Positions 1 through 64,000 of a DNA stretch of 64,000 nt are shown here, one piece after another. Below the pieces are notes generated by a model that worked only from the letters and a program-made list of their open reading frames with translations, was not told where the DNA came from and did not search any database. Position 1 is the stretch's first letter. Each line of letters begins with the position of its first letter. A program made the translations under genes and the position numbers. The DNA is from Desulfobacterales bacterium (GTDB lineage: Bacteria; Desulfobacterota; Syntrophobacteria; B119-G9), in assembly GCA_026983715.1 (NCBI GenBank), contig JALSTM010000077.1:304-64303 (forward strand), given 5' to 3'.

Positions 1-407
1 ATTTCTGGCTATGACGGAATCTTGGAAATAAATTTATCGAATACCTGAATCCGTGATCGTTCACCTGGGCCGCAGGCGCAATGAAGTGCCCGGCGGGTTA
101 TAGTACGCTATATCCAGCGGGCGATGACGCCGAGGATGCGGTGCAGGTGGACGCCCCGCAGAGCGTAAAAAGATTGCTTGACTAGGTGAAGAATAATTCA
201 CCCTGGCTATGTGGCCAATGATAAGCAACTTAGACACGTTATAAAAATTAGCCATAAAGTTTCGTCGCGGATTCAGGGAATAGTTTGATCCTTATTTTCG
301 TTCTAATTCTTGTTTATTTCTGGAAAGCGTGTTTATAATTGGCAATCAATTTTACACGAAAACATTTTGTAAGCTATTGATTTGTTGAATTAGTTCAAAA
401 TGCAGAA

Positions 408-1553
408 ATGGGAAAAATTCTCTGGAAATACTTCTTGAAAGAAATGTTGGGCCCTTTCCTTGTTAGCCTCGTGGTACTTATCCTGGTGTTGCTCCTCGGG
501 AAAGTTATGAAGCTTTCCGATGTGCTTTTCTCCGGTGGAGTAACGCTGGCAGCCTTTTCAAGGATTGTTTACTTTGCTTTACCCTACTTCCTTTTGTACG
601 CAATCCCCATGGCAACGCTCCTAGGGGTTCACCTCGCTTTTCTTCGCATGGCTAACGACCGCGAAATTATAGCGTTGAAAGCTTCGGGGGTTGGATGTGG
701 CAAAATGATAGGACCTGTTTTGGTGGTGGTTATTAGCGCGTACTTGCTAACCACGTATATTTCGCTATTTGTTTTACCGGATTCTTATTTTCGTATGAGG
801 CAGTCCTTGTATGAACTGATACAAAAAAGTGGCAAGGTACTGCTAAAGGAGAGGGTTTTTGTCGACCAGTTTCCAGGTTTGTTATTTTACGTTAATCATA
901 TCGACCCGGAAACTAAGCGTCTGGAAAAAGTGCTTATCCAGGACAACAGAACGCCGGAAGCGAGGTGTACGATTTTTGCCAAATCAGGGGAATTGGTGCC
1001 TCTTAAAAATGATTCGGGATATGTTTTACAGCTTGGAAACGGAGTGATTACCCGAATAAATGACAGTATGGATACTGCTCAAAATATAAATTTCGAGAGA
1101 TACGAATTGGTACTTGGAGGGAAAAGAAAGGGGGGAGGTTTGACCCGTAGCAAGGCGAAGGAGCTAACTACAAGGCAACTTATTGAGAGAATACGAAGTA
1201 GAAAAATCGATAAAAAGCGTTCAATAAAGTACCGTTTACTGCTTCACAAAAGGATAGCATTTCCTGTATCTTGCCTGGTTCTGGGACTCATAGCTGCCCC
1301 CCTGGGTATGAAAGTTAGAGAAGACACGCGGGTTCCGGGGCTTGCCAGTGGACTTGCCATTTTTCTCGTTTACTACGTTACGCTTACCGCGGGACAGAAT
1401 TTGAGCGAAGTTGGCATAATACCGCCAGCCATAGGGCTATGGTTTGCAAATTTAGTTTTCGGAGTCCTTGCAATATTTTTCTGGGTCCAAATTTCAAGAG
1501 ACAGAGGCATGCTCGAAATACCTCTTTTGAAAAGATTATTTTCCATGAAGTAG
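408..1553 (+). CDS. lptF: LptF/LptG-family (YjgP/YjgQ) LPS export permease, first of a pair
   Basis: 381 aa, six predicted TM segments with a large periplasmic loop; typical N-terminus 'ILWKYFLKEMLGPFL'; immediately followed by a paralogous permease. Confidence 0.6.
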   Translation: MGKILWKYFLKEMLGPFLVSLVVLILVLLLGKVMKLSDVLFSGGVTLAAFSRIVYFALPYFLLYAIPMATLLGVHLAFLRMANDREIIALKASGVGCGKMIGPVLVVVISAYLLTTYISLFVLPDSYFRMRQSLYELIQKSGKVLLKERVFVDQFPGLLFYVNHIDPETKRLEKVLIQDNRTPEARCTIFAKSGELVPLKNDSGYVLQLGNGVITRINDSMDTAQNINFERYELVLGGKRKGGGLTRSKAKELTTRQLIERIRSRKIDKKRSIKYRLLLHKRIAFPVSCLVLGLIAAPLGMKVREDTRVPGLASGLAIFLVYYVTLTAGQNLSEVGIIPPAIGLWFANLVFGVLAIFFWVQISRDRGMLEIPLLKRLFSMK

Positions 1554-1579
1554 TCAGGGATAACTTCGGACAAAAGATC

Positions 1580-2659
1580 ATGAGAATTCTCTGGAGGTAC
1601 TTGATAAAATCATTTCTTCAGGTTTTTTACCTGGCTCTGGGTGGCTTCGTTGTCATTTACTTGGTGATTGACCTTTTTGAAAAGATTGATGACCTGGTGG
1701 AAGCCCAGGTCAATTTTTCCAAGATCTTTGTGTACTTTTTGTGCAAGATCCCACTCATTGTTGTTGAAGGAATACCCATGGCCATCCTTATTGCGGCTAT
1801 TATAAGCTTTGGTATTCTCGGGAAAAACAATGAAATTGTGGCCTTGAAGGCCAGTGGGATTAACCTGTTAAGGTGTATTATTCCAATTTTGACAATTGCG
1901 CTTGTCATAAGCTCGGTGGATTTTTTCTTCAATCAGGAACTGGTACCTTTTTGCCTGAAAAAAGCTAACGCTATCTGGCAAAAAGAAAGTAAGAAATCAG
2001 GGCAATCGGCGGCAATTGCTCAAGGGCGGATTTGGTGCAGGAGCGACAATGTGATTTTAAATGCCGATTACTTTGACAGACGAAATAATGTGCTAAAGAA
2101 AGTTACATTATTTATCTTCGATGGTGATTTTGATCTTGTAAGGCGAGTGGACGCAAGGGAAGCTAGGTGGTCTGGTGAGGATTGGATTTTCATAAAAGGG
2201 GTTGATCAGCAGAAGAGCAAAGGTAATGCGTGGGTAATAAAGGCATTCAAAGCTAGGGTTTTACCTATAGAGGTTAATCCGGTAAGCTTTGAGACGGTCC
2301 AGAGGATTCCCGATGAGATGAGCTTCACGGAGCTTTACAATTATGTAAGCAGGTTGGAAAAGGAAGGTTATGACACCACATATTACAGGCTTAAACTACA
2401 TTCCAAGATTTCTTTTCCAACAACAGGTGTCGTTCTCGCTTTGTTAGGCCTTTCGATAGCATTTCTCCTGGGTCGCCATTCAAGCATACCCTTGGGGGTA
2501 GCACTGGCTACAGCCCTCGCTTTTGTTTACCTAGTGGTTTTTCAGTTTTCAATTTCACTGGGCGAGGCAGGGGTGCTTCCTCCCTTAATAGCCGCCTGGA
2601 TAGGAAACGTGTTGTTTTCCATGGTGGGTTGTCTTCTCTTGCTTAGAGCCCCGTTGTGA
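1580..2659 (+). CDS. lptG: LptG-like LPS export permease; start moved to the internal ATG at 1580 (MRILWRYLIKSF)
   Basis: Paralog of the upstream permease; the 5' extension of the tracked ORF (1439-1579) overlaps the lptF 3' end and has no family-like sequence; conserved 'ILWRYL' N-terminus starts at 1580. Confidence 0.6.
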   Translation: MRILWRYLIKSFLQVFYLALGGFVVIYLVIDLFEKIDDLVEAQVNFSKIFVYFLCKIPLIVVEGIPMAILIAAIISFGILGKNNEIVALKASGINLLRCIIPILTIALVISSVDFFFNQELVPFCLKKANAIWQKESKKSGQSAAIAQGRIWCRSDNVILNADYFDRRNNVLKKVTLFIFDGDFDLVRRVDAREARWSGEDWIFIKGVDQQKSKGNAWVIKAFKARVLPIEVNPVSFETVQRIPDEMSFTELYNYVSRLEKEGYDTTYYRLKLHSKISFPTTGVVLALLGLSIAFLLGRHSSIPLGVALATALAFVYLVVFQFSISLGEAGVLPPLIAAWIGNVLFSMVGCLLLLRAPL

Positions 2660-2668
2660 TCTAGAGTT

Positions 2669-3649
2669 CTAGCTGTATAGCCAGCACCTGACATGGTGAC
2701 TTCCCTCCACCGAGTATAAATCCGGCATTTTCCCCTTGCATATGTCCATCGCTTGACGACACCTGGGATGAAAGTAACAACCGCTGGGCGGGGATGCAGG
2801 GTTTGGAACATCTCCCTTAAGTACCAAGCCTCGTCGGAAAGCCCCGGGTGTCAATCTTGGAACGGAGGCCAGCAAAGCCTTTGTGTATGGATGCTTTGGA
2901 GTGTCGTAAATCTCCTTGTTTGTGCCCACTTCTACCAGTTTTCCCACATACATAACGGCAATTCGGTCGCACATGTGGCGTACAACGTTCAAGTCATGAG
3001 ATATGAATAAATACGTAAGATCAAATTGCTCCTGGATGTCCAGCAAAAGATTAATAACTTGAGCCTGAATTGATACGTCCAGGGATGATAACGGTTCATC
3101 ACAAACAATCAACTTTGGCTCCAGCGCAAGGGCCCTTGCAATTCCAATCCGCTGACGTTGGCCTCCGCTAAATTCGTGAGGATACCTTGTAAAATGATTT
3201 TCGTGGAGCCCGACACTTTTCATCAGATGGATTACTTTTTCTTTCCTTTCTTTCGGAGTCGCAACACGGTGAATTTCCAAACCTTCCCCAATAATTGATC
3301 CGACTGTCTGGCGAGGGTTTAAGGATGCATAGGGATCCTGAAAGATGATCTGAATCTTGCGAGCCAGTTCCAATTTCTGGGTTCTACGGGAATAGTATAT
3401 ACTTTCTCCTTCCAGGTAAATATCTCCCTTGGTGGGAGGTTCCAGGCCAGCGACGAGTCTCCCAAGGGTTGATTTGCCGCATCCGCTTTCACCCACAAGC
3501 CCAAAGGTCTCTCCCTTGTTTAAAGCGAAAGATACTCCGTCCACGGCCAGGATATGAACTTTTGCCTTTTTAAAAATACCGGCATGAAGCGGATAGTATT
3601 TGGCTAAATCCTGAACTTTTATGAGCTCGCTTCCATTTGACCTGTTCAT
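2669..3649 (-). CDS. Oligopeptide/dipeptide ABC transporter ATP-binding protein (DppF/OppF-like)
   Basis: Walker A 'GESGCGKST', ABC signature 'LSGGQRQR', Walker B 'LIVCDEP'; C-terminal oligopeptide-ABC extension with cysteines (CYFHPRC). Confidence 0.8.
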   Translation of the reverse strand: MNRSNGSELIKVQDLAKYYPLHAGIFKKAKVHILAVDGVSFALNKGETFGLVGESGCGKSTLGRLVAGLEPPTKGDIYLEGESIYYSRRTQKLELARKIQIIFQDPYASLNPRQTVGSIIGEGLEIHRVATPKERKEKVIHLMKSVGLHENHFTRYPHEFSGGQRQRIGIARALALEPKLIVCDEPLSSLDVSIQAQVINLLLDIQEQFDLTYLFISHDLNVVRHMCDRIAVMYVGKLVEVGTNKEIYDTPKHPYTKALLASVPRLTPGAFRRGLVLKGDVPNPASPPSGCYFHPRCRQAMDICKGKMPDLYSVEGSHHVRCWLYS

Positions 3650-3650
3650 G

Positions 3651-4631
3651 CTAGTCTCTCTCGCACAGCCAGCATTTTACCACCTGGCCATCTTCTACTC
3701 TGAATTCCGGTGGTTCTTCATGACGGCATTTATCCAAAGCGAACTTGCACCTTGTATGAAAACGGCAACCACTAGGCCAGCTCGTGGGACTCGGAACTAT
3801 CCCCGGAATAGTGAAAAGTTTCTTACTTTTTAAAGTTTCTGTCTCGCGCGGAATAGAGGAAAGAAGTCCCTGGGTATAAGGGTGACGAGGATTTTCAAAT
3901 AATGTCTGAACAGAAAGCTTTTCCACAACTTGCCCTGCATAGAAAACGGAGACTTGCTGGCATATCGAAGCAATCACCCCCAGGTCATGAGAAACAAAAA
4001 TCATGCTAATGTTCTGCTTTTCTTGAATCTCTAACAGTAGATCAAGGATTTGTGCCTGGACAGTCACGTCTAGAGCAGTTGTAGGTTCATCGGCAATAAG
4101 GAGATCCGGTCCGCAAGCAAGTGCCATTGCTATCATAACCCTTTGTCTCAAGCCTCCGCTCAACTGGTGAGGATATTGCCGTGCCCTGTTAACGGGGTCA
4201 GGGAAGCCCACCCTATCTAAAATATGAATTGCCTTCTCGTCAGCTTCTTTCTTTGATATTTTTTCGTGGCAGTAAATGGCTTCACTTATCTGGTCTATCA
4301 CCCTAAACACCGGGTTTAAAGAACTCATGGGATCCTGAAATATCATGGATATTTTCTTACCACGGAGTTCTCTCATTTCTTCTTCCCGAATGGCAAGGAG
4401 ATTTTGAGAATTAAAAAGTATCTCTCCTTCAACGATTTTTCCTGGAGGTTGAGGAATTAGCCTCATAATTGACAAAGCCGTAACGCTTTTACCACACCCT
4501 GATTCACCTACAATTCCAAGGGTTTCACCCTTCCTTATTTGTAGGTTAATCCCGTCTACGGCCCTCGATACGCCATCGTTGGTAAAAAAGTAGGTTTTCA
4601 GGTTGGTGATTTTAAGGAGTGAGCTATTCAT
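3651..4631 (-). CDS. Oligopeptide/dipeptide ABC transporter ATP-binding protein (DppD/OppD-like)
   Basis: Walker A 'GESGCGKS', signature 'LSGGLRQR', '[12 protein letters not shown]'; C-terminal 'CRFHTRC'; stop and start adjacent to the downstream ATPase. Confidence 0.8.
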
Positions 4632-4640
4632 AGAATCGCT

Positions 4641-6008
4641 TTAATCTTCAACCGGCAAAATAAAATAGAAATTGTTACCGTAAGGTGTCGCCTCGTAGCC
4701 TGTTGAACCTCCGTGTATTTGAATGACTTTCTTCACGAAGCTAAGCCCGTGGCCGGTCCCCGGTTCGCCGAGCGAATTTCTGCCCCTGTACCCGTCTTCA
4801 AAAATCTTATCCACTTCATCTTTGTCTACATGAGGGCCCGTGCTGAAAACATTGAACTTTATTCCGTCCTTTTCTCCGTTGAAGTACTTCGGTACTTTTT
4901 CCCATCCAAAAGCTATGCACTTCACCTTTTCATTGTTAACAGTTGTGACCTCCCGTGTATATTTAAGGGCATTTGAGAAAAGGTTGGCATATACCTGAGA
5001 AATCAGTCCTACGTCAACTACAAGTTGAATTTCTATGTCCGGGACACCTCCAAGGCTGTTATCTATTTCTATGCTCTTCTGCTTGAATCGGGGTAAAAAC
5101 CTTTCCAGTTGAGGGTCAATAACTTCTTGCCTGAAGTTGCAGACTCTTTTCTTTAATACAAAAGTTCCGGCCTCGAAATGGCTTTTCCTGAATAGTGTCT
5201 CAAGGAATAGGCTTGTGTTTCTATAGTGCTTCTCAAGGTTATCGTACTCTTCTTCGAGACTGCGGTTCACTTCCGCCATTTCGAGCAGACACCTGTTTAT
5301 TTTTTCGATAGTTTCATTCTCGATGTGAGTAAGTTCAGCGCAGGATTTTTTCATGATTTCTTCAATGTGCTTATTTTTCTTAATTTTTGCACGGATCCTG
5401 TGCAAAAAAAGCCGAAAAATCATGTTTGGGACAATAACATTATGTTCAATATCAGCGATAAGCGTATTAATAAACTGTAGATGTTCACTATCCTGCTTGG
5501 CAAGAATTCGTCTATGCAGAGCGCAACCAATGCGGTCACTAATCTTCTGTAAAAAAAGGATTTCCTGAGCGTTGAGATTTTCCCCGTTTTTTATTTCGAG
5601 TGAACCCAAGTAATGATGCGGAAGACCGTACGGGTTTCTCAAGTGTTCATTTCCCATGATTGGCACGTAGAGCGAACCTTCCTGGAGATATATCTTGTTC
5701 TGTATTCTAAGAGATTGCTTATTTCGCTTTGAGGTTTTCCCTGTCTTAGCGGGAGTAGCATCACTGTCCTTTGCTTGGGTTGAAGGATCAAACAGGTGTA
5801 TCTCGGAGTCCCAGTCGAAAAACGTTTTAAGTACACCCTTGGCAATCTTGATGAGGCTTTCGAGGTCGTCGCTTTTCTGGGCAAGGTCAAAAAAGACGGT
5901 CAACGCGAAATCTTCTTCACGAGAAAAGCCGGCCCTTTCCAACTCTTTTCGTTTTTGAGATATTTGCTTGAAAATTTTGTCAGTTTCCGGACTCATAGCA
6001 CGATGCAA
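4641..6008 (-). CDS. Cytoplasmic histidine-kinase-like ATPase (HATPase_c with putative GAF-like N-terminal region)
   Basis: C-terminal N/G1/G2 boxes ('NLFSNALKYT', 'GTGHGLSFVKKVIQIHGG'); no TM segments; last member of the 10227->2669 minus-strand gene string. Confidence 0.5.
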   Translation of the reverse strand: MHRAMSPETDKIFKQISQKRKELERAGFSREEDFALTVFFDLAQKSDDLESLIKIAKGVLKTFFDWDSEIHLFDPSTQAKDSDATPAKTGKTSKRNKQSLRIQNKIYLQEGSLYVPIMGNEHLRNPYGLPHHYLGSLEIKNGENLNAQEILFLQKISDRIGCALHRRILAKQDSEHLQFINTLIADIEHNVIVPNMIFRLFLHRIRAKIKKNKHIEEIMKKSCAELTHIENETIEKINRCLLEMAEVNRSLEEEYDNLEKHYRNTSLFLETLFRKSHFEAGTFVLKKRVCNFRQEVIDPQLERFLPRFKQKSIEIDNSLGGVPDIEIQLVVDVGLISQVYANLFSNALKYTREVTTVNNEKVKCIAFGWEKVPKYFNGEKDGIKFNVFSTGPHVDKDEVDKIFEDGYRGRNSLGEPGTGHGLSFVKKVIQIHGGSTGYEATPYGNNFYFILPVED

Positions 6009-6026
6009 AATTACGTGTTGTTGCCT

Positions 6027-8348
6027 CTAAGAGGCGTTTTGTTTGCGAGAGATTCCCTCGGTTTTCAATTCTTTTAGCAGGCTTTTTGCCTTCTCTGCCT
6101 CCGAAAAATTGGGGTTGAGTTTCAAAGCCTCTTCCAACTGCTTGATTGCCTTATCTTTTTCGTTTTTTGCTTTGTAGGCAAGAGCGAGGTGATAGTGTAC
6201 CAGGGGCTCTTTCGGCAACTTTTCCATGGCATCCAGAAGGTAAGAAATAGCAAAGGCGTTAGATCCTTTTTTGTGGTATATCCATCCGATCGTATCATTT
6301 ACCCTGGGATCTTCCGGCAGGACTGCTTTTGCCTGCTGGGCAAATTTCAAAGCCTCGTCGATGTTTCCTCCATGCTCCGATAATATCCAGGCAAGGTTAT
6401 TGGCCGCTGCTCCAAACCGGGGGGAGATGTCCAGGGCTTTTCTATAATACTTTTCTGCGTCTTCATATTTTCCCTGCTGTTCGTATATCATTCCGACAAA
6501 AAGGTAGCCGGGCGAAAATTGAGGTCTTTTTTTCAAGATTTCCTCGTATTTTTTAACCGCATCATCCAATCTCCCTTCCTGCCTGTAAAGTTGTGCAAGA
6601 GAAAAATAAGCGGGTAAGTAATTCTCATCTTTCTGTATGGCCGTAAGAAACATCTTTTCGGCTTTCTTGTTGTCTTTCGAGTTGAGGGCTATTTGGCCCA
6701 AAATGTTGTAAATGTGGGAGACCTTGGGAGCTTTCTTGATTTGTTCATTGCAAAGCTCGATGGCTTTATCTCTTTGTCCTTTTCTCATGTATACCGCTAC
6801 GAGCTGCTGAAGTGCTCCCGGATGTCCCGGGATATCGGATAATACCTGTTTAAGCTTTCTTACTGCTTCGTCCTGTTTGTTCTCGACAAGGTCCAGCAAG
6901 GCTAATTTATAAATCAGTAAAGGGTTTTTGGGGCTTTTTTCAAGTGCGCTTGAATAATATTTTCTGGCTCGTGTCAGCTCTTTTTTGGCAAAGGATATAT
7001 TCCCCAGGAGTACAAGTGCTGCCGTTGAGTTTGGATTTAGCTTGAGAATTTCCTGGGCCTGATTAGTGGCCTCATCGAAATCTCTTTCCTTGAAGGCTAT
7101 TTCGGCGAGAATGAGTCTTGCCTTGATATCTCTCGGATTTAGCCTTATTTCTTTTGCGAATGCTTGCTTTGCCTGATTAATCTCTTTAGTCCCAAGGTGG
7201 GCTAAGGCTTTATAGTAGAAGACTTTGTTTAACCTAGGTGCTTCTCTGGCTGCTTCTGATAGCGCAGTGAGGGCTTCGTCATATTTTTTATCCATAAGTG
7301 CCAGGCGCCCTTTTATCAACAGAGCGCTGGGGAGCTTGGGATCTTTCTGTAAAACTTGGTCAAGAACCTTTCTGGCTTGTTCCGGATGATTAAAATCAAG
7401 GTGAAGCCTAGCGATATTTGAAAGAATTTCTAAGTTTTTCGGTTGTGACTTGTGCGCTTGCTCAAAGCTGGCCAGGGCTTCTTTGTATTTCCCTCGAAAA
7501 GCATGAAACCCACCCAATGCAAGGAGTGCCATCGGATCTTTTGGGTTGTTCTTCACAGCCTTTTCTAAAATTTCTTTTTCTTTATCCCACTTTTTTTCTA
7601 TCTCGTAATACCTGGCAAGGTTAATGTAGTGCTTGGTATTTTTTGGCTCCTTTTTTATTATTTCTCTCAGTATTTTTTCGGCCTCGGCCTTATTTCCTTT
7701 TCTTCTGTAAAGACCAGCGAGGCTGTACAAGAGATTCACATCGGAAGGATTATTCTTTACAGCATCTTTTAATACCTTTTCCGCCTTCTCGGGTTCCTTT
7801 TTCCTCTCGTAGAGTAATGCCAGGGAAATAATGCTCCGCGTCTCCTTAGGATTGTTTTTAAGATAATCTTTCAGAAGCTTCTCGGCATCATCCCATTTTT
7901 TGTTTCGTATGGCGATATTGGCGAGCAGTAACTTCAGCTTGTCGTTCTTGGGATCTAGTTGTTTTATTGTTTCTGCTTCCTTTTGGGCTTCTTTGACCTT
8001 GCCTGCCAGAAGGTAGAATTCTGCCAGCTTCAAATGAGCGTCTACGTTCTTAGGATCGAGATCGACAGTCTTAATAAACGCCCTAAAAGCTTCTCTTGCC
8101 TTTTTTGTTTTTAAATATGCCAGAGCCAGTTTGTACTGGGCTTTTGCATTTTTGGGGTTAATTTGGAGGACATTGAGATACTGAATGATAGCTTCTGGGT
8201 ATTTCCCTTCCTTGTAGTAATTTTCTGCGCTTTTGAAAAACTTGGCCTCTTTTTCCTGCGGTGAACTACAACCGAACGTAGTTGCCAGGACAAATGCCAT
8301 TATTGTAAATATCAGCGAAATATTTCGGATTCTGGTTTTGTGTACCAT
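6027..8348 (-). CDS. Large TPR-repeat lipoprotein (about 20 TPR units)
   Basis: Start placed at the ATG at 8346-8348, preceded by AGGAGG; signal peptide with lipobox 'TTFGCSS'; the rest of the protein is tandem TPR repeats (AxxYxxxG patterns). Confidence 0.75.
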   Translation of the reverse strand: MVHKTRIRNISLIFTIMAFVLATTFGCSSPQEKEAKFFKSAENYYKEGKYPEAIIQYLNVLQINPKNAKAQYKLALAYLKTKKAREAFRAFIKTVDLDPKNVDAHLKLAEFYLLAGKVKEAQKEAETIKQLDPKNDKLKLLLANIAIRNKKWDDAEKLLKDYLKNNPKETRSIISLALLYERKKEPEKAEKVLKDAVKNNPSDVNLLYSLAGLYRRKGNKAEAEKILREIIKKEPKNTKHYINLARYYEIEKKWDKEKEILEKAVKNNPKDPMALLALGGFHAFRGKYKEALASFEQAHKSQPKNLEILSNIARLHLDFNHPEQARKVLDQVLQKDPKLPSALLIKGRLALMDKKYDEALTALSEAAREAPRLNKVFYYKALAHLGTKEINQAKQAFAKEIRLNPRDIKARLILAEIAFKERDFDEATNQAQEILKLNPNSTAALVLLGNISFAKKELTRARKYYSSALEKSPKNPLLIYKLALLDLVENKQDEAVRKLKQVLSDIPGHPGALQQLVAVYMRKGQRDKAIELCNEQIKKAPKVSHIYNILGQIALNSKDNKKAEKMFLTAIQKDENYLPAYFSLAQLYRQEGRLDDAVKKYEEILKKRPQFSPGYLFVGMIYEQQGKYEDAEKYYRKALDISPRFGAAANNLAWILSEHGGNIDEALKFAQQAKAVLPEDPRVNDTIGWIYHKKGSNAFAISYLLDAMEKLPKEPLVHYHLALAYKAKNEKDKAIKQLEEALKLNPNFSEAEKAKSLLKELKTEGISRKQNAS

Positions 8349-8508
8349 TGTTCCTCCTGAGATTAATGTTAACATCTGGGCCACGCCCACGCAAAGACCA
8401 TGGCAAGTAGACTTGATAATCATAAACGATAACCAAGAAGCTGTCCAATTAAAGCCTTATGTGTCCCATTAGCATGGGGGTGGAATTTATCAATCATTTC
8501 TCGATCAT

Positions 8509-10227
8509 CTACTTTTTTACCAGTATTCCTTCCAAGTACCTGGGATCTATTGTTTCCAGATCTTTTATCCCGGAGAAATTCTCCTTGAATTGATCCAGTA
8601 CTACTTCGACATATGATGCAATCACTTGCATTGCGCTGTCAGAAGAAAATTGTATTTCACTTACAAACTTACCAGCCAGAATTTCTGACGACTGACCTAG
8701 GCTCCTTAGAGCACATGGTATTTCGGTTCTGGGGATCGGAAGGCAGGAGTATTCCCCGCGGATTTCCTTGTTTGCTATTGCTGTAATTATGATGTCATCA
8801 ATTTTTATTTCTGTCGGTTCTCCGGGTTGACCAAGGGGCCATAGATTCTGGACTATCTGGTTGTAGTCAACGTTAAGGGCGTGATATATTTCCCCCATAA
8901 ATTCTATTTCTCTCAGTTTACCCTCTGTCCAGAGGATTTCCTCGAGGGTAGAGAAGGGCTTTGTAAGTAAGCCGCCTTCAGGGGTTATTTCTAGGCACTG
9001 GGGATCGGGCGGAATAAGAGCCTCCAGTAAAGACTGGTACGGTGCCTGAAGTATTAATGTCTTGTGGGGCCAATTAGATATCCAGCCTTTTTCTATCAAT
9101 TGCTGGGCTCTTTTCTTCAATCGTTTTACAATAGTAAAACCTACTCTGAATACGGACTCCAGAGGATAAGATTTTAAGAATTCCACAGCTTCTCGTACAG
9201 ATACTATCCCTCCTTGCTCAAGTCCTAGTTCTACGTATGATACGACTTTTTCGACTGCCTTTCTCATCGATTCGGAGTCACCCAGAGAAAGGCGATCGGC
9301 TACGATAATTTTGTTTGCCAGTGAGGCGAATTCTATCTTGAGAAAGTTTAGCACTTCAAGATCTTCTATTTGTTCCACTGCCTTCGCCAGGAGGTTTCTT
9401 CCCGGTAATAAAACGAGAGGATAAATAGAAGGGGTTATATCGGGTCTCTGGATTACCGTGGATTTCTTATTTAAAAAGTGTTTTGAATACAGCTCGCCAG
9501 GCTCTATGTCTTTGTAGATTTCTAGTGCATCATAAAAGTCCGGAATAGCTAAATCTTCCAATCTTCCCTTGCGCCACCTATAAGCATCTTCTTCCAGTTC
9601 TGCCTGAATACCCCAGATGACTCCTTCCATTACCTGGAAATATAGTTTCCTGTCCAGTTCGAAAAGTGTAGCAAGGATCGTTTTCAAAAGCGGCAGCTTA
9701 TCGCCTTTTTTTGCGTTCCAGTAATAGATATTATCTATCGTGTGAGGCGGCAGCTTATCAGTGGCTTCAACGAAGTCAATATCGTCTGGGTCGGGAACTT
9801 TCTCCAGTACTAGCCACTTTTTGAGTAGTGATATCAGAAGTTCTACATCCACGTTCGAAAGCCACATGAGAAGTTGTCTTGGGGCATTTACCCTGAGAAA
9901 TTCAAGCCATTCCCACGCTTTTTCTTCTTCGGGCAAATATTTTTCCCACCATTCCAGGTCAAACAAAAACTTTAGTTGTGACGGGTTTGCATTTCTAACC
10001 AAAACGAGTGCGTCGCTTAAATCTACTTCCTTTAACGTGATGTAGAAGTCCTGTTCTGGAAATCTGCGAACCAAGGCCTCGGGGTTTGGGCTCTCCGCAA
10101 TGGCCTTGATCCTGTCTGGCGCTGGAAGATGCATTATATGTTCGATCTGCTCATCCAGGGATTTTTGATATATCTCTCCTGATGTTTTGTGTTGTGGAAA
10201 GGGTATTGTATTGTTGTTTCTTGGCAT
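8509..10227 (-). CDS. Hypothetical conserved protein (572 aa), no recognisable domain
   Basis: Long clean ORF co-directional with and 85 nt upstream of the TPR lipoprotein gene; the protein-like overlapping ORF on the opposite strand is Ser-rich junk. Confidence 0.5.
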   Translation of the reverse strand: MPRNNNTIPFPQHKTSGEIYQKSLDEQIEHIMHLPAPDRIKAIAESPNPEALVRRFPEQDFYITLKEVDLSDALVLVRNANPSQLKFLFDLEWWEKYLPEEEKAWEWLEFLRVNAPRQLLMWLSNVDVELLISLLKKWLVLEKVPDPDDIDFVEATDKLPPHTIDNIYYWNAKKGDKLPLLKTILATLFELDRKLYFQVMEGVIWGIQAELEEDAYRWRKGRLEDLAIPDFYDALEIYKDIEPGELYSKHFLNKKSTVIQRPDITPSIYPLVLLPGRNLLAKAVEQIEDLEVLNFLKIEFASLANKIIVADRLSLGDSESMRKAVEKVVSYVELGLEQGGIVSVREAVEFLKSYPLESVFRVGFTIVKRLKKRAQQLIEKGWISNWPHKTLILQAPYQSLLEALIPPDPQCLEITPEGGLLTKPFSTLEEILWTEGKLREIEFMGEIYHALNVDYNQIVQNLWPLGQPGEPTEIKIDDIIITAIANKEIRGEYSCLPIPRTEIPCALRSLGQSSEILAGKFVSEIQFSSDSAMQVIASYVEVVLDQFKENFSGIKDLETIDPRYLEGILVKK

Positions 10228-10473
10228 TTTTAATCCCGTTTCTAAATCGTCTAATTCTACATGGTACTTGTCTGCTACAACGAAGTATTAAAACCAGATC
10301 TCTGTCTCGATAAGGGTATGGGAAAAGGCCTTACATACCTATTAAAAATGATTCTCTTAAAGACAGCCATGCTCTTAAATCCTGTGTAGTTTTTAAATAT
10401 AGCTCTTTTAGTTTACTGTAACAAGGGGCTCTAGCCTAGTGAACCAATTCCCCAAAAACATTTTTAACACTTT

Positions 10474-10612
10474 GTCATTGTGAGGTATCTGCCAGAGGCA
10501 GATGGTAATGCAATCTTCCTCGGATATCAAACTCTTGGAGATTGCTTCGTTATGCTTGCAATGACCGTGCTTTAGAATACTTCCCTATAAACATGTAGCG
10601 TTTTATCGTGTC
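10474..10612. repeat. Copy A of a MITE-like intergenic repeat: terminal inverted repeats gtcattgTgag/cttgcaatgac flanking a conserved core 'gagattgcttcg', with an adjacent 41-nt module in reverse orientation
   Basis: Direct comparison with 37512-37804: shared TIR (11 nt, 1 mismatch), shared core, and the 41-nt block 'ttagaatacttccctataaacatgtagcgttttatcgtgtc' is the reverse complement of 37764-37804. Confidence 0.6.
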
Positions 10613-11066
10613 ATAATTCTTATACTACCAATGTCCGTCATAAATGAACCGCCCGCTTCGCTTAAGGCGCGAAGAACGCGAAGAAGGAAAATATTGCGGC
10701 CGGCGGGTTAACGCCGCCCACAATGCCTTGCACCCTTTCAGGGTAACAAGGGCAATGGACAACACGCATATCCTAGGAAGCGCACACAAAACACAAAGCT
10801 TCAGGCGCCAACTCAGATTGTCTGTACCAACAGCATGCCTGAAGGGCAGGCTTCTTTCCTTGAGCAGTTACACACTGCTCAAGGAAAAAACAATATCCCT
10901 TTGCGCTCTTAGCGTCTTAGCGGTTCAAACTTGGTTGCGGCTTCGCTGCCTTAGCTTTTTGGTTGAGTCAATATTTAAAAAGTGACCTATTACTTCGTAG
11001 AGGAAACCGATGATTTTGCATTCTGTGCCGGGATGTTGCAGACTGATATGAAAGTAGGTCCCAGTT

Positions 11067-12452
11067 CTAATTCGTGAACGTATCACAAGACCTGATTGCT
11101 TCCTCCAAGTTGGAGACCCCGGTTATGTGGATGCCCGATTGGGGTGGTAGGGAATGAAAATTTGCAGAGGGTAAGAGTACTCTTTCAAATCCAAGCTTTG
11201 CAGCTTCCGATACTCTAATATCTGCTCGATCAACTCCACGCACTTCGCCTACAAGACCTACTTCTCCAAAAAGTACAGTGTCTTCCGGAAATGGTTTGTC
11301 GAGGTAACAGGAAAGCAAAGCCATAACTACAGGCAAATCTATGGCCGGTTCAACTATTTTTACACCTCCTGCCACGTTTATAAAAATATCATTTCCGGCT
11401 AGGGAAATTCCAAGTTTTTTCTCCATGATGGCTATTAGCAGTGCCAGCCGATTTCCGTCAATTCCCATAGTCATTCTCCTTGGCTGGGGAAAGGAAGTTG
11501 GTGTTACAAGGCTCTGGATTTCCACCAGTATTGGTCGGGTACCTTCAATGCTGGGAACTACTACGGAACCGGAAATGTTCTTGGGGCGTTCGGAAACGAA
11601 TATGGCAGATGGATTTAATACTTCATTGAGCCCGCTGTCGGTCATTTCAAAAACACCAATTTCATTAGTTGCCCCGAAGCGATTCTTGACTGCTCTAAGT
11701 ATGCGAAAACCATGAGCACCTCCTCCTTCAAAGTAGAGTGCAGCATCTACCAAGTGCTCCAGAACCCGGGGACCAGCAATTACACCTTCCTTTGTAACAT
11801 GTCCTGCGAGAATCACGGCTATCCCGGTAATCTTAGCCATGGATAGTAAAATATTTGCACTTTCTCTGATCTGACTCAAGGAACCCGGTGGGCTTGCAGT
11901 CATTGCAGTGCGGATGGTTTGGATGGAGTCAACAGCCAGGACTGAAGGGGCCAGTTTTTCTATCATTTTGAGGATCTCTTCAAGATTGGTCTCGGTAACT
12001 ACCTTAAGATTTCTTTCCTGAATGCCTATGCGATCAGCCCTCAGCTTTACCTGCTGTAGCGATTCTTCACCTGACACATAAAGAGTCGTTAGGCCTGTTT
12101 TGCTTGCTTCTGCAAGGGCTTGAAGAAGCAAGGTAGATTTCCCGATTCCAGGATCGCCTGCAAGAAGCACAAGTGACCCCGGTACTATGCCTCCGCCTAA
12201 CACTCGGTCGAATTCACTGATACCTGTGGAGATACGGCTATCTCTTTTTACGGAGATATCGCAAATGGAAACAGGTTCCGAGGGCTGTTCCAGGAAGGAG
12301 CCGGGAATAATCCCGCGGTTCGGCCTGGGTATTTCTGTCATACAGCCCCAGCCGCCACACTCGGGACACTTTCCGAACCATTTAAGGCTTTCATGCCCGC
12401 ATTCCTGGCAAACAAAGCCTCTCACATTATTTTTGCTTGACTTTTTCTTCAT
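11067..12452 (-). CDS. radA: DNA repair protein RadA/Sms
   Basis: N-terminal C4 zinc ribbon (CQECGHESLKWFGKCPECGGWG), RecA-like Walker A 'GDPGIGKST', KNRFG motif, C-terminal Lon-like domain. Confidence 0.9.
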   Translation of the reverse strand: MKKKSSKNNVRGFVCQECGHESLKWFGKCPECGGWGCMTEIPRPNRGIIPGSFLEQPSEPVSICDISVKRDSRISTGISEFDRVLGGGIVPGSLVLLAGDPGIGKSTLLLQALAEASKTGLTTLYVSGEESLQQVKLRADRIGIQERNLKVVTETNLEEILKMIEKLAPSVLAVDSIQTIRTAMTASPPGSLSQIRESANILLSMAKITGIAVILAGHVTKEGVIAGPRVLEHLVDAALYFEGGGAHGFRILRAVKNRFGATNEIGVFEMTDSGLNEVLNPSAIFVSERPKNISGSVVVPSIEGTRPILVEIQSLVTPTSFPQPRRMTMGIDGNRLALLIAIMEKKLGISLAGNDIFINVAGGVKIVEPAIDLPVVMALLSCYLDKPFPEDTVLFGEVGLVGEVRGVDRADIRVSEAAKLGFERVLLPSANFHSLPPQSGIHITGVSNLEEAIRSCDTFTN

Positions 12453-12742
12453 GGAAACATAAAAACCAAGTTCCGGCTTGGTAGATTCAATTACCGTCAG
12501 GATGTTATTAAGAATAACTAGCTTAACTTAACACCTTTTTCCGGTGATTTTAAGCGATAAGTGATACTGCTGGATTACTTTTTCGCTTCCGATTGTGTGG
12601 GTAACAGCTTGGAATCCTCGTAATAGCGCATGCGAGAAAATTGCACGCGTCGTTGCGTTTAAATGTATTGTTTTCTACCGCCGGTTCATGTTAACATCTT
12701 GCTAAAATAAGAGCATGGAAGAGAAAAAAGGAGGTGGCAGTT

Positions 12743-13021
12743 TTGGCAACTCACAAGTCAGCAATGAAGCGAGCACGACAGAACGAACGAAGAAGATTGA
12801 GAAATAAGTCTATAAGAACCAGGGTAAAGAATGTAATAAAAAAGGTGAGGCTGGCTGTAGAGAGAAAATCTCTGGAAGAGGCACAAGAAGCGTTGAAGGA
12901 AGCGATTCCGGTGATTGATAAGGCTGCATCTAAGGGAGTTCTTCATAAAAGAAATGCAGCAAGAAAAATATCCAGGTTAACCAAAAAGGTAAACCGACTT
13001 GCAGCCAACCAGGTATCTTGA
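12743..13021 (+). CDS. rpsT: 30S ribosomal protein S20; start reassigned to the TTG at 12743 (MATHKSAMKRARQ) with RBS AAGGAGG 8 nt upstream
   Basis: Basic 92-aa protein matching the S20 N-terminal pattern (KSAxKRxRQxExRRxxN) and 'AASKGVLHKRNAARKISRL'; the tracked GTG start at 12734 overlaps the Shine-Dalgarno. Confidence 0.8.
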   Translation: MATHKSAMKRARQNERRRLRNKSIRTRVKNVIKKVRLAVERKSLEEAQEALKEAIPVIDKAASKGVLHKRNAARKISRLTKKVNRLAANQVS

Positions 13022-13071
13022 TTGTATCTAGTTTTGGGCTTGGCAGGCGTAGTGCCTTGTAGTAAAGAAAT

Positions 13072-13108
13072 CCTCCTGGTTCAAAAGCCAGGGGGATTTT
13101 GGTTTTGG
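13072..13108 (+). terminator. Rho-independent terminator after rpsT (8-bp stem cctcctgg/ccaggggg, then T-rich tract)
   Basis: Hairpin cctcctgg-ttcaaaag-ccaggggg followed by attttggttttgg; lies between convergent rpsT and the sensor-kinase gene. Confidence 0.5.
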
Positions 13109-13129
13109 ACAAAGTTCCGGGTAATTTAA

Positions 13130-14842
13130 TCAAGCAGATGGGAAATATATTCGGAAAGTAGCCCCGTTGGTTTTGCCTTCGTCCAGGGCAATTCTTCCAC
13201 CGTACTCATTAACTATTCTTCTAACAATACTCAACCCAAGTCCTGTACCCTTGGTTTTGGTGGTATAAAAGGGATCAAAAATCCTGCTGCGTATCTCTGG
13301 CGGTATTCCTGCGCCTGTATCGCTTACTATGATTTCTACTTCCGGGGTTGAGCTTTCTCCATTTATGTCCACGTTGCCAGTTTTAACGGTAAGAGTCCCT
13401 CCTTGTGGCATGGCTTCGATGGCATTGGTAAAAAGGTTCCAGAGGATTTGCTGGAGTTGTTGAGGGTCAACGGCTATCTTTAGCCCTTTTTGCGTTTCTT
13501 TGATAATTTTTATCTTGCTATTTACTTCCCAGTTACTCTTCAAAATGGTGAGAGTATCGGAAATAGTTTTGTCTACGTCAACCTCCTGTGGAGCTTTCTT
13601 CTTCGACTTGGTGAGTAGCGAAAACTCTTTCACGAGGGAATTCAAGCGCTCTATTTCCCTGGATACGATATCCATCAGGCGATTTTGCAACGGATTGAGT
13701 TTGAGTTCTTTCTTTAACATCTGTATGGAACCGCTCATGGATGCCAAAGGATTTTTGATTTCATGGGCTACCACCGCTGCCATTTCCCCTGCTAGCGCCA
13801 GTCGTTCCATGTGCTTTACCTGTTGTTCCATCTTTTTCAACACAGTAAGATCCTGAAAAACGAGTATGTGGCCGTATTGTTCTCCTTGGGTTCCTCTTAA
13901 TCTTGACAAGGAAAACCCTAGAAATAATTTTTTTCCGTCCCTTCTGACAAATTCCATCTCGCCTCTACTGGTTTTTGTGCGCCAATCTGACTCTAGCTTT
14001 TTAGTCCTGGGCAAGTAATTTGAAATATTTGGAAAAATATCTTCTACGGGAGTGTTCAGTAGTTTAGAGAGATGGTCTGTCCCGATGATTTCACTTGCGG
14101 CTCTATTGAAATAAATTATCCTGAAGTTGTTGTCCAAGGTTATTAAGCCACTGTTTATGCTTTGCACTATATTTTTGTTCAGCATCTCTAATTCGGCAAG
14201 GTCTTTTTGTTTCGCCTTCAATTGTACTTTGCTTTTCTTGAGCTCTTCCGTCAAATGGCTGCTTAAAAAGGCAACCAGGTAGAAGGCACTGCTGGTGACA
14301 AGGAGAGTATAGAGGTAACTACCCGAGGGTGCAGGGGAGGTATAATTTAGTTCTGGGGGGAGGATATATTTGAAAGCGCCGTAGTATTGAAGGTCAAGAA
14401 TAAGGCCGTAAAAAATGGAACTAGCCGATGCTATAATAAAGCTGCCACGCCTGGAAAGTATGGTGGCCGCTATTATTATTACAAGAATATAGCCGAAGGA
14501 AAATATACTGGTGATCCCGCCTGTGAAAAGAATAATCAAAGATACAAATACCGTATCGAAAAGGAGCTGCCCGTAAGCGAAGAGTACGGGATTCTTAACG
14601 TATTTCAGGTAAAGCGAAAAAATAGCTGTGAAAAAAAAGAGTGATCCGGCGAGAAGAGACAAATAGACAACGGGAAGCGAAAAGAAAGATTTGTAACGAG
14701 ACCCCTGGAAATAAAGAGTCAGACCAAGAAGAAAAGTAGCGACAAGCAGACGAAAAAATATCAGATACTTTACCTTGACGAGAATCTTTTCTTCTTCGTG
14801 CTCTTTTCCTTCTTGGGAAAAGGCAAAATTTTTCCTGGTCAT
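13130..14842 (-). CDS. Membrane sensor histidine kinase (PilS-like position downstream of pilB-pilC): multi-TM N-terminus, PAS, HisKA, HATPase_c
   Basis: About 6 TM helices in the first 200 aa; H-box 'AHEIKNPLASMSG'; N box 'NLFTNAIEAM', G boxes 'DTGAGI', 'GLGLSIV'. Confidence 0.8.
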   Translation of the reverse strand: MTRKNFAFSQEGKEHEEEKILVKVKYLIFFRLLVATFLLGLTLYFQGSRYKSFFSLPVVYLSLLAGSLFFFTAIFSLYLKYVKNPVLFAYGQLLFDTVFVSLIILFTGGITSIFSFGYILVIIIAATILSRRGSFIIASASSIFYGLILDLQYYGAFKYILPPELNYTSPAPSGSYLYTLLVTSSAFYLVAFLSSHLTEELKKSKVQLKAKQKDLAELEMLNKNIVQSINSGLITLDNNFRIIYFNRAASEIIGTDHLSKLLNTPVEDIFPNISNYLPRTKKLESDWRTKTSRGEMEFVRRDGKKLFLGFSLSRLRGTQGEQYGHILVFQDLTVLKKMEQQVKHMERLALAGEMAAVVAHEIKNPLASMSGSIQMLKKELKLNPLQNRLMDIVSREIERLNSLVKEFSLLTKSKKKAPQEVDVDKTISDTLTILKSNWEVNSKIKIIKETQKGLKIAVDPQQLQQILWNLFTNAIEAMPQGGTLTVKTGNVDINGESSTPEVEIIVSDTGAGIPPEIRSRIFDPFYTTKTKGTGLGLSIVRRIVNEYGGRIALDEGKTNGATFRIYFPSA

Positions 14843-16054
14843 TTAACCGGCTACTACTCCTGCCATCTTGAAAATTGGCAGGTACATTGAAATAACCAGA
14901 CCCCCGATAACCACCCCCAAAAATACCATCATGAAAGGTTCAAGCATGGATGTCAGAGCATCAACGGCAGCATCCACTTCTTCGTCATAATAGTCGGCTA
15001 TTTTGCCAAGCATTGCATCGAGTGCGCCGGTAGATTCCCCTACCGATATCATCTGGACAACCATGGGAGGAAATACCCCGCTATGCATCAGAGGTTCGGT
15101 AACGCTTTTACCTTCGGCCACGCTGGCTCGGGTTTCTAGTATAGCCCTTTCAATCACCTTGTTTCCGGCAGTTTTTGCAACGATATCCATGGCTTCAAGA
15201 ATGGGAACGCCGCTGCTAAGCATGGTTCCGAGGGTGCGAGTAAATTTTGCCACTGCAACCTTTCTGAGTAACATGCCGAAAACGGGCAAACGTAAAACCA
15301 GCCTGTCTGTTAAATCTCGCCCCTTTTCTGTAGCTCGAAACCTTTTAAAGGCAATAAAAAGTAAAATAATGCCGAGGATAAACCAGTGAAAGTAACTTCT
15401 GACCGTATTGCTGACATTTATAACAAACTGGGTCGGAGCAGGAAGAGCTGCGCCGAAATCTGCAAACATCTTGGAAAAAACAGGGATGACAAAGATAAGA
15501 ATAACAGCCGTTACAAGGACGGCAATTATCGTTACTATGGCAGGATAGGTCATTGCCCCCTTTACCTTTTTCTTCAAGGCGGCAATTTTTTCCATGTATG
15601 CTGCCAACCGGTTTAAAATTACATCAAGAATACCACCCACTTCCCCTGCCGCAACGAGATTGATGGTAAGTTCGTCAAATATCTGAGGGTGTTTTTTAAG
15701 AGCGTCAGCAAAGGTAGAACCTTCTTCAACGTCTTTCTGCACCTGTTTGAGAATTGTTTTGAATGTCCTGTTAGTCTGCTGTTCCTGGAGAATCTGCAAT
15801 CCCTGGACTAGCGGGAGTCCAGCGTCGATCATGGTTGCAAACTGGCGAATGAATACCACGATATCTTTTTCTTTTACCTTCGGTTGTAGCCATTTAACGT
15901 TTTCAAAAATATCTTTTGGCTTTGGCTTAATCTTGGTTACCGTAATATTCTGACGCCGCAAAAGGAGGCGCGCAATATTTTCGTTGTTGGCTTCTATTTC
16001 GCCACTCCTTTTGTTTCCCTTGGCATCTTTTCCTTTCCAAACATAGACAGGCAT
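14843..16054 (-). CDS. pilC: Type IV pilus assembly / T2SS platform protein PilC (GspF family)
   Basis: 403 aa, two repeated T2SSF domains, 3 TM segments; immediately downstream of pilB with an 11-nt gap. Confidence 0.85.
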   Translation of the reverse strand: MPVYVWKGKDAKGNKRSGEIEANNENIARLLLRRQNITVTKIKPKPKDIFENVKWLQPKVKEKDIVVFIRQFATMIDAGLPLVQGLQILQEQQTNRTFKTILKQVQKDVEEGSTFADALKKHPQIFDELTINLVAAGEVGGILDVILNRLAAYMEKIAALKKKVKGAMTYPAIVTIIAVLVTAVILIFVIPVFSKMFADFGAALPAPTQFVINVSNTVRSYFHWFILGIILLFIAFKRFRATEKGRDLTDRLVLRLPVFGMLLRKVAVAKFTRTLGTMLSSGVPILEAMDIVAKTAGNKVIERAILETRASVAEGKSVTEPLMHSGVFPPMVVQMISVGESTGALDAMLGKIADYYDEEVDAAVDALTSMLEPFMMVFLGVVIGGLVISMYLPIFKMAGVVAG

Positions 16055-16064
16055 TTAATCCCCC

Positions 16065-17801
16065 TTAATCCTTAACAGAACACCGGATTACTTCTTCAAT
16101 AGTAGTAATTCCTTCCTTTAATTTCAAAATTCCACTTTGTCTCAATGTTAGCATACCGAGTCTCATTGCTTCACGTTTTATTTCCGTGGTTGAAGCGCCC
16201 ACAAGGATCAATTCCTTTATTTCTTCGTAAATCGGCATGACTTCATACAAAGCTATTCTACCTTTATAGCCCGTGTTACTGCAAACCGGGCATCCGCTTC
16301 CCTTGTAGCATTTAAAGGTTCCAATGTCGTCTTCGTCTACCCCCAGGTCCAAGAGTACCTCTTCGGGGACTTCAACTTCTTCCTTGCACTGGAGGCATAC
16401 CCGCCTGGCCAATCTTTGTGCCAGGATGAGATTTACCGATGAAGACACCAAAAATGGCTCCACACCCATGTTCAACAGCCTGTTAATTGTACTGGGGGCA
16501 TCGTTGGTGTGAAGTGTGCTCAAGACCATGTGGCCAGTAAGTGCAGCTTTAATGGCAATTTCAGCGGTTTCGAAGTCTCTAATCTCTCCGACCATTATTA
16601 TATCGGGATCCTGCCTAAGAAAAGACCTCAGGGCAGCGGCAAAGGTGAGACCTATAGCTTCGTGAATTTGAACCTGGTTTATCCCGGGAAGGTTAAATTC
16701 TACCGGGTCTTCTGCGGTGGAAATGTTTTCCGTGGTTTTGTTTAACTCGGAAAGCGCACTATAGAGTGTGGTTGTTTTACCGCTTCCCGTGGGGCCCGTT
16801 ACAAGTACCATTCCGTAGGGCTTATGGATCGCTTCCTTGAATAGCTTGAGCTGTGTCTCCTCAAAGCCGAGTTTTGTCATGTCGAGCTGGAGGTTGGACT
16901 TGTCGAGCAATCTCAGAACCACTTTTTCCCCGAAAAGCGTCGGAAGTACCGATACCCGGAAGTCCATCTCCCCTCCCCGAACTCTGAGCTTGATCCGTCC
17001 GTCTTGAGGCAGGCGCCGCTCCGCAATATCAAGGCGGCTCATGATTTTAATACGGGAGATGAGGGCGTTTTTTAACTTCAAGGGGGGTTTCATTATTTCG
17101 TAAAGTACACCGTCGATCCGGAACCTAACCCGAAACATCTTCTCGTATGGTTCTATATGAATATCGCTGGCGCCTTTTTTTATGGCGTCCATCAGTATCA
17201 GGTTGACGAGTTTTACAACCGGTGCCTGTTCTGCTTCGTTTTCCACGGAGTCAAGATCAAAGTCGTCAGTCATGGAAACGACATCAATATCGTCATCTTC
17301 CATGCTTCCAATAACGTCTTCGAGAGATGTTGACGGATCAAAGTATTGCTGAATCACAGATATTATGGAACTTTCCGTGGCAACGTTTACCTGGATGTTC
17401 TTTCTCGTAAGAAACCTGATGTCGTCAATAATGAAGTGGTTGCTAGGATCCGCCATGGCAATACTTAGCGTATTGCCCTTGAGGGCTATGGGAACAAGCA
17501 AATATTTCTGGATCATGTGAGCCGGAATGAGGTCGATAATTTTCTGGTCAATGTCCAACTTGGTGGGATCAACTGCGGGCACCCCGAACTGGCGACTGAG
17601 AAACTCCATTAAGTCGGATTCGTTAATGTATCCCAGTTTTACAAGGCTAGAACCCAGAGAGGAACCGGATGTACTCTGGTCTTCCAGAGCCTTATCCAGC
17701 TGCTCCATTGAAATCAACGATTCTCTTAGTAGTAATTCGCCAAGCCTCTTGACGGATCGCGTTTCCAAAGCCCTTTTTAACCCCTTGAAATTAAGCCCCA
17801 A
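16065..17801 (-). CDS. pilB: Type IV pilus assembly ATPase PilB (GspE family) with N-terminal MshEN-type c-di-GMP-binding motif
   Basis: Walker A 'GPTGSGKTT', Asp/His boxes, tetracysteine motif (CLQC...CPVC); N-terminal 24-aa motif 'RLGELLLRESLISMEQLDKALEDQ'. Confidence 0.9.
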   Translation of the reverse strand: MGLNFKGLKRALETRSVKRLGELLLRESLISMEQLDKALEDQSTSGSSLGSSLVKLGYINESDLMEFLSRQFGVPAVDPTKLDIDQKIIDLIPAHMIQKYLLVPIALKGNTLSIAMADPSNHFIIDDIRFLTRKNIQVNVATESSIISVIQQYFDPSTSLEDVIGSMEDDDIDVVSMTDDFDLDSVENEAEQAPVVKLVNLILMDAIKKGASDIHIEPYEKMFRVRFRIDGVLYEIMKPPLKLKNALISRIKIMSRLDIAERRLPQDGRIKLRVRGGEMDFRVSVLPTLFGEKVVLRLLDKSNLQLDMTKLGFEETQLKLFKEAIHKPYGMVLVTGPTGSGKTTTLYSALSELNKTTENISTAEDPVEFNLPGINQVQIHEAIGLTFAAALRSFLRQDPDIIMVGEIRDFETAEIAIKAALTGHMVLSTLHTNDAPSTINRLLNMGVEPFLVSSSVNLILAQRLARRVCLQCKEEVEVPEEVLLDLGVDEDDIGTFKCYKGSGCPVCSNTGYKGRIALYEVMPIYEEIKELILVGASTTEIKREAMRLGMLTLRQSGILKLKEGITTIEEVIRCSVKD

Positions 17802-18058
17802 GAACTATTGCGATTATCGTTTTTAACTTAGGAAAATGGGCAATTTTTGTCAAGTCAAACTGATTTTTATCCTTTTTACAATGTGTTGTTGCAAAAACGT
17901 TTTTCATGGTTTACGATGAAATACTTCTGTTTATATTTATATATTGTTTTTGAATAAGACTTTGTGTTAGAGGTCTACTAACTATTCGTCTTATTCTTTA
18001 GTAAAGGATAGATCAAAATAGATAAATCAGGCAATATTTTCTGCTATAAGGGTGTAAC

Positions 18059-18982
18059 ATGAAGGTTGCATGCATTTTTCCGGGTCAGGGTTCCCAGTAC
18101 GTGGGCATGGGTAAAGAATTTTATGAAAAGTTTGATATGGTAAAGGACCTATTTGAACAAGCTTCTGACTTGATTTCCCTGGACTTAAAGAAGCTGTGTT
18201 TTTCAGGTCCCGACGAAGTGCTTACGAGCACTCAGAATGTGCAACCGGCCATAACCCTGGTTAACGTGGCATGTTACGAAGTGTTAAAAAGTTACGGGGT
18301 TGACTTTGAGGTATTTGCCGGTCACAGCCTGGGGGAATACTCGGCACTATACGCGTCTGGTGTGATGAGTTTTGAACAGGTTATAAAGTTGACAAGGCTC
18401 AGAGGGATATGTATGCACGATGCGGCGAAAAAAAATCCCGGTGCTATGGCGGCAATAATGAATATCTCGTTAGAAGAACTTGAACAAATATGTAGTAAAT
18501 TTGGTTCCGAGGTTGCCAACATAAATTCGCAGGGACAGGTAATTGTAACGGGATCAACGGCGGAGGTTGATAAAACCATTGACGAATGTAGGAAAAGAGG
18601 AGTCAAGCGTTGTATCAAGTTAAATGTAAGCGGCCCTTGGCACAGCAAGTACATGAAAGATGCTCAAAAAAGGTTGGAGCAAGCACTGGAAGAATATAAT
18701 TTTATGGATCCTTTGGTTCCCGTTATATGTAATGTCGATGCTGAATACCTCCTTTCAGGAGAAAAGGTAAGGGAAAAACTTGCATTACAGGTTTGCAAGC
18801 CGGTTTTGTGGTTGGAGTCGATGAAAAGGCTGCTAGACGACGGATACGATGTTTTTGTGGAAGTGGGCCCAAAGAAGGTGCTGAGCGGGCTTATGAAAAG
18901 AATTTCACGCAAGACGAAAATCTTACAGGTTGAAGATTCCGGAACCCTCGATGCGCTCTTGAGATTTCTGAAAAGTAATTGA
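18059..18982 (+). CDS. fabD: Malonyl-CoA:ACP transacylase
   Basis: 'IFPGQGSQYVGMG' and active-site 'GHSLGEYSAL'; 307 aa. Confidence 0.9.
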   Translation: MKVACIFPGQGSQYVGMGKEFYEKFDMVKDLFEQASDLISLDLKKLCFSGPDEVLTSTQNVQPAITLVNVACYEVLKSYGVDFEVFAGHSLGEYSALYASGVMSFEQVIKLTRLRGICMHDAAKKNPGAMAAIMNISLEELEQICSKFGSEVANINSQGQVIVTGSTAEVDKTIDECRKRGVKRCIKLNVSGPWHSKYMKDAQKRLEQALEEYNFMDPLVPVICNVDAEYLLSGEKVREKLALQVCKPVLWLESMKRLLDDGYDVFVEVGPKKVLSGLMKRISRKTKILQVEDSGTLDALLRFLKSN

Positions 18983-19115
18983 AAACCGGGATTAAGAAAT
19001 TTGTTGGAACTTATTACCTGTTATGAGCTATAGTCTGAGTATACTTCAATGCGATGATTTAAATGCGTGGTTTAAACGAGATGAAAACACGGATTATTCA
19101 GAGGAGGACGCTGAA

Positions 19116-19772
19116 ATGAGAATACCGAGGTTAGCACTTTTGATATCCATGCTTGTTATTTGCCTTTGTGCCTGGACCGGCAGTTCGTGGGGCAAGACAC
19201 CGATGGAAACGATACAAGAAGGCACGGACAAAGTAATTTCTATCCTGAAAGATCCGGCTTTGAAAGGGCCCGAACACAAAGAAGAAAGAAGACAGAAAAT
19301 TTGGGATGTGATCTCGCATTACTTTGATTTTAGAGAGATGGCCAAGCGATCGCTAGGCAGGCACTGGAGAAAATTAAATCCGCAGCAGAGGGACGAGTTT
19401 GTGGATCTGTACAGCTTTTTGTTGCAGCATTCTTACATTGGTAAAATAGACAAGTACACCAACGAAAAAGTGGTTTACCAGAAAGAAGTCATTGATGGCA
19501 AATACGCTCTGGTTAACACAATTATCCTGTCAAAAAATGACGTTCAGATACCCGTTGATTATAGGCTCAAGAAAAAAGATAACAAGTGGATGGTTTATGA
19601 TGTATCCGTAGAAGGGGTAAGCCTCGTAAACAATTACAGGGCACAATTTAATAGTGTAATTGTTTCTAAAGGGTATGATGCATTGGTTGAAAAGCTAAAG
19701 AAGAAAAAAAGCGAAGCCAAATCGGAAAAAAAGTCTGAGACGAGCGAAGGCGAGAAAACCGGGGGACAATAA
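19116..19772 (+). CDS. MlaC/Ttg2D-family periplasmic phospholipid-binding protein; start moved to the signal-peptide Met (MRIPRLALLISMLVICLCAWTG)
   Basis: Signal peptide followed by the family pattern '...FDFREMAKRSLGRHWRKLNPQQRDEF...LLQHSY'; the upstream 31 codons of the tracked ORF lack an RBS context. Confidence 0.55.
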   Translation: MRIPRLALLISMLVICLCAWTGSSWGKTPMETIQEGTDKVISILKDPALKGPEHKEERRQKIWDVISHYFDFREMAKRSLGRHWRKLNPQQRDEFVDLYSFLLQHSYIGKIDKYTNEKVVYQKEVIDGKYALVNTIILSKNDVQIPVDYRLKKKDNKWMVYDVSVEGVSLVNNYRAQFNSVIVSKGYDALVEKLKKKKSEAKSEKKSETSEGEKTGGQ

Positions 19773-19789
19773 ACTTCTTTTCCCCATAG

Positions 19790-20488
19790 TTGCCGGGGGA
19801 GAATATGCCGGGGAGGGGTTCAAATAACTATGGACACAGATCAAGGCTCAGGGAAAGGTTTTTTAATACCGGCCTTGATGGTTTCCACGATCATGAAGTA
19901 CTTGAACTTATCCTCACCTACGTAATTCCACGTAAGGATGTAAAGCCAATTGCCAAGGAATTACTTCGAGAATTCAAGTCCCTGGGAGGTGTCCTTGATG
20001 CTCCCAGGGAGCATCTTGTAAGAATAAGCGGTATAGGGGAACAGGCGGCAGGGTTTTTGAGTCTGATTCCGCAACTAATTGCAAGATATCTGAATGACAG
20101 ATGGCAAAAGAGGCGAACTTTTTCTTCCATAAAAGATGCGGCGGAATTTCTGGTGAATCAACTTAAAGCCGAAAAGTGCGAAGTTTTTTTGTGCCTCAAT
20201 CTGAGCAGCCAGAATGCATTGATTGCTACCGAGAAAATACAGAAAGGTACGGTGAACCGCGCCACCGTTTATCCAAGGCTTGTGGTTGAATCAGCATTGA
20301 AGCACAGTGCAACGGCGGTGATCCTTGCTCATAACCACCCGGGCGGTTTGCCTCAGCCCTCAGAAGCCGATCGCAAGCTTACCCGCCGTATAAAAAGGAT
20401 TTTCCAAGAAATAGATATAACGCTCCATGATCATATAATCGTTGCCGGGGAAGACTACTATTCTTTTGCAGAAAATGGTGAGCTGTAG
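19790..20488 (+). CDS. radC: RadC-family JAB/MPN domain protein (UPF0758)
   Basis: C-terminal JAMM motif 'HNHPGG' ... 'SEAD'; N-terminal HhH region. Confidence 0.8.
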   Translation: MPGENMPGRGSNNYGHRSRLRERFFNTGLDGFHDHEVLELILTYVIPRKDVKPIAKELLREFKSLGGVLDAPREHLVRISGIGEQAAGFLSLIPQLIARYLNDRWQKRRTFSSIKDAAEFLVNQLKAEKCEVFLCLNLSSQNALIATEKIQKGTVNRATVYPRLVVESALKHSATAVILAHNHPGGLPQPSEADRKLTRRIKRIFQEIDITLHDHIIVAGEDYYSFAENGEL

Positions 20489-20493
20489 GGAAC

Positions 20494-21480
20494 ATGCGGG
20501 CAGTCTTAGTAGAAGGTGAAGGGAAAAATAACACACTAGTTCTCGGGGAAACTAAAGCCCCGAAAATTGGCCCCGGGGAAGTCCTTGTTAAGGTTCGAGC
20601 CACCTCCGTAAACCAGGCTGATTTACTTCAGCGAAGAGGGCTCTACCCGCCTCCTCCCGGTGTTACCGACATCCTCGGTCTGGATATCGCCGGTGAAGTT
20701 GTGGACACACCCGGAGAAACCTCACAGTGGGAAATAGGCGAAAGAGTGTTCGGTTTTGTCACAGGGGGCGGATACGGTGAATTTGTTACCGTCCATGAAG
20801 CTCTCATTTGGCCCATGCCTTCTAGTTTTGACTTTGAAAGTGCAGCCGCCGTAGGTGAGGTGTTTGCCACGGCCTACCTCAATTTGTTTGTCCTGGGCAT
20901 GCTAAAAAAGAATGAAAAAGTGCTGGTACACGGTGGTAGTGGAGGTGTAGGTACTGCGGCAATTCAACTTGCAAAAAGGGCTGGAGCTGAAGTTTTTACC
21001 ACCGTTGGTTCCCGTGCGGGAGAAAAGATCTGTATAGAACTTGGTGCTGATTATGTCGTGAATTACATAAAAGAAGATTTTGAGAAGAAAGTCCTAGAAC
21101 TTACTTCCGGGGAAGGTCTGGACGTTGTGCTCGATTTTGTGGGAGCGCCATACCTAAACAAGCACTTGGGTATTCTCCGGGAACATGGGCGACTGGTTTT
21201 AATTGGTTTGAAAGGTGGAACCCGGACAGAGGTTTTTCTGCCGCCCCTTTTGACAAAACGGCTCACCATAATTGGATCAACGCTAAGAAGTCTTTCCCGG
21301 CAAAGGAAACAAGAGCTCGTAAAAGAATTCAGAAAAGAGGTTTTACCCCTCTTGGAGGATGGTGAGATTTTCCCCGTCATAGATTCGATATTCCCTATAA
21401 GCCAGGTAGAAGAAGCTCACGAACGGTTCCGTCAAGGCAAGCACGTTGGTAAAATTGTTTTAACCTGGCATGCGGTGTGA
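20494..21480 (+). CDS. NAD(P)H:quinone oxidoreductase / zinc-independent MDR-family oxidoreductase (Qor/PIG3-like)
   Basis: GroES-like N-terminus, Rossmann 'VLVHGGSGGVGTAAIQLAK'. Confidence 0.8.
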   Translation: MRAVLVEGEGKNNTLVLGETKAPKIGPGEVLVKVRATSVNQADLLQRRGLYPPPPGVTDILGLDIAGEVVDTPGETSQWEIGERVFGFVTGGGYGEFVTVHEALIWPMPSSFDFESAAAVGEVFATAYLNLFVLGMLKKNEKVLVHGGSGGVGTAAIQLAKRAGAEVFTTVGSRAGEKICIELGADYVVNYIKEDFEKKVLELTSGEGLDVVLDFVGAPYLNKHLGILREHGRLVLIGLKGGTRTEVFLPPLLTKRLTIIGSTLRSLSRQRKQELVKEFRKEVLPLLEDGEIFPVIDSIFPISQVEEAHERFRQGKHVGKIVLTWHAV

Positions 21481-21513
21481 TTGAGAACAATGGAGCCGGA
21501 TAATAAGCTAATC

Positions 21514-22536
21514 CTAATGCTTTCTCATCTGGTACTTCCGGACAGCGTTTATGTGTTCTCGGATCGTCTGGGAGAAAAAATGATGTCCGTTATTCATCGA
21601 TACGAAGAAAAGGTATTTTACTTTTGCGGGATTGGCTGCGGCTTTAAGCGAGGAAAGACCGGGATTGCAAATGGGGCCAGGGGGAAGACCTTTTATAACG
21701 TATGTGTTGTACGGAGTCTTTGATTCCAGGTCTTTTCTGGTAAGATTCCCATTAAAATTTTTCAGCCCGTAAATAACAGTCGGGTCACACTGTAAAAGCA
21801 TTCCTTTCTGGAGCCTGTTCAGAAAAACACCGGCAATTATCGGACGCTCTTCATCAACCATTGCCTCTTTTTCAACCATCGAGGCAAGGATAAGAACTTC
21901 ATACCTTGAGAGTGGATTGTCTGGTGATTTGTTTTTCCATATCTTGTCAAAATGCTTTTTAAACTGCGCAACCATCGCTTCTATAAGATCCTTATAGTTT
22001 TCTCTGGGTGAATAAAAATATGTGTCCGGAAAGAGGTATCCCTCCAGGGTTGGTGCTTCAATTCCAAGCTTTTCAATGAATTGCTTGTTTTTGAGCAACT
22101 GAATAATTTCGTCATAGGTACCGAGCCCGCGGTCTGAAAGTAGTCTTGCAACCTGTTTCAAGGTCAGGCCTTCAGGTATCGTTATCTTTTTGTAAGTTAA
22201 CTCACCCTGGAGTAACCTCTCCAACACATCCCTGGGAGACATGTAGGTTGTAAAATGATATTCACCTGCCTTAAGCTTTCCTTCCAATCCCATGAAAAGA
22301 ACGTAGTATTTAAATTTGAAGGCACTTGTTATAATTCCCTTATTATAAAGAATGTTTGAAATGGTTGCCAGGTCAGAGCCTTGAGGTATCCGAACTTGCC
22401 TTTGTTCGATGGTTGAACCTGCAGGTTTATTTAAAAAGGTATAAAAATCGAAGCAAATGCCCGCAAGTGAAACGAGTGCCAGAAACAGGATCGAAAACAA
22501 AGCAGTGAGGAGGTTTTTCTTGCTGCGATTGTTCAT
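21514..22536 (-). CDS. mltG: Endolytic murein transglycosylase MltG (YceG family)
   Basis: N-terminal TM anchor, YceG-like domain with 'LQCDPTVIYG' and catalytic-region 'MVEKEA'. Confidence 0.85.
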   Translation of the reverse strand: MNNRSKKNLLTALFSILFLALVSLAGICFDFYTFLNKPAGSTIEQRQVRIPQGSDLATISNILYNKGIITSAFKFKYYVLFMGLEGKLKAGEYHFTTYMSPRDVLERLLQGELTYKKITIPEGLTLKQVARLLSDRGLGTYDEIIQLLKNKQFIEKLGIEAPTLEGYLFPDTYFYSPRENYKDLIEAMVAQFKKHFDKIWKNKSPDNPLSRYEVLILASMVEKEAMVDEERPIIAGVFLNRLQKGMLLQCDPTVIYGLKNFNGNLTRKDLESKTPYNTYVIKGLPPGPICNPGLSSLKAAANPAKVKYLFFVSMNNGHHFFSQTIREHINAVRKYQMRKH

Positions 22537-22690
22537 CTTATCTGTTGTACCAAATTGTAAACGACAAATTTAACATTGACCTTTTAAAGCAGAAGGTACA
22601 TTTTTATGTTGCATGGTTAAATCAGCATTTGTACGTTGTCAGATACTTTAACTGATTCCGCAGGATCTTGGCAAGGGAGTCTTAATACTC

Positions 22691-23800
22691 ATGGATGAGC
22701 AATACATTTCTCGCTTAACAAAACTTGTAGCACAATTTTCTTCACAGTCATTTGATGCTTTTATAGTCTCCGTTCCTGAAAACCGGTACTATTTAAGTGG
22801 TTTTTCTGCTGAAGACGGCGGGCCTCAAGAGACTTCAGGATACCTGGTCATAAGTCCTGATAATAGGTACCTAGTTACCGACGGCAGGTACGAGATTCAA
22901 GCCAGAAGGGAAGCCCCTTTGTACGAAGTGATAGTGTACGAGGAAAGCCTCCTTTTGACAGTGGCAGAAATACTTAAAAATATAAGATGCGGCAAGGTCG
23001 GTTTTGAAGGGCATTACCTGACGTACACAAGTTATTCCAGGCTTGTTAATGCCTTAAAAAAAGTAGGTTACAAGTGCGAGATCGTAGCAACGGAAGATTT
23101 TGTGGAAAATTTGAGAATGATTAAGGACAGTTCCGAGATTGAATTGATTGAGTTTTCTGTTGGGAGAACTGAAGATGTACTGAGCAGGGTTGCGCAAGAG
23201 GTGAAGGAAGGGGTAAGTGAGAGGGAAATTGCACTTCTTCTGGAGATGGAATTGAAAAAATCCGGGGCTGAGAAAGTGGCTTTTGATCCCATTGTTGCTT
23301 CGGGACCTAACGGCGCTTTACCCCATGCTAAGCCTACCAAGCGGTCTTTTGCGGATGGTGATGCAGTTGTAATTGACGTTGGGGGAAAATTCAATCACTA
23401 CTGCTCGGATATGACAAGAACGCTCTTTGTCGGGTCTGCTACGGAGGAAAAGGTAAAAGTTTATAAAATTGTAAGAGAAGCACAAAAACTTGCCATTTCA
23501 TCGACTATGCCAGGAAAGACGAGTAAGGAAATTGACAGCATTGCCAGAAATTACATTGCATCCCGGGGCTACGGCGACTTTTTCGTACACGGGCTCGGAC
23601 ACGGAGTCGGGTTGGCCGTGCATGAAAAACCGGGGATCAACAAGAGGACTGACACTAAGCTGGCGCCTGGAATGGTTATAACCATTGAACCTGGCGTATA
23701 CATCAAGGATCTCGGTGGTATTCGGCTGGAAGATATGGTACTGGTAACAAAGGATGGATGCAGAGTATTGAATCGAGACATTCTGTACTACGAAATTTGA
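22691..23800 (+). CDS. Xaa-Pro aminopeptidase (M24B family)
   Basis: Creatinase N-terminus plus M24 metal-binding residues (D...D...HGLGHGVGLAVHE...E...E). Confidence 0.85.
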   Translation: MDEQYISRLTKLVAQFSSQSFDAFIVSVPENRYYLSGFSAEDGGPQETSGYLVISPDNRYLVTDGRYEIQARREAPLYEVIVYEESLLLTVAEILKNIRCGKVGFEGHYLTYTSYSRLVNALKKVGYKCEIVATEDFVENLRMIKDSSEIELIEFSVGRTEDVLSRVAQEVKEGVSEREIALLLEMELKKSGAEKVAFDPIVASGPNGALPHAKPTKRSFADGDAVVIDVGGKFNHYCSDMTRTLFVGSATEEKVKVYKIVREAQKLAISSTMPGKTSKEIDSIARNYIASRGYGDFFVHGLGHGVGLAVHEKPGINKRTDTKLAPGMVITIEPGVYIKDLGGIRLEDMVLVTKDGCRVLNRDILYYEI

Positions 23801-24041
23801 GTTTCTTGCTAGCCAGCATGGTTAGACCACCTTGGATCGGCCACAACGAACGGATGTAAGTTTTTACAAAGGCCAATCTAGAGCCGAAGACAAAATAGAC
23901 TTTCGCATAGAATAAACCTGGTCAATATTTTGACAGAAATGGGAGGAAAATAGCGAAAAATAGGCAGCTTATAATCAAAAAAATGTTTTGAAAGGGTATT
24001 TAGTATAGTTCACTTGCAAAACCATAAAAGGAGGATCGAAA

Positions 24042-24824
24042 ATGGCACACAAAGCAATCATAGTGGAGAAGCTTGAAGATGAGCGTATCGGTATTATTAC
24101 ACTGAACAGACCTGACCAGATGAACACGTTCAACGTGGACTTGGCACAGGAATTGAACGATAGTCTCAGAGAGTTTGACAAGGAAAAGACAATAAGAGTT
24201 GTGGTTGTCAAAGGGGCCGGAAAGAGCTTTTGTGCTGGGATAGATATAACTGACTTCGAGGGGAAGTCGATTCTCGAGTACAGGAAATGGATCGGCATGA
24301 TGGATGAGATGCACTGGACTATCGCAAAAATGATGAAACCCGTTATTGCAAGTGTCCATGGCTATGCCGTGGCCAACGGTGCCGGCCTCGTGGCTGCGTG
24401 TGATCTGGCAGTAGTTTCAGAAGATAGCAAGTTTGGAACCACGGCAATTAACGTGGGCCTTTTTTGCATGGGACCTGCCGTTTCGCTTGCTCGCCACGTA
24501 GGTAAGAAGCGAGCCCTAGAAATGCTCCTTAGGGGTAATATTATTGATGCCACAACTGCTGAGAGGTATGGTCTGGTAAACAAAGTGGTGCCCAGGGATC
24601 AACTGGAAGAAGAAACCATGAAACTTGCCCGTGAACTTGCATCAAAAAGTCCGATCGCACTGCAGATGGGGAAAAGATCCTACTATTCCATGTGGGATAT
24701 GAACTTCGGTGATTCCCTCGAATACATGGGGGAAGTGTTTGCACGCCTCTGCTGCACGGAAGATGCCCAAGAAGGAGTGAAAGCTTTTCTTGAAAAAAGA
24801 AAGCCCGAATGGAAGGAAAAGTAA
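24042..24824 (+). CDS. Enoyl-CoA hydratase/isomerase (crotonase superfamily)
   Basis: 'VVVVKGAGKSFCAGIDI' oxyanion-hole region; 260 aa. Confidence 0.85.
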   Translation: MAHKAIIVEKLEDERIGIITLNRPDQMNTFNVDLAQELNDSLREFDKEKTIRVVVVKGAGKSFCAGIDITDFEGKSILEYRKWIGMMDEMHWTIAKMMKPVIASVHGYAVANGAGLVAACDLAVVSEDSKFGTTAINVGLFCMGPAVSLARHVGKKRALEMLLRGNIIDATTAERYGLVNKVVPRDQLEEETMKLARELASKSPIALQMGKRSYYSMWDMNFGDSLEYMGEVFARLCCTEDAQEGVKAFLEKRKPEWKEK

Positions 24825-24852
24825 GAAGCCATTGGCAGGGTAGAGTGCTTGT

Positions 24853-25305
24853 ATGAGATCAGAGCTAGAATATTACATGAAGCTTGAATATCCTTGTGAG
24901 ATTACCCCTCTTCCAACTGAGTTGGGACCGGGATATGAGGCATGTATCCCCCAGCTCGGGAGGTATGCTTTTGCCGCAACGGGTAAAACAGTGGAAGAGG
25001 CTCTAAGAAACCTGGAAACTCGAAAAAAGAAGCTTTTCGAAAAATACCTTGAAGAAGGGATCAGCATACCTGAACCCAAGCTGGAAAAACCACAAGCCTA
25101 TAGTGGCAAGTTCGCTCTCAGGATGCCCGTGGAACTTCACAAGGAACTCGCAGAGGGTGCCAAGGCTTCTAGAATGAGTTTAAACAGTTACCTTATCTAC
25201 CTGCTGACAAAGTATCATGGCAGGGAGGTTTATTTGAGACAATTTGAGCGTATATTGAAGCGGGTAGAAAATCTTGAAAAAAGGTTGATAAAGGATTTTG
25301 ATTAG
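24853..25305 (+). CDS. HicB-family antitoxin-like protein (RNase H-like fold plus C-terminal RHH); no HicA partner seen
   Basis: N-terminal 'YPCEITPLPTELGPGYEACIPQLG' pattern and C-terminal 'MSLNSYLIYLL' ribbon-helix-helix. Confidence 0.55.
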   Translation: MRSELEYYMKLEYPCEITPLPTELGPGYEACIPQLGRYAFAATGKTVEEALRNLETRKKKLFEKYLEEGISIPEPKLEKPQAYSGKFALRMPVELHKELAEGAKASRMSLNSYLIYLLTKYHGREVYLRQFERILKRVENLEKRLIKDFD

Positions 25306-25364
25306 ATTTCAAGTACCGTTTTGAAATGCTTGTGCAAGTTGGCCGTAAAGGGAAGGGGAGAAAC

Positions 25365-26183
25365 ATGTGGTCAGGGAAAAAGCTAGGGTTTATCGGTGGC
25401 GGTAATATGGGAGGGGCTTTGATCAAGGGAGTTCTCAAGGCAGGGCTCCTTGAACCCTCCAGCATACTTGTTAGTGATGTTTCAGGAGAAAGACTGGAAT
25501 TTTTGTCCGCGGAATTTGGTGTCCGTACATTCAAATCCAACGTAGATGTTGTAAACAATTCCGATGTTGTTATCTTGGCGATAAAACCCCAGGTCATGGC
25601 AACGGTTTTGGAGGGAATAAAAGGCAGCGTCGGAGACAAGCACCTGTTGGTGTCAATTATGGCGGGGGTAAAACTCGCTACCATTTCAAGCGTGCTGGGA
25701 AAGGAAGTCCCCATGATAAGGGTTATGCCGAATACCCCCGCGCTGGTCCTGGAGGGAGCTTCTGCGCTAGCATGTGGTTCTAAGGCAACCGATGAACACC
25801 GGAAACTTGCGCTGTCAATATTTTCTGCAGTTGGTGAAGTGGTGGAGGTTGAAGAAAAATTACTCGATGCCGTGACCGGTCTCAGCGGAAGTGGCCCAGC
25901 TTATATTTTGCTTGTAATTGAAGCACTTACTGACGGTGGTGTCATGGCAGGGTTGCCAAGGCCAACGGCACTCAAACTTGCCCTTCAAACTACTCTCGGA
26001 GCCGCAAAGCTTATGGCGGAAACAGGACTTCATTCCGCAGCCTTGAAAGACCAGATTACGTCCCCCGGTGGGACTACGATCTACGGGCTTGAGGTTCTTG
26101 AATCTGGTGGTGCAAGAGGGCTTTTTATGCGAGCTGTCCAAACCGCTACTAAAAGATCCGAGGAACTTGGAAAGAAAGGGTAG
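25365..26183 (+). CDS. proC: Pyrroline-5-carboxylate reductase; start at the Met giving 'MWSGKKLGFIGGGNMG'
   Basis: Rossmann 'GFIGGGNMGGALIKG', C-terminal dimerisation domain 'TSPGGTT'. Confidence 0.85.
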   Translation: MWSGKKLGFIGGGNMGGALIKGVLKAGLLEPSSILVSDVSGERLEFLSAEFGVRTFKSNVDVVNNSDVVILAIKPQVMATVLEGIKGSVGDKHLLVSIMAGVKLATISSVLGKEVPMIRVMPNTPALVLEGASALACGSKATDEHRKLALSIFSAVGEVVEVEEKLLDAVTGLSGSGPAYILLVIEALTDGGVMAGLPRPTALKLALQTTLGAAKLMAETGLHSAALKDQITSPGGTTIYGLEVLESGGARGLFMRAVQTATKRSEELGKKG

Positions 26184-26202
26184 TGTAATGCTTGTCTTAA
26201 GA

Positions 26203-26225
26203 GAAGGAGCGAAGGGCGCTCCTTC
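26203..26225. terminator. Bidirectional hairpin terminator between convergent proC and the PEP-CTERM gene (9-bp stem gaaggagcg/cgctccttc)
   Basis: Perfect 9-bp stem, 5-nt loop; T-rich on the + side (ttgttaattctttgcttt) and on the complementary side. Confidence 0.5.
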
Positions 26226-26233
26226 CCGAGTTG

Positions 26234-27067
26234 TTAATTCTTTGCTTTCCTCCGGGTAAGCCCCACAAGGAAAACCACGCCACTTCCCAGGAGCAAAAGG
26301 GAACCAGGAATGGGAACTGTAGTGGAAACCGGATTTGGAGATTCAAACTCGACTTCACTTAGAAATAGCCAGAACATTCCGTTGTGAGCACTGTTGGAGT
26401 CATTATTCCATAAAATATCAGCGTATTCCCAGTCGTTACCACTTTCTTGTAGTTGACTGAATATATTCCAATTACTAAGAGTGATAGAAATCTCATCGTT
26501 GCTCTGTATATCCAGGCTACCAAGATCGAAGCTTATTTCATGGAGCCTCCCGTTGTTGTACCCGTTATCGGTACCAGACCTTCCTTTTAGAAAAGAACTT
26601 GTAAGCGAAACGAGCTCGGTGCCGTTTCTCTTTATTGAGATTTCTCCCGGATAGACAACGTTAAAGCTATGAATGGCATCCTGGTTGGTCCATAGGTTTA
26701 TTGACGAAAGCTCAAAACTTTGCTGGAAAGAGAAGGTGATAGTGACGGGGTTATTGGCGTAATCTCCTTTGCTTATCCTTCCATCTTGGTCTGCGTTACC
26801 CTGGTAAGAAATGCCCCACCAACCTACCCAATCCTGGTAATCCTCGGTCCAATTATCTTGCCCCCTGATACCATCTGTGAGCTTGGTGTAAGATGAGTCA
26901 TCATAGGTATAGGATCCCCCATTTATCCAGCCGGCATTAGGCTCTCTGGAAAAACTGTAACTTGACGGCATTACTAAGTAAGCATAAGAAGGCACATTCA
27001 ATGCCAAGCCAATTCCCAACAAAAACACTATCAACACTGCTTTTTTTATACTATTTCTTGGTAACAT
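26234..27067 (-). CDS. Secreted PEP-CTERM (exosortase-sorted) protein, variant signal 'VPIPGS-LLLLGSGVVFLVGL-TRRKAKN'
   Basis: N-terminal signal peptide; C-terminal tripartite sorting signal (P-rich motif, hydrophobic helix, basic tail); Ser/Asn/Trp-rich, low complexity. Confidence 0.65.
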   Translation of the reverse strand: MLPRNSIKKAVLIVFLLGIGLALNVPSYAYLVMPSSYSFSREPNAGWINGGSYTYDDSSYTKLTDGIRGQDNWTEDYQDWVGWWGISYQGNADQDGRISKGDYANNPVTITFSFQQSFELSSINLWTNQDAIHSFNVVYPGEISIKRNGTELVSLTSSFLKGRSGTDNGYNNGRLHEISFDLGSLDIQSNDEISITLSNWNIFSQLQESGNDWEYADILWNNDSNSAHNGMFWLFLSEVEFESPNPVSTTVPIPGSLLLLGSGVVFLVGLTRRKAKN

Positions 27068-27352
27068 TTTTTCCTCCCGTTTTAATTACATAGATTCTCT
27101 ATATCATGTTATTTGCTAGAAGTATACCAATTATGATCATTGCAAAATATGTTCTGTGATTTGAGGCTGTTATATTGTTATGTAAAAACTGGCGTTGCTA
27201 GCAGGTCGTTTAGTTAAGTGGAAAAACTTTACCGTTTTTAAGAAAATATTTATCCATAAATTTGATGCCGGTATTAATTGGAATTGGCGCTAACTTCCTG
27301 TAATGACGTGTTTTTAAGTTTATGTCTAAGGTTGGAGATAGCTTTCCTGTTG

Positions 27353-28369
27353 TTATTTCCTTGGCTTCTTGGTGTTATTACAAGGGCTGGATCTTTTCAG
27401 CACTTTTTGAGCGAATGGTGAATTTGAAAGCAAGCTCTCAACTAATCCAAAACTTGAAATTTTACCTGAATACTTGGCTGCCACTCTGATCTGTCCGGTT
27501 ACCCTGCTGGTGGATTCCGGTGACAAAAGATTCGTTCCTTCCTTTTCGGAAGCCAGATTGAAAAATTCGATGACCGGCACAAAATTAACACCACTTTTTC
27601 GAGCCAAATTGCTCAATTCATCAAAGTAGAGAGGAAGCGTGCAAAAGTCCTGTTTTTTCGTTCCTATCCCGTCCTGATAATAGATTGAATCTATGTGCGC
27701 TGATGAAAAAATTTTTCTCCAGAATTTTGCCATCCCAAGCGGGCTTAACTTGCAGTTACTGAAACCGGATATCGCAATTTTAGTACCAGGAGAGACCTTT
27801 TTAATTTCACCCGTAACTTCTTTCAAAAAGAGTAAGAGAACCTTTCTTTTTTCAGGTTTAATCCAATTCGTGTCGTCGATCTCCTGGGGTATGTACCATC
27901 CTGCAAAAGCCGGATGACGGTGCACTAGCGGATAAAGTTCTCTTAGCAGTTGAAGGGAATCATGTGCTAGGCGAGCAAAGTAAATCTTAAGACTCCGGGG
28001 CCTTTCCTTGATTCGTACCCAAAATTCAGGGTCGTGAATTAAGCCGATCTTAAGCTTGATTTGGTTTGACTTTGCAATATCGAGAAAGTCAACCACGGTA
28101 ATCTTTGCAATCATTTTCCTGTAGGGCGTAAAAAAAGGGTTCTTGTTTATGGCTGTCCACTGCAAAATGACTTCTCGTATTCCAACATCATGAAGTTTCC
28201 TGAATATTTTTTCCCAGTCTGACTTCTCCAGGGAACTTTTCTCCTGGTCTAGTTGAATAAATGTAGAGGATATTGAGGGTTCCGCACAAGCCGTACTTGC
28301 TAAAGTACTTAAAATGAACAGCAAAAATATAAGTATGTATTTATTTTGTTTCCCAGTAGCCAATACCAT
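27353..28369 (-). CDS. Secreted hypothetical protein, possibly a glycoside-hydrolase-like TIM-barrel protein; positional analogue of E. coli ybcH
   Basis: Signal peptide (LASTACA/EP); no firm motif; last gene of the wecB-nfrB-nfrA string, 59 nt after the NfrA-like gene. Confidence 0.4.
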   Translation of the reverse strand: MVLATGKQNKYILIFLLFILSTLASTACAEPSISSTFIQLDQEKSSLEKSDWEKIFRKLHDVGIREVILQWTAINKNPFFTPYRKMIAKITVVDFLDIAKSNQIKLKIGLIHDPEFWVRIKERPRSLKIYFARLAHDSLQLLRELYPLVHRHPAFAGWYIPQEIDDTNWIKPEKRKVLLLFLKEVTGEIKKVSPGTKIAISGFSNCKLSPLGMAKFWRKIFSSAHIDSIYYQDGIGTKKQDFCTLPLYFDELSNLARKSGVNFVPVIEFFNLASEKEGTNLLSPESTSRVTGQIRVAAKYSGKISSFGLVESLLSNSPFAQKVLKRSSPCNNTKKPRK

Positions 28370-28428
28370 TTATTGTTATGCCTATTAAAAATGCTAGAAA
28401 CTAACCTTACGTTTCCTGTGTTAGAAGT

Positions 28429-31400
28429 TTAGTAACTGATTATCAGTGTTAGAAAGAATCCATCTATCTTTCTTTTGTCTACTCCCCCTGCAGTCAGTTC
28501 ACCCCGTTTATAGTAAGCAAGTAACTCCGCGCTATGGTGATCGCTTAAGTAACTGGTTCCTCCCCAGAAATACTTCCCTGATATTCCGATACCCCCCTCA
28601 ATAAAAGAACTGTCCTCCCTGTCAGGGGTGTACCATATTCCGTCTGCGATCAAGTGCGGGGTAAGAACAAATTTCGGGTATACCTTGAAGCTCCACCCTT
28701 GTCTTAATTCCCCGTACCAGAGCATCCGGTCACGATGGGGAAAGTAGTAATTGATTTCGCTGTAAAGGTACGAATAATTCCAATTATCTTTTACTGTGTT
28801 CAATTCGTACCCCCTCGACCAATCGTAGAGGCCTCTAACGAGCCAGTTATCTTCAGAGTCGTCGCCGATAGAAAAAAGCCTTTCCATTCCTACCTTGAAC
28901 TTGAGTTTTTTGAAAGGCTTGTATCTTAACCCAATGGCTCCTTGCCAGGTGTCCGAATCGGTGTCCAGGGAATCTTCCCGGAGATTTACAGTGGTTCTGG
29001 CTATCGCCTCCAGAATCCTGTAGTCCCGGAATCCTATCCTAGGTAGAACCCATGTCCCTTCGAACCCCATGGTGCCTCGGGCAAGAATGCGCTCTCCTGC
29101 TCCGAGGGTTCCTCTTTCTATCGTACCGGTATCACCCGTAACAAAAGCGTCCCAGGCGGTGAAAGAAAATTTCTTGGTAAGTGCCGTGATTTCTCTCTTA
29201 TATTTCTCCCGTTTTAGTTCTGCTTCTACTTCGCTTGCCGGACTTCCAAAACAGGTAAGAGGCAGGCAATCAATTGCTTTTTTGAACTTTTCAACCCCTT
29301 CCTCATTCTGGTATGTTTGCATGTAGAGGTATGCTAAATCTGCGTGAAGATCAACCTGGTCAGGGTCTTTCCGAAGAGATTCTTTGAAAGCTGCTATTGC
29401 TTCACGGGGTTTTCCATTTTCCTTGAGAGCATCCCCGTAAGCTGATAGGTATATACTGTTTCTGTCAAGTTCAACGGCTCTTCGGAAAGCTCGCAATGCC
29501 TCGTGCTTTTCACCCAGTTCTTTGTTTACCTTGCCGAGTTCAAACCATGTTTCTGCCCGGTTGCTTGTATTAGTCAATTCTTCCCAGAGAGTTTTTGACT
29601 TTTTGAGTTCCCCGATTTGGTGGTAACATTTGGCCAGTTCTTTTTTCCTCAATATTTGCTTGTCTCGCGACAAAGTTTCCCACGATCCGGAACGAAGAAT
29701 GCTGATAGCCTGGGCAGGCTGTCCTTTTCGAGCTTCAACAATTCCGAGGTACAGTCTTGCAGTGGATGTGTTTCTTATGGAAAGAGCTTCCCTGAGTGCT
29801 TTTTCTGCCTCTTCCAGAGCCCCTTCTTGGAGAGCGAGGTATCCACACTGTTCATAAAGCAGATAGCGTTTTTGGTCATCAAGTAAGCTAGAATCTTTTT
29901 TGCCCAACCTTAGATAATGAAGGGCTACACCAGGCTTTTTCATAAGATAGTAGCTGTTTGCTATGGCTAAAAGTATTTCCGGGCCCTTTTTCATCCTATA
30001 AGCTTCAAGAAAATGTTCTATTGCTTCCTCGTGTAAACCCATGCCATCCAATGCATAGCCAAGGTTCAGCCTGTAACTCACGTTCTTAGGATATTTTTCT
30101 ACCAAGCGATAAAAGTAATCCCTAGCTTCCGAATATTTTGCCTGCTTTAGTTTTATGGTTCCGAGTTGCTTGAAAAGTTCGATTTTAAGCTTCCCCGAGG
30201 TGGCAAGAGTTCTAGCTCGCTCGAGGCTTTTCTCTGCTCCTTCATAGTTACGAACCTCGAACTGTGCATTTGCCATCCCAAGAAGTGCCCTTAATCGGAC
30301 TCGAGCACTCAAGCGCTTCTTGTTTAAAACGTTCCTAAATTGAGAAATGGCTTTGTTCGGTTGACCAAGGCGCGCGTAAAGGTAGCCAAGCTGGAGGTGA
30401 ATTTTCGTTGCCGTGTTCTCACGAAGGGAATTCTCAAGTGCTTTGTTAAGATGATAGAGTGCTTTTTTGGGTTCTTTCGTGTCCAAGTACAAGATGGCCA
30501 GCTCCTGGTGGGCCTCTCCTATTTTCTGTCCCTTTTTACCTGATTTCAGAATATATTCTTTAAGGAGGGGAATTGCTGTCCCGGGATTACCTGCTGCCTG
30601 GTAGCTTGTAGCGGCCATCATGAGAAGTTCATACCTTTTTTTTCCTCCTACCTCAAAAGCTTTAAGGAAATAATCTCCTGCCTTACGATGATTGCCAGTG
30701 TGGGAGTATAGAGTTGCTATTCGAGTAAGTATCTGCGGATCTTTCCCTTTAGTTTTCCTTTCTAGTTGTAGCAAAATCTCTAGTGCCCTTCGATATTTCT
30801 TCTGTTTTTCTAGGGCTACCGCCAGAGATTCCATGGCGGCAGGGCTTTTTTTAAGTTCACTGGCTTTTGAGAGATATAGCTGTGCAAGTTCTGGCTTGTT
30901 AAGTTTCAGGTAAAGCTCCCCTAGAGCCCGATTCGTTTTGTAGTTATCAGGGGCAATTTTGAGCGCATTCTTAAATGCTTCCTCCGCCTTGTCTAGTTTT
31001 CCCAGTTTTTCCTGCTCAAAGCCGAGGTACTGGTATGCAGACAACCTATCGTGTTCTGAAAGCCCAAGTTTGATCGCGTGTTCAAGAGACTCCACTGCTT
31101 CAAGGTCTTTGCCCACGGATCCCTGAAGTATCCCAAGTGCAAGGAAGTATTCCGGTTTCCGGGAAAGCGATGCTGCTTCGGCCATCTCTTCTTCAGCTTC
31201 CACGAGCTTTCCCTGTTTCTCAAGGGTTATAACAAGTTCCCTCATAACCTCGGGATCACGCTTTACTCGGAGTGCTTCCCGGTAGAACTTCTCTGCCAGT
31301 TTCAATTTACCGAGCTTGTATGCCAGGGTGCCCTTTTTTCGGGCAATTTTTACACGTCTTTCATTGTTCGCCGGTGGTAAAGTCACGGAATTAAGAATTT

Positions 31401-32220
31401 TAAAGGCCTCTTCGAAATACCCTTCCTTTTCAAGGTAGGTTACAAGAATCAACCTGGTATCTAGAGCCGGGTTTAATTCTATGCTTTTCTTAATCAACTT
31501 GATTGCCCTTTTGGTTTCTCCAAGGGAGTCCGCCATGACGGCAATCTTTTTAAGGGCAATGGGATCCATGGAATATTTTAAAGCAAGATGCGACAACTTG
31601 GAAATTGCCAAATCTTTTTGAGATGTGGCGGCAAGAGCTTTGATCTCCAGCAAGCTAAGGTCAAGATCTTTCTCTCGTTCGGGGAGCTTTTCAAGAAGCC
31701 TAAGAATTCTCTTGTAATCAGCTTGTCTTGCGAGAATAAAAAGGGCGTTTTTGAGTGCCCTGTTCTTTGTGGTAGGCTCCCTTGCGGTCGAAACCACGTC
31801 TAAAAAATCTTTTAAGGCTGCACTTGTTTTCCCAATCTCGCTGTACGAAGTTCCCCTGCACAGAAGTGCGTTAACTTCGTGGGGATCATGGCTTAAAATG
31901 ATAGTAGCCTGGGAAATTGCCTGGTCGTATTTCTTCAAGTTGTAGTATTGGTACATCAGTGTTAGCCTTGCCCGGTCATCCAGCGGCTTAATTTTAAGGT
32001 ATTCTTTTAATTCCTTTATGGCTTCTTCATACTTTTCTTCTTTTATGAGGCGATAAGCCATGTCAAGATGCGGATAACTCTTGAACTGTTTGATTTCCCT
32101 GGATATCCATCCTCCGTTGTTCTTTTCTTTTTCCTTGGCTGACACGGAAAAAGAGACATAGACAAGGCTACTGGTTAGAAGCAGAAAAAAGACCCAAAAT
32201 ATTTTTAAATGCTTATTCAT
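28429..32220 (-). CDS. NfrA/PgaA/BcsC-like outer-membrane exopolysaccharide export protein: signal peptide, very long TPR array, C-terminal beta-barrel
   Basis: 1263 aa; many TPR units; last ~300 aa are Gly/aromatic-rich alternating strands ending in aromatic residue '...LTLIISY'; overlaps the upstream GT2 synthase gene by 8 nt. Confidence 0.7.
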   Translation of the reverse strand: MNKHLKIFWVFFLLLTSSLVYVSFSVSAKEKEKNNGGWISREIKQFKSYPHLDMAYRLIKEEKYEEAIKELKEYLKIKPLDDRARLTLMYQYYNLKKYDQAISQATIILSHDPHEVNALLCRGTSYSEIGKTSAALKDFLDVVSTAREPTTKNRALKNALFILARQADYKRILRLLEKLPEREKDLDLSLLEIKALAATSQKDLAISKLSHLALKYSMDPIALKKIAVMADSLGETKRAIKLIKKSIELNPALDTRLILVTYLEKEGYFEEAFKILNSVTLPPANNERRVKIARKKGTLAYKLGKLKLAEKFYREALRVKRDPEVMRELVITLEKQGKLVEAEEEMAEAASLSRKPEYFLALGILQGSVGKDLEAVESLEHAIKLGLSEHDRLSAYQYLGFEQEKLGKLDKAEEAFKNALKIAPDNYKTNRALGELYLKLNKPELAQLYLSKASELKKSPAAMESLAVALEKQKKYRRALEILLQLERKTKGKDPQILTRIATLYSHTGNHRKAGDYFLKAFEVGGKKRYELLMMAATSYQAAGNPGTAIPLLKEYILKSGKKGQKIGEAHQELAILYLDTKEPKKALYHLNKALENSLRENTATKIHLQLGYLYARLGQPNKAISQFRNVLNKKRLSARVRLRALLGMANAQFEVRNYEGAEKSLERARTLATSGKLKIELFKQLGTIKLKQAKYSEARDYFYRLVEKYPKNVSYRLNLGYALDGMGLHEEAIEHFLEAYRMKKGPEILLAIANSYYLMKKPGVALHYLRLGKKDSSLLDDQKRYLLYEQCGYLALQEGALEEAEKALREALSIRNTSTARLYLGIVEARKGQPAQAISILRSGSWETLSRDKQILRKKELAKCYHQIGELKKSKTLWEELTNTSNRAETWFELGKVNKELGEKHEALRAFRRAVELDRNSIYLSAYGDALKENGKPREAIAAFKESLRKDPDQVDLHADLAYLYMQTYQNEEGVEKFKKAIDCLPLTCFGSPASEVEAELKREKYKREITALTKKFSFTAWDAFVTGDTGTIERGTLGAGERILARGTMGFEGTWVLPRIGFRDYRILEAIARTTVNLREDSLDTDSDTWQGAIGLRYKPFKKLKFKVGMERLFSIGDDSEDNWLVRGLYDWSRGYELNTVKDNWNYSYLYSEINYYFPHRDRMLWYGELRQGWSFKVYPKFVLTPHLIADGIWYTPDREDSSFIEGGIGISGKYFWGGTSYLSDHHSAELLAYYKRGELTAGGVDKRKIDGFFLTLIISY

Positions 32221-34456
32221 TTTCCTGTTCCCGTATCATTTCATCAAGGTAGGATTCTGAAAGCAATCCCAGCCGAACGAGAAGTTCTCCGAATTTTGGA
32301 GTTTCGAGTTCCTGGTGTTTCAATATATGTTCTAAATCTGACCTGGTTATCAGGCCCTTTTCAACCAGATATTCACCAAACCGAACCCTCTCCACTGCTT
32401 CATCAAGGTATTCATCCAGTGCTGACTTGAGTTCCTCACGCGTTACGAGTCCTTTATTTACAAGGATTTCCCCCAGGCGCTTATATGCCTTTTTTTGCAT
32501 TCGTGCAGCTTTGCGAAGGTCTTCTTCCGCTACTTTTCCTCGCCTGAGAGCAATTTCTCCGATCCTTGACCTGGGTTGCTTTTTCGTTAATCTTTCGTAT
32601 CCTTTCCGAATAGCGAGACTTATGTCTCCATGTGTGACGAGCTTTAGCACTATGGGCTTTCCCACCTGGTTTTCCAGTTCCGATAAAACCTCCCTTGGAA
32701 GAAGGGTTTCCGTGCCTACCTCTATTGCCCCTTTACTGGAAATTCCTATAGGGAAGACGCTATATTTGATTGCGAGCCTTCTGGGGAATTTTTTAAGGAG
32801 GTCAAGCGGGGTTTTATAGGGGTCGATTTCAGCGATTTCAAGGCCAAACTGTTGTCCCAGGGCTTGGAGCAAAATGTTTTCTGATACAAATCCCATATCC
32901 AGGAGAATTTTCCCGAGAAGCTCTTCTTTTTCCTTTTGTATCATAAGGGCTTTTTCAAGTTGACCGAGGGTTATAAACCGTTTTTCTATCAAAAGGTCTC
33001 CTAGGCGCTGTCGGTAACCTCTGAGTTCTTCCTCGGTGGGATAAACGTGTTCTGTCTTCTCCCAGGGAATAATTTTTCCTGTTGCCTTGTACCTTGCGTA
33101 AATCCAGATTGCTCGAATAGTTGCGAAAAAATTTACACAGTTTGACCACGGAAGGCGAGGTATGGCCAAGAGTGCCTGTGCAGGCCCGTACATGTTCCAC
33201 ACGCAGCAAACCCTCCAAGTTAATCTCCAGCAAAGGAAAAAGAGGTTAATCAGAAGGAGAGTCCAAAGTAGTGTGCCAGGGGAAATCAAGGGAGGATAAT
33301 GGTAAGCGGAAGGGTTTTTCCACTCGTAGATAAAGAGGCCTATTATAAAAATTGCAAGCACATTTCCCAGCAGGTTAATCTGGTTGGTGATGAGAGACTT
33401 TCTATCCCGATAGAGCATAAACTTGTTCATGAAACTTCCGTACCAACCAACATAAGACCATCCCTGCAAGGCGATTCCAACGACCCAGCGGGATTTCTGT
33501 CTCACTGCATCCGTAAATCTTTTCGGAAAAAATTCCTGTACCGCTATGTACTCCTTCTTTTTTTTCTTTTGGATTTTTCCATTTCTCGGGAGCGTGATTT
33601 CTCTCTCAATGGCTTTCCTGACAAAAATCTGCTCCAGGTTAAACTCGCCCATCTCGAGACCCAGTTCGTAGTCTTCGGCGAGAGAGTGTACGTTTAGAAT
33701 TTGGCCCCTGTTCTTTTCCCGCAGTAGTTCAACGGTTCTTCTGCTAAGCGCTGTGCCGACACCGGCAGAAGGCAGTATTTTGGTTAAACTTTCCCGGACC
33801 ACGAGATCACGGGTATGGTTTTCTGCAAATTCGTCCAAGTAATGGTTTCTCGTAAACTGATACCATTCCCCTGCAATCGGTAAAACCGGAAGCTGGATCA
33901 TGTCCTTGCGAGGAATTAGGTAATTGAAAAGTTTAAGAGTCAAGGGATGTAATATGTCTTCTGCGTCTTCTATCACGAAAATCTCGAACTTCCTGTCATG
34001 TTCTTTTTCGTATACCCGGATTCCTTCAAACACCCAGTTTAGACAGTCCGCTTTGTTCGTAGGACCATTCTTAGGGCAGGTTATGCGCTCTACGTTGTCG
34101 TAATGCTCGCGGACAATATCTATTTCTTTTCTTGTTTCCGGGTCATTGGGGTAGGTGCCCACAAAGATTGTATAGTTACTATAGTTTAGGGTCCTTAATG
34201 TGTTTTCAACCATGTTCCTAATAACAGCACTTTCATCCCAACAGGGGATCAAGATTGCAACCGGTTTCTCAGGAACACCCTGCAACTGCCTTTCATCTAG
34301 TGGTTTGTACTTTTTCATCACGAAGAACTTCCTGTATAGAGTCCTAAATATCCAGTACAGATCGATGGATAGTTCCTCGATTCCGTTCCACGTAAAGACT
34401 ACTCCGCAGACTATCAGGAGTATCTTGGTAGCTAGTAGTATATAAGCCATGATCAT
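32213..34456 (-). CDS. NfrB-like inner-membrane family-2 glycosyltransferase (EPS synthase) with C-terminal GSPII_E_N/MshEN c-di-GMP-binding domain and four further tandem MshEN motifs
   Basis: N-terminal TM, GT2 core (ILIPCWDE...DAED...), 4-6 TM block, then 'RLGDLLIEKRFITLGQLEKALMIQ' plus 'RIGEIALRRGKVAEEDLRKAARMQ', 'RLGEILVNKGLVTREELKSALDEY', 'RFGEYLVEKGLITRSDLEHILKHQ', 'KFGELLVRLGLLSESYLDEMIREQ'; 747 aa versus 745 aa for E. coli NfrB. Confidence 0.75.
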   Translation of the reverse strand: MIMAYILLATKILLIVCGVVFTWNGIEELSIDLYWIFRTLYRKFFVMKKYKPLDERQLQGVPEKPVAILIPCWDESAVIRNMVENTLRTLNYSNYTIFVGTYPNDPETRKEIDIVREHYDNVERITCPKNGPTNKADCLNWVFEGIRVYEKEHDRKFEIFVIEDAEDILHPLTLKLFNYLIPRKDMIQLPVLPIAGEWYQFTRNHYLDEFAENHTRDLVVRESLTKILPSAGVGTALSRRTVELLREKNRGQILNVHSLAEDYELGLEMGEFNLEQIFVRKAIEREITLPRNGKIQKKKKKEYIAVQEFFPKRFTDAVRQKSRWVVGIALQGWSYVGWYGSFMNKFMLYRDRKSLITNQINLLGNVLAIFIIGLFIYEWKNPSAYHYPPLISPGTLLWTLLLINLFFLCWRLTWRVCCVWNMYGPAQALLAIPRLPWSNCVNFFATIRAIWIYARYKATGKIIPWEKTEHVYPTEEELRGYRQRLGDLLIEKRFITLGQLEKALMIQKEKEELLGKILLDMGFVSENILLQALGQQFGLEIAEIDPYKTPLDLLKKFPRRLAIKYSVFPIGISSKGAIEVGTETLLPREVLSELENQVGKPIVLKLVTHGDISLAIRKGYERLTKKQPRSRIGEIALRRGKVAEEDLRKAARMQKKAYKRLGEILVNKGLVTREELKSALDEYLDEAVERVRFGEYLVEKGLITRSDLEHILKHQELETPKFGELLVRLGLLSESYLDEMIREQENE

Positions 34457-35673
34457 AAATTCAATTTCAGTTTCATATTGGTTTCTGTCTTCCCAGTTCG
34501 TCGAGAAAAATCAGGAGATGAAAATTGCTCTTCAGCCTCAAGCAGGGGAGCGACTCCACGACTAAACCTTTCGATGGCAAGCCTTATGCGCCTACTTGCA
34601 TGTCCGTCACCAAAGGGGTTAGGCATATCGAAACAACGAAAACGCTTCTCGGTATCCAGAATCTTCATCACTTCTTCGACGATTCTTTTCCTGTTTCTCC
34701 CTGCCAAAACACCACGATTTTGATATATAATTTCAGGACGTTCAGTGTGATCCCTCAGTATTACTAAGGGCACGTTATAATATGTTGCCTCTTCCTGTAT
34801 TCCGCCTGAATCTGTCATTGTGAGAGTTGAGTTCTTGAGCGTGTATAACGTGTCCGGGTAATCCAAAGGTTCCAGGAGGTGAACTCTCCTGTTTGGCTCT
34901 AGAATCGATTTCACAGTTGCTCTAACCCTCGGGTTCATGTGTAGCGGGAAAATAAATTCGACATCAGATCGAAGTGAGCTTATTTCATTTATGGCATCGC
35001 AAATATTGCGGAGAGGCTGCCCCCAGGATTCCCGACGATGAGATGTTACGAGTATAATCTTATTGTTACCCTGGCTTAGATTATGGATAAATCTTTTGAT
35101 GTTCACCGATGCAAACTTCTCCATCTTTTTGATAGCATCTATGACCGGATTGCCGGTCACATAGATGGTGTCTTCAGGAATTCCTTCGGTTAAGAGGTTT
35201 TTCTTAGCTGTAAGAGTTGGTGCAAGGTGCACACTTGTAATGGTACTTATTAGCTTCCTATTTCCTTCCTCGGGATAAGGACTATACAAGTTGTGTGTAC
35301 GCAAGCCGGCTTCAACGTGAAATACTGGGATCTTGCAATAATAGGCTACAAGGGCTGAAGCGAACGCACTGGAAGTATCTCCCTGCACAAGAAAGATATC
35401 AGGTGCTAAATCCGCTATAGCAACATCCATTTTCATTGTAATTCGCGAGATAATCTGGTTGAGTGATTGTTGATGTTCCATGATTCCAAGATCTATGTCG
35501 GGGGTTATGTCAAAGACTTTTAAAATGCGTTGTAACATGTCGTTGTGTTGCCCCGTGGTTACAACAAGCGTTTGAATGTCTCCAGATTCTTTCAGGGCTT
35601 TAATTACAGGACCCAGTTTTATCGCTTCGGGCCTGGTGCCGACGGCAACAAGAATTTTTGGTAGAGTGGTCAT
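34453..35673 (-). CDS. wecB: UDP-N-acetylglucosamine 2-epimerase (non-hydrolysing), WecB/MnaA (NfrC equivalent)
   Basis: 'KILVAVGTRPEAIKLGPVIKAL', 'HVEAGLRT', 'DSGGIQEEA' motifs; 4-nt overlap (ATGA) with the downstream GT2 gene. Confidence 0.9.
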   Translation of the reverse strand: MTTLPKILVAVGTRPEAIKLGPVIKALKESGDIQTLVVTTGQHNDMLQRILKVFDITPDIDLGIMEHQQSLNQIISRITMKMDVAIADLAPDIFLVQGDTSSAFASALVAYYCKIPVFHVEAGLRTHNLYSPYPEEGNRKLISTITSVHLAPTLTAKKNLLTEGIPEDTIYVTGNPVIDAIKKMEKFASVNIKRFIHNLSQGNNKIILVTSHRRESWGQPLRNICDAINEISSLRSDVEFIFPLHMNPRVRATVKSILEPNRRVHLLEPLDYPDTLYTLKNSTLTMTDSGGIQEEATYYNVPLVILRDHTERPEIIYQNRGVLAGRNRKRIVEEVMKILDTEKRFRCFDMPNPFGDGHASRRIRLAIERFSRGVAPLLEAEEQFSSPDFSRRTGKTETNMKLKLNL

Positions 35674-36204
35674 TTGGTTTACGCGTTTTTGTCAGGAAAC
35701 AGCCTAAAATCGGGTAATAATCAGCAACGTACCATTAAGCAACGTTTGGGTAATCTCTAACGATTAATTTATTACAATACTTTTATGATTATTAATTGCC
35801 TGTTTTCGCAAAGATAATATTTTCTATTTAAATGATAAAGATTCATGTTTTCGTACACTAAACTAGCAATAATATCAAGTGATTTCGGTCAAAAGTTTTA
35901 TTATTCCACAAGCTATCCTGATTTTTAGCAAAAGGAATTATCAAAGTTAGACTTATTCGATACTTTTTTGGGGGGCCAGTGGAGACTTTCCTATTGACTA
36001 TTTTTTGTGATCCCTATATTTATACCCGGTTAGTTGAACAGATTTGATGGTCGTCAGTTAATGCCCACCAAGCCGGATACTGCCCTATGATCGGTGATAG
36101 TGAAAATAGTTATCGGGCACTGTAACCGAGTTTGCGGAGCTGTACCCTCCGGAATTTTGCCAGCTTTTGGTTATATCCAAAATTGTTTGTTTAACCGCAA
36201 ATAA

Positions 36205-36783
36205 ATGTTAGAAGCTCTTATAACATCCAAAACACGTCTCCGTGTTCTAATGCGTTTGTTCTTAAATCCTGAACAAGAGGTGTATATAAGGAAACTTGCC
36301 TCCGAGTTTGGAATATCATCAAATCTTGCAAGCGAAGAATTTCATTCGCTAAGCAAGGCGGGATACCTCGTTAGCAGAAAAGACGGAAGGCAAATATTTT
36401 ATCGAGCAAATACTAAGCACCCTCTTTTTCCGGAAATTCATTCAATGGTAAGAAAAGCCATTGGGGTTAAGCATATCGAGGAAATTATTTTGAAAAAACT
36501 GGGCAACGTTGAACAGGCTTTCGTTGTCGATGACTATGCTGAGGGAAGAGATACGGGAGTTATTGATTTGGTTATAGTTGGTGATATTAATAGAAGTAAT
36601 CTGAACAACTTGGTAGAAAAGACCGAAAGGCTCATTAAAAGAAAGATACGTTCACTAGTGCTGGATAGAAAAGAATTTTTGAACCTAAAAACATATTTTG
36701 CCGATAGGCCAAAGTTGACGCTTTACCCTTTGGGTTTTGAGTCCCTGGAGATCCCTTCTGGAGAAATCACGCTAAACGCTTAA
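36205..36783 (+). CDS. Winged-HTH (ArsR-like) regulator fused to a nucleotidyltransferase-like domain
   Basis: N-terminal wHTH (IRKLASEFGISSNLASEEFHSLSKAGYLVSRKDGRQIFYR); C-terminal 'GVIDLVIVGD' Pol-beta-like NTase signature. Confidence 0.5.
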   Translation: MLEALITSKTRLRVLMRLFLNPEQEVYIRKLASEFGISSNLASEEFHSLSKAGYLVSRKDGRQIFYRANTKHPLFPEIHSMVRKAIGVKHIEEIILKKLGNVEQAFVVDDYAEGRDTGVIDLVIVGDINRSNLNNLVEKTERLIKRKIRSLVLDRKEFLNLKTYFADRPKLTLYPLGFESLEIPSGEITLNA

Positions 36784-37511
36784 GGAGGGTTGGATTTTCG
36801 GTCTTGAGATTTGGGTGGAGAAATGAGTCTAAGTTTGCAAAATTCTTCGCTTTTCTGTGCCTTGGCGGGAGAAAGACATATGCTCCCGTAGAGACGCGGA
36901 GCTGCCGCGAATACACTAAGATAATTTAATTTATTTCGGTAAACGTTTTATTCTCGGAAATTCCTGGAAAGGCGTTAAATATACTGCTGAAGGGATATTA
37001 AAGTTTATTTAACTGGGATAAAGAGGTAAAATTTTTAGTAAAGGAATTCAATTTCAAGCTTTTATGATGTTTAAGCTATTCCGGGATGTCGTAGGAATAC
37101 CAGTGGTTTTTGGTGAAACTATCAAGAAAATCACCGCATAAATTTCCAATGTCAACATTTGACCTCGTGACCACCATGAGTAAAAAGCATGGAAAAAGAG
37201 TTTTGGATAAAGCACCCTTTGGAAACATGTCGATTCTTGAGAAGAGGGGGATTTAATTATTTTCCCGCTGAAACCAGTAAGCACAATTGGAAGGTGCAAT
37301 CCGTCTGATAAAAGGCTTTGTTAAGCTGTGTGAGATCATTCTCAGTTTGATGAGAGGAGCAAGGGAGGTCTTCTGGTTGTTTAAAACAGGAAGTGTTGAA
37401 AGAAAGCTAAAGCTTTTTACTCAACTCATTCAGGGTAAAGTTCTAAGGCAGCAAAGCCGCAACCAAAACCCAGGACAAAGATTGATGGTTTCGTAAAAAG
37501 TCCAAAAACCG

Positions 37512-37804
37512 GTCATTGCGAGGATCCCAAACCCACTTTATGACAATGTTTTCGGCTTAATTTCAAGATGTATGGTTTAAAGTGGGTGTGGGAGACGCGG
37601 CAATCTCATCAGCAAGAGATTGAGGATTAGGGATGAATCAGCTTCTGGTTTACTCCTTAATCCATCAATTCTTACCCCGGTCTTGCCCCCATAATCATTG
37701 AGATTGCTTCGCTTCGCTCGCAATGACAAAACAGGAGATTTTTTGCGATACTGTCAGGATTAAGACACGCTAAAGCGTTACATGTTTATAGGGAAGTATT
37801 CTAA
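37512..37804. repeat. Copy B of the MITE-like intergenic repeat (TIR gtcattgCgag/ctcgcaatgac, core 'gagattgcttcg', 41-nt module in forward orientation), longer than copy A
   Basis: See copy A; 37764-37804 'gacacgctaaagcgttacatgtttatagggaagtattctaa' is the reverse complement of 10572-10612 (about 36/41 identical). Confidence 0.6.
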
Positions 37805-38173
37805 CAATCAAACTTGACATTCTGAGCAGTGTGCAAAACCAAGGGTTTAATTTCAAACTTGTAGTTATTAGTGTTTTTGGTAGAATCGTGGATAAATTAA
37901 AAAGACACTGATAAGTTGGGGCTTATAACACCAAGAATTAATTAAAACAAGTAGGACAAGAACAATTCAAAACCGTGATTCAGGTAGGAGCGAAACGTAA
38001 GGCCAGAATCTACCACTCTCCGGCTGGATGCGTGGTAGAAGCCTGCCCCTGATTGAATCAAGGGGGCTGGCATTACGTACAAAAGGCCATATGGCTATCT
38101 GAAGATTTAATCGGAGGGTCCTCAACATATAAGGTAATTATCGAGGTGTAAAAAAGATCGTCTTTATAACGTC

Positions 38174-39271
38174 ATGAGATCTTACTTCAAAGACAAACGT
38201 GTTCTTGTTACAGGAGCTTGCGGAACTGTTGGTCGTGAGCTTGTCCGTCAGTTGTTGGAAAACTACGGCGTCAGCGAACTTGTTGCTCTTGATAATAATG
38301 AAACCGAACTTTTTATTCTTGAAGAACGTCTTTCAAGTTATAGTAATAGTTCTTTCTTTTTAGCCGACATCAGAGACCGTGACAAACTTTGCCGCAAAAT
38401 GCAACACATGCATATAGTCTTTCATACTGCTGCATTTAAACACGTTATCATGTGTGAACGTTCACCTTTCGAAGCGGTACAAACTAATATCCTTGGTGTC
38501 AACAATATCATTTATGCGGCCTTAGAAAACAAAGTTGAACGGGTAATTTTTACAAGCTCAGATAAAGCGGTAAACCCAACAAACGTCATGGGAACTTCCA
38601 AGCTTATGGGTGAGCGTCTTATGACTGCAGCTAACGGTAATCTGCGAGATGGGCGTCAAATATTTGCTTCAACCCGGTTTGGAAATGTGTTGGGTTCCCG
38701 AGGTTCAGTGATACCTATTTTCCGTGAGCAAATTCGACGAGGTGGCCCTGTAACTCTAACGGATCCATCGATGACGCGGTTTATAATGAGCGTGCAAGAG
38801 GCAGTGAGGTTGGTTATTGAATCAACCTTTCTTGCAAGAGGTGGAGAGGTTTTTATCACCAAAATGCCAGTGATGCGAATACAGGACCTTGCTAAGGTCA
38901 TGATAGAGGAATTGGCTCCGGTTTATGGGTATCACCCGGACGAGATAGAAATAAAGCTGATCGGTGTAAAAGCGGGCGAAAAAATGTACGAGGAACTCAT
39001 GAACCATGAAGAAACAAGAAGAGCAGTGGAACTAGAGCGTTACTTCGTGGTTTTACCCGCATTCACAGGTCTTTACCGCAAAATAGATTATTCATATCCT
39101 ACTACTCTTTCTACCCATGTAACAAATCCTTATAATTCCGCAATTGAAAAGCCTCTTTCAGCCGACGAACTTCGACACTTTCTCGTAGAAAACAAACTCT
39201 TAGAGGAAGATTTGTACACTTATCGTCATCCTGCAAGACGTTATTGGCCGAACGAAAAAGAGGGTCAATGA
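38174..39271 (+). CDS. UDP-GlcNAc 4,6-dehydratase, PseB/FlaA1/CapD family (extended SDR)
   Basis: 'VLVTGACGTVGREL', 'DKAVNPTNVMGTSKL', 'RFGNVLGSRGSVIPIF', 'MTRF' match the PseB/FlaA1 pattern. Confidence 0.8.
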   Translation: MRSYFKDKRVLVTGACGTVGRELVRQLLENYGVSELVALDNNETELFILEERLSSYSNSSFFLADIRDRDKLCRKMQHMHIVFHTAAFKHVIMCERSPFEAVQTNILGVNNIIYAALENKVERVIFTSSDKAVNPTNVMGTSKLMGERLMTAANGNLRDGRQIFASTRFGNVLGSRGSVIPIFREQIRRGGPVTLTDPSMTRFIMSVQEAVRLVIESTFLARGGEVFITKMPVMRIQDLAKVMIEELAPVYGYHPDEIEIKLIGVKAGEKMYEELMNHEETRRAVELERYFVVLPAFTGLYRKIDYSYPTTLSTHVTNPYNSAIEKPLSADELRHFLVENKLLEEDLYTYRHPARRYWPNEKEGQ

Positions 39272-39323
39272 AGTATTCTTGAGAGCTACTAGGAGTGGTT
39301 CCCGTCTACTCAGAGGTGGTTTT

Positions 39324-40514
39324 ATGAAAAAACACATACTTATACTTGGCGGTGATGGCTATCTCGGTTGGCCCACTGCCATGTATTTCTCTAACCGAGA
39401 TTATAAAGTAACAGTTGTAGATAACTATTTCCGGAGAAATGCTTGTACGGAACTTGACGTGGGCATGCTTTACCCGGTGCCGACTTTGATTCAGCGTGCC
39501 AAAATCTGGTATGATCTCACAGGAAAAGAGATAAAAGTGGTGATCGGTGACCTTACCGATCCTGAACTTATGCGGGCACTATTTGATGGTACCATAGTTT
39601 ACAATTGGGCTGTCAACCCCGAGTTTACCGGGGTGCCGGAGACTGTCATTCACTATGCCGAACAACCCTCTGCTCCCTATTCCCTTATTAATTACAAGTA
39701 TGCAAATATAACTATCAAAAATAATCTCTTGGTAACTAACAACCTTATGTTTGCTGTTCGCGATTATTCTTCTGATACTCATATCATAAAGCTAGGCACC
39801 ATGGGAGAGTACGGAACGCCAAACATTGACATAGAAGAAGGGTGGATTGAAATTGAGCACAAAGGTCGCAAGGATAGGTTCCTTTTTCCTCGCCAGGCCA
39901 GTTCGCTTTATCATACCACTAAAATAATGGATACAGATCTTCTTTGGTTTGGTGTAAGAATGTGGAATCTGCGTGTTACTGACCTTATGCAAGGTCCGGT
40001 TTACGGAATAGAGACGGAGGAATCAAAACTAGATCCGCGTTTACGCACCCTTTTCAACTATGATGAAATTTTCGGTACAATACTTAATCGTTTCATCGTG
40101 CAGGCTGTGGTGGATTATCCTTTAACTGTCTATGGAAAGGGAGGACAGACTCGTGGTTATCTGAACATCAATGATACGCTACAGTGTGTCCACATGTCAG
40201 AAATAACTCCGGCTCAACCTGGTGAACTTCGCATTTTTAACCAAATTATGGAAACTTTTTCAGTTAATGAATTGGCTGAAAAAGTTTGTAACGTGGGCAG
40301 ATCTCTTGGGTATAATGTCCGGGTCAACCATATCGATAACCCCCGTAAAGAAGCTGAAGATCATTACTATAATCCGACGTATCAAGGTTTAATAGAAATC
40401 GGAGTTAAGCCTCACTATCTCACCAAAAAAGTTTTACTAGAAATGTTCCAAATAGTTGAGCAGTACAAGGAGAACGTTAGAACTGACGTTATTTTTAGAG
40501 GGATTAAGTGGTAA
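39324..40514 (+). CDS. sqdB: UDP-sulfoquinovose synthase homolog (SQD1/SqdB/Agl3 family); start at the ATG with RBS (MKKHILILGGDGY)
   Basis: About 400-aa extended SDR; recalled SQD1 blocks 'GGDGYxGWxTA', 'KLGTMGEYGTPNIDIEEG', 'LTVYGKGGQTRGYL', 'FSVNELA', 'NPRxEAEEHYYN' all present. Confidence 0.75.
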   Translation: MKKHILILGGDGYLGWPTAMYFSNRDYKVTVVDNYFRRNACTELDVGMLYPVPTLIQRAKIWYDLTGKEIKVVIGDLTDPELMRALFDGTIVYNWAVNPEFTGVPETVIHYAEQPSAPYSLINYKYANITIKNNLLVTNNLMFAVRDYSSDTHIIKLGTMGEYGTPNIDIEEGWIEIEHKGRKDRFLFPRQASSLYHTTKIMDTDLLWFGVRMWNLRVTDLMQGPVYGIETEESKLDPRLRTLFNYDEIFGTILNRFIVQAVVDYPLTVYGKGGQTRGYLNINDTLQCVHMSEITPAQPGELRIFNQIMETFSVNELAEKVCNVGRSLGYNVRVNHIDNPRKEAEDHYYNPTYQGLIEIGVKPHYLTKKVLLEMFQIVEQYKENVRTDVIFRGIKW

Positions 40515-40648
40515 TTTTAGCAATTGATAAATGGTTATACTCTGATGAAGGTAGTCCCCGGTACGGGTAAGCAATTTGTAAATCTTGTCATGCCATACTA
40601 ATGAATGGTCTCTTTTGATTGATAGTGATCAACCGGATAGTTGGTTAA

Positions 40649-41950
40649 GTGGACTTTGCGCGTAAAGTTGTTAATACGGCGGGTGCAACATTCATTGTTC
40701 GCATATTGGGTTTGGCTGGATCTGTTGTGCTCGGCCGATTACTTGGACCTGAAGGACTGGGAGTATACAGTATACTCCGGGCTATTCCATCTTTCCTTGT
40801 GGCTTTAACATGTGTGGGACTACCAACTGCCGCAGTCTACTACGTTTCTCGCGAACCACAAAATCGACCTCAGATAACTGCGACACTATTCTTTTATGCT
40901 ATAGTATGTGGAAGTATTATCGCCATAGGGCTCTGGATTTCGAGTCCCCTTTTAAATAAGCTCTATTTCAAAGGAGTCTTGAAAGGCTCTTATTTTGTGC
41001 TTCTTAGTTTCCTTGTGCCTTTTATGCTGTTTGTGAGGCTCGGAAGTGCAATACTGCAGGGACTGTATCGGATTACGGAACGAAATGGTGTGGAGATCCT
41101 CCTCCGTACCGTTCTAATACTAGGTTATTTGGCGCTAGTATGGCTGGTAAAGTGGCACATTTTTGGTGCGTTAACAAGCTTAGTTATAGCTCATTGTTTA
41201 ACTGCATTTTACGTTCTATTTTTTGTTAGGCGTGATATAAAATTTACTGTTAGCCGAAATTTCGCAATAATACGTCGTATGTTCGGATATGCCCTGTCGG
41301 CCTTCCTTGGACAGTTTCTCGAACAGATGGAGGGAAATATCATCTTCTTAATACTCGGAATGTTTATCGAATCGGCAAGTCTTGGCTTATTTGCCGTAGC
41401 AATAGCGCTTGGTGGCTTTGTATTATTTCCAAGTACCGCTATAGCGAGACCAATGCTTCCGAGACTAGCGCGAATGGATGAGAAAGAAGCTGGTCGCGCA
41501 TTTATTCAAGTGATACAGGTCGGTCTGATTCTATCCACCCTCACAGCAGTTGCTGTTGTTGTAATTGCACCATATGCGGTTCCTTTGTTGTATGGTTCAA
41601 AATTCAATGGCGTCACAAGAATATTGATCGTCTTGCTTCCGGGGTTTATAGCAGGGGCAATGTTGAGCTTTGTTAGGGTGTATTTTTTGAGTACCGGGAA
41701 ACCCCTCTGGAGAATGTACATGAGCATGTTTAGAGCTGTGTTACTGTTGGTCTCAATCGTAGTGGGAGGAATCAGTGGGGGAATACTCGGGGCGGCAATT
41801 GGTATGACGGTGGGGTTGATTATCACCTTGTTCGGAGCCTTGTGTTTTATTTTTTGGTATAATCCGATTATTGAGTTTCGAGATATGATAGTTGCCTGGA
41901 CAGCAACTGTAACCTATGTCAAGGCATTTATCGGCAGTAGAAAAAGATGA
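40649..41950 (+). CDS. Polysaccharide biosynthesis flippase (MOP/Wzx family)
   Basis: 433 aa, about 12 TM; N-terminal 'VVNTAGATFIVRILGLAGSVVLGRLLGPEGLGVY' typical of PF01943/Wzx proteins. Confidence 0.7.
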   Translation: MDFARKVVNTAGATFIVRILGLAGSVVLGRLLGPEGLGVYSILRAIPSFLVALTCVGLPTAAVYYVSREPQNRPQITATLFFYAIVCGSIIAIGLWISSPLLNKLYFKGVLKGSYFVLLSFLVPFMLFVRLGSAILQGLYRITERNGVEILLRTVLILGYLALVWLVKWHIFGALTSLVIAHCLTAFYVLFFVRRDIKFTVSRNFAIIRRMFGYALSAFLGQFLEQMEGNIIFLILGMFIESASLGLFAVAIALGGFVLFPSTAIARPMLPRLARMDEKEAGRAFIQVIQVGLILSTLTAVAVVVIAPYAVPLLYGSKFNGVTRILIVLLPGFIAGAMLSFVRVYFLSTGKPLWRMYMSMFRAVLLLVSIVVGGISGGILGAAIGMTVGLIITLFGALCFIFWYNPIIEFRDMIVAWTATVTYVKAFIGSRKR

Positions 41951-42054
41951 CTGAAGCCATACGTAACTAAAATGGCAACTTCTGAAAAAAGACTGAAGCT
42001 TCGGACTGACGGTTTTTTGTTGAGAACTTCACAGGAAAGAAATGTGTTAAGTGT

Positions 42055-43113
42055 ATGGAAACGGTGGGAATAGATCCAAGAAGCTACAAACACATCTATG
42101 TTTATGGTACTCCTAGAGGTGCAACTAACCTTTTTTGCGCATTACTTCATAATCATACAAATATAGTTGCTATTAATCATAGATCGACGAGAAAGTATCT
42201 CAATCATTTAATAGAAACGAAACGATCGGCTGAAAGATCTCACTGGTTATTCAATATAAAGGACCTAATTTATGAAAAAGGTGGCCCAGCAAAAGATTTT
42301 ACGTGCATTTCTTATATCCTGTTTGACAAGGTTCACTGGGCATCTGATCGTGCCTTTCAACATGTTGAACTCACCCTGTCACGAGTTCGGTCTGGTCTTG
42401 CTGATGGTATCGTCCTAATCCGCCATCCGCTTCAGGTCCTAAAATCAATGGACAATTTCCACCGACGTTACGGACGTCCCAGATGGGCTCTTACACGCTT
42501 CAATGTACTTCGTTACTTGGTGCAGTATTTTTTACCCCAACTGTGGCTTCTAAAAATTAAGGGAATATATGGAATTGTAGTAGAAGCTTTCGTTAAGAAT
42601 TTGCCTTATAGTTATCGGGATCTATGTGAAAAACTCGGGATACCGTTTGAACTTAGATTTGCTGATTTTCGCTTGACTTTTGAGGATGCGCTAACATGGA
42701 CAGGTGGTAAGTTTGTAATACGGAAATCTGAAGTTGTGGGGGGAGGTTCGTTCTTGACCTCCAAAAGTATAAAAGCACCTGCTCAAGATGTTTATTTTGA
42801 CCCGATAAGCGGTGAGCCCACGTGGGGTTATGGCCAGTTTAATCCTGCGTTACCATTAAATCCTGAAAGACTAATGAGAAGTAATGAGAATTTTGATTTA
42901 CCTACTAGCAGCCTCATTAGGGAAGTATTCTGTAAAGGAATTTCAAAAAAAGATGTGGATTACCTTTTTGAAACAAGATTGTTGGACGTCGAAAGGCTTC
43001 GGGAGTTTGACATGAAGGGAATCGGAAACATTATGTTTCATCTGTTGAATCGATTTCCGCCACCGAAGTGGTTGCAATGGTCCTGGAAATATTTGCGTTC
43101 AAGACCTTATTGA
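42055..43113 (+). CDS. Putative sulfotransferase-fold protein
   Basis: Possible 5'-PSB P-loop 'YGTPRGATNLF' and 3'-PB-like 'LIRHPLQVLKS'; no TM; sits between the flippase and the NeuB-like gene. Confidence 0.4.
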   Translation: METVGIDPRSYKHIYVYGTPRGATNLFCALLHNHTNIVAINHRSTRKYLNHLIETKRSAERSHWLFNIKDLIYEKGGPAKDFTCISYILFDKVHWASDRAFQHVELTLSRVRSGLADGIVLIRHPLQVLKSMDNFHRRYGRPRWALTRFNVLRYLVQYFLPQLWLLKIKGIYGIVVEAFVKNLPYSYRDLCEKLGIPFELRFADFRLTFEDALTWTGGKFVIRKSEVVGGGSFLTSKSIKAPAQDVYFDPISGEPTWGYGQFNPALPLNPERLMRSNENFDLPTSSLIREVFCKGISKKDVDYLFETRLLDVERLREFDMKGIGNIMFHLLNRFPPPKWLQWSWKYLRSRPY

Positions 43114-43190
43114 AAGTTCTTGCATATAGGTGGTAGGTTCACATTTTTAAGTACTATCTCGGAAAGCGTGTATACAAAGGAGGAGAAAGG

Positions 43191-43997
43191 ATGGAGCTTA
43201 TAGCGGAAATAGGTTGGAATCATATGGGGGATTTCCAACTGTTAAAGAAGATGGTAAGAGCAGCGGCTGAAGCGGGTGCTACATATGCTAAGTTTCAAAC
43301 ATGGAGAGTAAAAAATCTCAAGCCTGGTCCATGGGACGAGGATGGACGTAGAGATATTTATAAAGCCGCTGAGCTAACGACGAGTGATTTTTTTAAAGTT
43401 AAGAGAACTTGTGAAGAACATGGTGTTAATTTTCTGACCAGTGTTTTTAATCCGGAAGATTTAGAAGATATGGCCCGTGTATCAGACGAAGCCATAAAGA
43501 TTCCCTCTCCAGAGGTCGCAAATATTCCTCTTTTGGAAGGAGCCGGGAAATTGTTCAAAAAGGTTTACCTTTCAACCGGTGCTAGTACTGAAGAAGAATT
43601 AGACCAAGCGATTGATATACTTAGATCTTTAGACTGCGAGTTAACGTTACTTCATTGTGTTTCTATCTACCCGTGCCCTGATGATAAAGTTAATCTCCCG
43701 AGGATCAAAAGACTAAAAGAGAAACATTCTCGGGTGGGTTTTTCCGATCATACTCCCGATAATTTGAGTGCTCTGTTCGCTATTGCACTGGGAGTTGACT
43801 GCATCGAGAAACACTTCACCATTGATAAAAACCTCCCGGGCAGGGATAATCGTTTCGCCCTGTTGCCTGATGAGTTTAAAGCTATTGCAGATGCTGCAGC
43901 TCGTTATGAGCTCATGTCACATGACTTAGGTCTCGAATTTCAACCTGAAGAAAAAGAACAGCGTGAAATCTATCGGGGTAGATGGAGTGGGAGGTAG
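43191..43997 (+). CDS. NeuB/PseI-family sugar-phosphate (PEP) condensing synthase, TIM-barrel only, lacking the C-terminal SAF domain
   Basis: 'IAEIGWNHMGDFQLLKKMVRAAAEAGATYAKFQTW' N-terminal signature of the N-acetylneuraminate synthase family; 268 aa versus about 340 aa for canonical NeuB. Confidence 0.7.
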   Translation: MELIAEIGWNHMGDFQLLKKMVRAAAEAGATYAKFQTWRVKNLKPGPWDEDGRRDIYKAAELTTSDFFKVKRTCEEHGVNFLTSVFNPEDLEDMARVSDEAIKIPSPEVANIPLLEGAGKLFKKVYLSTGASTEEELDQAIDILRSLDCELTLLHCVSIYPCPDDKVNLPRIKRLKEKHSRVGFSDHTPDNLSALFAIALGVDCIEKHFTIDKNLPGRDNRFALLPDEFKAIADAAARYELMSHDLGLEFQPEEKEQREIYRGRWSGR

Positions 43998-44003
43998 AAC
44001 CAC

Positions 44004-45275
44004 ATGTCGAGAAGAAACCCCAAGGTTACTATAGTTGTGCGCGCCAAAAATGAAGAGTTCTGGATAGGGAAGACGCTTGAACAGATAAACCGCCAGACGT
44101 TCCAGGATTTAGAGGTTGTCCTCGTAGACAGTGGGAGTACGGATAGCACCGTTTCAATCTTTCGCAATTATCGACCAAAAGATTCAGTAGTTGATTTGAA
44201 GGACTTTAAGCCGGGGAAAGCCATCAATGTTGGTATTGAGGCCGGTAGAGGTGAACTGATAGTTGTGCTTTCAGCTCACTGTGTACCGGTGGATGAGAAT
44301 TGGCTTGCTAGCTTCATAAAAGTTATGAAAAACGAAAAAGTGGCAGCTGCATATGGCAGACAACTTCCGTTGCCCTCTTCACACCCGCTGGATAAGCGAG
44401 ATTTACTGAACATTTTTGGTATTGAGGCAAAAATCCAGAAAAAAGACACGTTTTTTCATAACGCAAATAGTATAATTCGCCGTGAGATTTGGGAGCAGGT
44501 ACCCTTTGATCCAGATGTTTCTCACATAGAAGATCGTTTGTGGGCTCAAAAAATTATTTCTATGGGCAAGTACATCGCTTATGAACCAGATGCGGCTGTT
44601 TATCATCACCATGGTATTAATCATTACTCTGACCTCAAGAGAGCAGAAGTCATTTCTGATTTGCTTGTCCGCAGTACCATGATCAATGGCAATGAATATC
44701 CTGAATATTTGAAGCCCGAAAATGAACCAATCCTCTTCTGCTTGTTAGGGCATAACCGAGATGTTCACGATCGGTATGTTCCTATTATTCAACAGGTTTC
44801 AAAGAAATTTCAGAAATCAAAAGTCCTAGTTAATACCCGTGTTCCAGAAATGCTATCGGATTATGATGTTATAGCAGTACCTAGACTAGATAGTGAAGAT
44901 CATCTGACTTTTGTGGACATATTGGCAAAAATGATGAATTGTGCGCATTTAGATGGTTTCTTCCCAAATTGCATCGTGTATCTTAACCCAAAGCTTGAGG
45001 GTTTGAATGTAGATATGGTCCATGATTTGGTAGTTCAGTATTATAGAGGGATGTATGATTCCGTCTTTTTTGCCAGGGAAGAGTATAATAATTTATGGGT
45101 AAAAAAGGGAGATACTTACAAGCAACTTATGGCGGATTACGCTCCTAGAGCAGAAAAAACGCCTATACTTGTGGCTCAATATGGATACGGAACAGCTACG
45201 AAGCCACAGTTTATCAGATCACGTGATTTTGTTGGTCCCAAGGTTGGGATTATCCGTATCAAGGAGGCAAGATGA
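44004..45275 (+). CDS. Family-2 glycosyltransferase with about 200-aa uncharacterised C-terminal extension
   Basis: GT2 N-terminus 'VTIVVRAKNEEFWIGKTLEQINRQTFQDLEVVLVDSGSTDST', DxD-like 'EDR'; C-terminal half has no recognisable motif. Confidence 0.7.
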   Translation: MSRRNPKVTIVVRAKNEEFWIGKTLEQINRQTFQDLEVVLVDSGSTDSTVSIFRNYRPKDSVVDLKDFKPGKAINVGIEAGRGELIVVLSAHCVPVDENWLASFIKVMKNEKVAAAYGRQLPLPSSHPLDKRDLLNIFGIEAKIQKKDTFFHNANSIIRREIWEQVPFDPDVSHIEDRLWAQKIISMGKYIAYEPDAAVYHHHGINHYSDLKRAEVISDLLVRSTMINGNEYPEYLKPENEPILFCLLGHNRDVHDRYVPIIQQVSKKFQKSKVLVNTRVPEMLSDYDVIAVPRLDSEDHLTFVDILAKMMNCAHLDGFFPNCIVYLNPKLEGLNVDMVHDLVVQYYRGMYDSVFFAREEYNNLWVKKGDTYKQLMADYAPRAEKTPILVAQYGYGTATKPQFIRSRDFVGPKVGIIRIKEAR

Positions 45276-46000
45276 TAAACGGAAAAAAAGTTTTGGGTAT
45301 AACATTGGCGCGGGGTGGCTCAAAATCTGTTCCAAAAAAGAACATACGTCCCCTTGCGGGTAAACCGCTCATCGCTTACACTATTGAGGCTGCCTTATCC
45401 TCTTCCTACCTTGACGACTACATCGTGTCCACGGAAGATCAGGAAATTGCAGATATTTGCTCAGATCTTGGAGCACGAGTACCATTCCTGAGACCAGTAG
45501 AACTTGCCTCAGATACAGCTTCCTCGGCGGATGCCCTTTGCCATGCTGTTGATTTCGTTGAGCATGAACGTGGTGAAAAATTTGATTATGTAATTGAACT
45601 TATGGCTACAAACCCTTTCAAAACGTCATTGCAGATTGACAAGGCATTGGAAAAGTTGGATGAGACGGGAGCTGATTCAGTTATAGCGGTGACCCGCGTT
45701 TGGGATTATCATCCGGCGAGAATTAAAAAACTGGATGATAAAGGCCGTTTGGTAAATTTTTGCGTACCAGAACCTTTGGAGGCCCGCAGACAGGATCTAA
45801 CACCGCCAGCATATATCAGATGCGGATCTATTTACGCGTTGCGACGTGATTATTTAATGACTACTAAAACGCGCTACGGGTCAAAAGAATCGTACGCACT
45901 AGTAGTTCCCGAAGAAGAATCAATCAATATTGATAACGAATTTGACTTTGCTCTTGCTGAGATCATTATTGAAAAGAGAAAGAAAATTGCAGGTGGATAA
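45272..46000 (+). CDS. CMP-nonulosonate (acylneuraminate) cytidylyltransferase family protein (NeuA/PseF/LegF-like)
   Basis: 'LGITLARGGSKSVPKKNIRPLAGKPLIAYTI' CTP_transf_3 signature; 4-nt overlap with the upstream GT2. Confidence 0.8.
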   Translation: MINGKKVLGITLARGGSKSVPKKNIRPLAGKPLIAYTIEAALSSSYLDDYIVSTEDQEIADICSDLGARVPFLRPVELASDTASSADALCHAVDFVEHERGEKFDYVIELMATNPFKTSLQIDKALEKLDETGADSVIAVTRVWDYHPARIKKLDDKGRLVNFCVPEPLEARRQDLTPPAYIRCGSIYALRRDYLMTTKTRYGSKESYALVVPEEESINIDNEFDFALAEIIIEKRKKIAGG

Positions 46001-46007
46001 TTGAAAA

Positions 46008-47030
46008 ATGGATATTCAATACAAACGCTGGAAAGCATTTGCGAGTTTCGTATCCCAATACCGTGAAGATGGTCATTATTCTTCTCTTTGGTCGGAGTTT
46101 ATCCGTGACTTCACCATAGAGCCTGGTGAATTCAAGGAGGTAAATAAGTTCATTCAAAAAAATTGCCGGGGCTATAGTTTCCTTGATAGCCCATCAGTTT
46201 TCCCTAAGTTTAGAGATGCCACTGAGCTCACATTCGGGCTTGCCGTCCACATAATTGACTCTATTTGGCGCCGGCTTCTGAGCGCAGCCAGGAGTAATAG
46301 GTTGGGGAGGCAATTAGATTGGCGTACATATAAAGTGTATGCTTTTTTGCGAAAAAACGGCATCAAAATTGATGATTACCTGGGGCCGGTTTCAAGAGTT
46401 CACCCAGTACGTATAAGCTATAATTCTTTAAAAACAGTTTATTTTGCTCATAAAGTATTTTCCAACTGCGCCTTCGATAATGATCGAAGAAATTTCTTTC
46501 TGGAAGTAGGTGCAGGAGCAGCTAACTTTCTTATCATTACAGCTTTCCGCTTTTCAAAACTCAGTTACTACGTTGTAGATCTTCCTGAAATGCTCTTAGT
46601 ATCATCGTTTGAAACATTAAAGCACGTTCCGGGTGCGCACATTTATATGCCAAATGATGTGGAAAACGGTGTCTTAGAACAACCACTTCGTGGAGACAAG
46701 AATTTTATTTTTTTGACCCCGTCGCAAATAGGAAGAATTCCTAACAACAGTATCGACTTAGCTCTGAACATAGAATCTTTCGCAGAAATGCCACAGAATG
46801 TAGCTGAAAGTTACATTGACTTTTTCTATCGCATACTTAAGCCTGGTGCTTATATGTTCACAGCCAATCGCGAATCAAGGATCATTTCTGAAAATGGTAG
46901 TTTCACATGTTACTGGAAGTTACCGTATTCTGACAAAGATAAAATAATTTTATGGGAATACTGCCCCATGCGGCAGTTTATGATGAACGGGATGTCCCCG
47001 AATATTAACAGGCTCGCTCGCGTGCCATAG
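46008..47030 (+). CDS. Putative SAM-dependent (sugar O-)methyltransferase
   Basis: Class I MTase motif I 'FLEVGAGAANF', acidic motif II 'YVVDLPE', downstream 'NIESFAEMP'. Confidence 0.45.
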   Translation: MDIQYKRWKAFASFVSQYREDGHYSSLWSEFIRDFTIEPGEFKEVNKFIQKNCRGYSFLDSPSVFPKFRDATELTFGLAVHIIDSIWRRLLSAARSNRLGRQLDWRTYKVYAFLRKNGIKIDDYLGPVSRVHPVRISYNSLKTVYFAHKVFSNCAFDNDRRNFFLEVGAGAANFLIITAFRFSKLSYYVVDLPEMLLVSSFETLKHVPGAHIYMPNDVENGVLEQPLRGDKNFIFLTPSQIGRIPNNSIDLALNIESFAEMPQNVAESYIDFFYRILKPGAYMFTANRESRIISENGSFTCYWKLPYSDKDKIILWEYCPMRQFMMNGMSPNINRLARVP

Positions 47031-47068
47031 TGAGATAGTTGTCCGTGTATTGACTGTTAGGAGATTCG

Positions 47069-48025
47069 ATGAGTAAAATGTATAAGCTTCTTGTCATCAC
47101 ACCTATAGCCCACATAAAGGGACTTAGGCATAAGTTAGCCTCTTGTTTTGATTTAATTGAGTACCCCGATCCTGTTTTTGACGATATTAGAGAAACCTTG
47201 CCTGCTATTGACTCCGTTTTCACAAATCCTAACAAATCAAAGGTACCGATTGATAGGCACTTTATGAGTTTGGCCAAGAACCTTAAAACCATTGCTACAG
47301 CCTCCACCGGGCTCATACATATTGACATGGAGGAGGCTCGGCGACGAGGTGTCAAAGTCATTTCTCTTACCAGAGAAATCGAAACAATTGAAAAAATTAG
47401 CTCTACGGCAGAACATGCTCTGGCATTAACATTGTCCGCGTTGCGTCGGATACCTTGGGCTTTTGAGGATGTTCTAAATGGAAACTGGGACTATGAAAAG
47501 TTCATAGGCCGACAGTTTGACTATTTAACTGTAGGAGTAATCGGCTGGGGACGTCTGGGGAAAATGTATGCTCGCTATGTCCAGGCACTCGGTGCGAAAG
47601 TGTTGGTCTGTGATCCAGCTTACACAGAGAAACAATGCCCGTATGCTTTGGTGGATCTGCAAGATCTGGTGCGACGCTCTGACATCATCTCCATACACAT
47701 CCATGCAACCCCTGAGAACATCGGCTTATTCGGGAAACAGTTGCTGTATTTAGCCAAGCCAGATGTGCTTATAGTCAACACCTCCCGCGGTGAGATTATC
47801 GACGAGCCGGCCATGGTCGAGTTTCTGGAAACCAATCCAAAAGCTATGTTGGCCACTGATGTGCTTGCCGATGAACTCAAGCATAAGTGGGGAAGTCCGA
47901 TATTCGATCTGGCCAAACGCGGTGGTAACGTCCTCATCACTCCACACATCGGCGGCATGACGCGGGAAGCGCAGGAGATTGCTTACCATCGTGTAGCAGA
48001 TATGCTTATCGAGTTCTTCGAATGA
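47069..48025 (+). CDS. D-isomer-specific 2-hydroxyacid dehydrogenase (NAD-binding)
   Basis: 'VGVIGWGRLGKMYARYVQALGAKVLVCD' Rossmann; catalytic R/E/H pattern ('TSRGEIIDE', 'ITPHIGG'). Confidence 0.8.
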   Translation: MSKMYKLLVITPIAHIKGLRHKLASCFDLIEYPDPVFDDIRETLPAIDSVFTNPNKSKVPIDRHFMSLAKNLKTIATASTGLIHIDMEEARRRGVKVISLTREIETIEKISSTAEHALALTLSALRRIPWAFEDVLNGNWDYEKFIGRQFDYLTVGVIGWGRLGKMYARYVQALGAKVLVCDPAYTEKQCPYALVDLQDLVRRSDIISIHIHATPENIGLFGKQLLYLAKPDVLIVNTSRGEIIDEPAMVEFLETNPKAMLATDVLADELKHKWGSPIFDLAKRGGNVLITPHIGGMTREAQEIAYHRVADMLIEFFE

Positions 48026-49089
48026 ACACAAATACCAACGCTGAAACAATAAACATAAAGCCTAGCCGGATCGCTCAGATTGATATTATCAAAGGTATTG
48101 CCATCATAGGGGTGATTATACTGCATAGCATTCCTGCTAAGATCAAAATGTCGACACATGCTGCATTGCACATCCAGCAGGCGGTGCCTGTTTTTATCGT
48201 GGTCTTCGGTTTCAATAGCAGATTACTTTTAATGCGGTACTCAAGTAAATACACAAGGGATTTTGATTGGCGGAGGTATCTCAGTAATAGATTTAGTAGA
48301 ATAGTGCTACCACTATCGTTAATTTGGGTGCTTTCTTTAGTCATCGGCATTGGGATGAAGAGTTTTTTAAAAGATGATGTGATGTATTTTGGCCCAATGT
48401 TGCTTTTTGGAAGACTCCCGTACAGAGGTCCAGGTAATTACTACATATCCGTAATTATTCAATTAGTCATTATTGCACCAATACTTTTATCGCTTTATGA
48501 AAAAAACAAGAAACTGGCACTGATTGGAATTTTTTTAGTCGACTTGGCCTTTCAATTGGGCTTTGGAAGCCTTTCTATAGTAGATGAAGCAACATACGAA
48601 TACATATGTACCCGCTTTTTATTTATGATGGTACTCGGTTTCTGGTTGCATGATCATATGGATCTTTTTTCAAAAAATAATATATGGCTACTTTTGTTAT
48701 CTACCTTCAGTATTGTTTATCTTGTAAGTTTTGGGAATACTGAATTTTCTTATTTTAGAGGTGGTATGAACAATTATGAAAATCTTTTAGCTTCTTTTTA
48801 TACAGCCGCCCTCGTGTTGACCCTATTAAATATTTTGCCAAAAGAAGAAAAAAACATCACGAGCAGATTTGTAGCTAAATGTGGGCGACTTTCCTGGCAA
48901 ATTTTTCTAGTTCAGATAGTCTACTTTCCAATCATACGGTACGTAGTAGATTACCCTAATGTATTTAAAGGGCATGATGTGTCTATTCAGATGGCGCTCT
49001 TAATTGTATATTTGAGCTTGAATATCTCGTTTTGCTATCTATTAGGCTATGCTCTTCAACGCTTTGAGAATAAATACCTGCGCTTATGA
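48022..49089 (+). CDS. Membrane acyltransferase family 3 (sugar O-acyltransferase)
   Basis: 10 TM; N-terminal 'RIAQIDIIKGIAIIGVIILHS' typical of Acyltransf_3. Confidence 0.7.
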   Translation: MNTNTNAETINIKPSRIAQIDIIKGIAIIGVIILHSIPAKIKMSTHAALHIQQAVPVFIVVFGFNSRLLLMRYSSKYTRDFDWRRYLSNRFSRIVLPLSLIWVLSLVIGIGMKSFLKDDVMYFGPMLLFGRLPYRGPGNYYISVIIQLVIIAPILLSLYEKNKKLALIGIFLVDLAFQLGFGSLSIVDEATYEYICTRFLFMMVLGFWLHDHMDLFSKNNIWLLLLSTFSIVYLVSFGNTEFSYFRGGMNNYENLLASFYTAALVLTLLNILPKEEKNITSRFVAKCGRLSWQIFLVQIVYFPIIRYVVDYPNVFKGHDVSIQMALLIVYLSLNISFCYLLGYALQRFENKYLRL

Positions 49090-49243
49090 TAAAAAATTTT
49101 CGAAGGTAAGGAAATCATTGTATTAATAATGAAATGGTTTCATGTGTAGAATTCTGGGAAACGTTACTTCGATTTTTATCAGATATAAGCAGATGAGCAA
49201 AAGAATATTAAACAGAAGAGGCAGATAGGTATACGGAGAAGAA

Positions 49244-50326
49244 GTGCACAATTTTTTCCTTGCATTTACACCCTATCATGTATTGTTATCGTGTGCGGTA
49301 GCTCTTCAAGAATGCACCAATGATTACAACCACCTAGTGATTCGCCCGAGTTTTTCACATGCACAAGTATTGACATCGCTTCTTTCCAATTGGCAAGGGT
49401 CTCCATTTACCAAGATCTCTGTTATTCGTGGATTACATGGTGTGGTTAATGAAGGATTGAGAAGATTGATACTGAAAATGAATACGGTTAAATTGACGAA
49501 AATGGTGATGAAAGAGAGGGTCAATAAAGTTTATGTGGGCTCAGACGGAAGTCCCGAATCGCAAGGGGCCTTGTATTTTGCCAAGAGTTCTAATCGAGAA
49601 AGCAAGGGAATTTATATCGAAGACGGTTCCGCCGCATATAGCGCTGCCCGCTTCTCCGAAAGAAAGGCATGGAAAGAGAATGTTGAAAAGATTTTTTACG
49701 GAACCTGGTGGGAACATATCAACATTCATGGTACCTCGAAATGGACTGATGAAGCCAGGTTAATTTATCCTCGATTTGCGAGACCTGAGTTGAGAACTAG
49801 GGTCTTAAAAGGCATTGACAGGAGAAAAATATTGTGTCTGAGAAAAGCAAAATGGCCTGCCGAATATTTGTCAACCATGGGGCTTAATCAAGTGACCTTA
49901 CGATCAATTGATGGTCTACTTCTGTTGCCTCGTTCGACTTTGGTGGGTGGAATTTCAAATCTTGTATCTATTGTCGATAAGTTTGTGTATCAGGCTTCCA
50001 AACATCATCTGACGATCGGAATCAAGTGTCACCCACGCGATGTTGCGCAAGAATTTCTTGCAAACTGGGACAATAAACACGTGCAGGTGTTGCCGAGTTC
50101 GGTACCTGTGGAACTTCTGTATCTTTATGGTAGCGACAACCTCAGGTTCGTTGTGGCGGGGGGGTCCACTTCTCTCTTAACAGCTCGGTGGTTGCTAAGT
50201 AATGCAAAAATTGTTTGCACTTTATCCTTTTCTAAATCTCTGGATAATCGACTTATGGGTACTTTTCAGAAACTGGGTATCAAGTTGTCCGGATCAGCGG
50301 AAGAAACTTTTGGGTTGATGATCTGA
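49244..50326 (+). CDS. Putative GT52-like (sialyltransferase-type) glycosyltransferase carrying an 'HP' motif
   Basis: Architectural similarity to Lst-type GT52 enzymes (N-terminal 'FTPYHVLLS', mid 'VYVGSDGS', 'IKCHPRD' HP motif); no other family fits; follows the CMP-sugar synthetase genes. Confidence 0.4.
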   Translation: MHNFFLAFTPYHVLLSCAVALQECTNDYNHLVIRPSFSHAQVLTSLLSNWQGSPFTKISVIRGLHGVVNEGLRRLILKMNTVKLTKMVMKERVNKVYVGSDGSPESQGALYFAKSSNRESKGIYIEDGSAAYSAARFSERKAWKENVEKIFYGTWWEHINIHGTSKWTDEARLIYPRFARPELRTRVLKGIDRRKILCLRKAKWPAEYLSTMGLNQVTLRSIDGLLLLPRSTLVGGISNLVSIVDKFVYQASKHHLTIGIKCHPRDVAQEFLANWDNKHVQVLPSSVPVELLYLYGSDNLRFVVAGGSTSLLTARWLLSNAKIVCTLSFSKSLDNRLMGTFQKLGIKLSGSAEETFGLMI

Positions 50327-50445
50327 CCTAAGTCATAATTCACTCTGAGTGTCTCTCAAAGGTTTTTGCCTATCCAAGGTGATATTATTCCCATGGTGAT
50401 AAGTTTTTTAAGATCAATTTCACATAACCGGAAGCGTGAAAGATT

Positions 50446-51807
50446 GTGCTTAAAATAAGGCCTCATTATTTCCTTTATATGCTTGCAGCCAGTTTGCCTT
50501 TATCCGCCTTTCCATTCTTGAATTTCGAAACAAGGGCGATCACTTGGGACTGGGTTGTGCTGAGCGTACTGCTTCTTGTTTTTTTTGTTTCAGTGGCAAT
50601 GGGGAAAAAGGTTAAAATACCTCGGGACGAAGTCCTGCTATTCCTTTTTCTGTTTAATTTTTTTCTAATGCTTTCGGGAATACGTCCTGCACTATCTGAG
50701 AATAGTAAACAACTTTTAGATTTTCTCACCGCGTGGCCTCAATATGTGCTTTTTTCTTTGGCATTTGTGGTGATTGCAAGCTTACGTTGCCAGGCTTCGG
50801 TAGTTCGTTCAATATTGCAATGGTATCTTGTTGTAGCGTGGGTAGTGGCGATGTTTGGAATAATCCAGGCAATATCCCATTGGCTATTTCGTGTTGATCT
50901 CTATCCAAGATTAACTCACGTTATGTATACAAAATCTGAAAGCGGCTATGAAATGTATTTGGGCGGTCTGAGTCGGGCAGTCTCCATATTTGAAGAACCT
51001 CGTCAATTCGGAGAATATCTCGATGTGGCTTTTTTTACCACATTAATGAGTTTTCAATGGGATCCTCCGATATTCCGACATCGGTGGATGAGGAGAACTA
51101 TTTTTTCGGCCCTTCTGGTAGGAATACTTTTATCTCTCTCCACCAGCGCATATTTAGGGTTCGTAATCATGGCAATTCTTGTAATTGGAATTTCGGGAAC
51201 TCGGTTGCGCAAAAGGATTATAATGATGCTCCTTATGGGTCTAACAGGTGGACTTTTTTTCGCTTATATTCTGAAAATAAAATTTGGAGTCAGTTTAGGA
51301 GGATATTTGGCTAAACGGTTTCATACCCTACACCATGCCAGGGAAATTCTTGAATTAGATGTCGAACTTGGTGGGATCGCAAGATATATTAGGGGAACAA
51401 TAATAGCTCTTAAAGTGGCAGTTGAGAATCCTGTGTTCGGTACGGGGGTTAACCAGTCGCATTACTGGCTGAGCCCATATGAGAGTTTGGGGCCTGTGGT
51501 CATGCCTCCATTTGATCTTCTCGCATCAGTAGGGATACTGGGAACAACTTGTTTTGTTGGTTTTTTTTACGCACTGATGAAAAGGGCTTGCAATATAAGA
51601 AAACAACTTGGCGAAAAGAATCGCTTTGAAATAGAAACAGCGTTGGGATTGCTAGGAATTGCGGTTATCGCTACGTTAGGGGCAAGTTGGCACCAATATA
51701 ACACTAGCCTATTTTGGTTTCCGGTGTATGTTGCTACACTAATCATTTATAGTATGCCGACTTGGAAATTGAGATCTCCGGTTAAAAGCAATACGGATGA
51801 AAAATAG
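50446..51807 (+). CDS. O-antigen/EPS polymerase or ligase (Wzy/O-antigen-ligase-like, about 10 TM with a large periplasmic loop)
   Basis: 453 aa polytopic membrane protein; periplasmic loop between TM9-10 region; sits in a Wzx-containing locus. Confidence 0.6.
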   Translation: MLKIRPHYFLYMLAASLPLSAFPFLNFETRAITWDWVVLSVLLLVFFVSVAMGKKVKIPRDEVLLFLFLFNFFLMLSGIRPALSENSKQLLDFLTAWPQYVLFSLAFVVIASLRCQASVVRSILQWYLVVAWVVAMFGIIQAISHWLFRVDLYPRLTHVMYTKSESGYEMYLGGLSRAVSIFEEPRQFGEYLDVAFFTTLMSFQWDPPIFRHRWMRRTIFSALLVGILLSLSTSAYLGFVIMAILVIGISGTRLRKRIIMMLLMGLTGGLFFAYILKIKFGVSLGGYLAKRFHTLHHAREILELDVELGGIARYIRGTIIALKVAVENPVFGTGVNQSHYWLSPYESLGPVVMPPFDLLASVGILGTTCFVGFFYALMKRACNIRKQLGEKNRFEIETALGLLGIAVIATLGASWHQYNTSLFWFPVYVATLIIYSMPTWKLRSPVKSNTDEK

Positions 51808-52993
51808 TAAGGTTTTGATACTGTCAAATGCGCCTAGGCCAATTCCAAGATTGTTGTGTCAAATCAGCAGTTTGACGAAACTGGGGATAACTACGGATGT
51901 TTTATGCTGGCAACGAAGAAAGGGGGCTGTGGAAAGTGAGAAAATCGGCTGCCGAGTTGAGCAGATTTGTCTCCCTGCTCCCAAAGGGAAACCTTTTTTA
52001 ATATTTTGTATGCCCCTTTTATGGTTCTTAATGGTAAAAAAAGTACTTCGCCATTCTTTCAATGTTATTCACTGCACTCATCTTGGTTTGTTGCCTATGG
52101 CTGTTTTTCTGGGAAAGATTAAAAAAGCAAAAGTTGTTTACGACGATTATGATTTTGATAGTTTCAGAATAACAGAAATGATGGTTCCTCCTTTGAAGCC
52201 TTTGGGCAAAATTATTGCCATGGGAATAGAAAAGATTTTTCTCAGGCACGTAGATCACATCTTTGTAATCGATACTGCTGGAGATACTCTGTTACAACAC
52301 TACCGACGATATACTCCTAATGTCACATCCATTGCAAATTATCCAATATTAAACCAAAACGCTTTTAGTGGCACGAAAGAAATTCCCACGAATCTGCGCA
52401 AGGTGCTCGGGGATAAGACATTGATTTATGTGGGAGGAATAGAGATAGCCAAGGGTTGGAATGTGCTGTTAGAGTCTCTGAATCTGGTCAGAAATGAAAT
52501 TCCGGCTGTAAACCTTGTGATTCTGGGTGATTTTTCCGATCAGAAGCAAAAAGAGCAGTTTGATCACACCGTTAAAAAATATGAACTGAGCAGTCACGTT
52601 CAAGTTCTTGGATGGTTACCATATGAACAGATGATTCAGTATATTCGAGCATCACAAATAGGTATGGCGCTTTATCAGCCGAACCCAAGGTATCGATTAT
52701 CGAAAGGAAACGCACGTAAAATATATACGTATATGAGCTGCGGCATCCCAGTCATTGGCCCTGAATTTGGCGAAATAGGGACAATTCTTGTAAAGGAAAA
52801 GTGCGGACTAGTGGTTGATACGACCAACTCGCGTTTGGTTGCAGACGCCATTCTGTTTTTACTAACCCATCCGGAGGAACTTAACAGGATGGGGAAAAAC
52901 GGGCTCGAAGCAGTGACAAAACGGTACAATTGGGAAAATGAGAGTAAGAAATTCATAGCGGCCTATAGAACATTGCTCGATCAATTAACATAG
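51797..52993 (+). CDS. Glycosyltransferase family 4 (GT-B, retaining)
   Basis: C-terminal EX7E region 'MSCGIPVIGPEFGEIGTILVKEKCGLVV'. Confidence 0.8.
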   Translation: MKNSKVLILSNAPRPIPRLLCQISSLTKLGITTDVLCWQRRKGAVESEKIGCRVEQICLPAPKGKPFLIFCMPLLWFLMVKKVLRHSFNVIHCTHLGLLPMAVFLGKIKKAKVVYDDYDFDSFRITEMMVPPLKPLGKIIAMGIEKIFLRHVDHIFVIDTAGDTLLQHYRRYTPNVTSIANYPILNQNAFSGTKEIPTNLRKVLGDKTLIYVGGIEIAKGWNVLLESLNLVRNEIPAVNLVILGDFSDQKQKEQFDHTVKKYELSSHVQVLGWLPYEQMIQYIRASQIGMALYQPNPRYRLSKGNARKIYTYMSCGIPVIGPEFGEIGTILVKEKCGLVVDTTNSRLVADAILFLLTHPEELNRMGKNGLEAVTKRYNWENESKKFIAAYRTLLDQLT

Positions 52994-53138
52994 AGCTTTG
53001 AAATCGAAATGATATGGTTGGCAGATAACAGAGAAAGGAGGTAACACAATTTGAGTTATCGCAACGATTACTTCAAAAATTGAGAGTTTCAAAAAGACAT
53101 GAATGCGTGGTGGAGAATATTTGGGAGGTGAGTATAAA

Positions 53139-53768
53139 ATGTCGGAGGAACATTATGTAGAATCAGGGAAAAATTGCCTATTCCAACATGGTGTGGTGTT
53201 AGGGCTGCGTTATAAAGAAGGTTGTTCTCCGTTTAGAGTCGGTAATGGAGCGTGTATTCGTACCGGCACAATTATTTATGCTGACGTAATTGCAGGGGAC
53301 GATTTTCAAACGGGGCACAACGTTCTAATTAGGGAGAAAACTGTTTTCGGCAATCATATTGTAGTGGGTACTAATACAGTTATTGATGGGCACGTGACAA
53401 TAGGTGACTTTGTGAAAGTAGAATCAAATTGTTACATACCCACCCATGTAACTATTGGCTCTCGTGTATTCTTTGGACCGGGTGTGATCCTTACCAACGA
53501 TCGATATCCTCAAAAGATGAGAGATCAATATCGACCTGAAGGACCAGTAATTGAGGACGGAGTAACACTGGGTGCCGGTGTGGTAGTTTTGCCGGGAGTA
53601 ACAGTAGGAAAAGGTTCTTTTGTCGCTGCAGGTGCAGTGGTAACAAAAGACATCCCCTCCATGAGTTTTGTCAAAGGAATACCTGGTAAAATTTCTTCCC
53701 TACCGGACAAATTGAGGGAGTTCAATATGGCTAAAAACTGGAGGAAGTACCTGAATGAAAAAGATTAG
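53139..53768 (+). CDS. Left-handed beta-helix (hexapeptide) sugar N-acetyltransferase, WbpD/PglD-like; start at ATG 53139 with RBS GGGAGGTG
   Basis: Repeated [LIV]GxxxxI hexapeptides ('IGDFVKVESNCYIPTHVTIGSRVFFGPGVIL...GVTLGAGVVVLPGVTVG'). Confidence 0.8.
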   Translation: MSEEHYVESGKNCLFQHGVVLGLRYKEGCSPFRVGNGACIRTGTIIYADVIAGDDFQTGHNVLIREKTVFGNHIVVGTNTVIDGHVTIGDFVKVESNCYIPTHVTIGSRVFFGPGVILTNDRYPQKMRDQYRPEGPVIEDGVTLGAGVVVLPGVTVGKGSFVAAGAVVTKDIPSMSFVKGIPGKISSLPDKLREFNMAKNWRKYLNEKD

Positions 53769-54774
53769 AGTTGCTTTGATTGGTTGTGGTAAACAGGCAG
53801 AGAAACATCTTGCAAGCCTTATGGCATATCCAAATGTCGATGTGATACTTTCTGATATGCAACCTGATCTTGCCCGATCTTTGGCCAAGAAAAACAAAGT
53901 GGCATGTGTGGATTATCCGGAGGAGGTATTCGAAATTAACGATGTACTAGCGGTTCTAATATGTACACCGACGGCTTCGCACGCTGGTTTGATTAAAAAA
54001 GCGCTTGAAAATGGTAAAGATGTCTTTTGCGAGAAACCTTTGTGCGTAAAACTTGAAGAAGCTTTTGAGTTGAAGGATCTGGAGGAAAAAACAGGCCACA
54101 GCGTGATGGTTGGCTATATTTACCGTTATGTACCAATATTTGAGGAGGGTCACCGACTGTTTTCAAAATACAGGATAGATGAAGAGAGCCTGATTCTAGG
54201 GAAACCTTTGAGCGCTTTTTTTAGACTCGGCGGACGAGGTGGTCATAGAGCGTGGAAGCATAGCAAAAACCGAGGCGGTGGTGCCATAAACGAAATGCTG
54301 GTTCACATGATTGATCTTGCCAATTGGTACTTTGGGCCTCTCTACGATGTAGAAGTTATTTCGAATGAGTTGAAGTGTCCGGAGCGGATAATCGAGGGAG
54401 ACCTTTTGAAGGTTGACGCAGAAGATTTCGTTATGATTCGCTGCTTCGGATTTTCCGGTGTAGAAATCTTTTGTCAAGCTGACCTCATTACACCGGCATT
54501 TAACCAGTATGTTGAGATACAGTGTGAAAATGGAACCTTCATGGGCTCCATACAACCTGAAATGCCTTCGTTTGTTTATATGAAAAGGGCGCGGGGAGGA
54601 TACGAAGCTGGAAAGACAGTGCTCAAATATGGTAAGAGGAAAGTCTTAGATATTCAAATGGCCCATTTTATCAAGGTCATATCAGAAAGAAAAAGGCCAG
54701 ATCGTAATCGTATCGAAGACTCGATTGAATTGATGAGAATTATCCGAGAGATATTATCGCAGAGTAGAAAATGA
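53755..54774 (+). CDS. Gfo/Idh/MocA-family NAD-dependent sugar oxidoreductase (WbpB-like)
   Basis: 'KIRVALIGCGKQAEKH' Rossmann; 14-nt overlap with the acetyltransferase gene. Confidence 0.8.
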   Translation: MKKIRVALIGCGKQAEKHLASLMAYPNVDVILSDMQPDLARSLAKKNKVACVDYPEEVFEINDVLAVLICTPTASHAGLIKKALENGKDVFCEKPLCVKLEEAFELKDLEEKTGHSVMVGYIYRYVPIFEEGHRLFSKYRIDEESLILGKPLSAFFRLGGRGGHRAWKHSKNRGGGAINEMLVHMIDLANWYFGPLYDVEVISNELKCPERIIEGDLLKVDAEDFVMIRCFGFSGVEIFCQADLITPAFNQYVEIQCENGTFMGSIQPEMPSFVYMKRARGGYEAGKTVLKYGKRKVLDIQMAHFIKVISERKRPDRNRIEDSIELMRIIREILSQSRK

Positions 54775-55916
54775 ATAAGAAAAATAACATACTGATGGCG
54801 GAAATCAAGCTGACTGATGCGGAAGTTGAAGCTGCAGTCCGTGTGCTTAGATCTGGGAAGCTGCGGCAGGGCAAGGAATGCAGAGCTTTTGAGGAAGAGT
54901 TTGCGGAAAAAGTGGGTGCAAAATGTGCTGTTACATGCGCTAGTGGTACAGCTGCACTGCATCTCGCTTACATGACACTGCTTAAACCTTCTGATGAAGT
55001 GCTGGTACCAAGTTTCACCTTTATTGCTACGGCGAGCATGGTCACGATGTCGGGGGGGAAACCAGTTTTCTGTGATATAGATCCTGAGACTTTTCTGATA
55101 GATTTAAGAGATGCTGAGAGGAAGATAACATCACGAACAAAAGTTATTTCTCCTGTCCACCTCTTTGGAAATCCTTGTGATGTCGAAGCAATTAGAAAGT
55201 TTGCTGATAAATATGGACTGAAAATCGTCTGGGATGCAGCTCAGGCTCACGGTGCGACTTTTAAAGGGAAAGATGTGGGTTCTTTTGGCGAGTTTGTATG
55301 TTATTCGTTTTATCCTTCAAAAAATATGTTTGTCGGTGAAGGTGGAATGATCTGCACAAACAATTCGGAACTTGGAAATAGGGTCAGATATCTTAGAACA
55401 CACGGTCAAACGGATAAATATTACCATACCATGTTGGGTTTTAACTACCGCATGACTGATGTGGAAGCAGCGATCGGAAGGGAACAATTAAAACGACTAG
55501 ATAGCATGTTGCATATTAGGAGGCAAAATGCGGAAATCCTGAACAGAGGTTTGACAGGCATACAAGGGATTCGGCCCCAAAAGACCACTCCCAACGCTTG
55601 TCATGCGTGGCATCAGTACAGCGTAGTAATAGAACCTGAAGATTTTCGGTGTACTAGAGCTGAACTTGCAAAATTTTTGGAAGCAAGAGGGGTCGCCACC
55701 AACGTTCATTATCCACGCGGATTGCATCAACAGCCCATTTTTGAAAGGATGTACGGAAAAGTTGTTCTTCCAAACACTGAATCTCTTGCGAAAAACATCC
55801 TAGCATTGCCCGTGCATCATGGATTGTCTAAAGCTGATGTAGAGAGGATTGTTGAAGTGATATATGAAGCTGGTCGACACTTTAATGGCAAAACGCATGG
55901 CCTATCCCAAGTGTAA
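54771..55916 (+). CDS. DegT/DnrJ/EryC1/StrS PLP-dependent sugar aminotransferase (WbpE/PseC/PglE-like)
   Basis: 'CTNNSELGNRVRYLRTHGQ', 'FYPSKNM' PLP-lysine region; 4-nt overlap with upstream gene. Confidence 0.85.
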   Translation: MNKKNNILMAEIKLTDAEVEAAVRVLRSGKLRQGKECRAFEEEFAEKVGAKCAVTCASGTAALHLAYMTLLKPSDEVLVPSFTFIATASMVTMSGGKPVFCDIDPETFLIDLRDAERKITSRTKVISPVHLFGNPCDVEAIRKFADKYGLKIVWDAAQAHGATFKGKDVGSFGEFVCYSFYPSKNMFVGEGGMICTNNSELGNRVRYLRTHGQTDKYYHTMLGFNYRMTDVEAAIGREQLKRLDSMLHIRRQNAEILNRGLTGIQGIRPQKTTPNACHAWHQYSVVIEPEDFRCTRAELAKFLEARGVATNVHYPRGLHQQPIFERMYGKVVLPNTESLAKNILALPVHHGLSKADVERIVEVIYEAGRHFNGKTHGLSQV

Positions 55917-55952
55917 CCAAACTGGCAAGGATCTCGGTTTAAATAGAATGAT

Positions 55953-57170
55953 ATGAAAGTCTGGATACTTAATCATTACGCTGGTACTCCAGATACTACG
56001 CCGGCGATACGTCCCTACAGTTATGGCAAGGAACTAGTGCGACGAGGGCACGAAGTAACTATATTTGCTTCCAGCTTCAGCCATTATTCATTCGAAGAAG
56101 AACATCTTGCTCCTGGTGAAAGCTGGAAAGCAGAATACTACGATGGAATAAGATTCATCTGGGTAAAAACGCGGCCTTATTTTCGGAATGATTGGCGACG
56201 TTTTGCGAATATGGTTGATTACTCCCTATGGGCTTTACTGATCGGTGTGAAGAGCAGAGAAAAACCGGACGTTATCATAGGCACGTGCGGTCATCTCCTG
56301 GGTGTTCTGGCTGCTTATTTTCTCTCTCTTTTTAAAGGAAGTCGCTTTTTTTATGAGCCAACTGATCTGTGGCCTGAATCCTTGATAGATCTAGGCGCAA
56401 TTTCTGAGAAGGGGTTGGTTGCCAGGGGGCTTCGAATCTTGAGTAAGTTCCTGTGCGTTAAGGCTGAAGGAATCATAACTAATCTTCCCAATTTGGGTGA
56501 TTATGTAGAGGCTTTTGGTGTATCAAGGGACAAAGTGATATATTTACCCAATGGCGTAGACTTTTCCATTTACAAAGGGATAAAACCTTACGACGGGGGA
56601 GCTGGCAAGACTTTTACCATCATGTACATAGGTGGTTTTGCTAAGGCTCATGGGTTGGAGTACACTATCGAAGCCGCTCGCATACTTAAAGATGAAGGGT
56701 TTGACGGAATTCGTTTTGTCTTGGTAGGGGATGGACCAGAGAAAAGTAAGTTAGAAAAGATTTGTAATGAAATGGGACTCGAAAACGTTGAGTTTTGGGG
56801 CTGGGTCCCGAAGGCGAAACTTCCGAAAGTTATGGAGAAAGCTGATGCCTTTTCTTGTAGTTCGCTGGATATGCCTGTGCATAGATTTGGCATGGGTTTT
56901 AATAAGCTCTACGATTATCTGGTTGCCGGTCGTCCAATCATTTATTCCGTTAATTCGAAAAATCGCCCTGTTGATGAGGCTCGGGCAGGAATTTCCATAC
57001 CTGCTGAAAGTGCTGAGTCACTTGCAGTTGCAGTGAAGATGCTTGTTTCTATGACCCCTGAGCAACGCCGCGAAATGGGGAACAACGGCTTTATTTACGT
57101 GAAAAAAAATCACGATTTTGAGATCCTGGGCGGGAAGCTTGAATCAGCCTTACAACAAAGCCTTTCATAA
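55953..57170 (+). CDS. Glycosyltransferase family 4
   Basis: GT-B two-domain pattern; C-terminal 'AFSCSSLDMPVHRFGMGFNKLYDYLVAGRPII'. Confidence 0.8.
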   Translation: MKVWILNHYAGTPDTTPAIRPYSYGKELVRRGHEVTIFASSFSHYSFEEEHLAPGESWKAEYYDGIRFIWVKTRPYFRNDWRRFANMVDYSLWALLIGVKSREKPDVIIGTCGHLLGVLAAYFLSLFKGSRFFYEPTDLWPESLIDLGAISEKGLVARGLRILSKFLCVKAEGIITNLPNLGDYVEAFGVSRDKVIYLPNGVDFSIYKGIKPYDGGAGKTFTIMYIGGFAKAHGLEYTIEAARILKDEGFDGIRFVLVGDGPEKSKLEKICNEMGLENVEFWGWVPKAKLPKVMEKADAFSCSSLDMPVHRFGMGFNKLYDYLVAGRPIIYSVNSKNRPVDEARAGISIPAESAESLAVAVKMLVSMTPEQRREMGNNGFIYVKKNHDFEILGGKLESALQQSLS

Positions 57171-57217
57171 GTGATGAAATCATCTCTTAAAATGTGTGAA
57201 AAAAATGCAAACAAAAA

Positions 57218-57961
57218 GTGCCTGTAGCTTCTGGGAGTAAGGATTCTGGGTTGAGTCTTGGTGAAAAAGCGACATGTAATTTAAAAATGGGGTTGAAGGC
57301 TGGTGGTGCACCCAGAATGTGGAAGCGCATTATCCGGCATTCTATTCCACATATAAAGCAGCTCGTGTTGCCCGGTAGCCAAATTCTTGAAGTTGGTTAT
57401 GGTGATGGATTACTAAGCTGCTATTTGGTCCAAAAACTGGGTTGGTATCTAACTGGTTTTGATATTTCACCCGAAGCCCATGAGACTGCAATCAAGAATG
57501 CCAAACGTTTTGGACTGGAAGACAGAGCTGAATTTCGCTTTTGCAGTCCTGAAGAAACTTGGCAGCATTGCGGTCGATATGATGCGGTGTTCATCAAAAC
57601 AGTACTTTATAGTTCGCCAAATTTGGCCGAATACGGCAGGAGGCTTGACTGGATTATATCAGTGCTGAGACCAGGAGGTGTGCTGATTAATTTTGAAACC
57701 GGCCGAGCTAACTACCTTGTGAATATTTACCGCCGGATAAGGAGGAGGGAATACACAAATTTATGTCTTTATACTAGCGAGGTAGAGGCCTTGTATAATG
57801 CCCGGTTTGACATAGTTTTTAGAAGATACTATGGAGGGTGGAGCCAGTTTGCTGCTCCCATTAAAGGTGTTTACAATTTCATGGTCCTGCTGGAGGAAAG
57901 TTTTCGACCAAGGGGCCCGGATAATTGTTTTGCTGTGAGCATCATTGCCAAGAAACGATAA
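57218..57961 (+). CDS. Class I SAM-dependent methyltransferase (start uncertain; alternative ATGs at 57287 and 57317)
   Basis: Motif I 'ILEVGYGDGLLS', motif II 'AVFIKTVLY'. Confidence 0.65.
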   Translation: MPVASGSKDSGLSLGEKATCNLKMGLKAGGAPRMWKRIIRHSIPHIKQLVLPGSQILEVGYGDGLLSCYLVQKLGWYLTGFDISPEAHETAIKNAKRFGLEDRAEFRFCSPEETWQHCGRYDAVFIKTVLYSSPNLAEYGRRLDWIISVLRPGGVLINFETGRANYLVNIYRRIRRREYTNLCLYTSEVEALYNARFDIVFRRYYGGWSQFAAPIKGVYNFMVLLEESFRPRGPDNCFAVSIIAKKR

Positions 57962-58451
57962 CTTGAAGTATCCAATTGCTGCACAAAGACGTGATATTGT
58001 ATTGGTGTTCTTGGGCTAAAGGAAGAGCTTTTCTATTTGAGGAAACTCTGATTAGTTACTTAGTTTGCCTATGGTCTCTTGCACGTCATACCGGACCCCT
58101 GATCCAGTCAGGGACAGGCTCTGATCCGGGGTCCAATTAAAGAATCCTAGGTTCCGATTCTACGCTTCGCTCCGGCCGGAATAACGATTTCTAAGTTGTG
58201 ATCATCCTACTTGTTTAATTGATTGTACTCCTAAAAATCGGAACTAATCGGAGCTTCCCTGATTGAAGAGATTTAATAACTTTTGGATCTTTGGTGTTGG
58301 GATCCAGGACGGCAGGTGAGGCAGGTCTGGTACTCAAGTAATAGCGGAAGTATTCTAATCAAAACCCCATTGAAGATTTTATCAAAATCCCCAATGACTC
58401 GTTATAATGAGCTGCAAACTCAAGCAATGGTTTTCCGATCCACGAGGAGTT

Positions 58452-59099
58452 ATGAAACGAGGTTTTGACATTGTCTGTGCTGCTACAGGTCTGTTGGTTT
58501 TGAGCCCCTTGCTGATCTTGATTGCCCGGAGGATTAAAAAGGAAGATGGCGGTCCTATTTTTTACAGGGGTGAGAGGGTCGGACGGCATGGTAAGACTTT
58601 CAGAATTTATAAGTTCAGAACTATGGTCGTGGATGCGGAGAAAATAGGTCCGTGTTCTACGTCGGAAGAAGATCCGAGGATTACTAGAATCGGGCATTTT
58701 TTAAGGAAACGTAAGCTTGATGAATTACCACAATTGATAAACGTGCTGTTGGGAGACATGAGTATCGTTGGGCCTAGACCCGAAGTAAAACGTTTTGTAG
58801 ACATGTTTACGGATAGAGAAAAAGCTATTCTATCGGTTAGGCCAGGAATTACTGACTGGGCATCCATATGGAACTGTGATGAGGGTTCAGTGCTGGCAGG
58901 TGCGAAAGATCCCGATAAGGTTTACCTTGAACAAATTCGACCTACAAAAATTGCATTGCAACTAAAATACGTTGAAGAACAAAGTTTTCGCACAGATCTA
59001 AAAATAATATTCTTAACTCTGCTTGCCGTGATTAACCCTGAGATTAAAATGATCCGAGAAATTAGGCAATATATAATCCCTCACAATAACCCGGTCTAA
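58452..59099 (+). CDS. Undecaprenyl-phosphate sugar phosphotransferase (small PglC/WbaP-C-terminal type initiating transferase); start at 'MKRGFDIV'
   Basis: 'KRGFDIVCAATGLLVLSPLLILIA' TM helix, 'DELPQLINVLLGDMSIVGPRPE' catalytic signature of the bacterial sugar transferase family. Confidence 0.85.
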   Translation: MKRGFDIVCAATGLLVLSPLLILIARRIKKEDGGPIFYRGERVGRHGKTFRIYKFRTMVVDAEKIGPCSTSEEDPRITRIGHFLRKRKLDELPQLINVLLGDMSIVGPRPEVKRFVDMFTDREKAILSVRPGITDWASIWNCDEGSVLAGAKDPDKVYLEQIRPTKIALQLKYVEEQSFRTDLKIIFLTLLAVINPEIKMIREIRQYIIPHNNPV

Positions 59100-59117
59100 T
59101 ACGTTTGGAGGATAATA

Positions 59118-60095
59118 GTGGGTTACTCGAGAGAACTACTTGCGAATCTATATCGCACAATGGTTCGCATCAGATTTTGCGAAGAAAGCTTGGTCAAACC
59201 TATTTTGAAAGGTGAAATAATATGTCCGTGTCATTTATATTCTGGGCAAGAGGCTGTTGCGGCCGGCATTTGTGAGTCTTTGAATGAGAAAGATTACGTG
59301 TTTGGTACTCATCGGTCTCATGGACACTTTTTAGCTATGGGTGGAGCTATGAGGGATTTGTTGGCGGAGATTTTTACCCGGGAAACAGGGTGTTCGAGAG
59401 GTAGGGGAGGTTCCATGCACTTGATTGACCCTGGAAAGGGAATTATGGGAGCTGCTCCTATTGTTGCCGGTACAATTTCTCTCGCCATGGGTGCCGCCCT
59501 TGCTTCTAATTTGCGCGGTGAGAAGAGAGTGGCTGTGAGTTTCTTTGGAGATGGGGCAGCAGGTGAAGGAGTGCTCTACGAATGCCTTAATTTTGCGGCT
59601 TTAAAAAAACTACCATTGGTATTTGTCTGCGAAAATAATTTTTATTCTACTCACATGCCGATACAAGAATGCAGAGTTAATGGAGACATTTACAAGATTG
59701 CAGAGCCTTTTTCCGTTAAGTCTTCTAAAGTCGATGGAAATGACGTTTTAAAGGTGTACGAGGCAGGTAAGGAAGCAATTGAGTTTTGTAGAAAAGGGGA
59801 AGGACCTGTGTTTCTTGAATGTAAAACTTATCGCTTTAGAGGCCATGTGGGCCCTGACGACAATATTCAGGGAACGCATACCGACATACGCCCGAGGGAA
59901 GAAGTTGAAAGTTGGTTAAAAAAGGATCCGATAACACGATTTGAGAAATATCTGCTGGAGAATAATCTTCTAAGTGAAAAACTACTTGATGGTATTAAGA
60001 AAGAGATTAGTGACGAAGTTGAAGAGTCCATTGAATTTGCGAAAAACAGTCCGTATCCTGAAGCAAAGGAATTAACCCGATATGTCTATAAATAG
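59118..60095 (+). CDS. TPP-dependent 2-oxoacid dehydrogenase E1 component, alpha subunit (PdhA/AcoA-like)
   Basis: 'GQEAVAAGI', 'THRSHGH', TPP-binding 'GDGAAGEGVLYECLNFA'; 14-nt overlap with the beta subunit. Confidence 0.85.
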   Translation: MGYSRELLANLYRTMVRIRFCEESLVKPILKGEIICPCHLYSGQEAVAAGICESLNEKDYVFGTHRSHGHFLAMGGAMRDLLAEIFTRETGCSRGRGGSMHLIDPGKGIMGAAPIVAGTISLAMGAALASNLRGEKRVAVSFFGDGAAGEGVLYECLNFAALKKLPLVFVCENNFYSTHMPIQECRVNGDIYKIAEPFSVKSSKVDGNDVLKVYEAGKEAIEFCRKGEGPVFLECKTYRFRGHVGPDDNIQGTHTDIRPREEVESWLKKDPITRFEKYLLENNLLSEKLLDGIKKEISDEVEESIEFAKNSPYPEAKELTRYVYK

Positions 60096-61077
60096 AAAAC
60101 TACAATACAGTCTGGCAATCAATGAAGCATTGCATCAAATGATGGCAGTTAATGATTCGGTCTTTTTAATGGGACAGGGTGTAAAGAGTCCCTGGTACGT
60201 TGGAAACACTGCAAGAGGACTGCTGGAGAAATTTGGAAATGGCCGAGTGATAGACACCCCAGTGTCTGAGAATTCCATAACTGGTGCCGGGGTGGGGGCA
60301 GCAATTGCTGGGATGAGACCGATTATTGTGCATCCTAGAATGGATTTTATGCTCTACGCCATGGATCCCATAATAAATGAAGCAGCTAACTGGTATTATA
60401 TGAATGGTGGCAGAGTATCCGTACCTGTAGTTATATGGGGTATAATAAATAGGGGTGGAGAACAAGCAGCACAGCATTCCCAAGCCCTTCACTCGATATT
60501 TTCACACGTTCCGGGCCTCAAGGTTGTTATGCCTTCGACTCCTTACGACGCAAAAGGGCTAATGATAGCAGCTATAGAGGATGATAATCCTGTTGTATTT
60601 ATAGATGATAGATGGCTCTACGGAATCGAAGATTTTGTTCCTGAAGAAATTTACATTGTGGAGATCGGAAAGGGAATTATTCGGAAAGAAGGGTCTGATA
60701 TCACGCTTGTTTCCATATCGTTCATGGCCCATCAGGCTCTTGAAGCTGCTAACAGACTAGCAGAAGAGAACATACATGTTGAAGTTATTGATCTTCGCTC
60801 CGCAAAACCAATAGATACCGAAATAATTATTGATTCATTGAAAAAAACAGGTTTTCTAGTTGTGCTGGATGGGGGCTGGAAAACCTGTGGTTTCTCATCA
60901 GAAGTGGCCGCCATCGTCGCAGAAAAAGGATACCAATATCTCAGGGGGCCAATAAGACGTATAACTCTTCCGGATTGTCCTGCTCCTGCAAGCTCGGTGC
61001 TTGAAAAAGCATATTACCCGAATTCTGATAATATTGTCGCTAACATAAAATCCTATCTAGAAAATTTCCATCGATGA
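60082..61077 (+). CDS. TPP-dependent 2-oxoacid dehydrogenase E1 component, beta subunit (transketolase-like Pyr and C-terminal domains)
   Basis: 'VFLMGQGV', 'DTPVSENSITGAGVGAAIAGMRPI', 'KVVMPSTPYDAKGLM'. Confidence 0.85.
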   Translation: MSINRKLQYSLAINEALHQMMAVNDSVFLMGQGVKSPWYVGNTARGLLEKFGNGRVIDTPVSENSITGAGVGAAIAGMRPIIVHPRMDFMLYAMDPIINEAANWYYMNGGRVSVPVVIWGIINRGGEQAAQHSQALHSIFSHVPGLKVVMPSTPYDAKGLMIAAIEDDNPVVFIDDRWLYGIEDFVPEEIYIVEIGKGIIRKEGSDITLVSISFMAHQALEAANRLAEENIHVEVIDLRSAKPIDTEIIIDSLKKTGFLVVLDGGWKTCGFSSEVAAIVAEKGYQYLRGPIRRITLPDCPAPASSVLEKAYYPNSDNIVANIKSYLENFHR

Positions 61078-61099
61078 AAGAGACGGAGGTTAAATCAAT

Positions 61100-62227
61100 A
61101 TGGGATACAAGGTTCGATTTGTTGACCCTGCCAGGAACTACCGAATGATCAAGGAAGAAATAGACAAAGCTTACTTCGAAGTAATGAGCAAAGGAGATTT
61201 GATTGACCGGCAGCATTTAAGAGATTTTGAGGCTAATCTGGCGGCCTTCGTAGGAACAAAATACGCCGTGGGGCTAAATAGTGGATATGATGCTCTGCAC
61301 ATGTCACTAAGAGCGGCGGGAGTCGGTCTGGGAGATGAGGTTATCGTGCCTTCTCATACCTTTGTTGCGACAGCATCTGCAGTAGTGAATGTTGGAGCAA
61401 AGCCGGTTCTTGTTGATGTGGGAAAGGACTTCAATATTGATTGCAGCAAGATAGAGGAAGCTATTACAGAGCAGACAAAAGCAATTATTCCGGTACACCT
61501 GAATGGCTACATGGCAGATATGGAAAGAATTATGGAACTTGCTAACAAGTATAATCTTGTGGTGATAGAAGACGCTTGCCAGAGTCTGGGAGCAAGCATG
61601 TTGGATGAAAAAGCAGAGGGTAAGAAAAAAAAGGCAGGTTCGTGGGGGCTTACCGGATGCTGGAGTTTCTATCCATTCAAAATGCTTGGTGGTTACGGTG
61701 ATGGAGGAGCTATTACTACTAACGATCCAGATGTGGCTCTGTTCGCGAGACGCATGAGGTTTAACGGTGAAGATCGTGAAACTGGGGAGTACCACGGGCA
61801 TGGATTTACCTGCCTGCTAGATAACCTTCAAGCTGCGTTTCTTGACGTGAAACTGAGATATTTACCTGAATGGATAAAGAGAAGGCAAGAAATTGCCAAG
61901 CGTTACAGAAGGGGGCTTAAAGACTTAGAAGACCTTATGCTACCTCACTATGATGATCCGAGAAGGGATCATGTTTACCAGAATTATGTGGTTAGATCAA
62001 AGCAGGGGGATGAATTTTCTAATTATCTCAAGGCAAATGGTGTAGAAGTATTGATTCAATTCAGGAAGCCCTATTACAAGCACAAAGCTTTACAGTTGGA
62101 AGACAGGGGATTCCCTGAAACTGAGGCGCTAAGTAAAGAGGTATGTTCTTTGCCGATGAATGTGGAAATAACTGATGAAGAAGTCGATTATGTTATTTCT
62201 GTTGTGCGCAGTTTCTATTCAAAATAA
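61100..62227 (+). CDS. DegT/DnrJ/EryC1/StrS-family PLP enzyme (sugar aminotransferase or dehydratase)
   Basis: 'VPSHTFVATASAVV', 'EDACQSLGA', 'SFYPFKMLGGYGDGGA' with lysine. Confidence 0.8.
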   Translation: MGYKVRFVDPARNYRMIKEEIDKAYFEVMSKGDLIDRQHLRDFEANLAAFVGTKYAVGLNSGYDALHMSLRAAGVGLGDEVIVPSHTFVATASAVVNVGAKPVLVDVGKDFNIDCSKIEEAITEQTKAIIPVHLNGYMADMERIMELANKYNLVVIEDACQSLGASMLDEKAEGKKKKAGSWGLTGCWSFYPFKMLGGYGDGGAITTNDPDVALFARRMRFNGEDRETGEYHGHGFTCLLDNLQAAFLDVKLRYLPEWIKRRQEIAKRYRRGLKDLEDLMLPHYDDPRRDHVYQNYVVRSKQGDEFSNYLKANGVEVLIQFRKPYYKHKALQLEDRGFPETEALSKEVCSLPMNVEITDEEVDYVISVVRSFYSK

Positions 62228-62259
62228 AAACATAGAGCTTTCTACAAGAAAGGGATGCA

Positions 62260-63417
62260 ATGGCTCTCAACTTAAGTTCCCGACACGAATTGGTGAGGCA
62301 ATCCGAAATACGTAATATGTCTGTTGAATGTGATAGAATGGGGGGGATTAATTTATCACAAGGAATAAGTGATTTGGCTGTACCCAAGTGTGTGATGATG
62401 GCAGCCCAAAAGGCAATAGAAGGAGGATATAATTCTTATACCCATTTCAGTGGATTGGAGGAGCTTCGAAAAGCTATTGCAGAAAAGCAAAAAAAATATA
62501 CCGGGATGGATATCGATCCTGAAAACGAAATTGTCGTTAGTGCAGGCTCGACAGGAGCGTTTTACTGTGCATGCCTTGCTCTTTTAAATCCAGGAGATGA
62601 AGTAATCTTGTTTGAGCCATATTACGGCTATCACAAGACAACTTTGGTTGCAGCAGGGGCGGTACCGGTTTATGTTCGTCTTTCTCCTCCTGAATGGACC
62701 TTTACAGATGAATCGTTGGAATCAGTTGTTTCAGGAAAAACAAGAGGAATACTCATCAATACGCCTGCTAATCCTTCAGGAAAGGTGTTCAGTAAAGAGG
62801 AACTTGATCGGATTGCTGAATTTGCTTCCAATTATGATCTTTTTGTATTCACAGATGAAATCTATGAACACTTTCTCTATGACGGGAAGGAACATATCGC
62901 TCCGGCGACCATTCCCGGGATGAGGGAAAGGACGATTACCATATCGGGTTTATCAAAGACTTTTAGCATCACTGGTTGGAGAATCGGATATTCTATTTGT
63001 GATCCCAAATGGTCCAGAAGTATTGGTTACTTTAATGACCTTATATACGTATGTGCCCCTTCGCCACTGCAGATGGGCGTAGCTAAAGGCTTGATAGACT
63101 TGGATAAAGACTTTTACCAACATATCTCCCAACAATTTCAGAGAAAACGAGATATGGTTTGTAATTCTTTGAGAGAAGCAAATCTTAACCCCTTTGTTCC
63201 CGAAGGGGCATATTATATTTTGGCAGATATTTCAAGAATACCGGGAAAAAGCAGCAATGAACGTTGCTTATATATTTTGCGTGAGATAGGAGTTGCGAGC
63301 GTGCCGGGTAGTGCCTTTTACCACGACAAATCGGGGGAGAAGTTAGCAAGATTTTGTTTTGCAAAAGAAGATTACGTTTTGAGCGAAGCTTGCACGAGAT
63401 TAAAGAGTTTGAAATAA
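62260..63417 (+). CDS. Class I/II (aspartate-aminotransferase-fold) PLP aminotransferase
   Basis: 'INLSQGISDL', 'LINTPANPSGKVFS', 'SGLSKTFSITGWRIGY' PLP-lysine region. Confidence 0.8.
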   Translation: MALNLSSRHELVRQSEIRNMSVECDRMGGINLSQGISDLAVPKCVMMAAQKAIEGGYNSYTHFSGLEELRKAIAEKQKKYTGMDIDPENEIVVSAGSTGAFYCACLALLNPGDEVILFEPYYGYHKTTLVAAGAVPVYVRLSPPEWTFTDESLESVVSGKTRGILINTPANPSGKVFSKEELDRIAEFASNYDLFVFTDEIYEHFLYDGKEHIAPATIPGMRERTITISGLSKTFSITGWRIGYSICDPKWSRSIGYFNDLIYVCAPSPLQMGVAKGLIDLDKDFYQHISQQFQRKRDMVCNSLREANLNPFVPEGAYYILADISRIPGKSSNERCLYILREIGVASVPGSAFYHDKSGEKLARFCFAKEDYVLSEACTRLKSLK

Positions 63418-63467
63418 GGGCTATGCAAAGCTTTCTCATTTTGTGAACCTAATGGTCGTTCTCGATG

Positions 63468-64000
63468 TTACTGGGTCTTCACAAAAATGTCATCGAACCA
63501 AACGATACCGGTAGTTTTATAAAGCAACAAGTAAGGTTGCACGGCAACTACACCCTTGTTCCATGTTTTTACGATCTGTTTTAGTTGCCAATCATGGGTA
63601 CCGGCGTCAAACTTCAAGGGGTAATAATACCAACGAACTGTTCCATCTTCAAAGGTTACCTTGAAATCTAGGCAATAGAAACCACCTCTTTGTACGTTAT
63701 GAGCCTTGGACCAACCTCCAAAAAGAAGCGTTTTAGGATACGGTGCGTCGAACCGGACCTTTTCTCCGTACCATCCAACATAGGTTGCAGTAGTATTTTG
63801 TATTTTTACAGAGTGTGTTCCCTCATGCGATTCATCTGTTCCCCATTCCCCCGGGTCCACGTTGGCTTGCTTTCCTTGGGTTACTTGCTCATATAAATGC
63901 CATCCAGATACAAAGGATTTTCCTTTTTCAAGTGTGGAGTTATAGATTAAGTTATCGGGCTCAGGGATTACAAAAATGTCATCGAACCAAACGGTACCGG
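63468..64000 (-). CDS. C-terminal part of a protein made of tandem ~164-aa repeat domains (continues beyond the window end)
   Basis: Reading frame stays open upstream of the tracked GTG start through position 64000; the motif 'WFDDIFV' (gtcatcgaaccaaacgRtaccgg) recurs at 63484-63508 and 63976-64000, exactly 492 nt apart. Confidence 0.5.
   Translation of the reverse strand, partial: GTVWFDDIFVIPEPDNLIYNSTLEKGKSFVSGWHLYEQVTQGKQANVDPGEWGTDESHEGTHSVKIQNTTATYVGWYGEKVRFDAPYPKTLLFGGWSKAHNVQRGGFYCLDFKVTFEDGTVRWYYYPLKFDAGTHDWQLKQIVKTWNKGVVAVQPYLLLYKTTGIVWFDDIFVKTQ

Follow-up and report, generated by a model that had tools for sequence, protein, structure and literature searches.

A stand-alone E1-alpha/E1-beta pair in a surface-polysaccharide operon is a candidate sugar C-branching carboligase

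The window, the whole 64-kb stretch of DNA analysed here, carries on its forward strand two translationally coupled genes for the subunits of a thiamine-dependent E1 enzyme. E1-alpha (59118..60095, +) is the ThDP-binding subunit, a protein of 325 residues with a GTG start that matches Pfam E1_dh (PF00676, E=3e-73), whereas E1-beta (60082..61077, +; 331 residues) comprises the pyrimidine-binding domain (Transket_pyr, PF02779, 1e-32) and the C-terminal domain (Transketolase_C, PF02780, 3e-38). Positions 60082-60095 are common to both reading frames, which bears out the 14-nt overlap and the translational coupling claimed in a first-pass annotation of this DNA; E1-alpha ends in ...YVYK-TAG, and the E1-beta start, ATG-TCT-ATA, lies within the overlap with AAGGA upstream. 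The GTG at 59118, preceded at 6 nt by GGAGG, is the correct start of E1-alpha, since homologues of 325-326 residues align with it over 99-100% of the protein. The pair is embedded in a tight run of five genes, with an initiating phosphoglycosyl transferase (PGT) on its 5' side and two PLP enzymes, a DegT-type and a class I/II aminotransferase, on its 3' side, an arrangement that had been described correctly. The intergenic gaps of the run measure 18-32 nt and every gene is preceded by a ribosome-binding site; the gap between the PGT and E1-alpha is 18 nt, with the GGAGG inside it. A terminator before 59118, which the first-pass annotation had named as evidence against the linkage, was found neither there nor within the gene run.

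The first gene of the run encodes a small monotopic PGT of the PglC type (58452..59099, +; Bac_transf, PF02397, E=3e-62) with the Asp-Glu motif KLDELPQL. Its start is most likely 58452 rather than 58407, with a GAGGAG ribosome-binding site at 58452 and the same length of 215 residues in independent gene calls from three other contigs. Downstream of the pair, DegT2 (61100..62227, +) is a DegT/DnrJ/EryC1 PLP aminotransferase (PF01041, E=2e-99) with its lysine present in SFYPFK, and its closest solved relatives are 7b0d, 7n63, QdtB, DesV and WbpE, not PglE or PseC. The last gene (62260..63417, +) encodes a class I/II amino-acid aminotransferase (PF00155, E=8e-61; lysine in LSKTF), whose PDB relatives are of the generic Asp/aromatic/kynurenine type, and which possibly, though this is speculative, serves pyruvate supply and/or glutamate regeneration. 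On the 5' side, a SAM-dependent methyltransferase (57218..57961, +; Pfam Methyltransf_25/23/31) precedes the PGT, and a ~490-bp non-coding gap contains a promoter-like site, TTATCA-18-TATAAT (58379..58408, +), which could be the internal promoter of the five-gene cassette by its 10/12 match to the consensus; promoter-like sites are no more numerous in this region than in shuffled sequence. An Rfam scan of the window returned no match, such as a TPP riboswitch in the gap 5' of the PGT. Further upstream, a soluble UDP-GlcNAc 4,6-dehydratase (38174..39271, +; Polysacc_synt_2, PF02719, E=2e-97) resembles PseB and FnlA, with NCBIfam scores of 269 and 218 bits, respectively, both under the cut-off. 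In addition, a hexapeptide transferase (53103) belongs to a WbpD/B/E-like triad and not to the conserved cassette.

Comparison with ~80 related loci, including (i) group A, 39 loci, and (ii) group B, a more distant clade, places these genes in a recurrent context. The order PGT-E1-alpha-E1-beta, either followed by a DegT gene or with an aldo-keto reductase (AKR) ahead of the pair, recurs in ~40 loci of many phyla, including Desulfobacterota, Nitrospirota, Planctomycetota, Patescibacteria and Bacteroidota, and its frequent companions are a PglF-like UDP-GlcNAc 4,6-dehydratase and a methyltransferase. A PGT homologue is present in 33/39 group-A loci, usually directly 5' of E1-alpha, and on one contig (P0100) the two form a single fusion ORF. 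By ORF clustering, a DegT homologue occurs in 27/39 group-A loci; in most of the group it is no more than a few kb away from the E1 pair (41-77% identity), mostly straight after E1-beta, and in 8-9 of these loci it is adjoined by a class I aminotransferase. The AKR stands between PGT and E1-alpha in 8 loci, and two loci (L011 and L015) differ by the exchange of AKR for DegT. On the other hand, four loci (L019, L027, L043 and L074) have a second DegT gene next to the E1 pair, and one (L023) carries AKR and DegT together, arrangements not simply accounted for by a single branch ketone. The methyltransferase of the window shares 44% identity with that adjoining DegT-AT-PGT-E1 in L016 and 24-31% identity with the methyltransferases of family f10, located ahead of the PGT in 12 group-A loci; its position just 5' of the PGT matches theirs, and its role may be to modify the sugar or its branch, judging from these similarities. 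The PglF-like dehydratase is present in at least 15 of the 39 group-A loci, in proteins of ~620 residues where clustered, and the dehydratase of the window shows 36-44% identity to the dehydratase-homologous stretches adjoining the cassette in related loci. Group B (45-50% identity) is likewise found in glycan loci, with genes for GDP-mannose 4,6-dehydratase (Gmd), HldE-like proteins, GT9 and radical-SAM enzymes; an NDP-sugar 4,6-dehydratase is therefore the common theme.

This composition recalls the PglF/PglE/PglC module with the E1 pair in the place of PglD, and a first alternative function follows this resemblance: the pair would make a side-chain unit by decarboxylation of a 2-oxo acid, for which the class I aminotransferase is a conceivable source, and DegT would form a 4-amino-4,6-dideoxy-HexNAc whose nitrogen receives the acyl or aldehyde unit, so that the pair would in effect replace PglD of the bacillosamine pathway. 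That no hexapeptide, PglD-type acetyltransferase is a conserved cassette member in the related loci, and that a class I aminotransferase accompanies DegT in 8-9 of them, fits such a role. However, five full-length 21-kb loci carry the E1 pair without an aminotransferase of any kind, most of them with PGT and dehydratase and 3/5 with the AKR between PGT and E1-alpha; the E1 enzyme therefore does not need an amino sugar. Moreover, DegT2 resembles 3-aminotransferases and not PglE or PseC, and the route is thus not the standard bacillosamine one; the formation of an amide from hydroxyethyl-ThDP requires an oxidant or carrier, neither of which is conserved in the cassette; and the AKR as alternative partner fits poorly. 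We regard this side-chain function as quite improbable.

The pair itself has, by its sequence, the fold of the heterotetramer-type 2-oxoacid dehydrogenase E1, with all ThDP catalytic residues intact. The GDG-X(26)-NN ThDP/Mg motif is present in E1-alpha (GDG at 144-146, NN at 173-174), in which H39, R66, Y176 and H243 align with H63, R90, Y198 and H263 of human PDH E1-alpha, and E63 and H132 of E1-beta align with human E59, the cofactor-activating glutamate, and H128, the catalytic histidine; beta-E63, beta-H132 and alpha-H243 are invariant in 69-72 relatives. The TPP_enzyme_C match on E1-alpha is weak and sub-threshold (21.8 < 21.9), E1_dh being the best family. These catalytic histidines are what would be expected of an ordinary metabolic pyruvate/acetoin dehydrogenase E1 that merely adjoins the glycan genes while its E2/E3 partners are encoded elsewhere, an explanation also favoured by how closely the pair resembles PDH E1: among solved structures its best relative is the human PDH E1, E1-alpha reaches 342.7 bits against TIGR03182, the curated PDH E1 equivalog, and E1-beta scores 339.1 against the NCBI PDH-E1-beta subfamily model NF006667, over its cut-off of 321. 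Since E1-beta exceeds this cut-off and both reductive-acetylation histidines are kept, the sequence taken alone is compatible with a dehydrogenase role. The score of E1-alpha, nevertheless, is under the TIGR03182 cut-off of 393.85, and the pair is translationally embedded in an operon whose cassette is conserved over many phyla.

The partner genes of such a dehydrogenase were sought at three scales. A Pfam scan of every window ORF with 150 aa or more detects no E2, E3 or lipoyl protein in the 64 kb; the contig continuation (L081), extending 7 kb beyond the window, contains none of these and no LipA; and tblastn over the window plus 80-83 related loci (1.24 Mb in all), with a real E2 of the CAT type, AcoC, a free lipoyl protein, E3 and LipA as queries, gives no match to an E2, E3, lipoyl protein or LipA at E<=1e-3. 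Pfam and tblastn replaced regular expressions for the E2 (DHRxxDG) and E3 motifs, which proved too insensitive in positive controls, failing to detect two E2s of the AcoC type and one genuine E3. The first-pass annotation had reported no E2/E3 partners, and this holds across the wider range. By contrast, the nearest E2-type relatives of the pair carry an E2 gene immediately downstream.

Residues that distinguish the family lie outside the catalytic set. R288 of E1-beta stands at the position of human D289 and G. stearothermophilus E285, the acidic E1-beta residue that we take to contact the E2 subunit-binding domain; a literature search on the E1-E2 contact D289/K276 returned no relevant paper. 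Lysine or arginine occupies this position in 65/72 family members, whereas an acidic residue (D/E) is found in the human and G. stearothermophilus enzymes and in four bacterial pairs with a full E2; one comparison pair having only a free lipoyl protein shows arginine. Both active-site loops also differ between the family and five E2-linked E1 pairs: at alpha 264-266, the S-x-S of the E2-linked pairs becomes an invariant V-G-P, and alpha 197, 200 and 201 become F, T/S and H. The sites for E2 docking, a role presumed for the former position, and for the lipoyl substrate thus appear remodelled. The E1-alpha proteins of glycan loci separate from the E2-linked pairs in 97/100 neighbour-joining bootstraps, while the E1-beta tree separates the clades poorly (21/100). 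Given the charge reversal at the putative contact, the remodelled loops and the lack of any E2/E3/lipoyl gene in 1.24 Mb of related loci, a metabolic dehydrogenase is a very improbable identity for this pair.

The explanation that we favour, somewhat more probable than otherwise in our estimation, is that the E1 pair is a lipoyl-independent carboligase of the AviB1/B2, Pau11/12 or KbDH type, which would place an acetyl branch on a UDP-4-keto-6-deoxy-HexNAc, the branch ketone then being aminated. The genomic setting suggests a dedicated role in making the sugar with which a Wzx/Wzy-type surface polysaccharide begins. Its support comprises the cassette of ~40 loci, AKR and DegT as alternative partners, the aminotransferase-free loci and the remodelled E2-docking and lipoyl-substrate sites. 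The proposal of the first-pass annotation, a plausible sugar C-branching or acyloin-forming activity, thereby gains from the conserved synteny, the AKR/DegT swap and the absence of E2/E3 genes.

Donor, acceptor, branch position and step order are those that we infer in the following scheme. The 4,6-dehydratase (38174; PglF-like in the relatives), the likely source of the acceptor, would convert UDP-GlcNAc into UDP-2-acetamido-2,6-dideoxy-hexos-4-ulose. E1-alpha/beta would decarboxylate pyruvate to hydroxyethylidene-ThDP, a two-carbon acyl-anion equivalent whose addition to the ring ketone would yield a tertiary alcohol with a C-acetyl branch. DegT2 would then convert the branch ketone by amination into a 1-aminoethyl group, and in AKR-bearing relatives the ketone would instead be reduced to 1-hydroxyethyl. 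From alanine and 2-oxoglutarate, the class I aminotransferase may form pyruvate and glutamate, and would therefore feed both E1 and DegT. Finally, the methyltransferase may tailor the product, and the PglC-type PGT would move the sugar phosphate onto undecaprenyl phosphate.

The same genomic evidence would serve for a thiamine-dependent C-C reaction of some other kind on a sugar nucleotide, as it does not fix donor, acceptor or position. Examples include (i) aldehyde chain extension to a higher-carbon sugar, (ii) C3 branching after keto-isomerisation, (iii) use of a non-pyruvate donor, and (iv) acyloin cleavage. The solved relatives nearest to DegT2 act at C3. Known E1-type enzymes branch at C3 or C4, and the E1 of acetoin:DCPIP oxidoreductase takes acetoin-type donors (PMC12247030). 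Nevertheless, no keto-isomerase or 6-oxidase is conserved among the recurrent families of the related loci, and the known E1-type sugar enzymes are, according to a review, all pyruvate-using C2 transferases (PMC12247030). We consider such a reaction unlikely. A phosphonate (AEP) pathway, suggested by the combination of a TPP enzyme with aminotransferases, was rejected, as the locus has no PEP mutase and its TPP enzyme is of the E1 type, not of the Ppd type.

The first-pass annotation had further called such an activity unusual in a cell-surface polysaccharide. This stands with respect to the described literature: C2 branching of a polymer's first sugar by an E1 pair would be a reaction whose known examples come mainly from the biosynthesis of antibiotics, and no relevant publication on E1 pairs encoded in loci for O-antigen, capsule or EPS emerged from a literature search. 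It does not stand as a statement of rarity, because relatives are encoded by at least 504 species-level genomes. The Coxiella O-antigen region, considered as another carrier of E1, was dropped after no mention was encountered in the Coxiella literature searched. A broader proposal, possible but still doubtful, is that many uncultured lineages (Desulfobacterota, Nitrospirota, Omnitrophota, Planctomycetota, Patescibacteria) begin their surface polysaccharides with a widespread, undescribed class of reducing-end HexNAc, one whose branch is C-(1-aminoethyl) or C-(1-hydroxyethyl) and which is made by a distinct E1 clade; this clade would no longer dock E2 and would be tied to the initiating PGT genetically and occasionally physically.

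If the carboligase function is correct, E1-type sugar branching would not be confined to actinomycete antibiotics and would be a common route to diverse cell-surface glycans, predicting a new family of branched amino sugars, and the resulting chiral tertiary alcohols would be of interest in biocatalysis. V-G-P in place of S-x-S, together with Lys/Arg in place of the Asp/Glu presumed to contact E2, would then provide sequence markers of carboligase- versus dehydrogenase-type E1; annotation pipelines at present label all such pairs 'pyruvate/acetoin dehydrogenase'. The compact cassette of 5-7 genes is testable in E. coli.

The closest functional parallels are the actinomycete E1-type branching enzymes AviB1/AviB2 (avilamycin), Pau11/Pau12 (paulomycin), AlmDI/DII (aldgamycin) and KbDH-alpha/beta (kibdelomycin), the heterotetramers of this type being named 'alpha-ketoacid dehydrogenase 2' in the carboligase literature. 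AviB1/AviB2, cited in the first-pass annotation as stand-alone precedents, are genuine ones: they and Pau11/Pau12 are proposed to install a pyruvate-derived C-4 acetyl branch, which in the latter system is reduced by the aldo-keto reductase Pau7 (PMC4753412), and KbDH-alpha/beta performs pyruvate-ketone carboligation in vitro, the branch ketone of kibdelomycin being transaminated (PMC12247030). Like these systems, the locus has separate alpha and beta E1 genes without E2/E3, a likeness of gene setting, and an NDP-sugar 4,6-dehydratase in the window and in the loci of its relatives; as with Pau7 or in kibdelomycin, an AKR or aminotransferase stands beside the pair and would act on the branch. 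Unlike them, the pair of the window lies in a Wzx/Wzy surface-polysaccharide operon, coupled to the initiating PGT, the acceptor is likely to be a ketone derived from UDP-HexNAc and not a TDP-deoxysugar, and its family is hosted mostly by uncultured Gram-negative bacteria and candidate phyla.

C-branching of surface glycans is itself known from YerE/YerF (yersiniose) and the YerE-like ErwE and MMAR_2332, in which a thiamine-dependent enzyme adds an acyl anion to an NDP-4-keto sugar and, in the YerE/YerF route, the branch ketone is then reduced; a 2025 review assigns LPS C-branching to YerE-like enzymes and the E1-type enzymes to secondary metabolites (PMC12247030). YerE, which acts on CDP-3,6-dideoxy-4-keto-glucose, is a single-chain flavoprotein of the decarboxylase superfamily, resembling acetolactate synthase, whereas the window has an E1 alpha/beta pair, and its E1-alpha lacks the TPP_enzyme N/M/C architecture of YerE.

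AcoA/AcoB and PdhA/PdhB share the fold, the domain set and identical ThDP/Mg and catalytic residues with the pair, at ~42-43% identity. They include the plasmid-borne operons L084 and L087-L089, which came from a plasmid collection tried as a source of actinomycete sugar-branching pairs; its top matches were E2-linked acetoin-type operons, used here as outgroup. These operons have E2 (and E3, LipA) directly 3', an acidic residue aligned with D289 and the S-x-S loop, none of which occurs in the window family. Finally, the bacillosamine/AATGal module (PglF-PglE-PglD-PglC; WcfR-WcfS), which makes a reducing-end sugar, shares the small PglC-type PGT, the UDP-GlcNAc 4,6-dehydratase and a DegT aminotransferase with the cassette of the window, but the latter lacks a PglD-type acetyltransferase, has an aminotransferase unlike PglE and includes an inserted E1 pair.

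The E1 genes are located in the last five genes of a plus-strand glycan cluster (~36.2 to 63.4 kb), running from the phosphoglycosyl transferase (PGT) to a class I/II aminotransferase. The E1-alpha gene (59118-60095, plus strand) encodes a 325-residue protein with a GTG start and matches the Pfam family E1_dh (E=3e-73), and the E1-beta gene (60082-61077, plus strand) encodes a 331-residue protein with Transket_pyr and Transketolase_C matches. The frames share 14 nt (60082-60095; junction ...cga tAT Gtc tat aaa tag), and the overlapping pair called at 59118-61077 in the first-pass annotation is confirmed by reading frames, domains and overlap alike. AAGGA lies upstream of the E1-beta ATG, whereas the E1-alpha GTG is preceded by GGAGG 6 nt 5', the stop codon of the preceding gene being only 18 nt away. 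That gene, directly upstream on the plus strand, encodes a Bac_transf PGT with a KLDELPQL dyad; its start is probably 58452 (215 residues), because the ATG there has a GAGGAG site on its 5' side and other contigs yield concordant gene calls. Downstream follow, on the plus strand, a DegT/DnrJ/EryC1 aminotransferase (DegT2, 61100-62227), with the SFYPFK lysine and GGAGG likewise 5' of its start, and the class I/II aminotransferase (62260-63417), so that the described placement between a sugar phosphotransferase and two PLP enzymes also holds. No terminator-like hairpin was found on the plus strand between 58400 and 63100, and none separates the PGT from 59118.

The PGT is preceded by a non-coding gap of ~490 bp (57962-58451), unusually long for an otherwise tight operon, which contains a putative promoter-like site (58379-58408) overlapped by an inverted repeat with a 14-bp stem (58367-58397); an Rfam search of the gap gave no match. 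The cluster further comprises (i) a PseB/FnlA-like UDP-GlcNAc 4,6-dehydratase (38174, plus strand); (ii) a SAM methyltransferase (57218, plus strand); (iii) a Wzx flippase, a Wzy polymerase and several glycosyltransferases; and (iv) NeuB-like and CMP-transferase-like genes and a WbpD/WbpB/WbpE-like triad. Next after the dehydratase, the product of 39279-40514 (plus strand) scores 400 bits against the NCBIfam UDP-sulfoquinovose synthase model (cut-off 575), and the same glycan may contain a sulfo-sugar or a related 6-modified sugar. The reading frame at 42055-43113 has no family match, and is followed by a nonulosonic-acid-like set (43191-50326, plus strand) comprising a short NeuB/PseI-like synthase (268 residues) apparently missing its C-terminal domain. 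The set also encodes PseF-like cytidylyltransferase, NanM-like sugar O-methyltransferase and D-2-hydroxyacid dehydrogenase enzymes, as well as an Acyl_transf_3 protein and a protein with weak resemblance to polysialyltransferases. In the triad (53103-55916, plus strand), the genes for hexapeptide acetyltransferase, GFO/IDH/MocA oxidoreductase and DegT aminotransferase overlap by 4-14 nt; it would be a route to a 3-acetamido sugar, distinct from the E1 cassette, and recurs in two related loci (L023 and L031).

Adjoining the Wzx/Wzy cluster, a minus-strand operon akin to the E. coli Nfr system (27353-35673) comprises a UDP-GlcNAc 2-epimerase (34453-35673), a GT2 synthase ending in a c-di-GMP-binding MshEN domain (32213-34456), an NfrA_C-containing TPR protein of 1263 residues (28429-32220) and a DUF4434 protein (27353-28369), which suggests a second exopolysaccharide, probably under c-di-GMP control. 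Two side regions carry type IV pilus/T2SS genes (13130-17801, minus strand), among them those for a PilS-like kinase, a T2SSF protein and an MshEN-containing T2SSE ATPase, and LptF/LptG genes (408-2659, plus strand); these permeases at the window start indicate a diderm host.

The absence of nearby E2 and E3 partners, anticipated from the first reading, withstood both searches. A Pfam scan of every window reading frame of at least 150 residues detected no lipoyl, E3-binding, 2-oxoacid_dh or pyridine-nucleotide-disulfide oxidoreductase domain, and tblastn with queries from annotated plasmid operons (E2s of the CAT type and of the AcoC type, two each, plus a free lipoyl protein, E3 and LipA) returned nothing at E<=1e-3 in the window, its contig continuation (L081) and 80 related loci, 1.24 Mb in total. 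The nearest E2-type relatives found (42-43% identity), on plasmids of Rhizobium, Aminobacter, Pseudoroseomonas, Agrobacterium and Rubrobacter, differ from the window pair in carrying an E2 or lipoyl protein directly after E1-beta, one operon additionally encoding lpdA and lipA. On the Rubrobacter indicoceani plasmid (L086, 2721-5042) the pair is followed only by an 80-residue biotin/lipoyl protein and sugar ABC-transporter genes, and may represent an intermediate type with a free lipoyl carrier.

Alignment to human PDH E1, whose numbering is used here with a and b for E1-alpha and E1-beta, reveals that aH63, aR90, the GDG...NN motif, aY198, aH263, bE59, bF85 and bH128 are kept in the window proteins and all relatives. 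This retention of cofactor and catalytic residues predicts ThDP binding and 2-oxo acid decarboxylation by the window enzyme. Other positions, at which the family shows little or no variation, depart from the human, G. stearothermophilus and five E2-linked bacterial references, including (i) a264-266, S-x-S to V-G-P; (ii) a197 to F, a200 from M to T/S, a201 to H (group A, one of two sets of related loci) and a61 to P; and (iii) b33 from Y to P and b60 to N. In human E1, the walls of the active-site channel are formed by two loops, a198-205 and a259-282, which also contact the lipoyl domain. Human D289 and G. stearothermophilus E285 presumably form a salt bridge to the E2 subunit-binding domain; of the 72 family members, 65 have K/R at the equivalent E1-beta position (R288 in the window protein), whereas this residue is D/E in the human and G. 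stearothermophilus enzymes and in each of the four bacterial pairs that have a complete E2, and R in the Rubrobacter pair, whose only partner is the free lipoyl protein. This charge swap sorts the sequences cleanly and is a lead as a putative E2-contact marker. By neighbour-joining, the split of groups A and B together from the E2-linked outgroup recurs in 97 of 100 E1-alpha bootstraps but only 21 of 100 for E1-beta; E1-alpha falls below the NCBI PDH equivalog cut-off (342.7 versus 393.85) and E1-beta exceeds that of its subfamily model. An ordinary metabolic dehydrogenase, the annotation (pyruvate or acetoin) that the cassette pairs carry everywhere, is very improbable.

Protein databases contain thousands of relatives, the closest (67-77% identical) metagenomic almost without exception, and scanning a single genome for each species disclosed at least 504 loci. 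Mapping the window proteins onto the best 80 and clustering all their reading frames gave two groups. Group A (~39 loci, roughly 45-84% identity) spans Desulfobacterota, Nitrospirota, Planctomycetota, Patescibacteria, Saccharibacteria, Bacteroidota, Actinomycetota and Chloroflexota, with the recurrent order [glycosyltransferases] [methyltransferase] PGT [aldo-keto reductase, AKR] E1-alpha E1-beta [DegT] [class I aminotransferase] [methyltransferase] [PglF-like 4,6-dehydratase]. As lower bounds, many contigs being short, PGT occurs in at least 33 of the 39 loci, DegT in 27, the PglF-like gene in 15, each methyltransferase family in 12, and AKR and class I aminotransferase in 8 each. One metagenomic contig (P0100) encodes PGT and E1-alpha in a continuous 546-residue frame without internal start or stop, which, having been seen only once, may be a genuine fusion or reflect a sequencing error. 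In a Patescibacteria MAG (L007:9264-9968), a 234-residue frame with a homing-endonuclease-like NUMOD3 motif is inserted between PGT and E1-alpha. Group B (L029-L080; e.g. L030:10001-16318, L058 and L072), a second clade of stand-alone pairs (45-50% identity), is flanked by radical-SAM/SPASM, B12-binding radical-SAM, GT2, GT9 heptosyltransferase-like, HldE-like, nucleotidyltransferase and GDP-mannose 4,6-dehydratase genes, a conserved glycan pathway. Both neighbourhoods thus mark the clades as glycan-pathway enzymes tied to NDP-sugar 4,6-dehydratases.

The best-supported model, which we favour with modest confidence, is pyruvate-dependent two-carbon branching of the dehydratase's keto sugar, followed by DegT or AKR tailoring and PGT loading. 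The E1 pair would transfer a C2 acyl-anion equivalent from pyruvate onto the keto group, giving a C-acetyl tertiary alcohol; DegT2 would aminate the branch ketone, which AKR would instead reduce in other loci; the product may be modified by a methyltransferase and would be loaded onto the lipid carrier by the PGT. The sugar-branching role first proposed gains support from the lack of nearby E2/E3 genes, the conserved cassette and the intact catalytic residues, as a predicted function. A different thiamine-dependent C-C reaction, altered in position, donor or acceptor, is rather unlikely. Still less probable is that the pair builds a side chain for N-modification: no oxidant or carrier is conserved in the cassette, and five loci (L005, L011, L012, L018 and L042) lack DegT and class I aminotransferase homologues within 10 kb of each side, so that E1 function cannot depend on an amino sugar. 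AKR lies between PGT and E1-alpha in L003, L005, L011, L012 and L065, with no DegT in the sequence examined (L003 and L065 being short contigs), and L011 is collinear with L015 except for AKR versus DegT. L023 has both, and loci with AKR and DegT together, or with two DegT genes, are not fully explained by the branching model. The closest solved relatives of DegT2 are 7b0d, 7n63, QdtB, DesV and WbpE, not PglE or PseC, so that the cassette is no ordinary route to bacillosamine. The class I aminotransferase belongs to the generic Asp/aromatic/kynurenine type; as pure inference, it could economically convert alanine and 2-oxoglutarate into pyruvate and glutamate.

Among known systems, AviB1/AviB2 and their homologues Pau11/Pau12 are the proposed installers of a pyruvate-derived C-4 acetyl branch, reduced by the aldo-keto reductase Pau7 (PMC4753412). 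A 2025 review classes such pairs as 'alpha-ketoacid dehydrogenase 2', counts ~120 biosynthetic clusters with such a gene, describes in vitro pyruvate-ketone coupling by KbDH-alpha/beta (kibdelomycin), and lists reduction, methylation, oxidation and transamination as possible fates of the branch ketone (PMC12247030). It assigns lipopolysaccharide branching to YerE-like single-chain enzymes and the E1 type to secondary metabolites (PMC12247030). The literature searched offered no description of such a pair from O-antigen, capsule or EPS loci, although the genome-mining work that produced the figure of ~120 clusters may include some. The enzyme would be of a known kind; what is new here is a putative E1-type sugar-branching carboligase cassette, widespread among uncultured bacteria and coupled to the transferase that starts surface-polysaccharide assembly.
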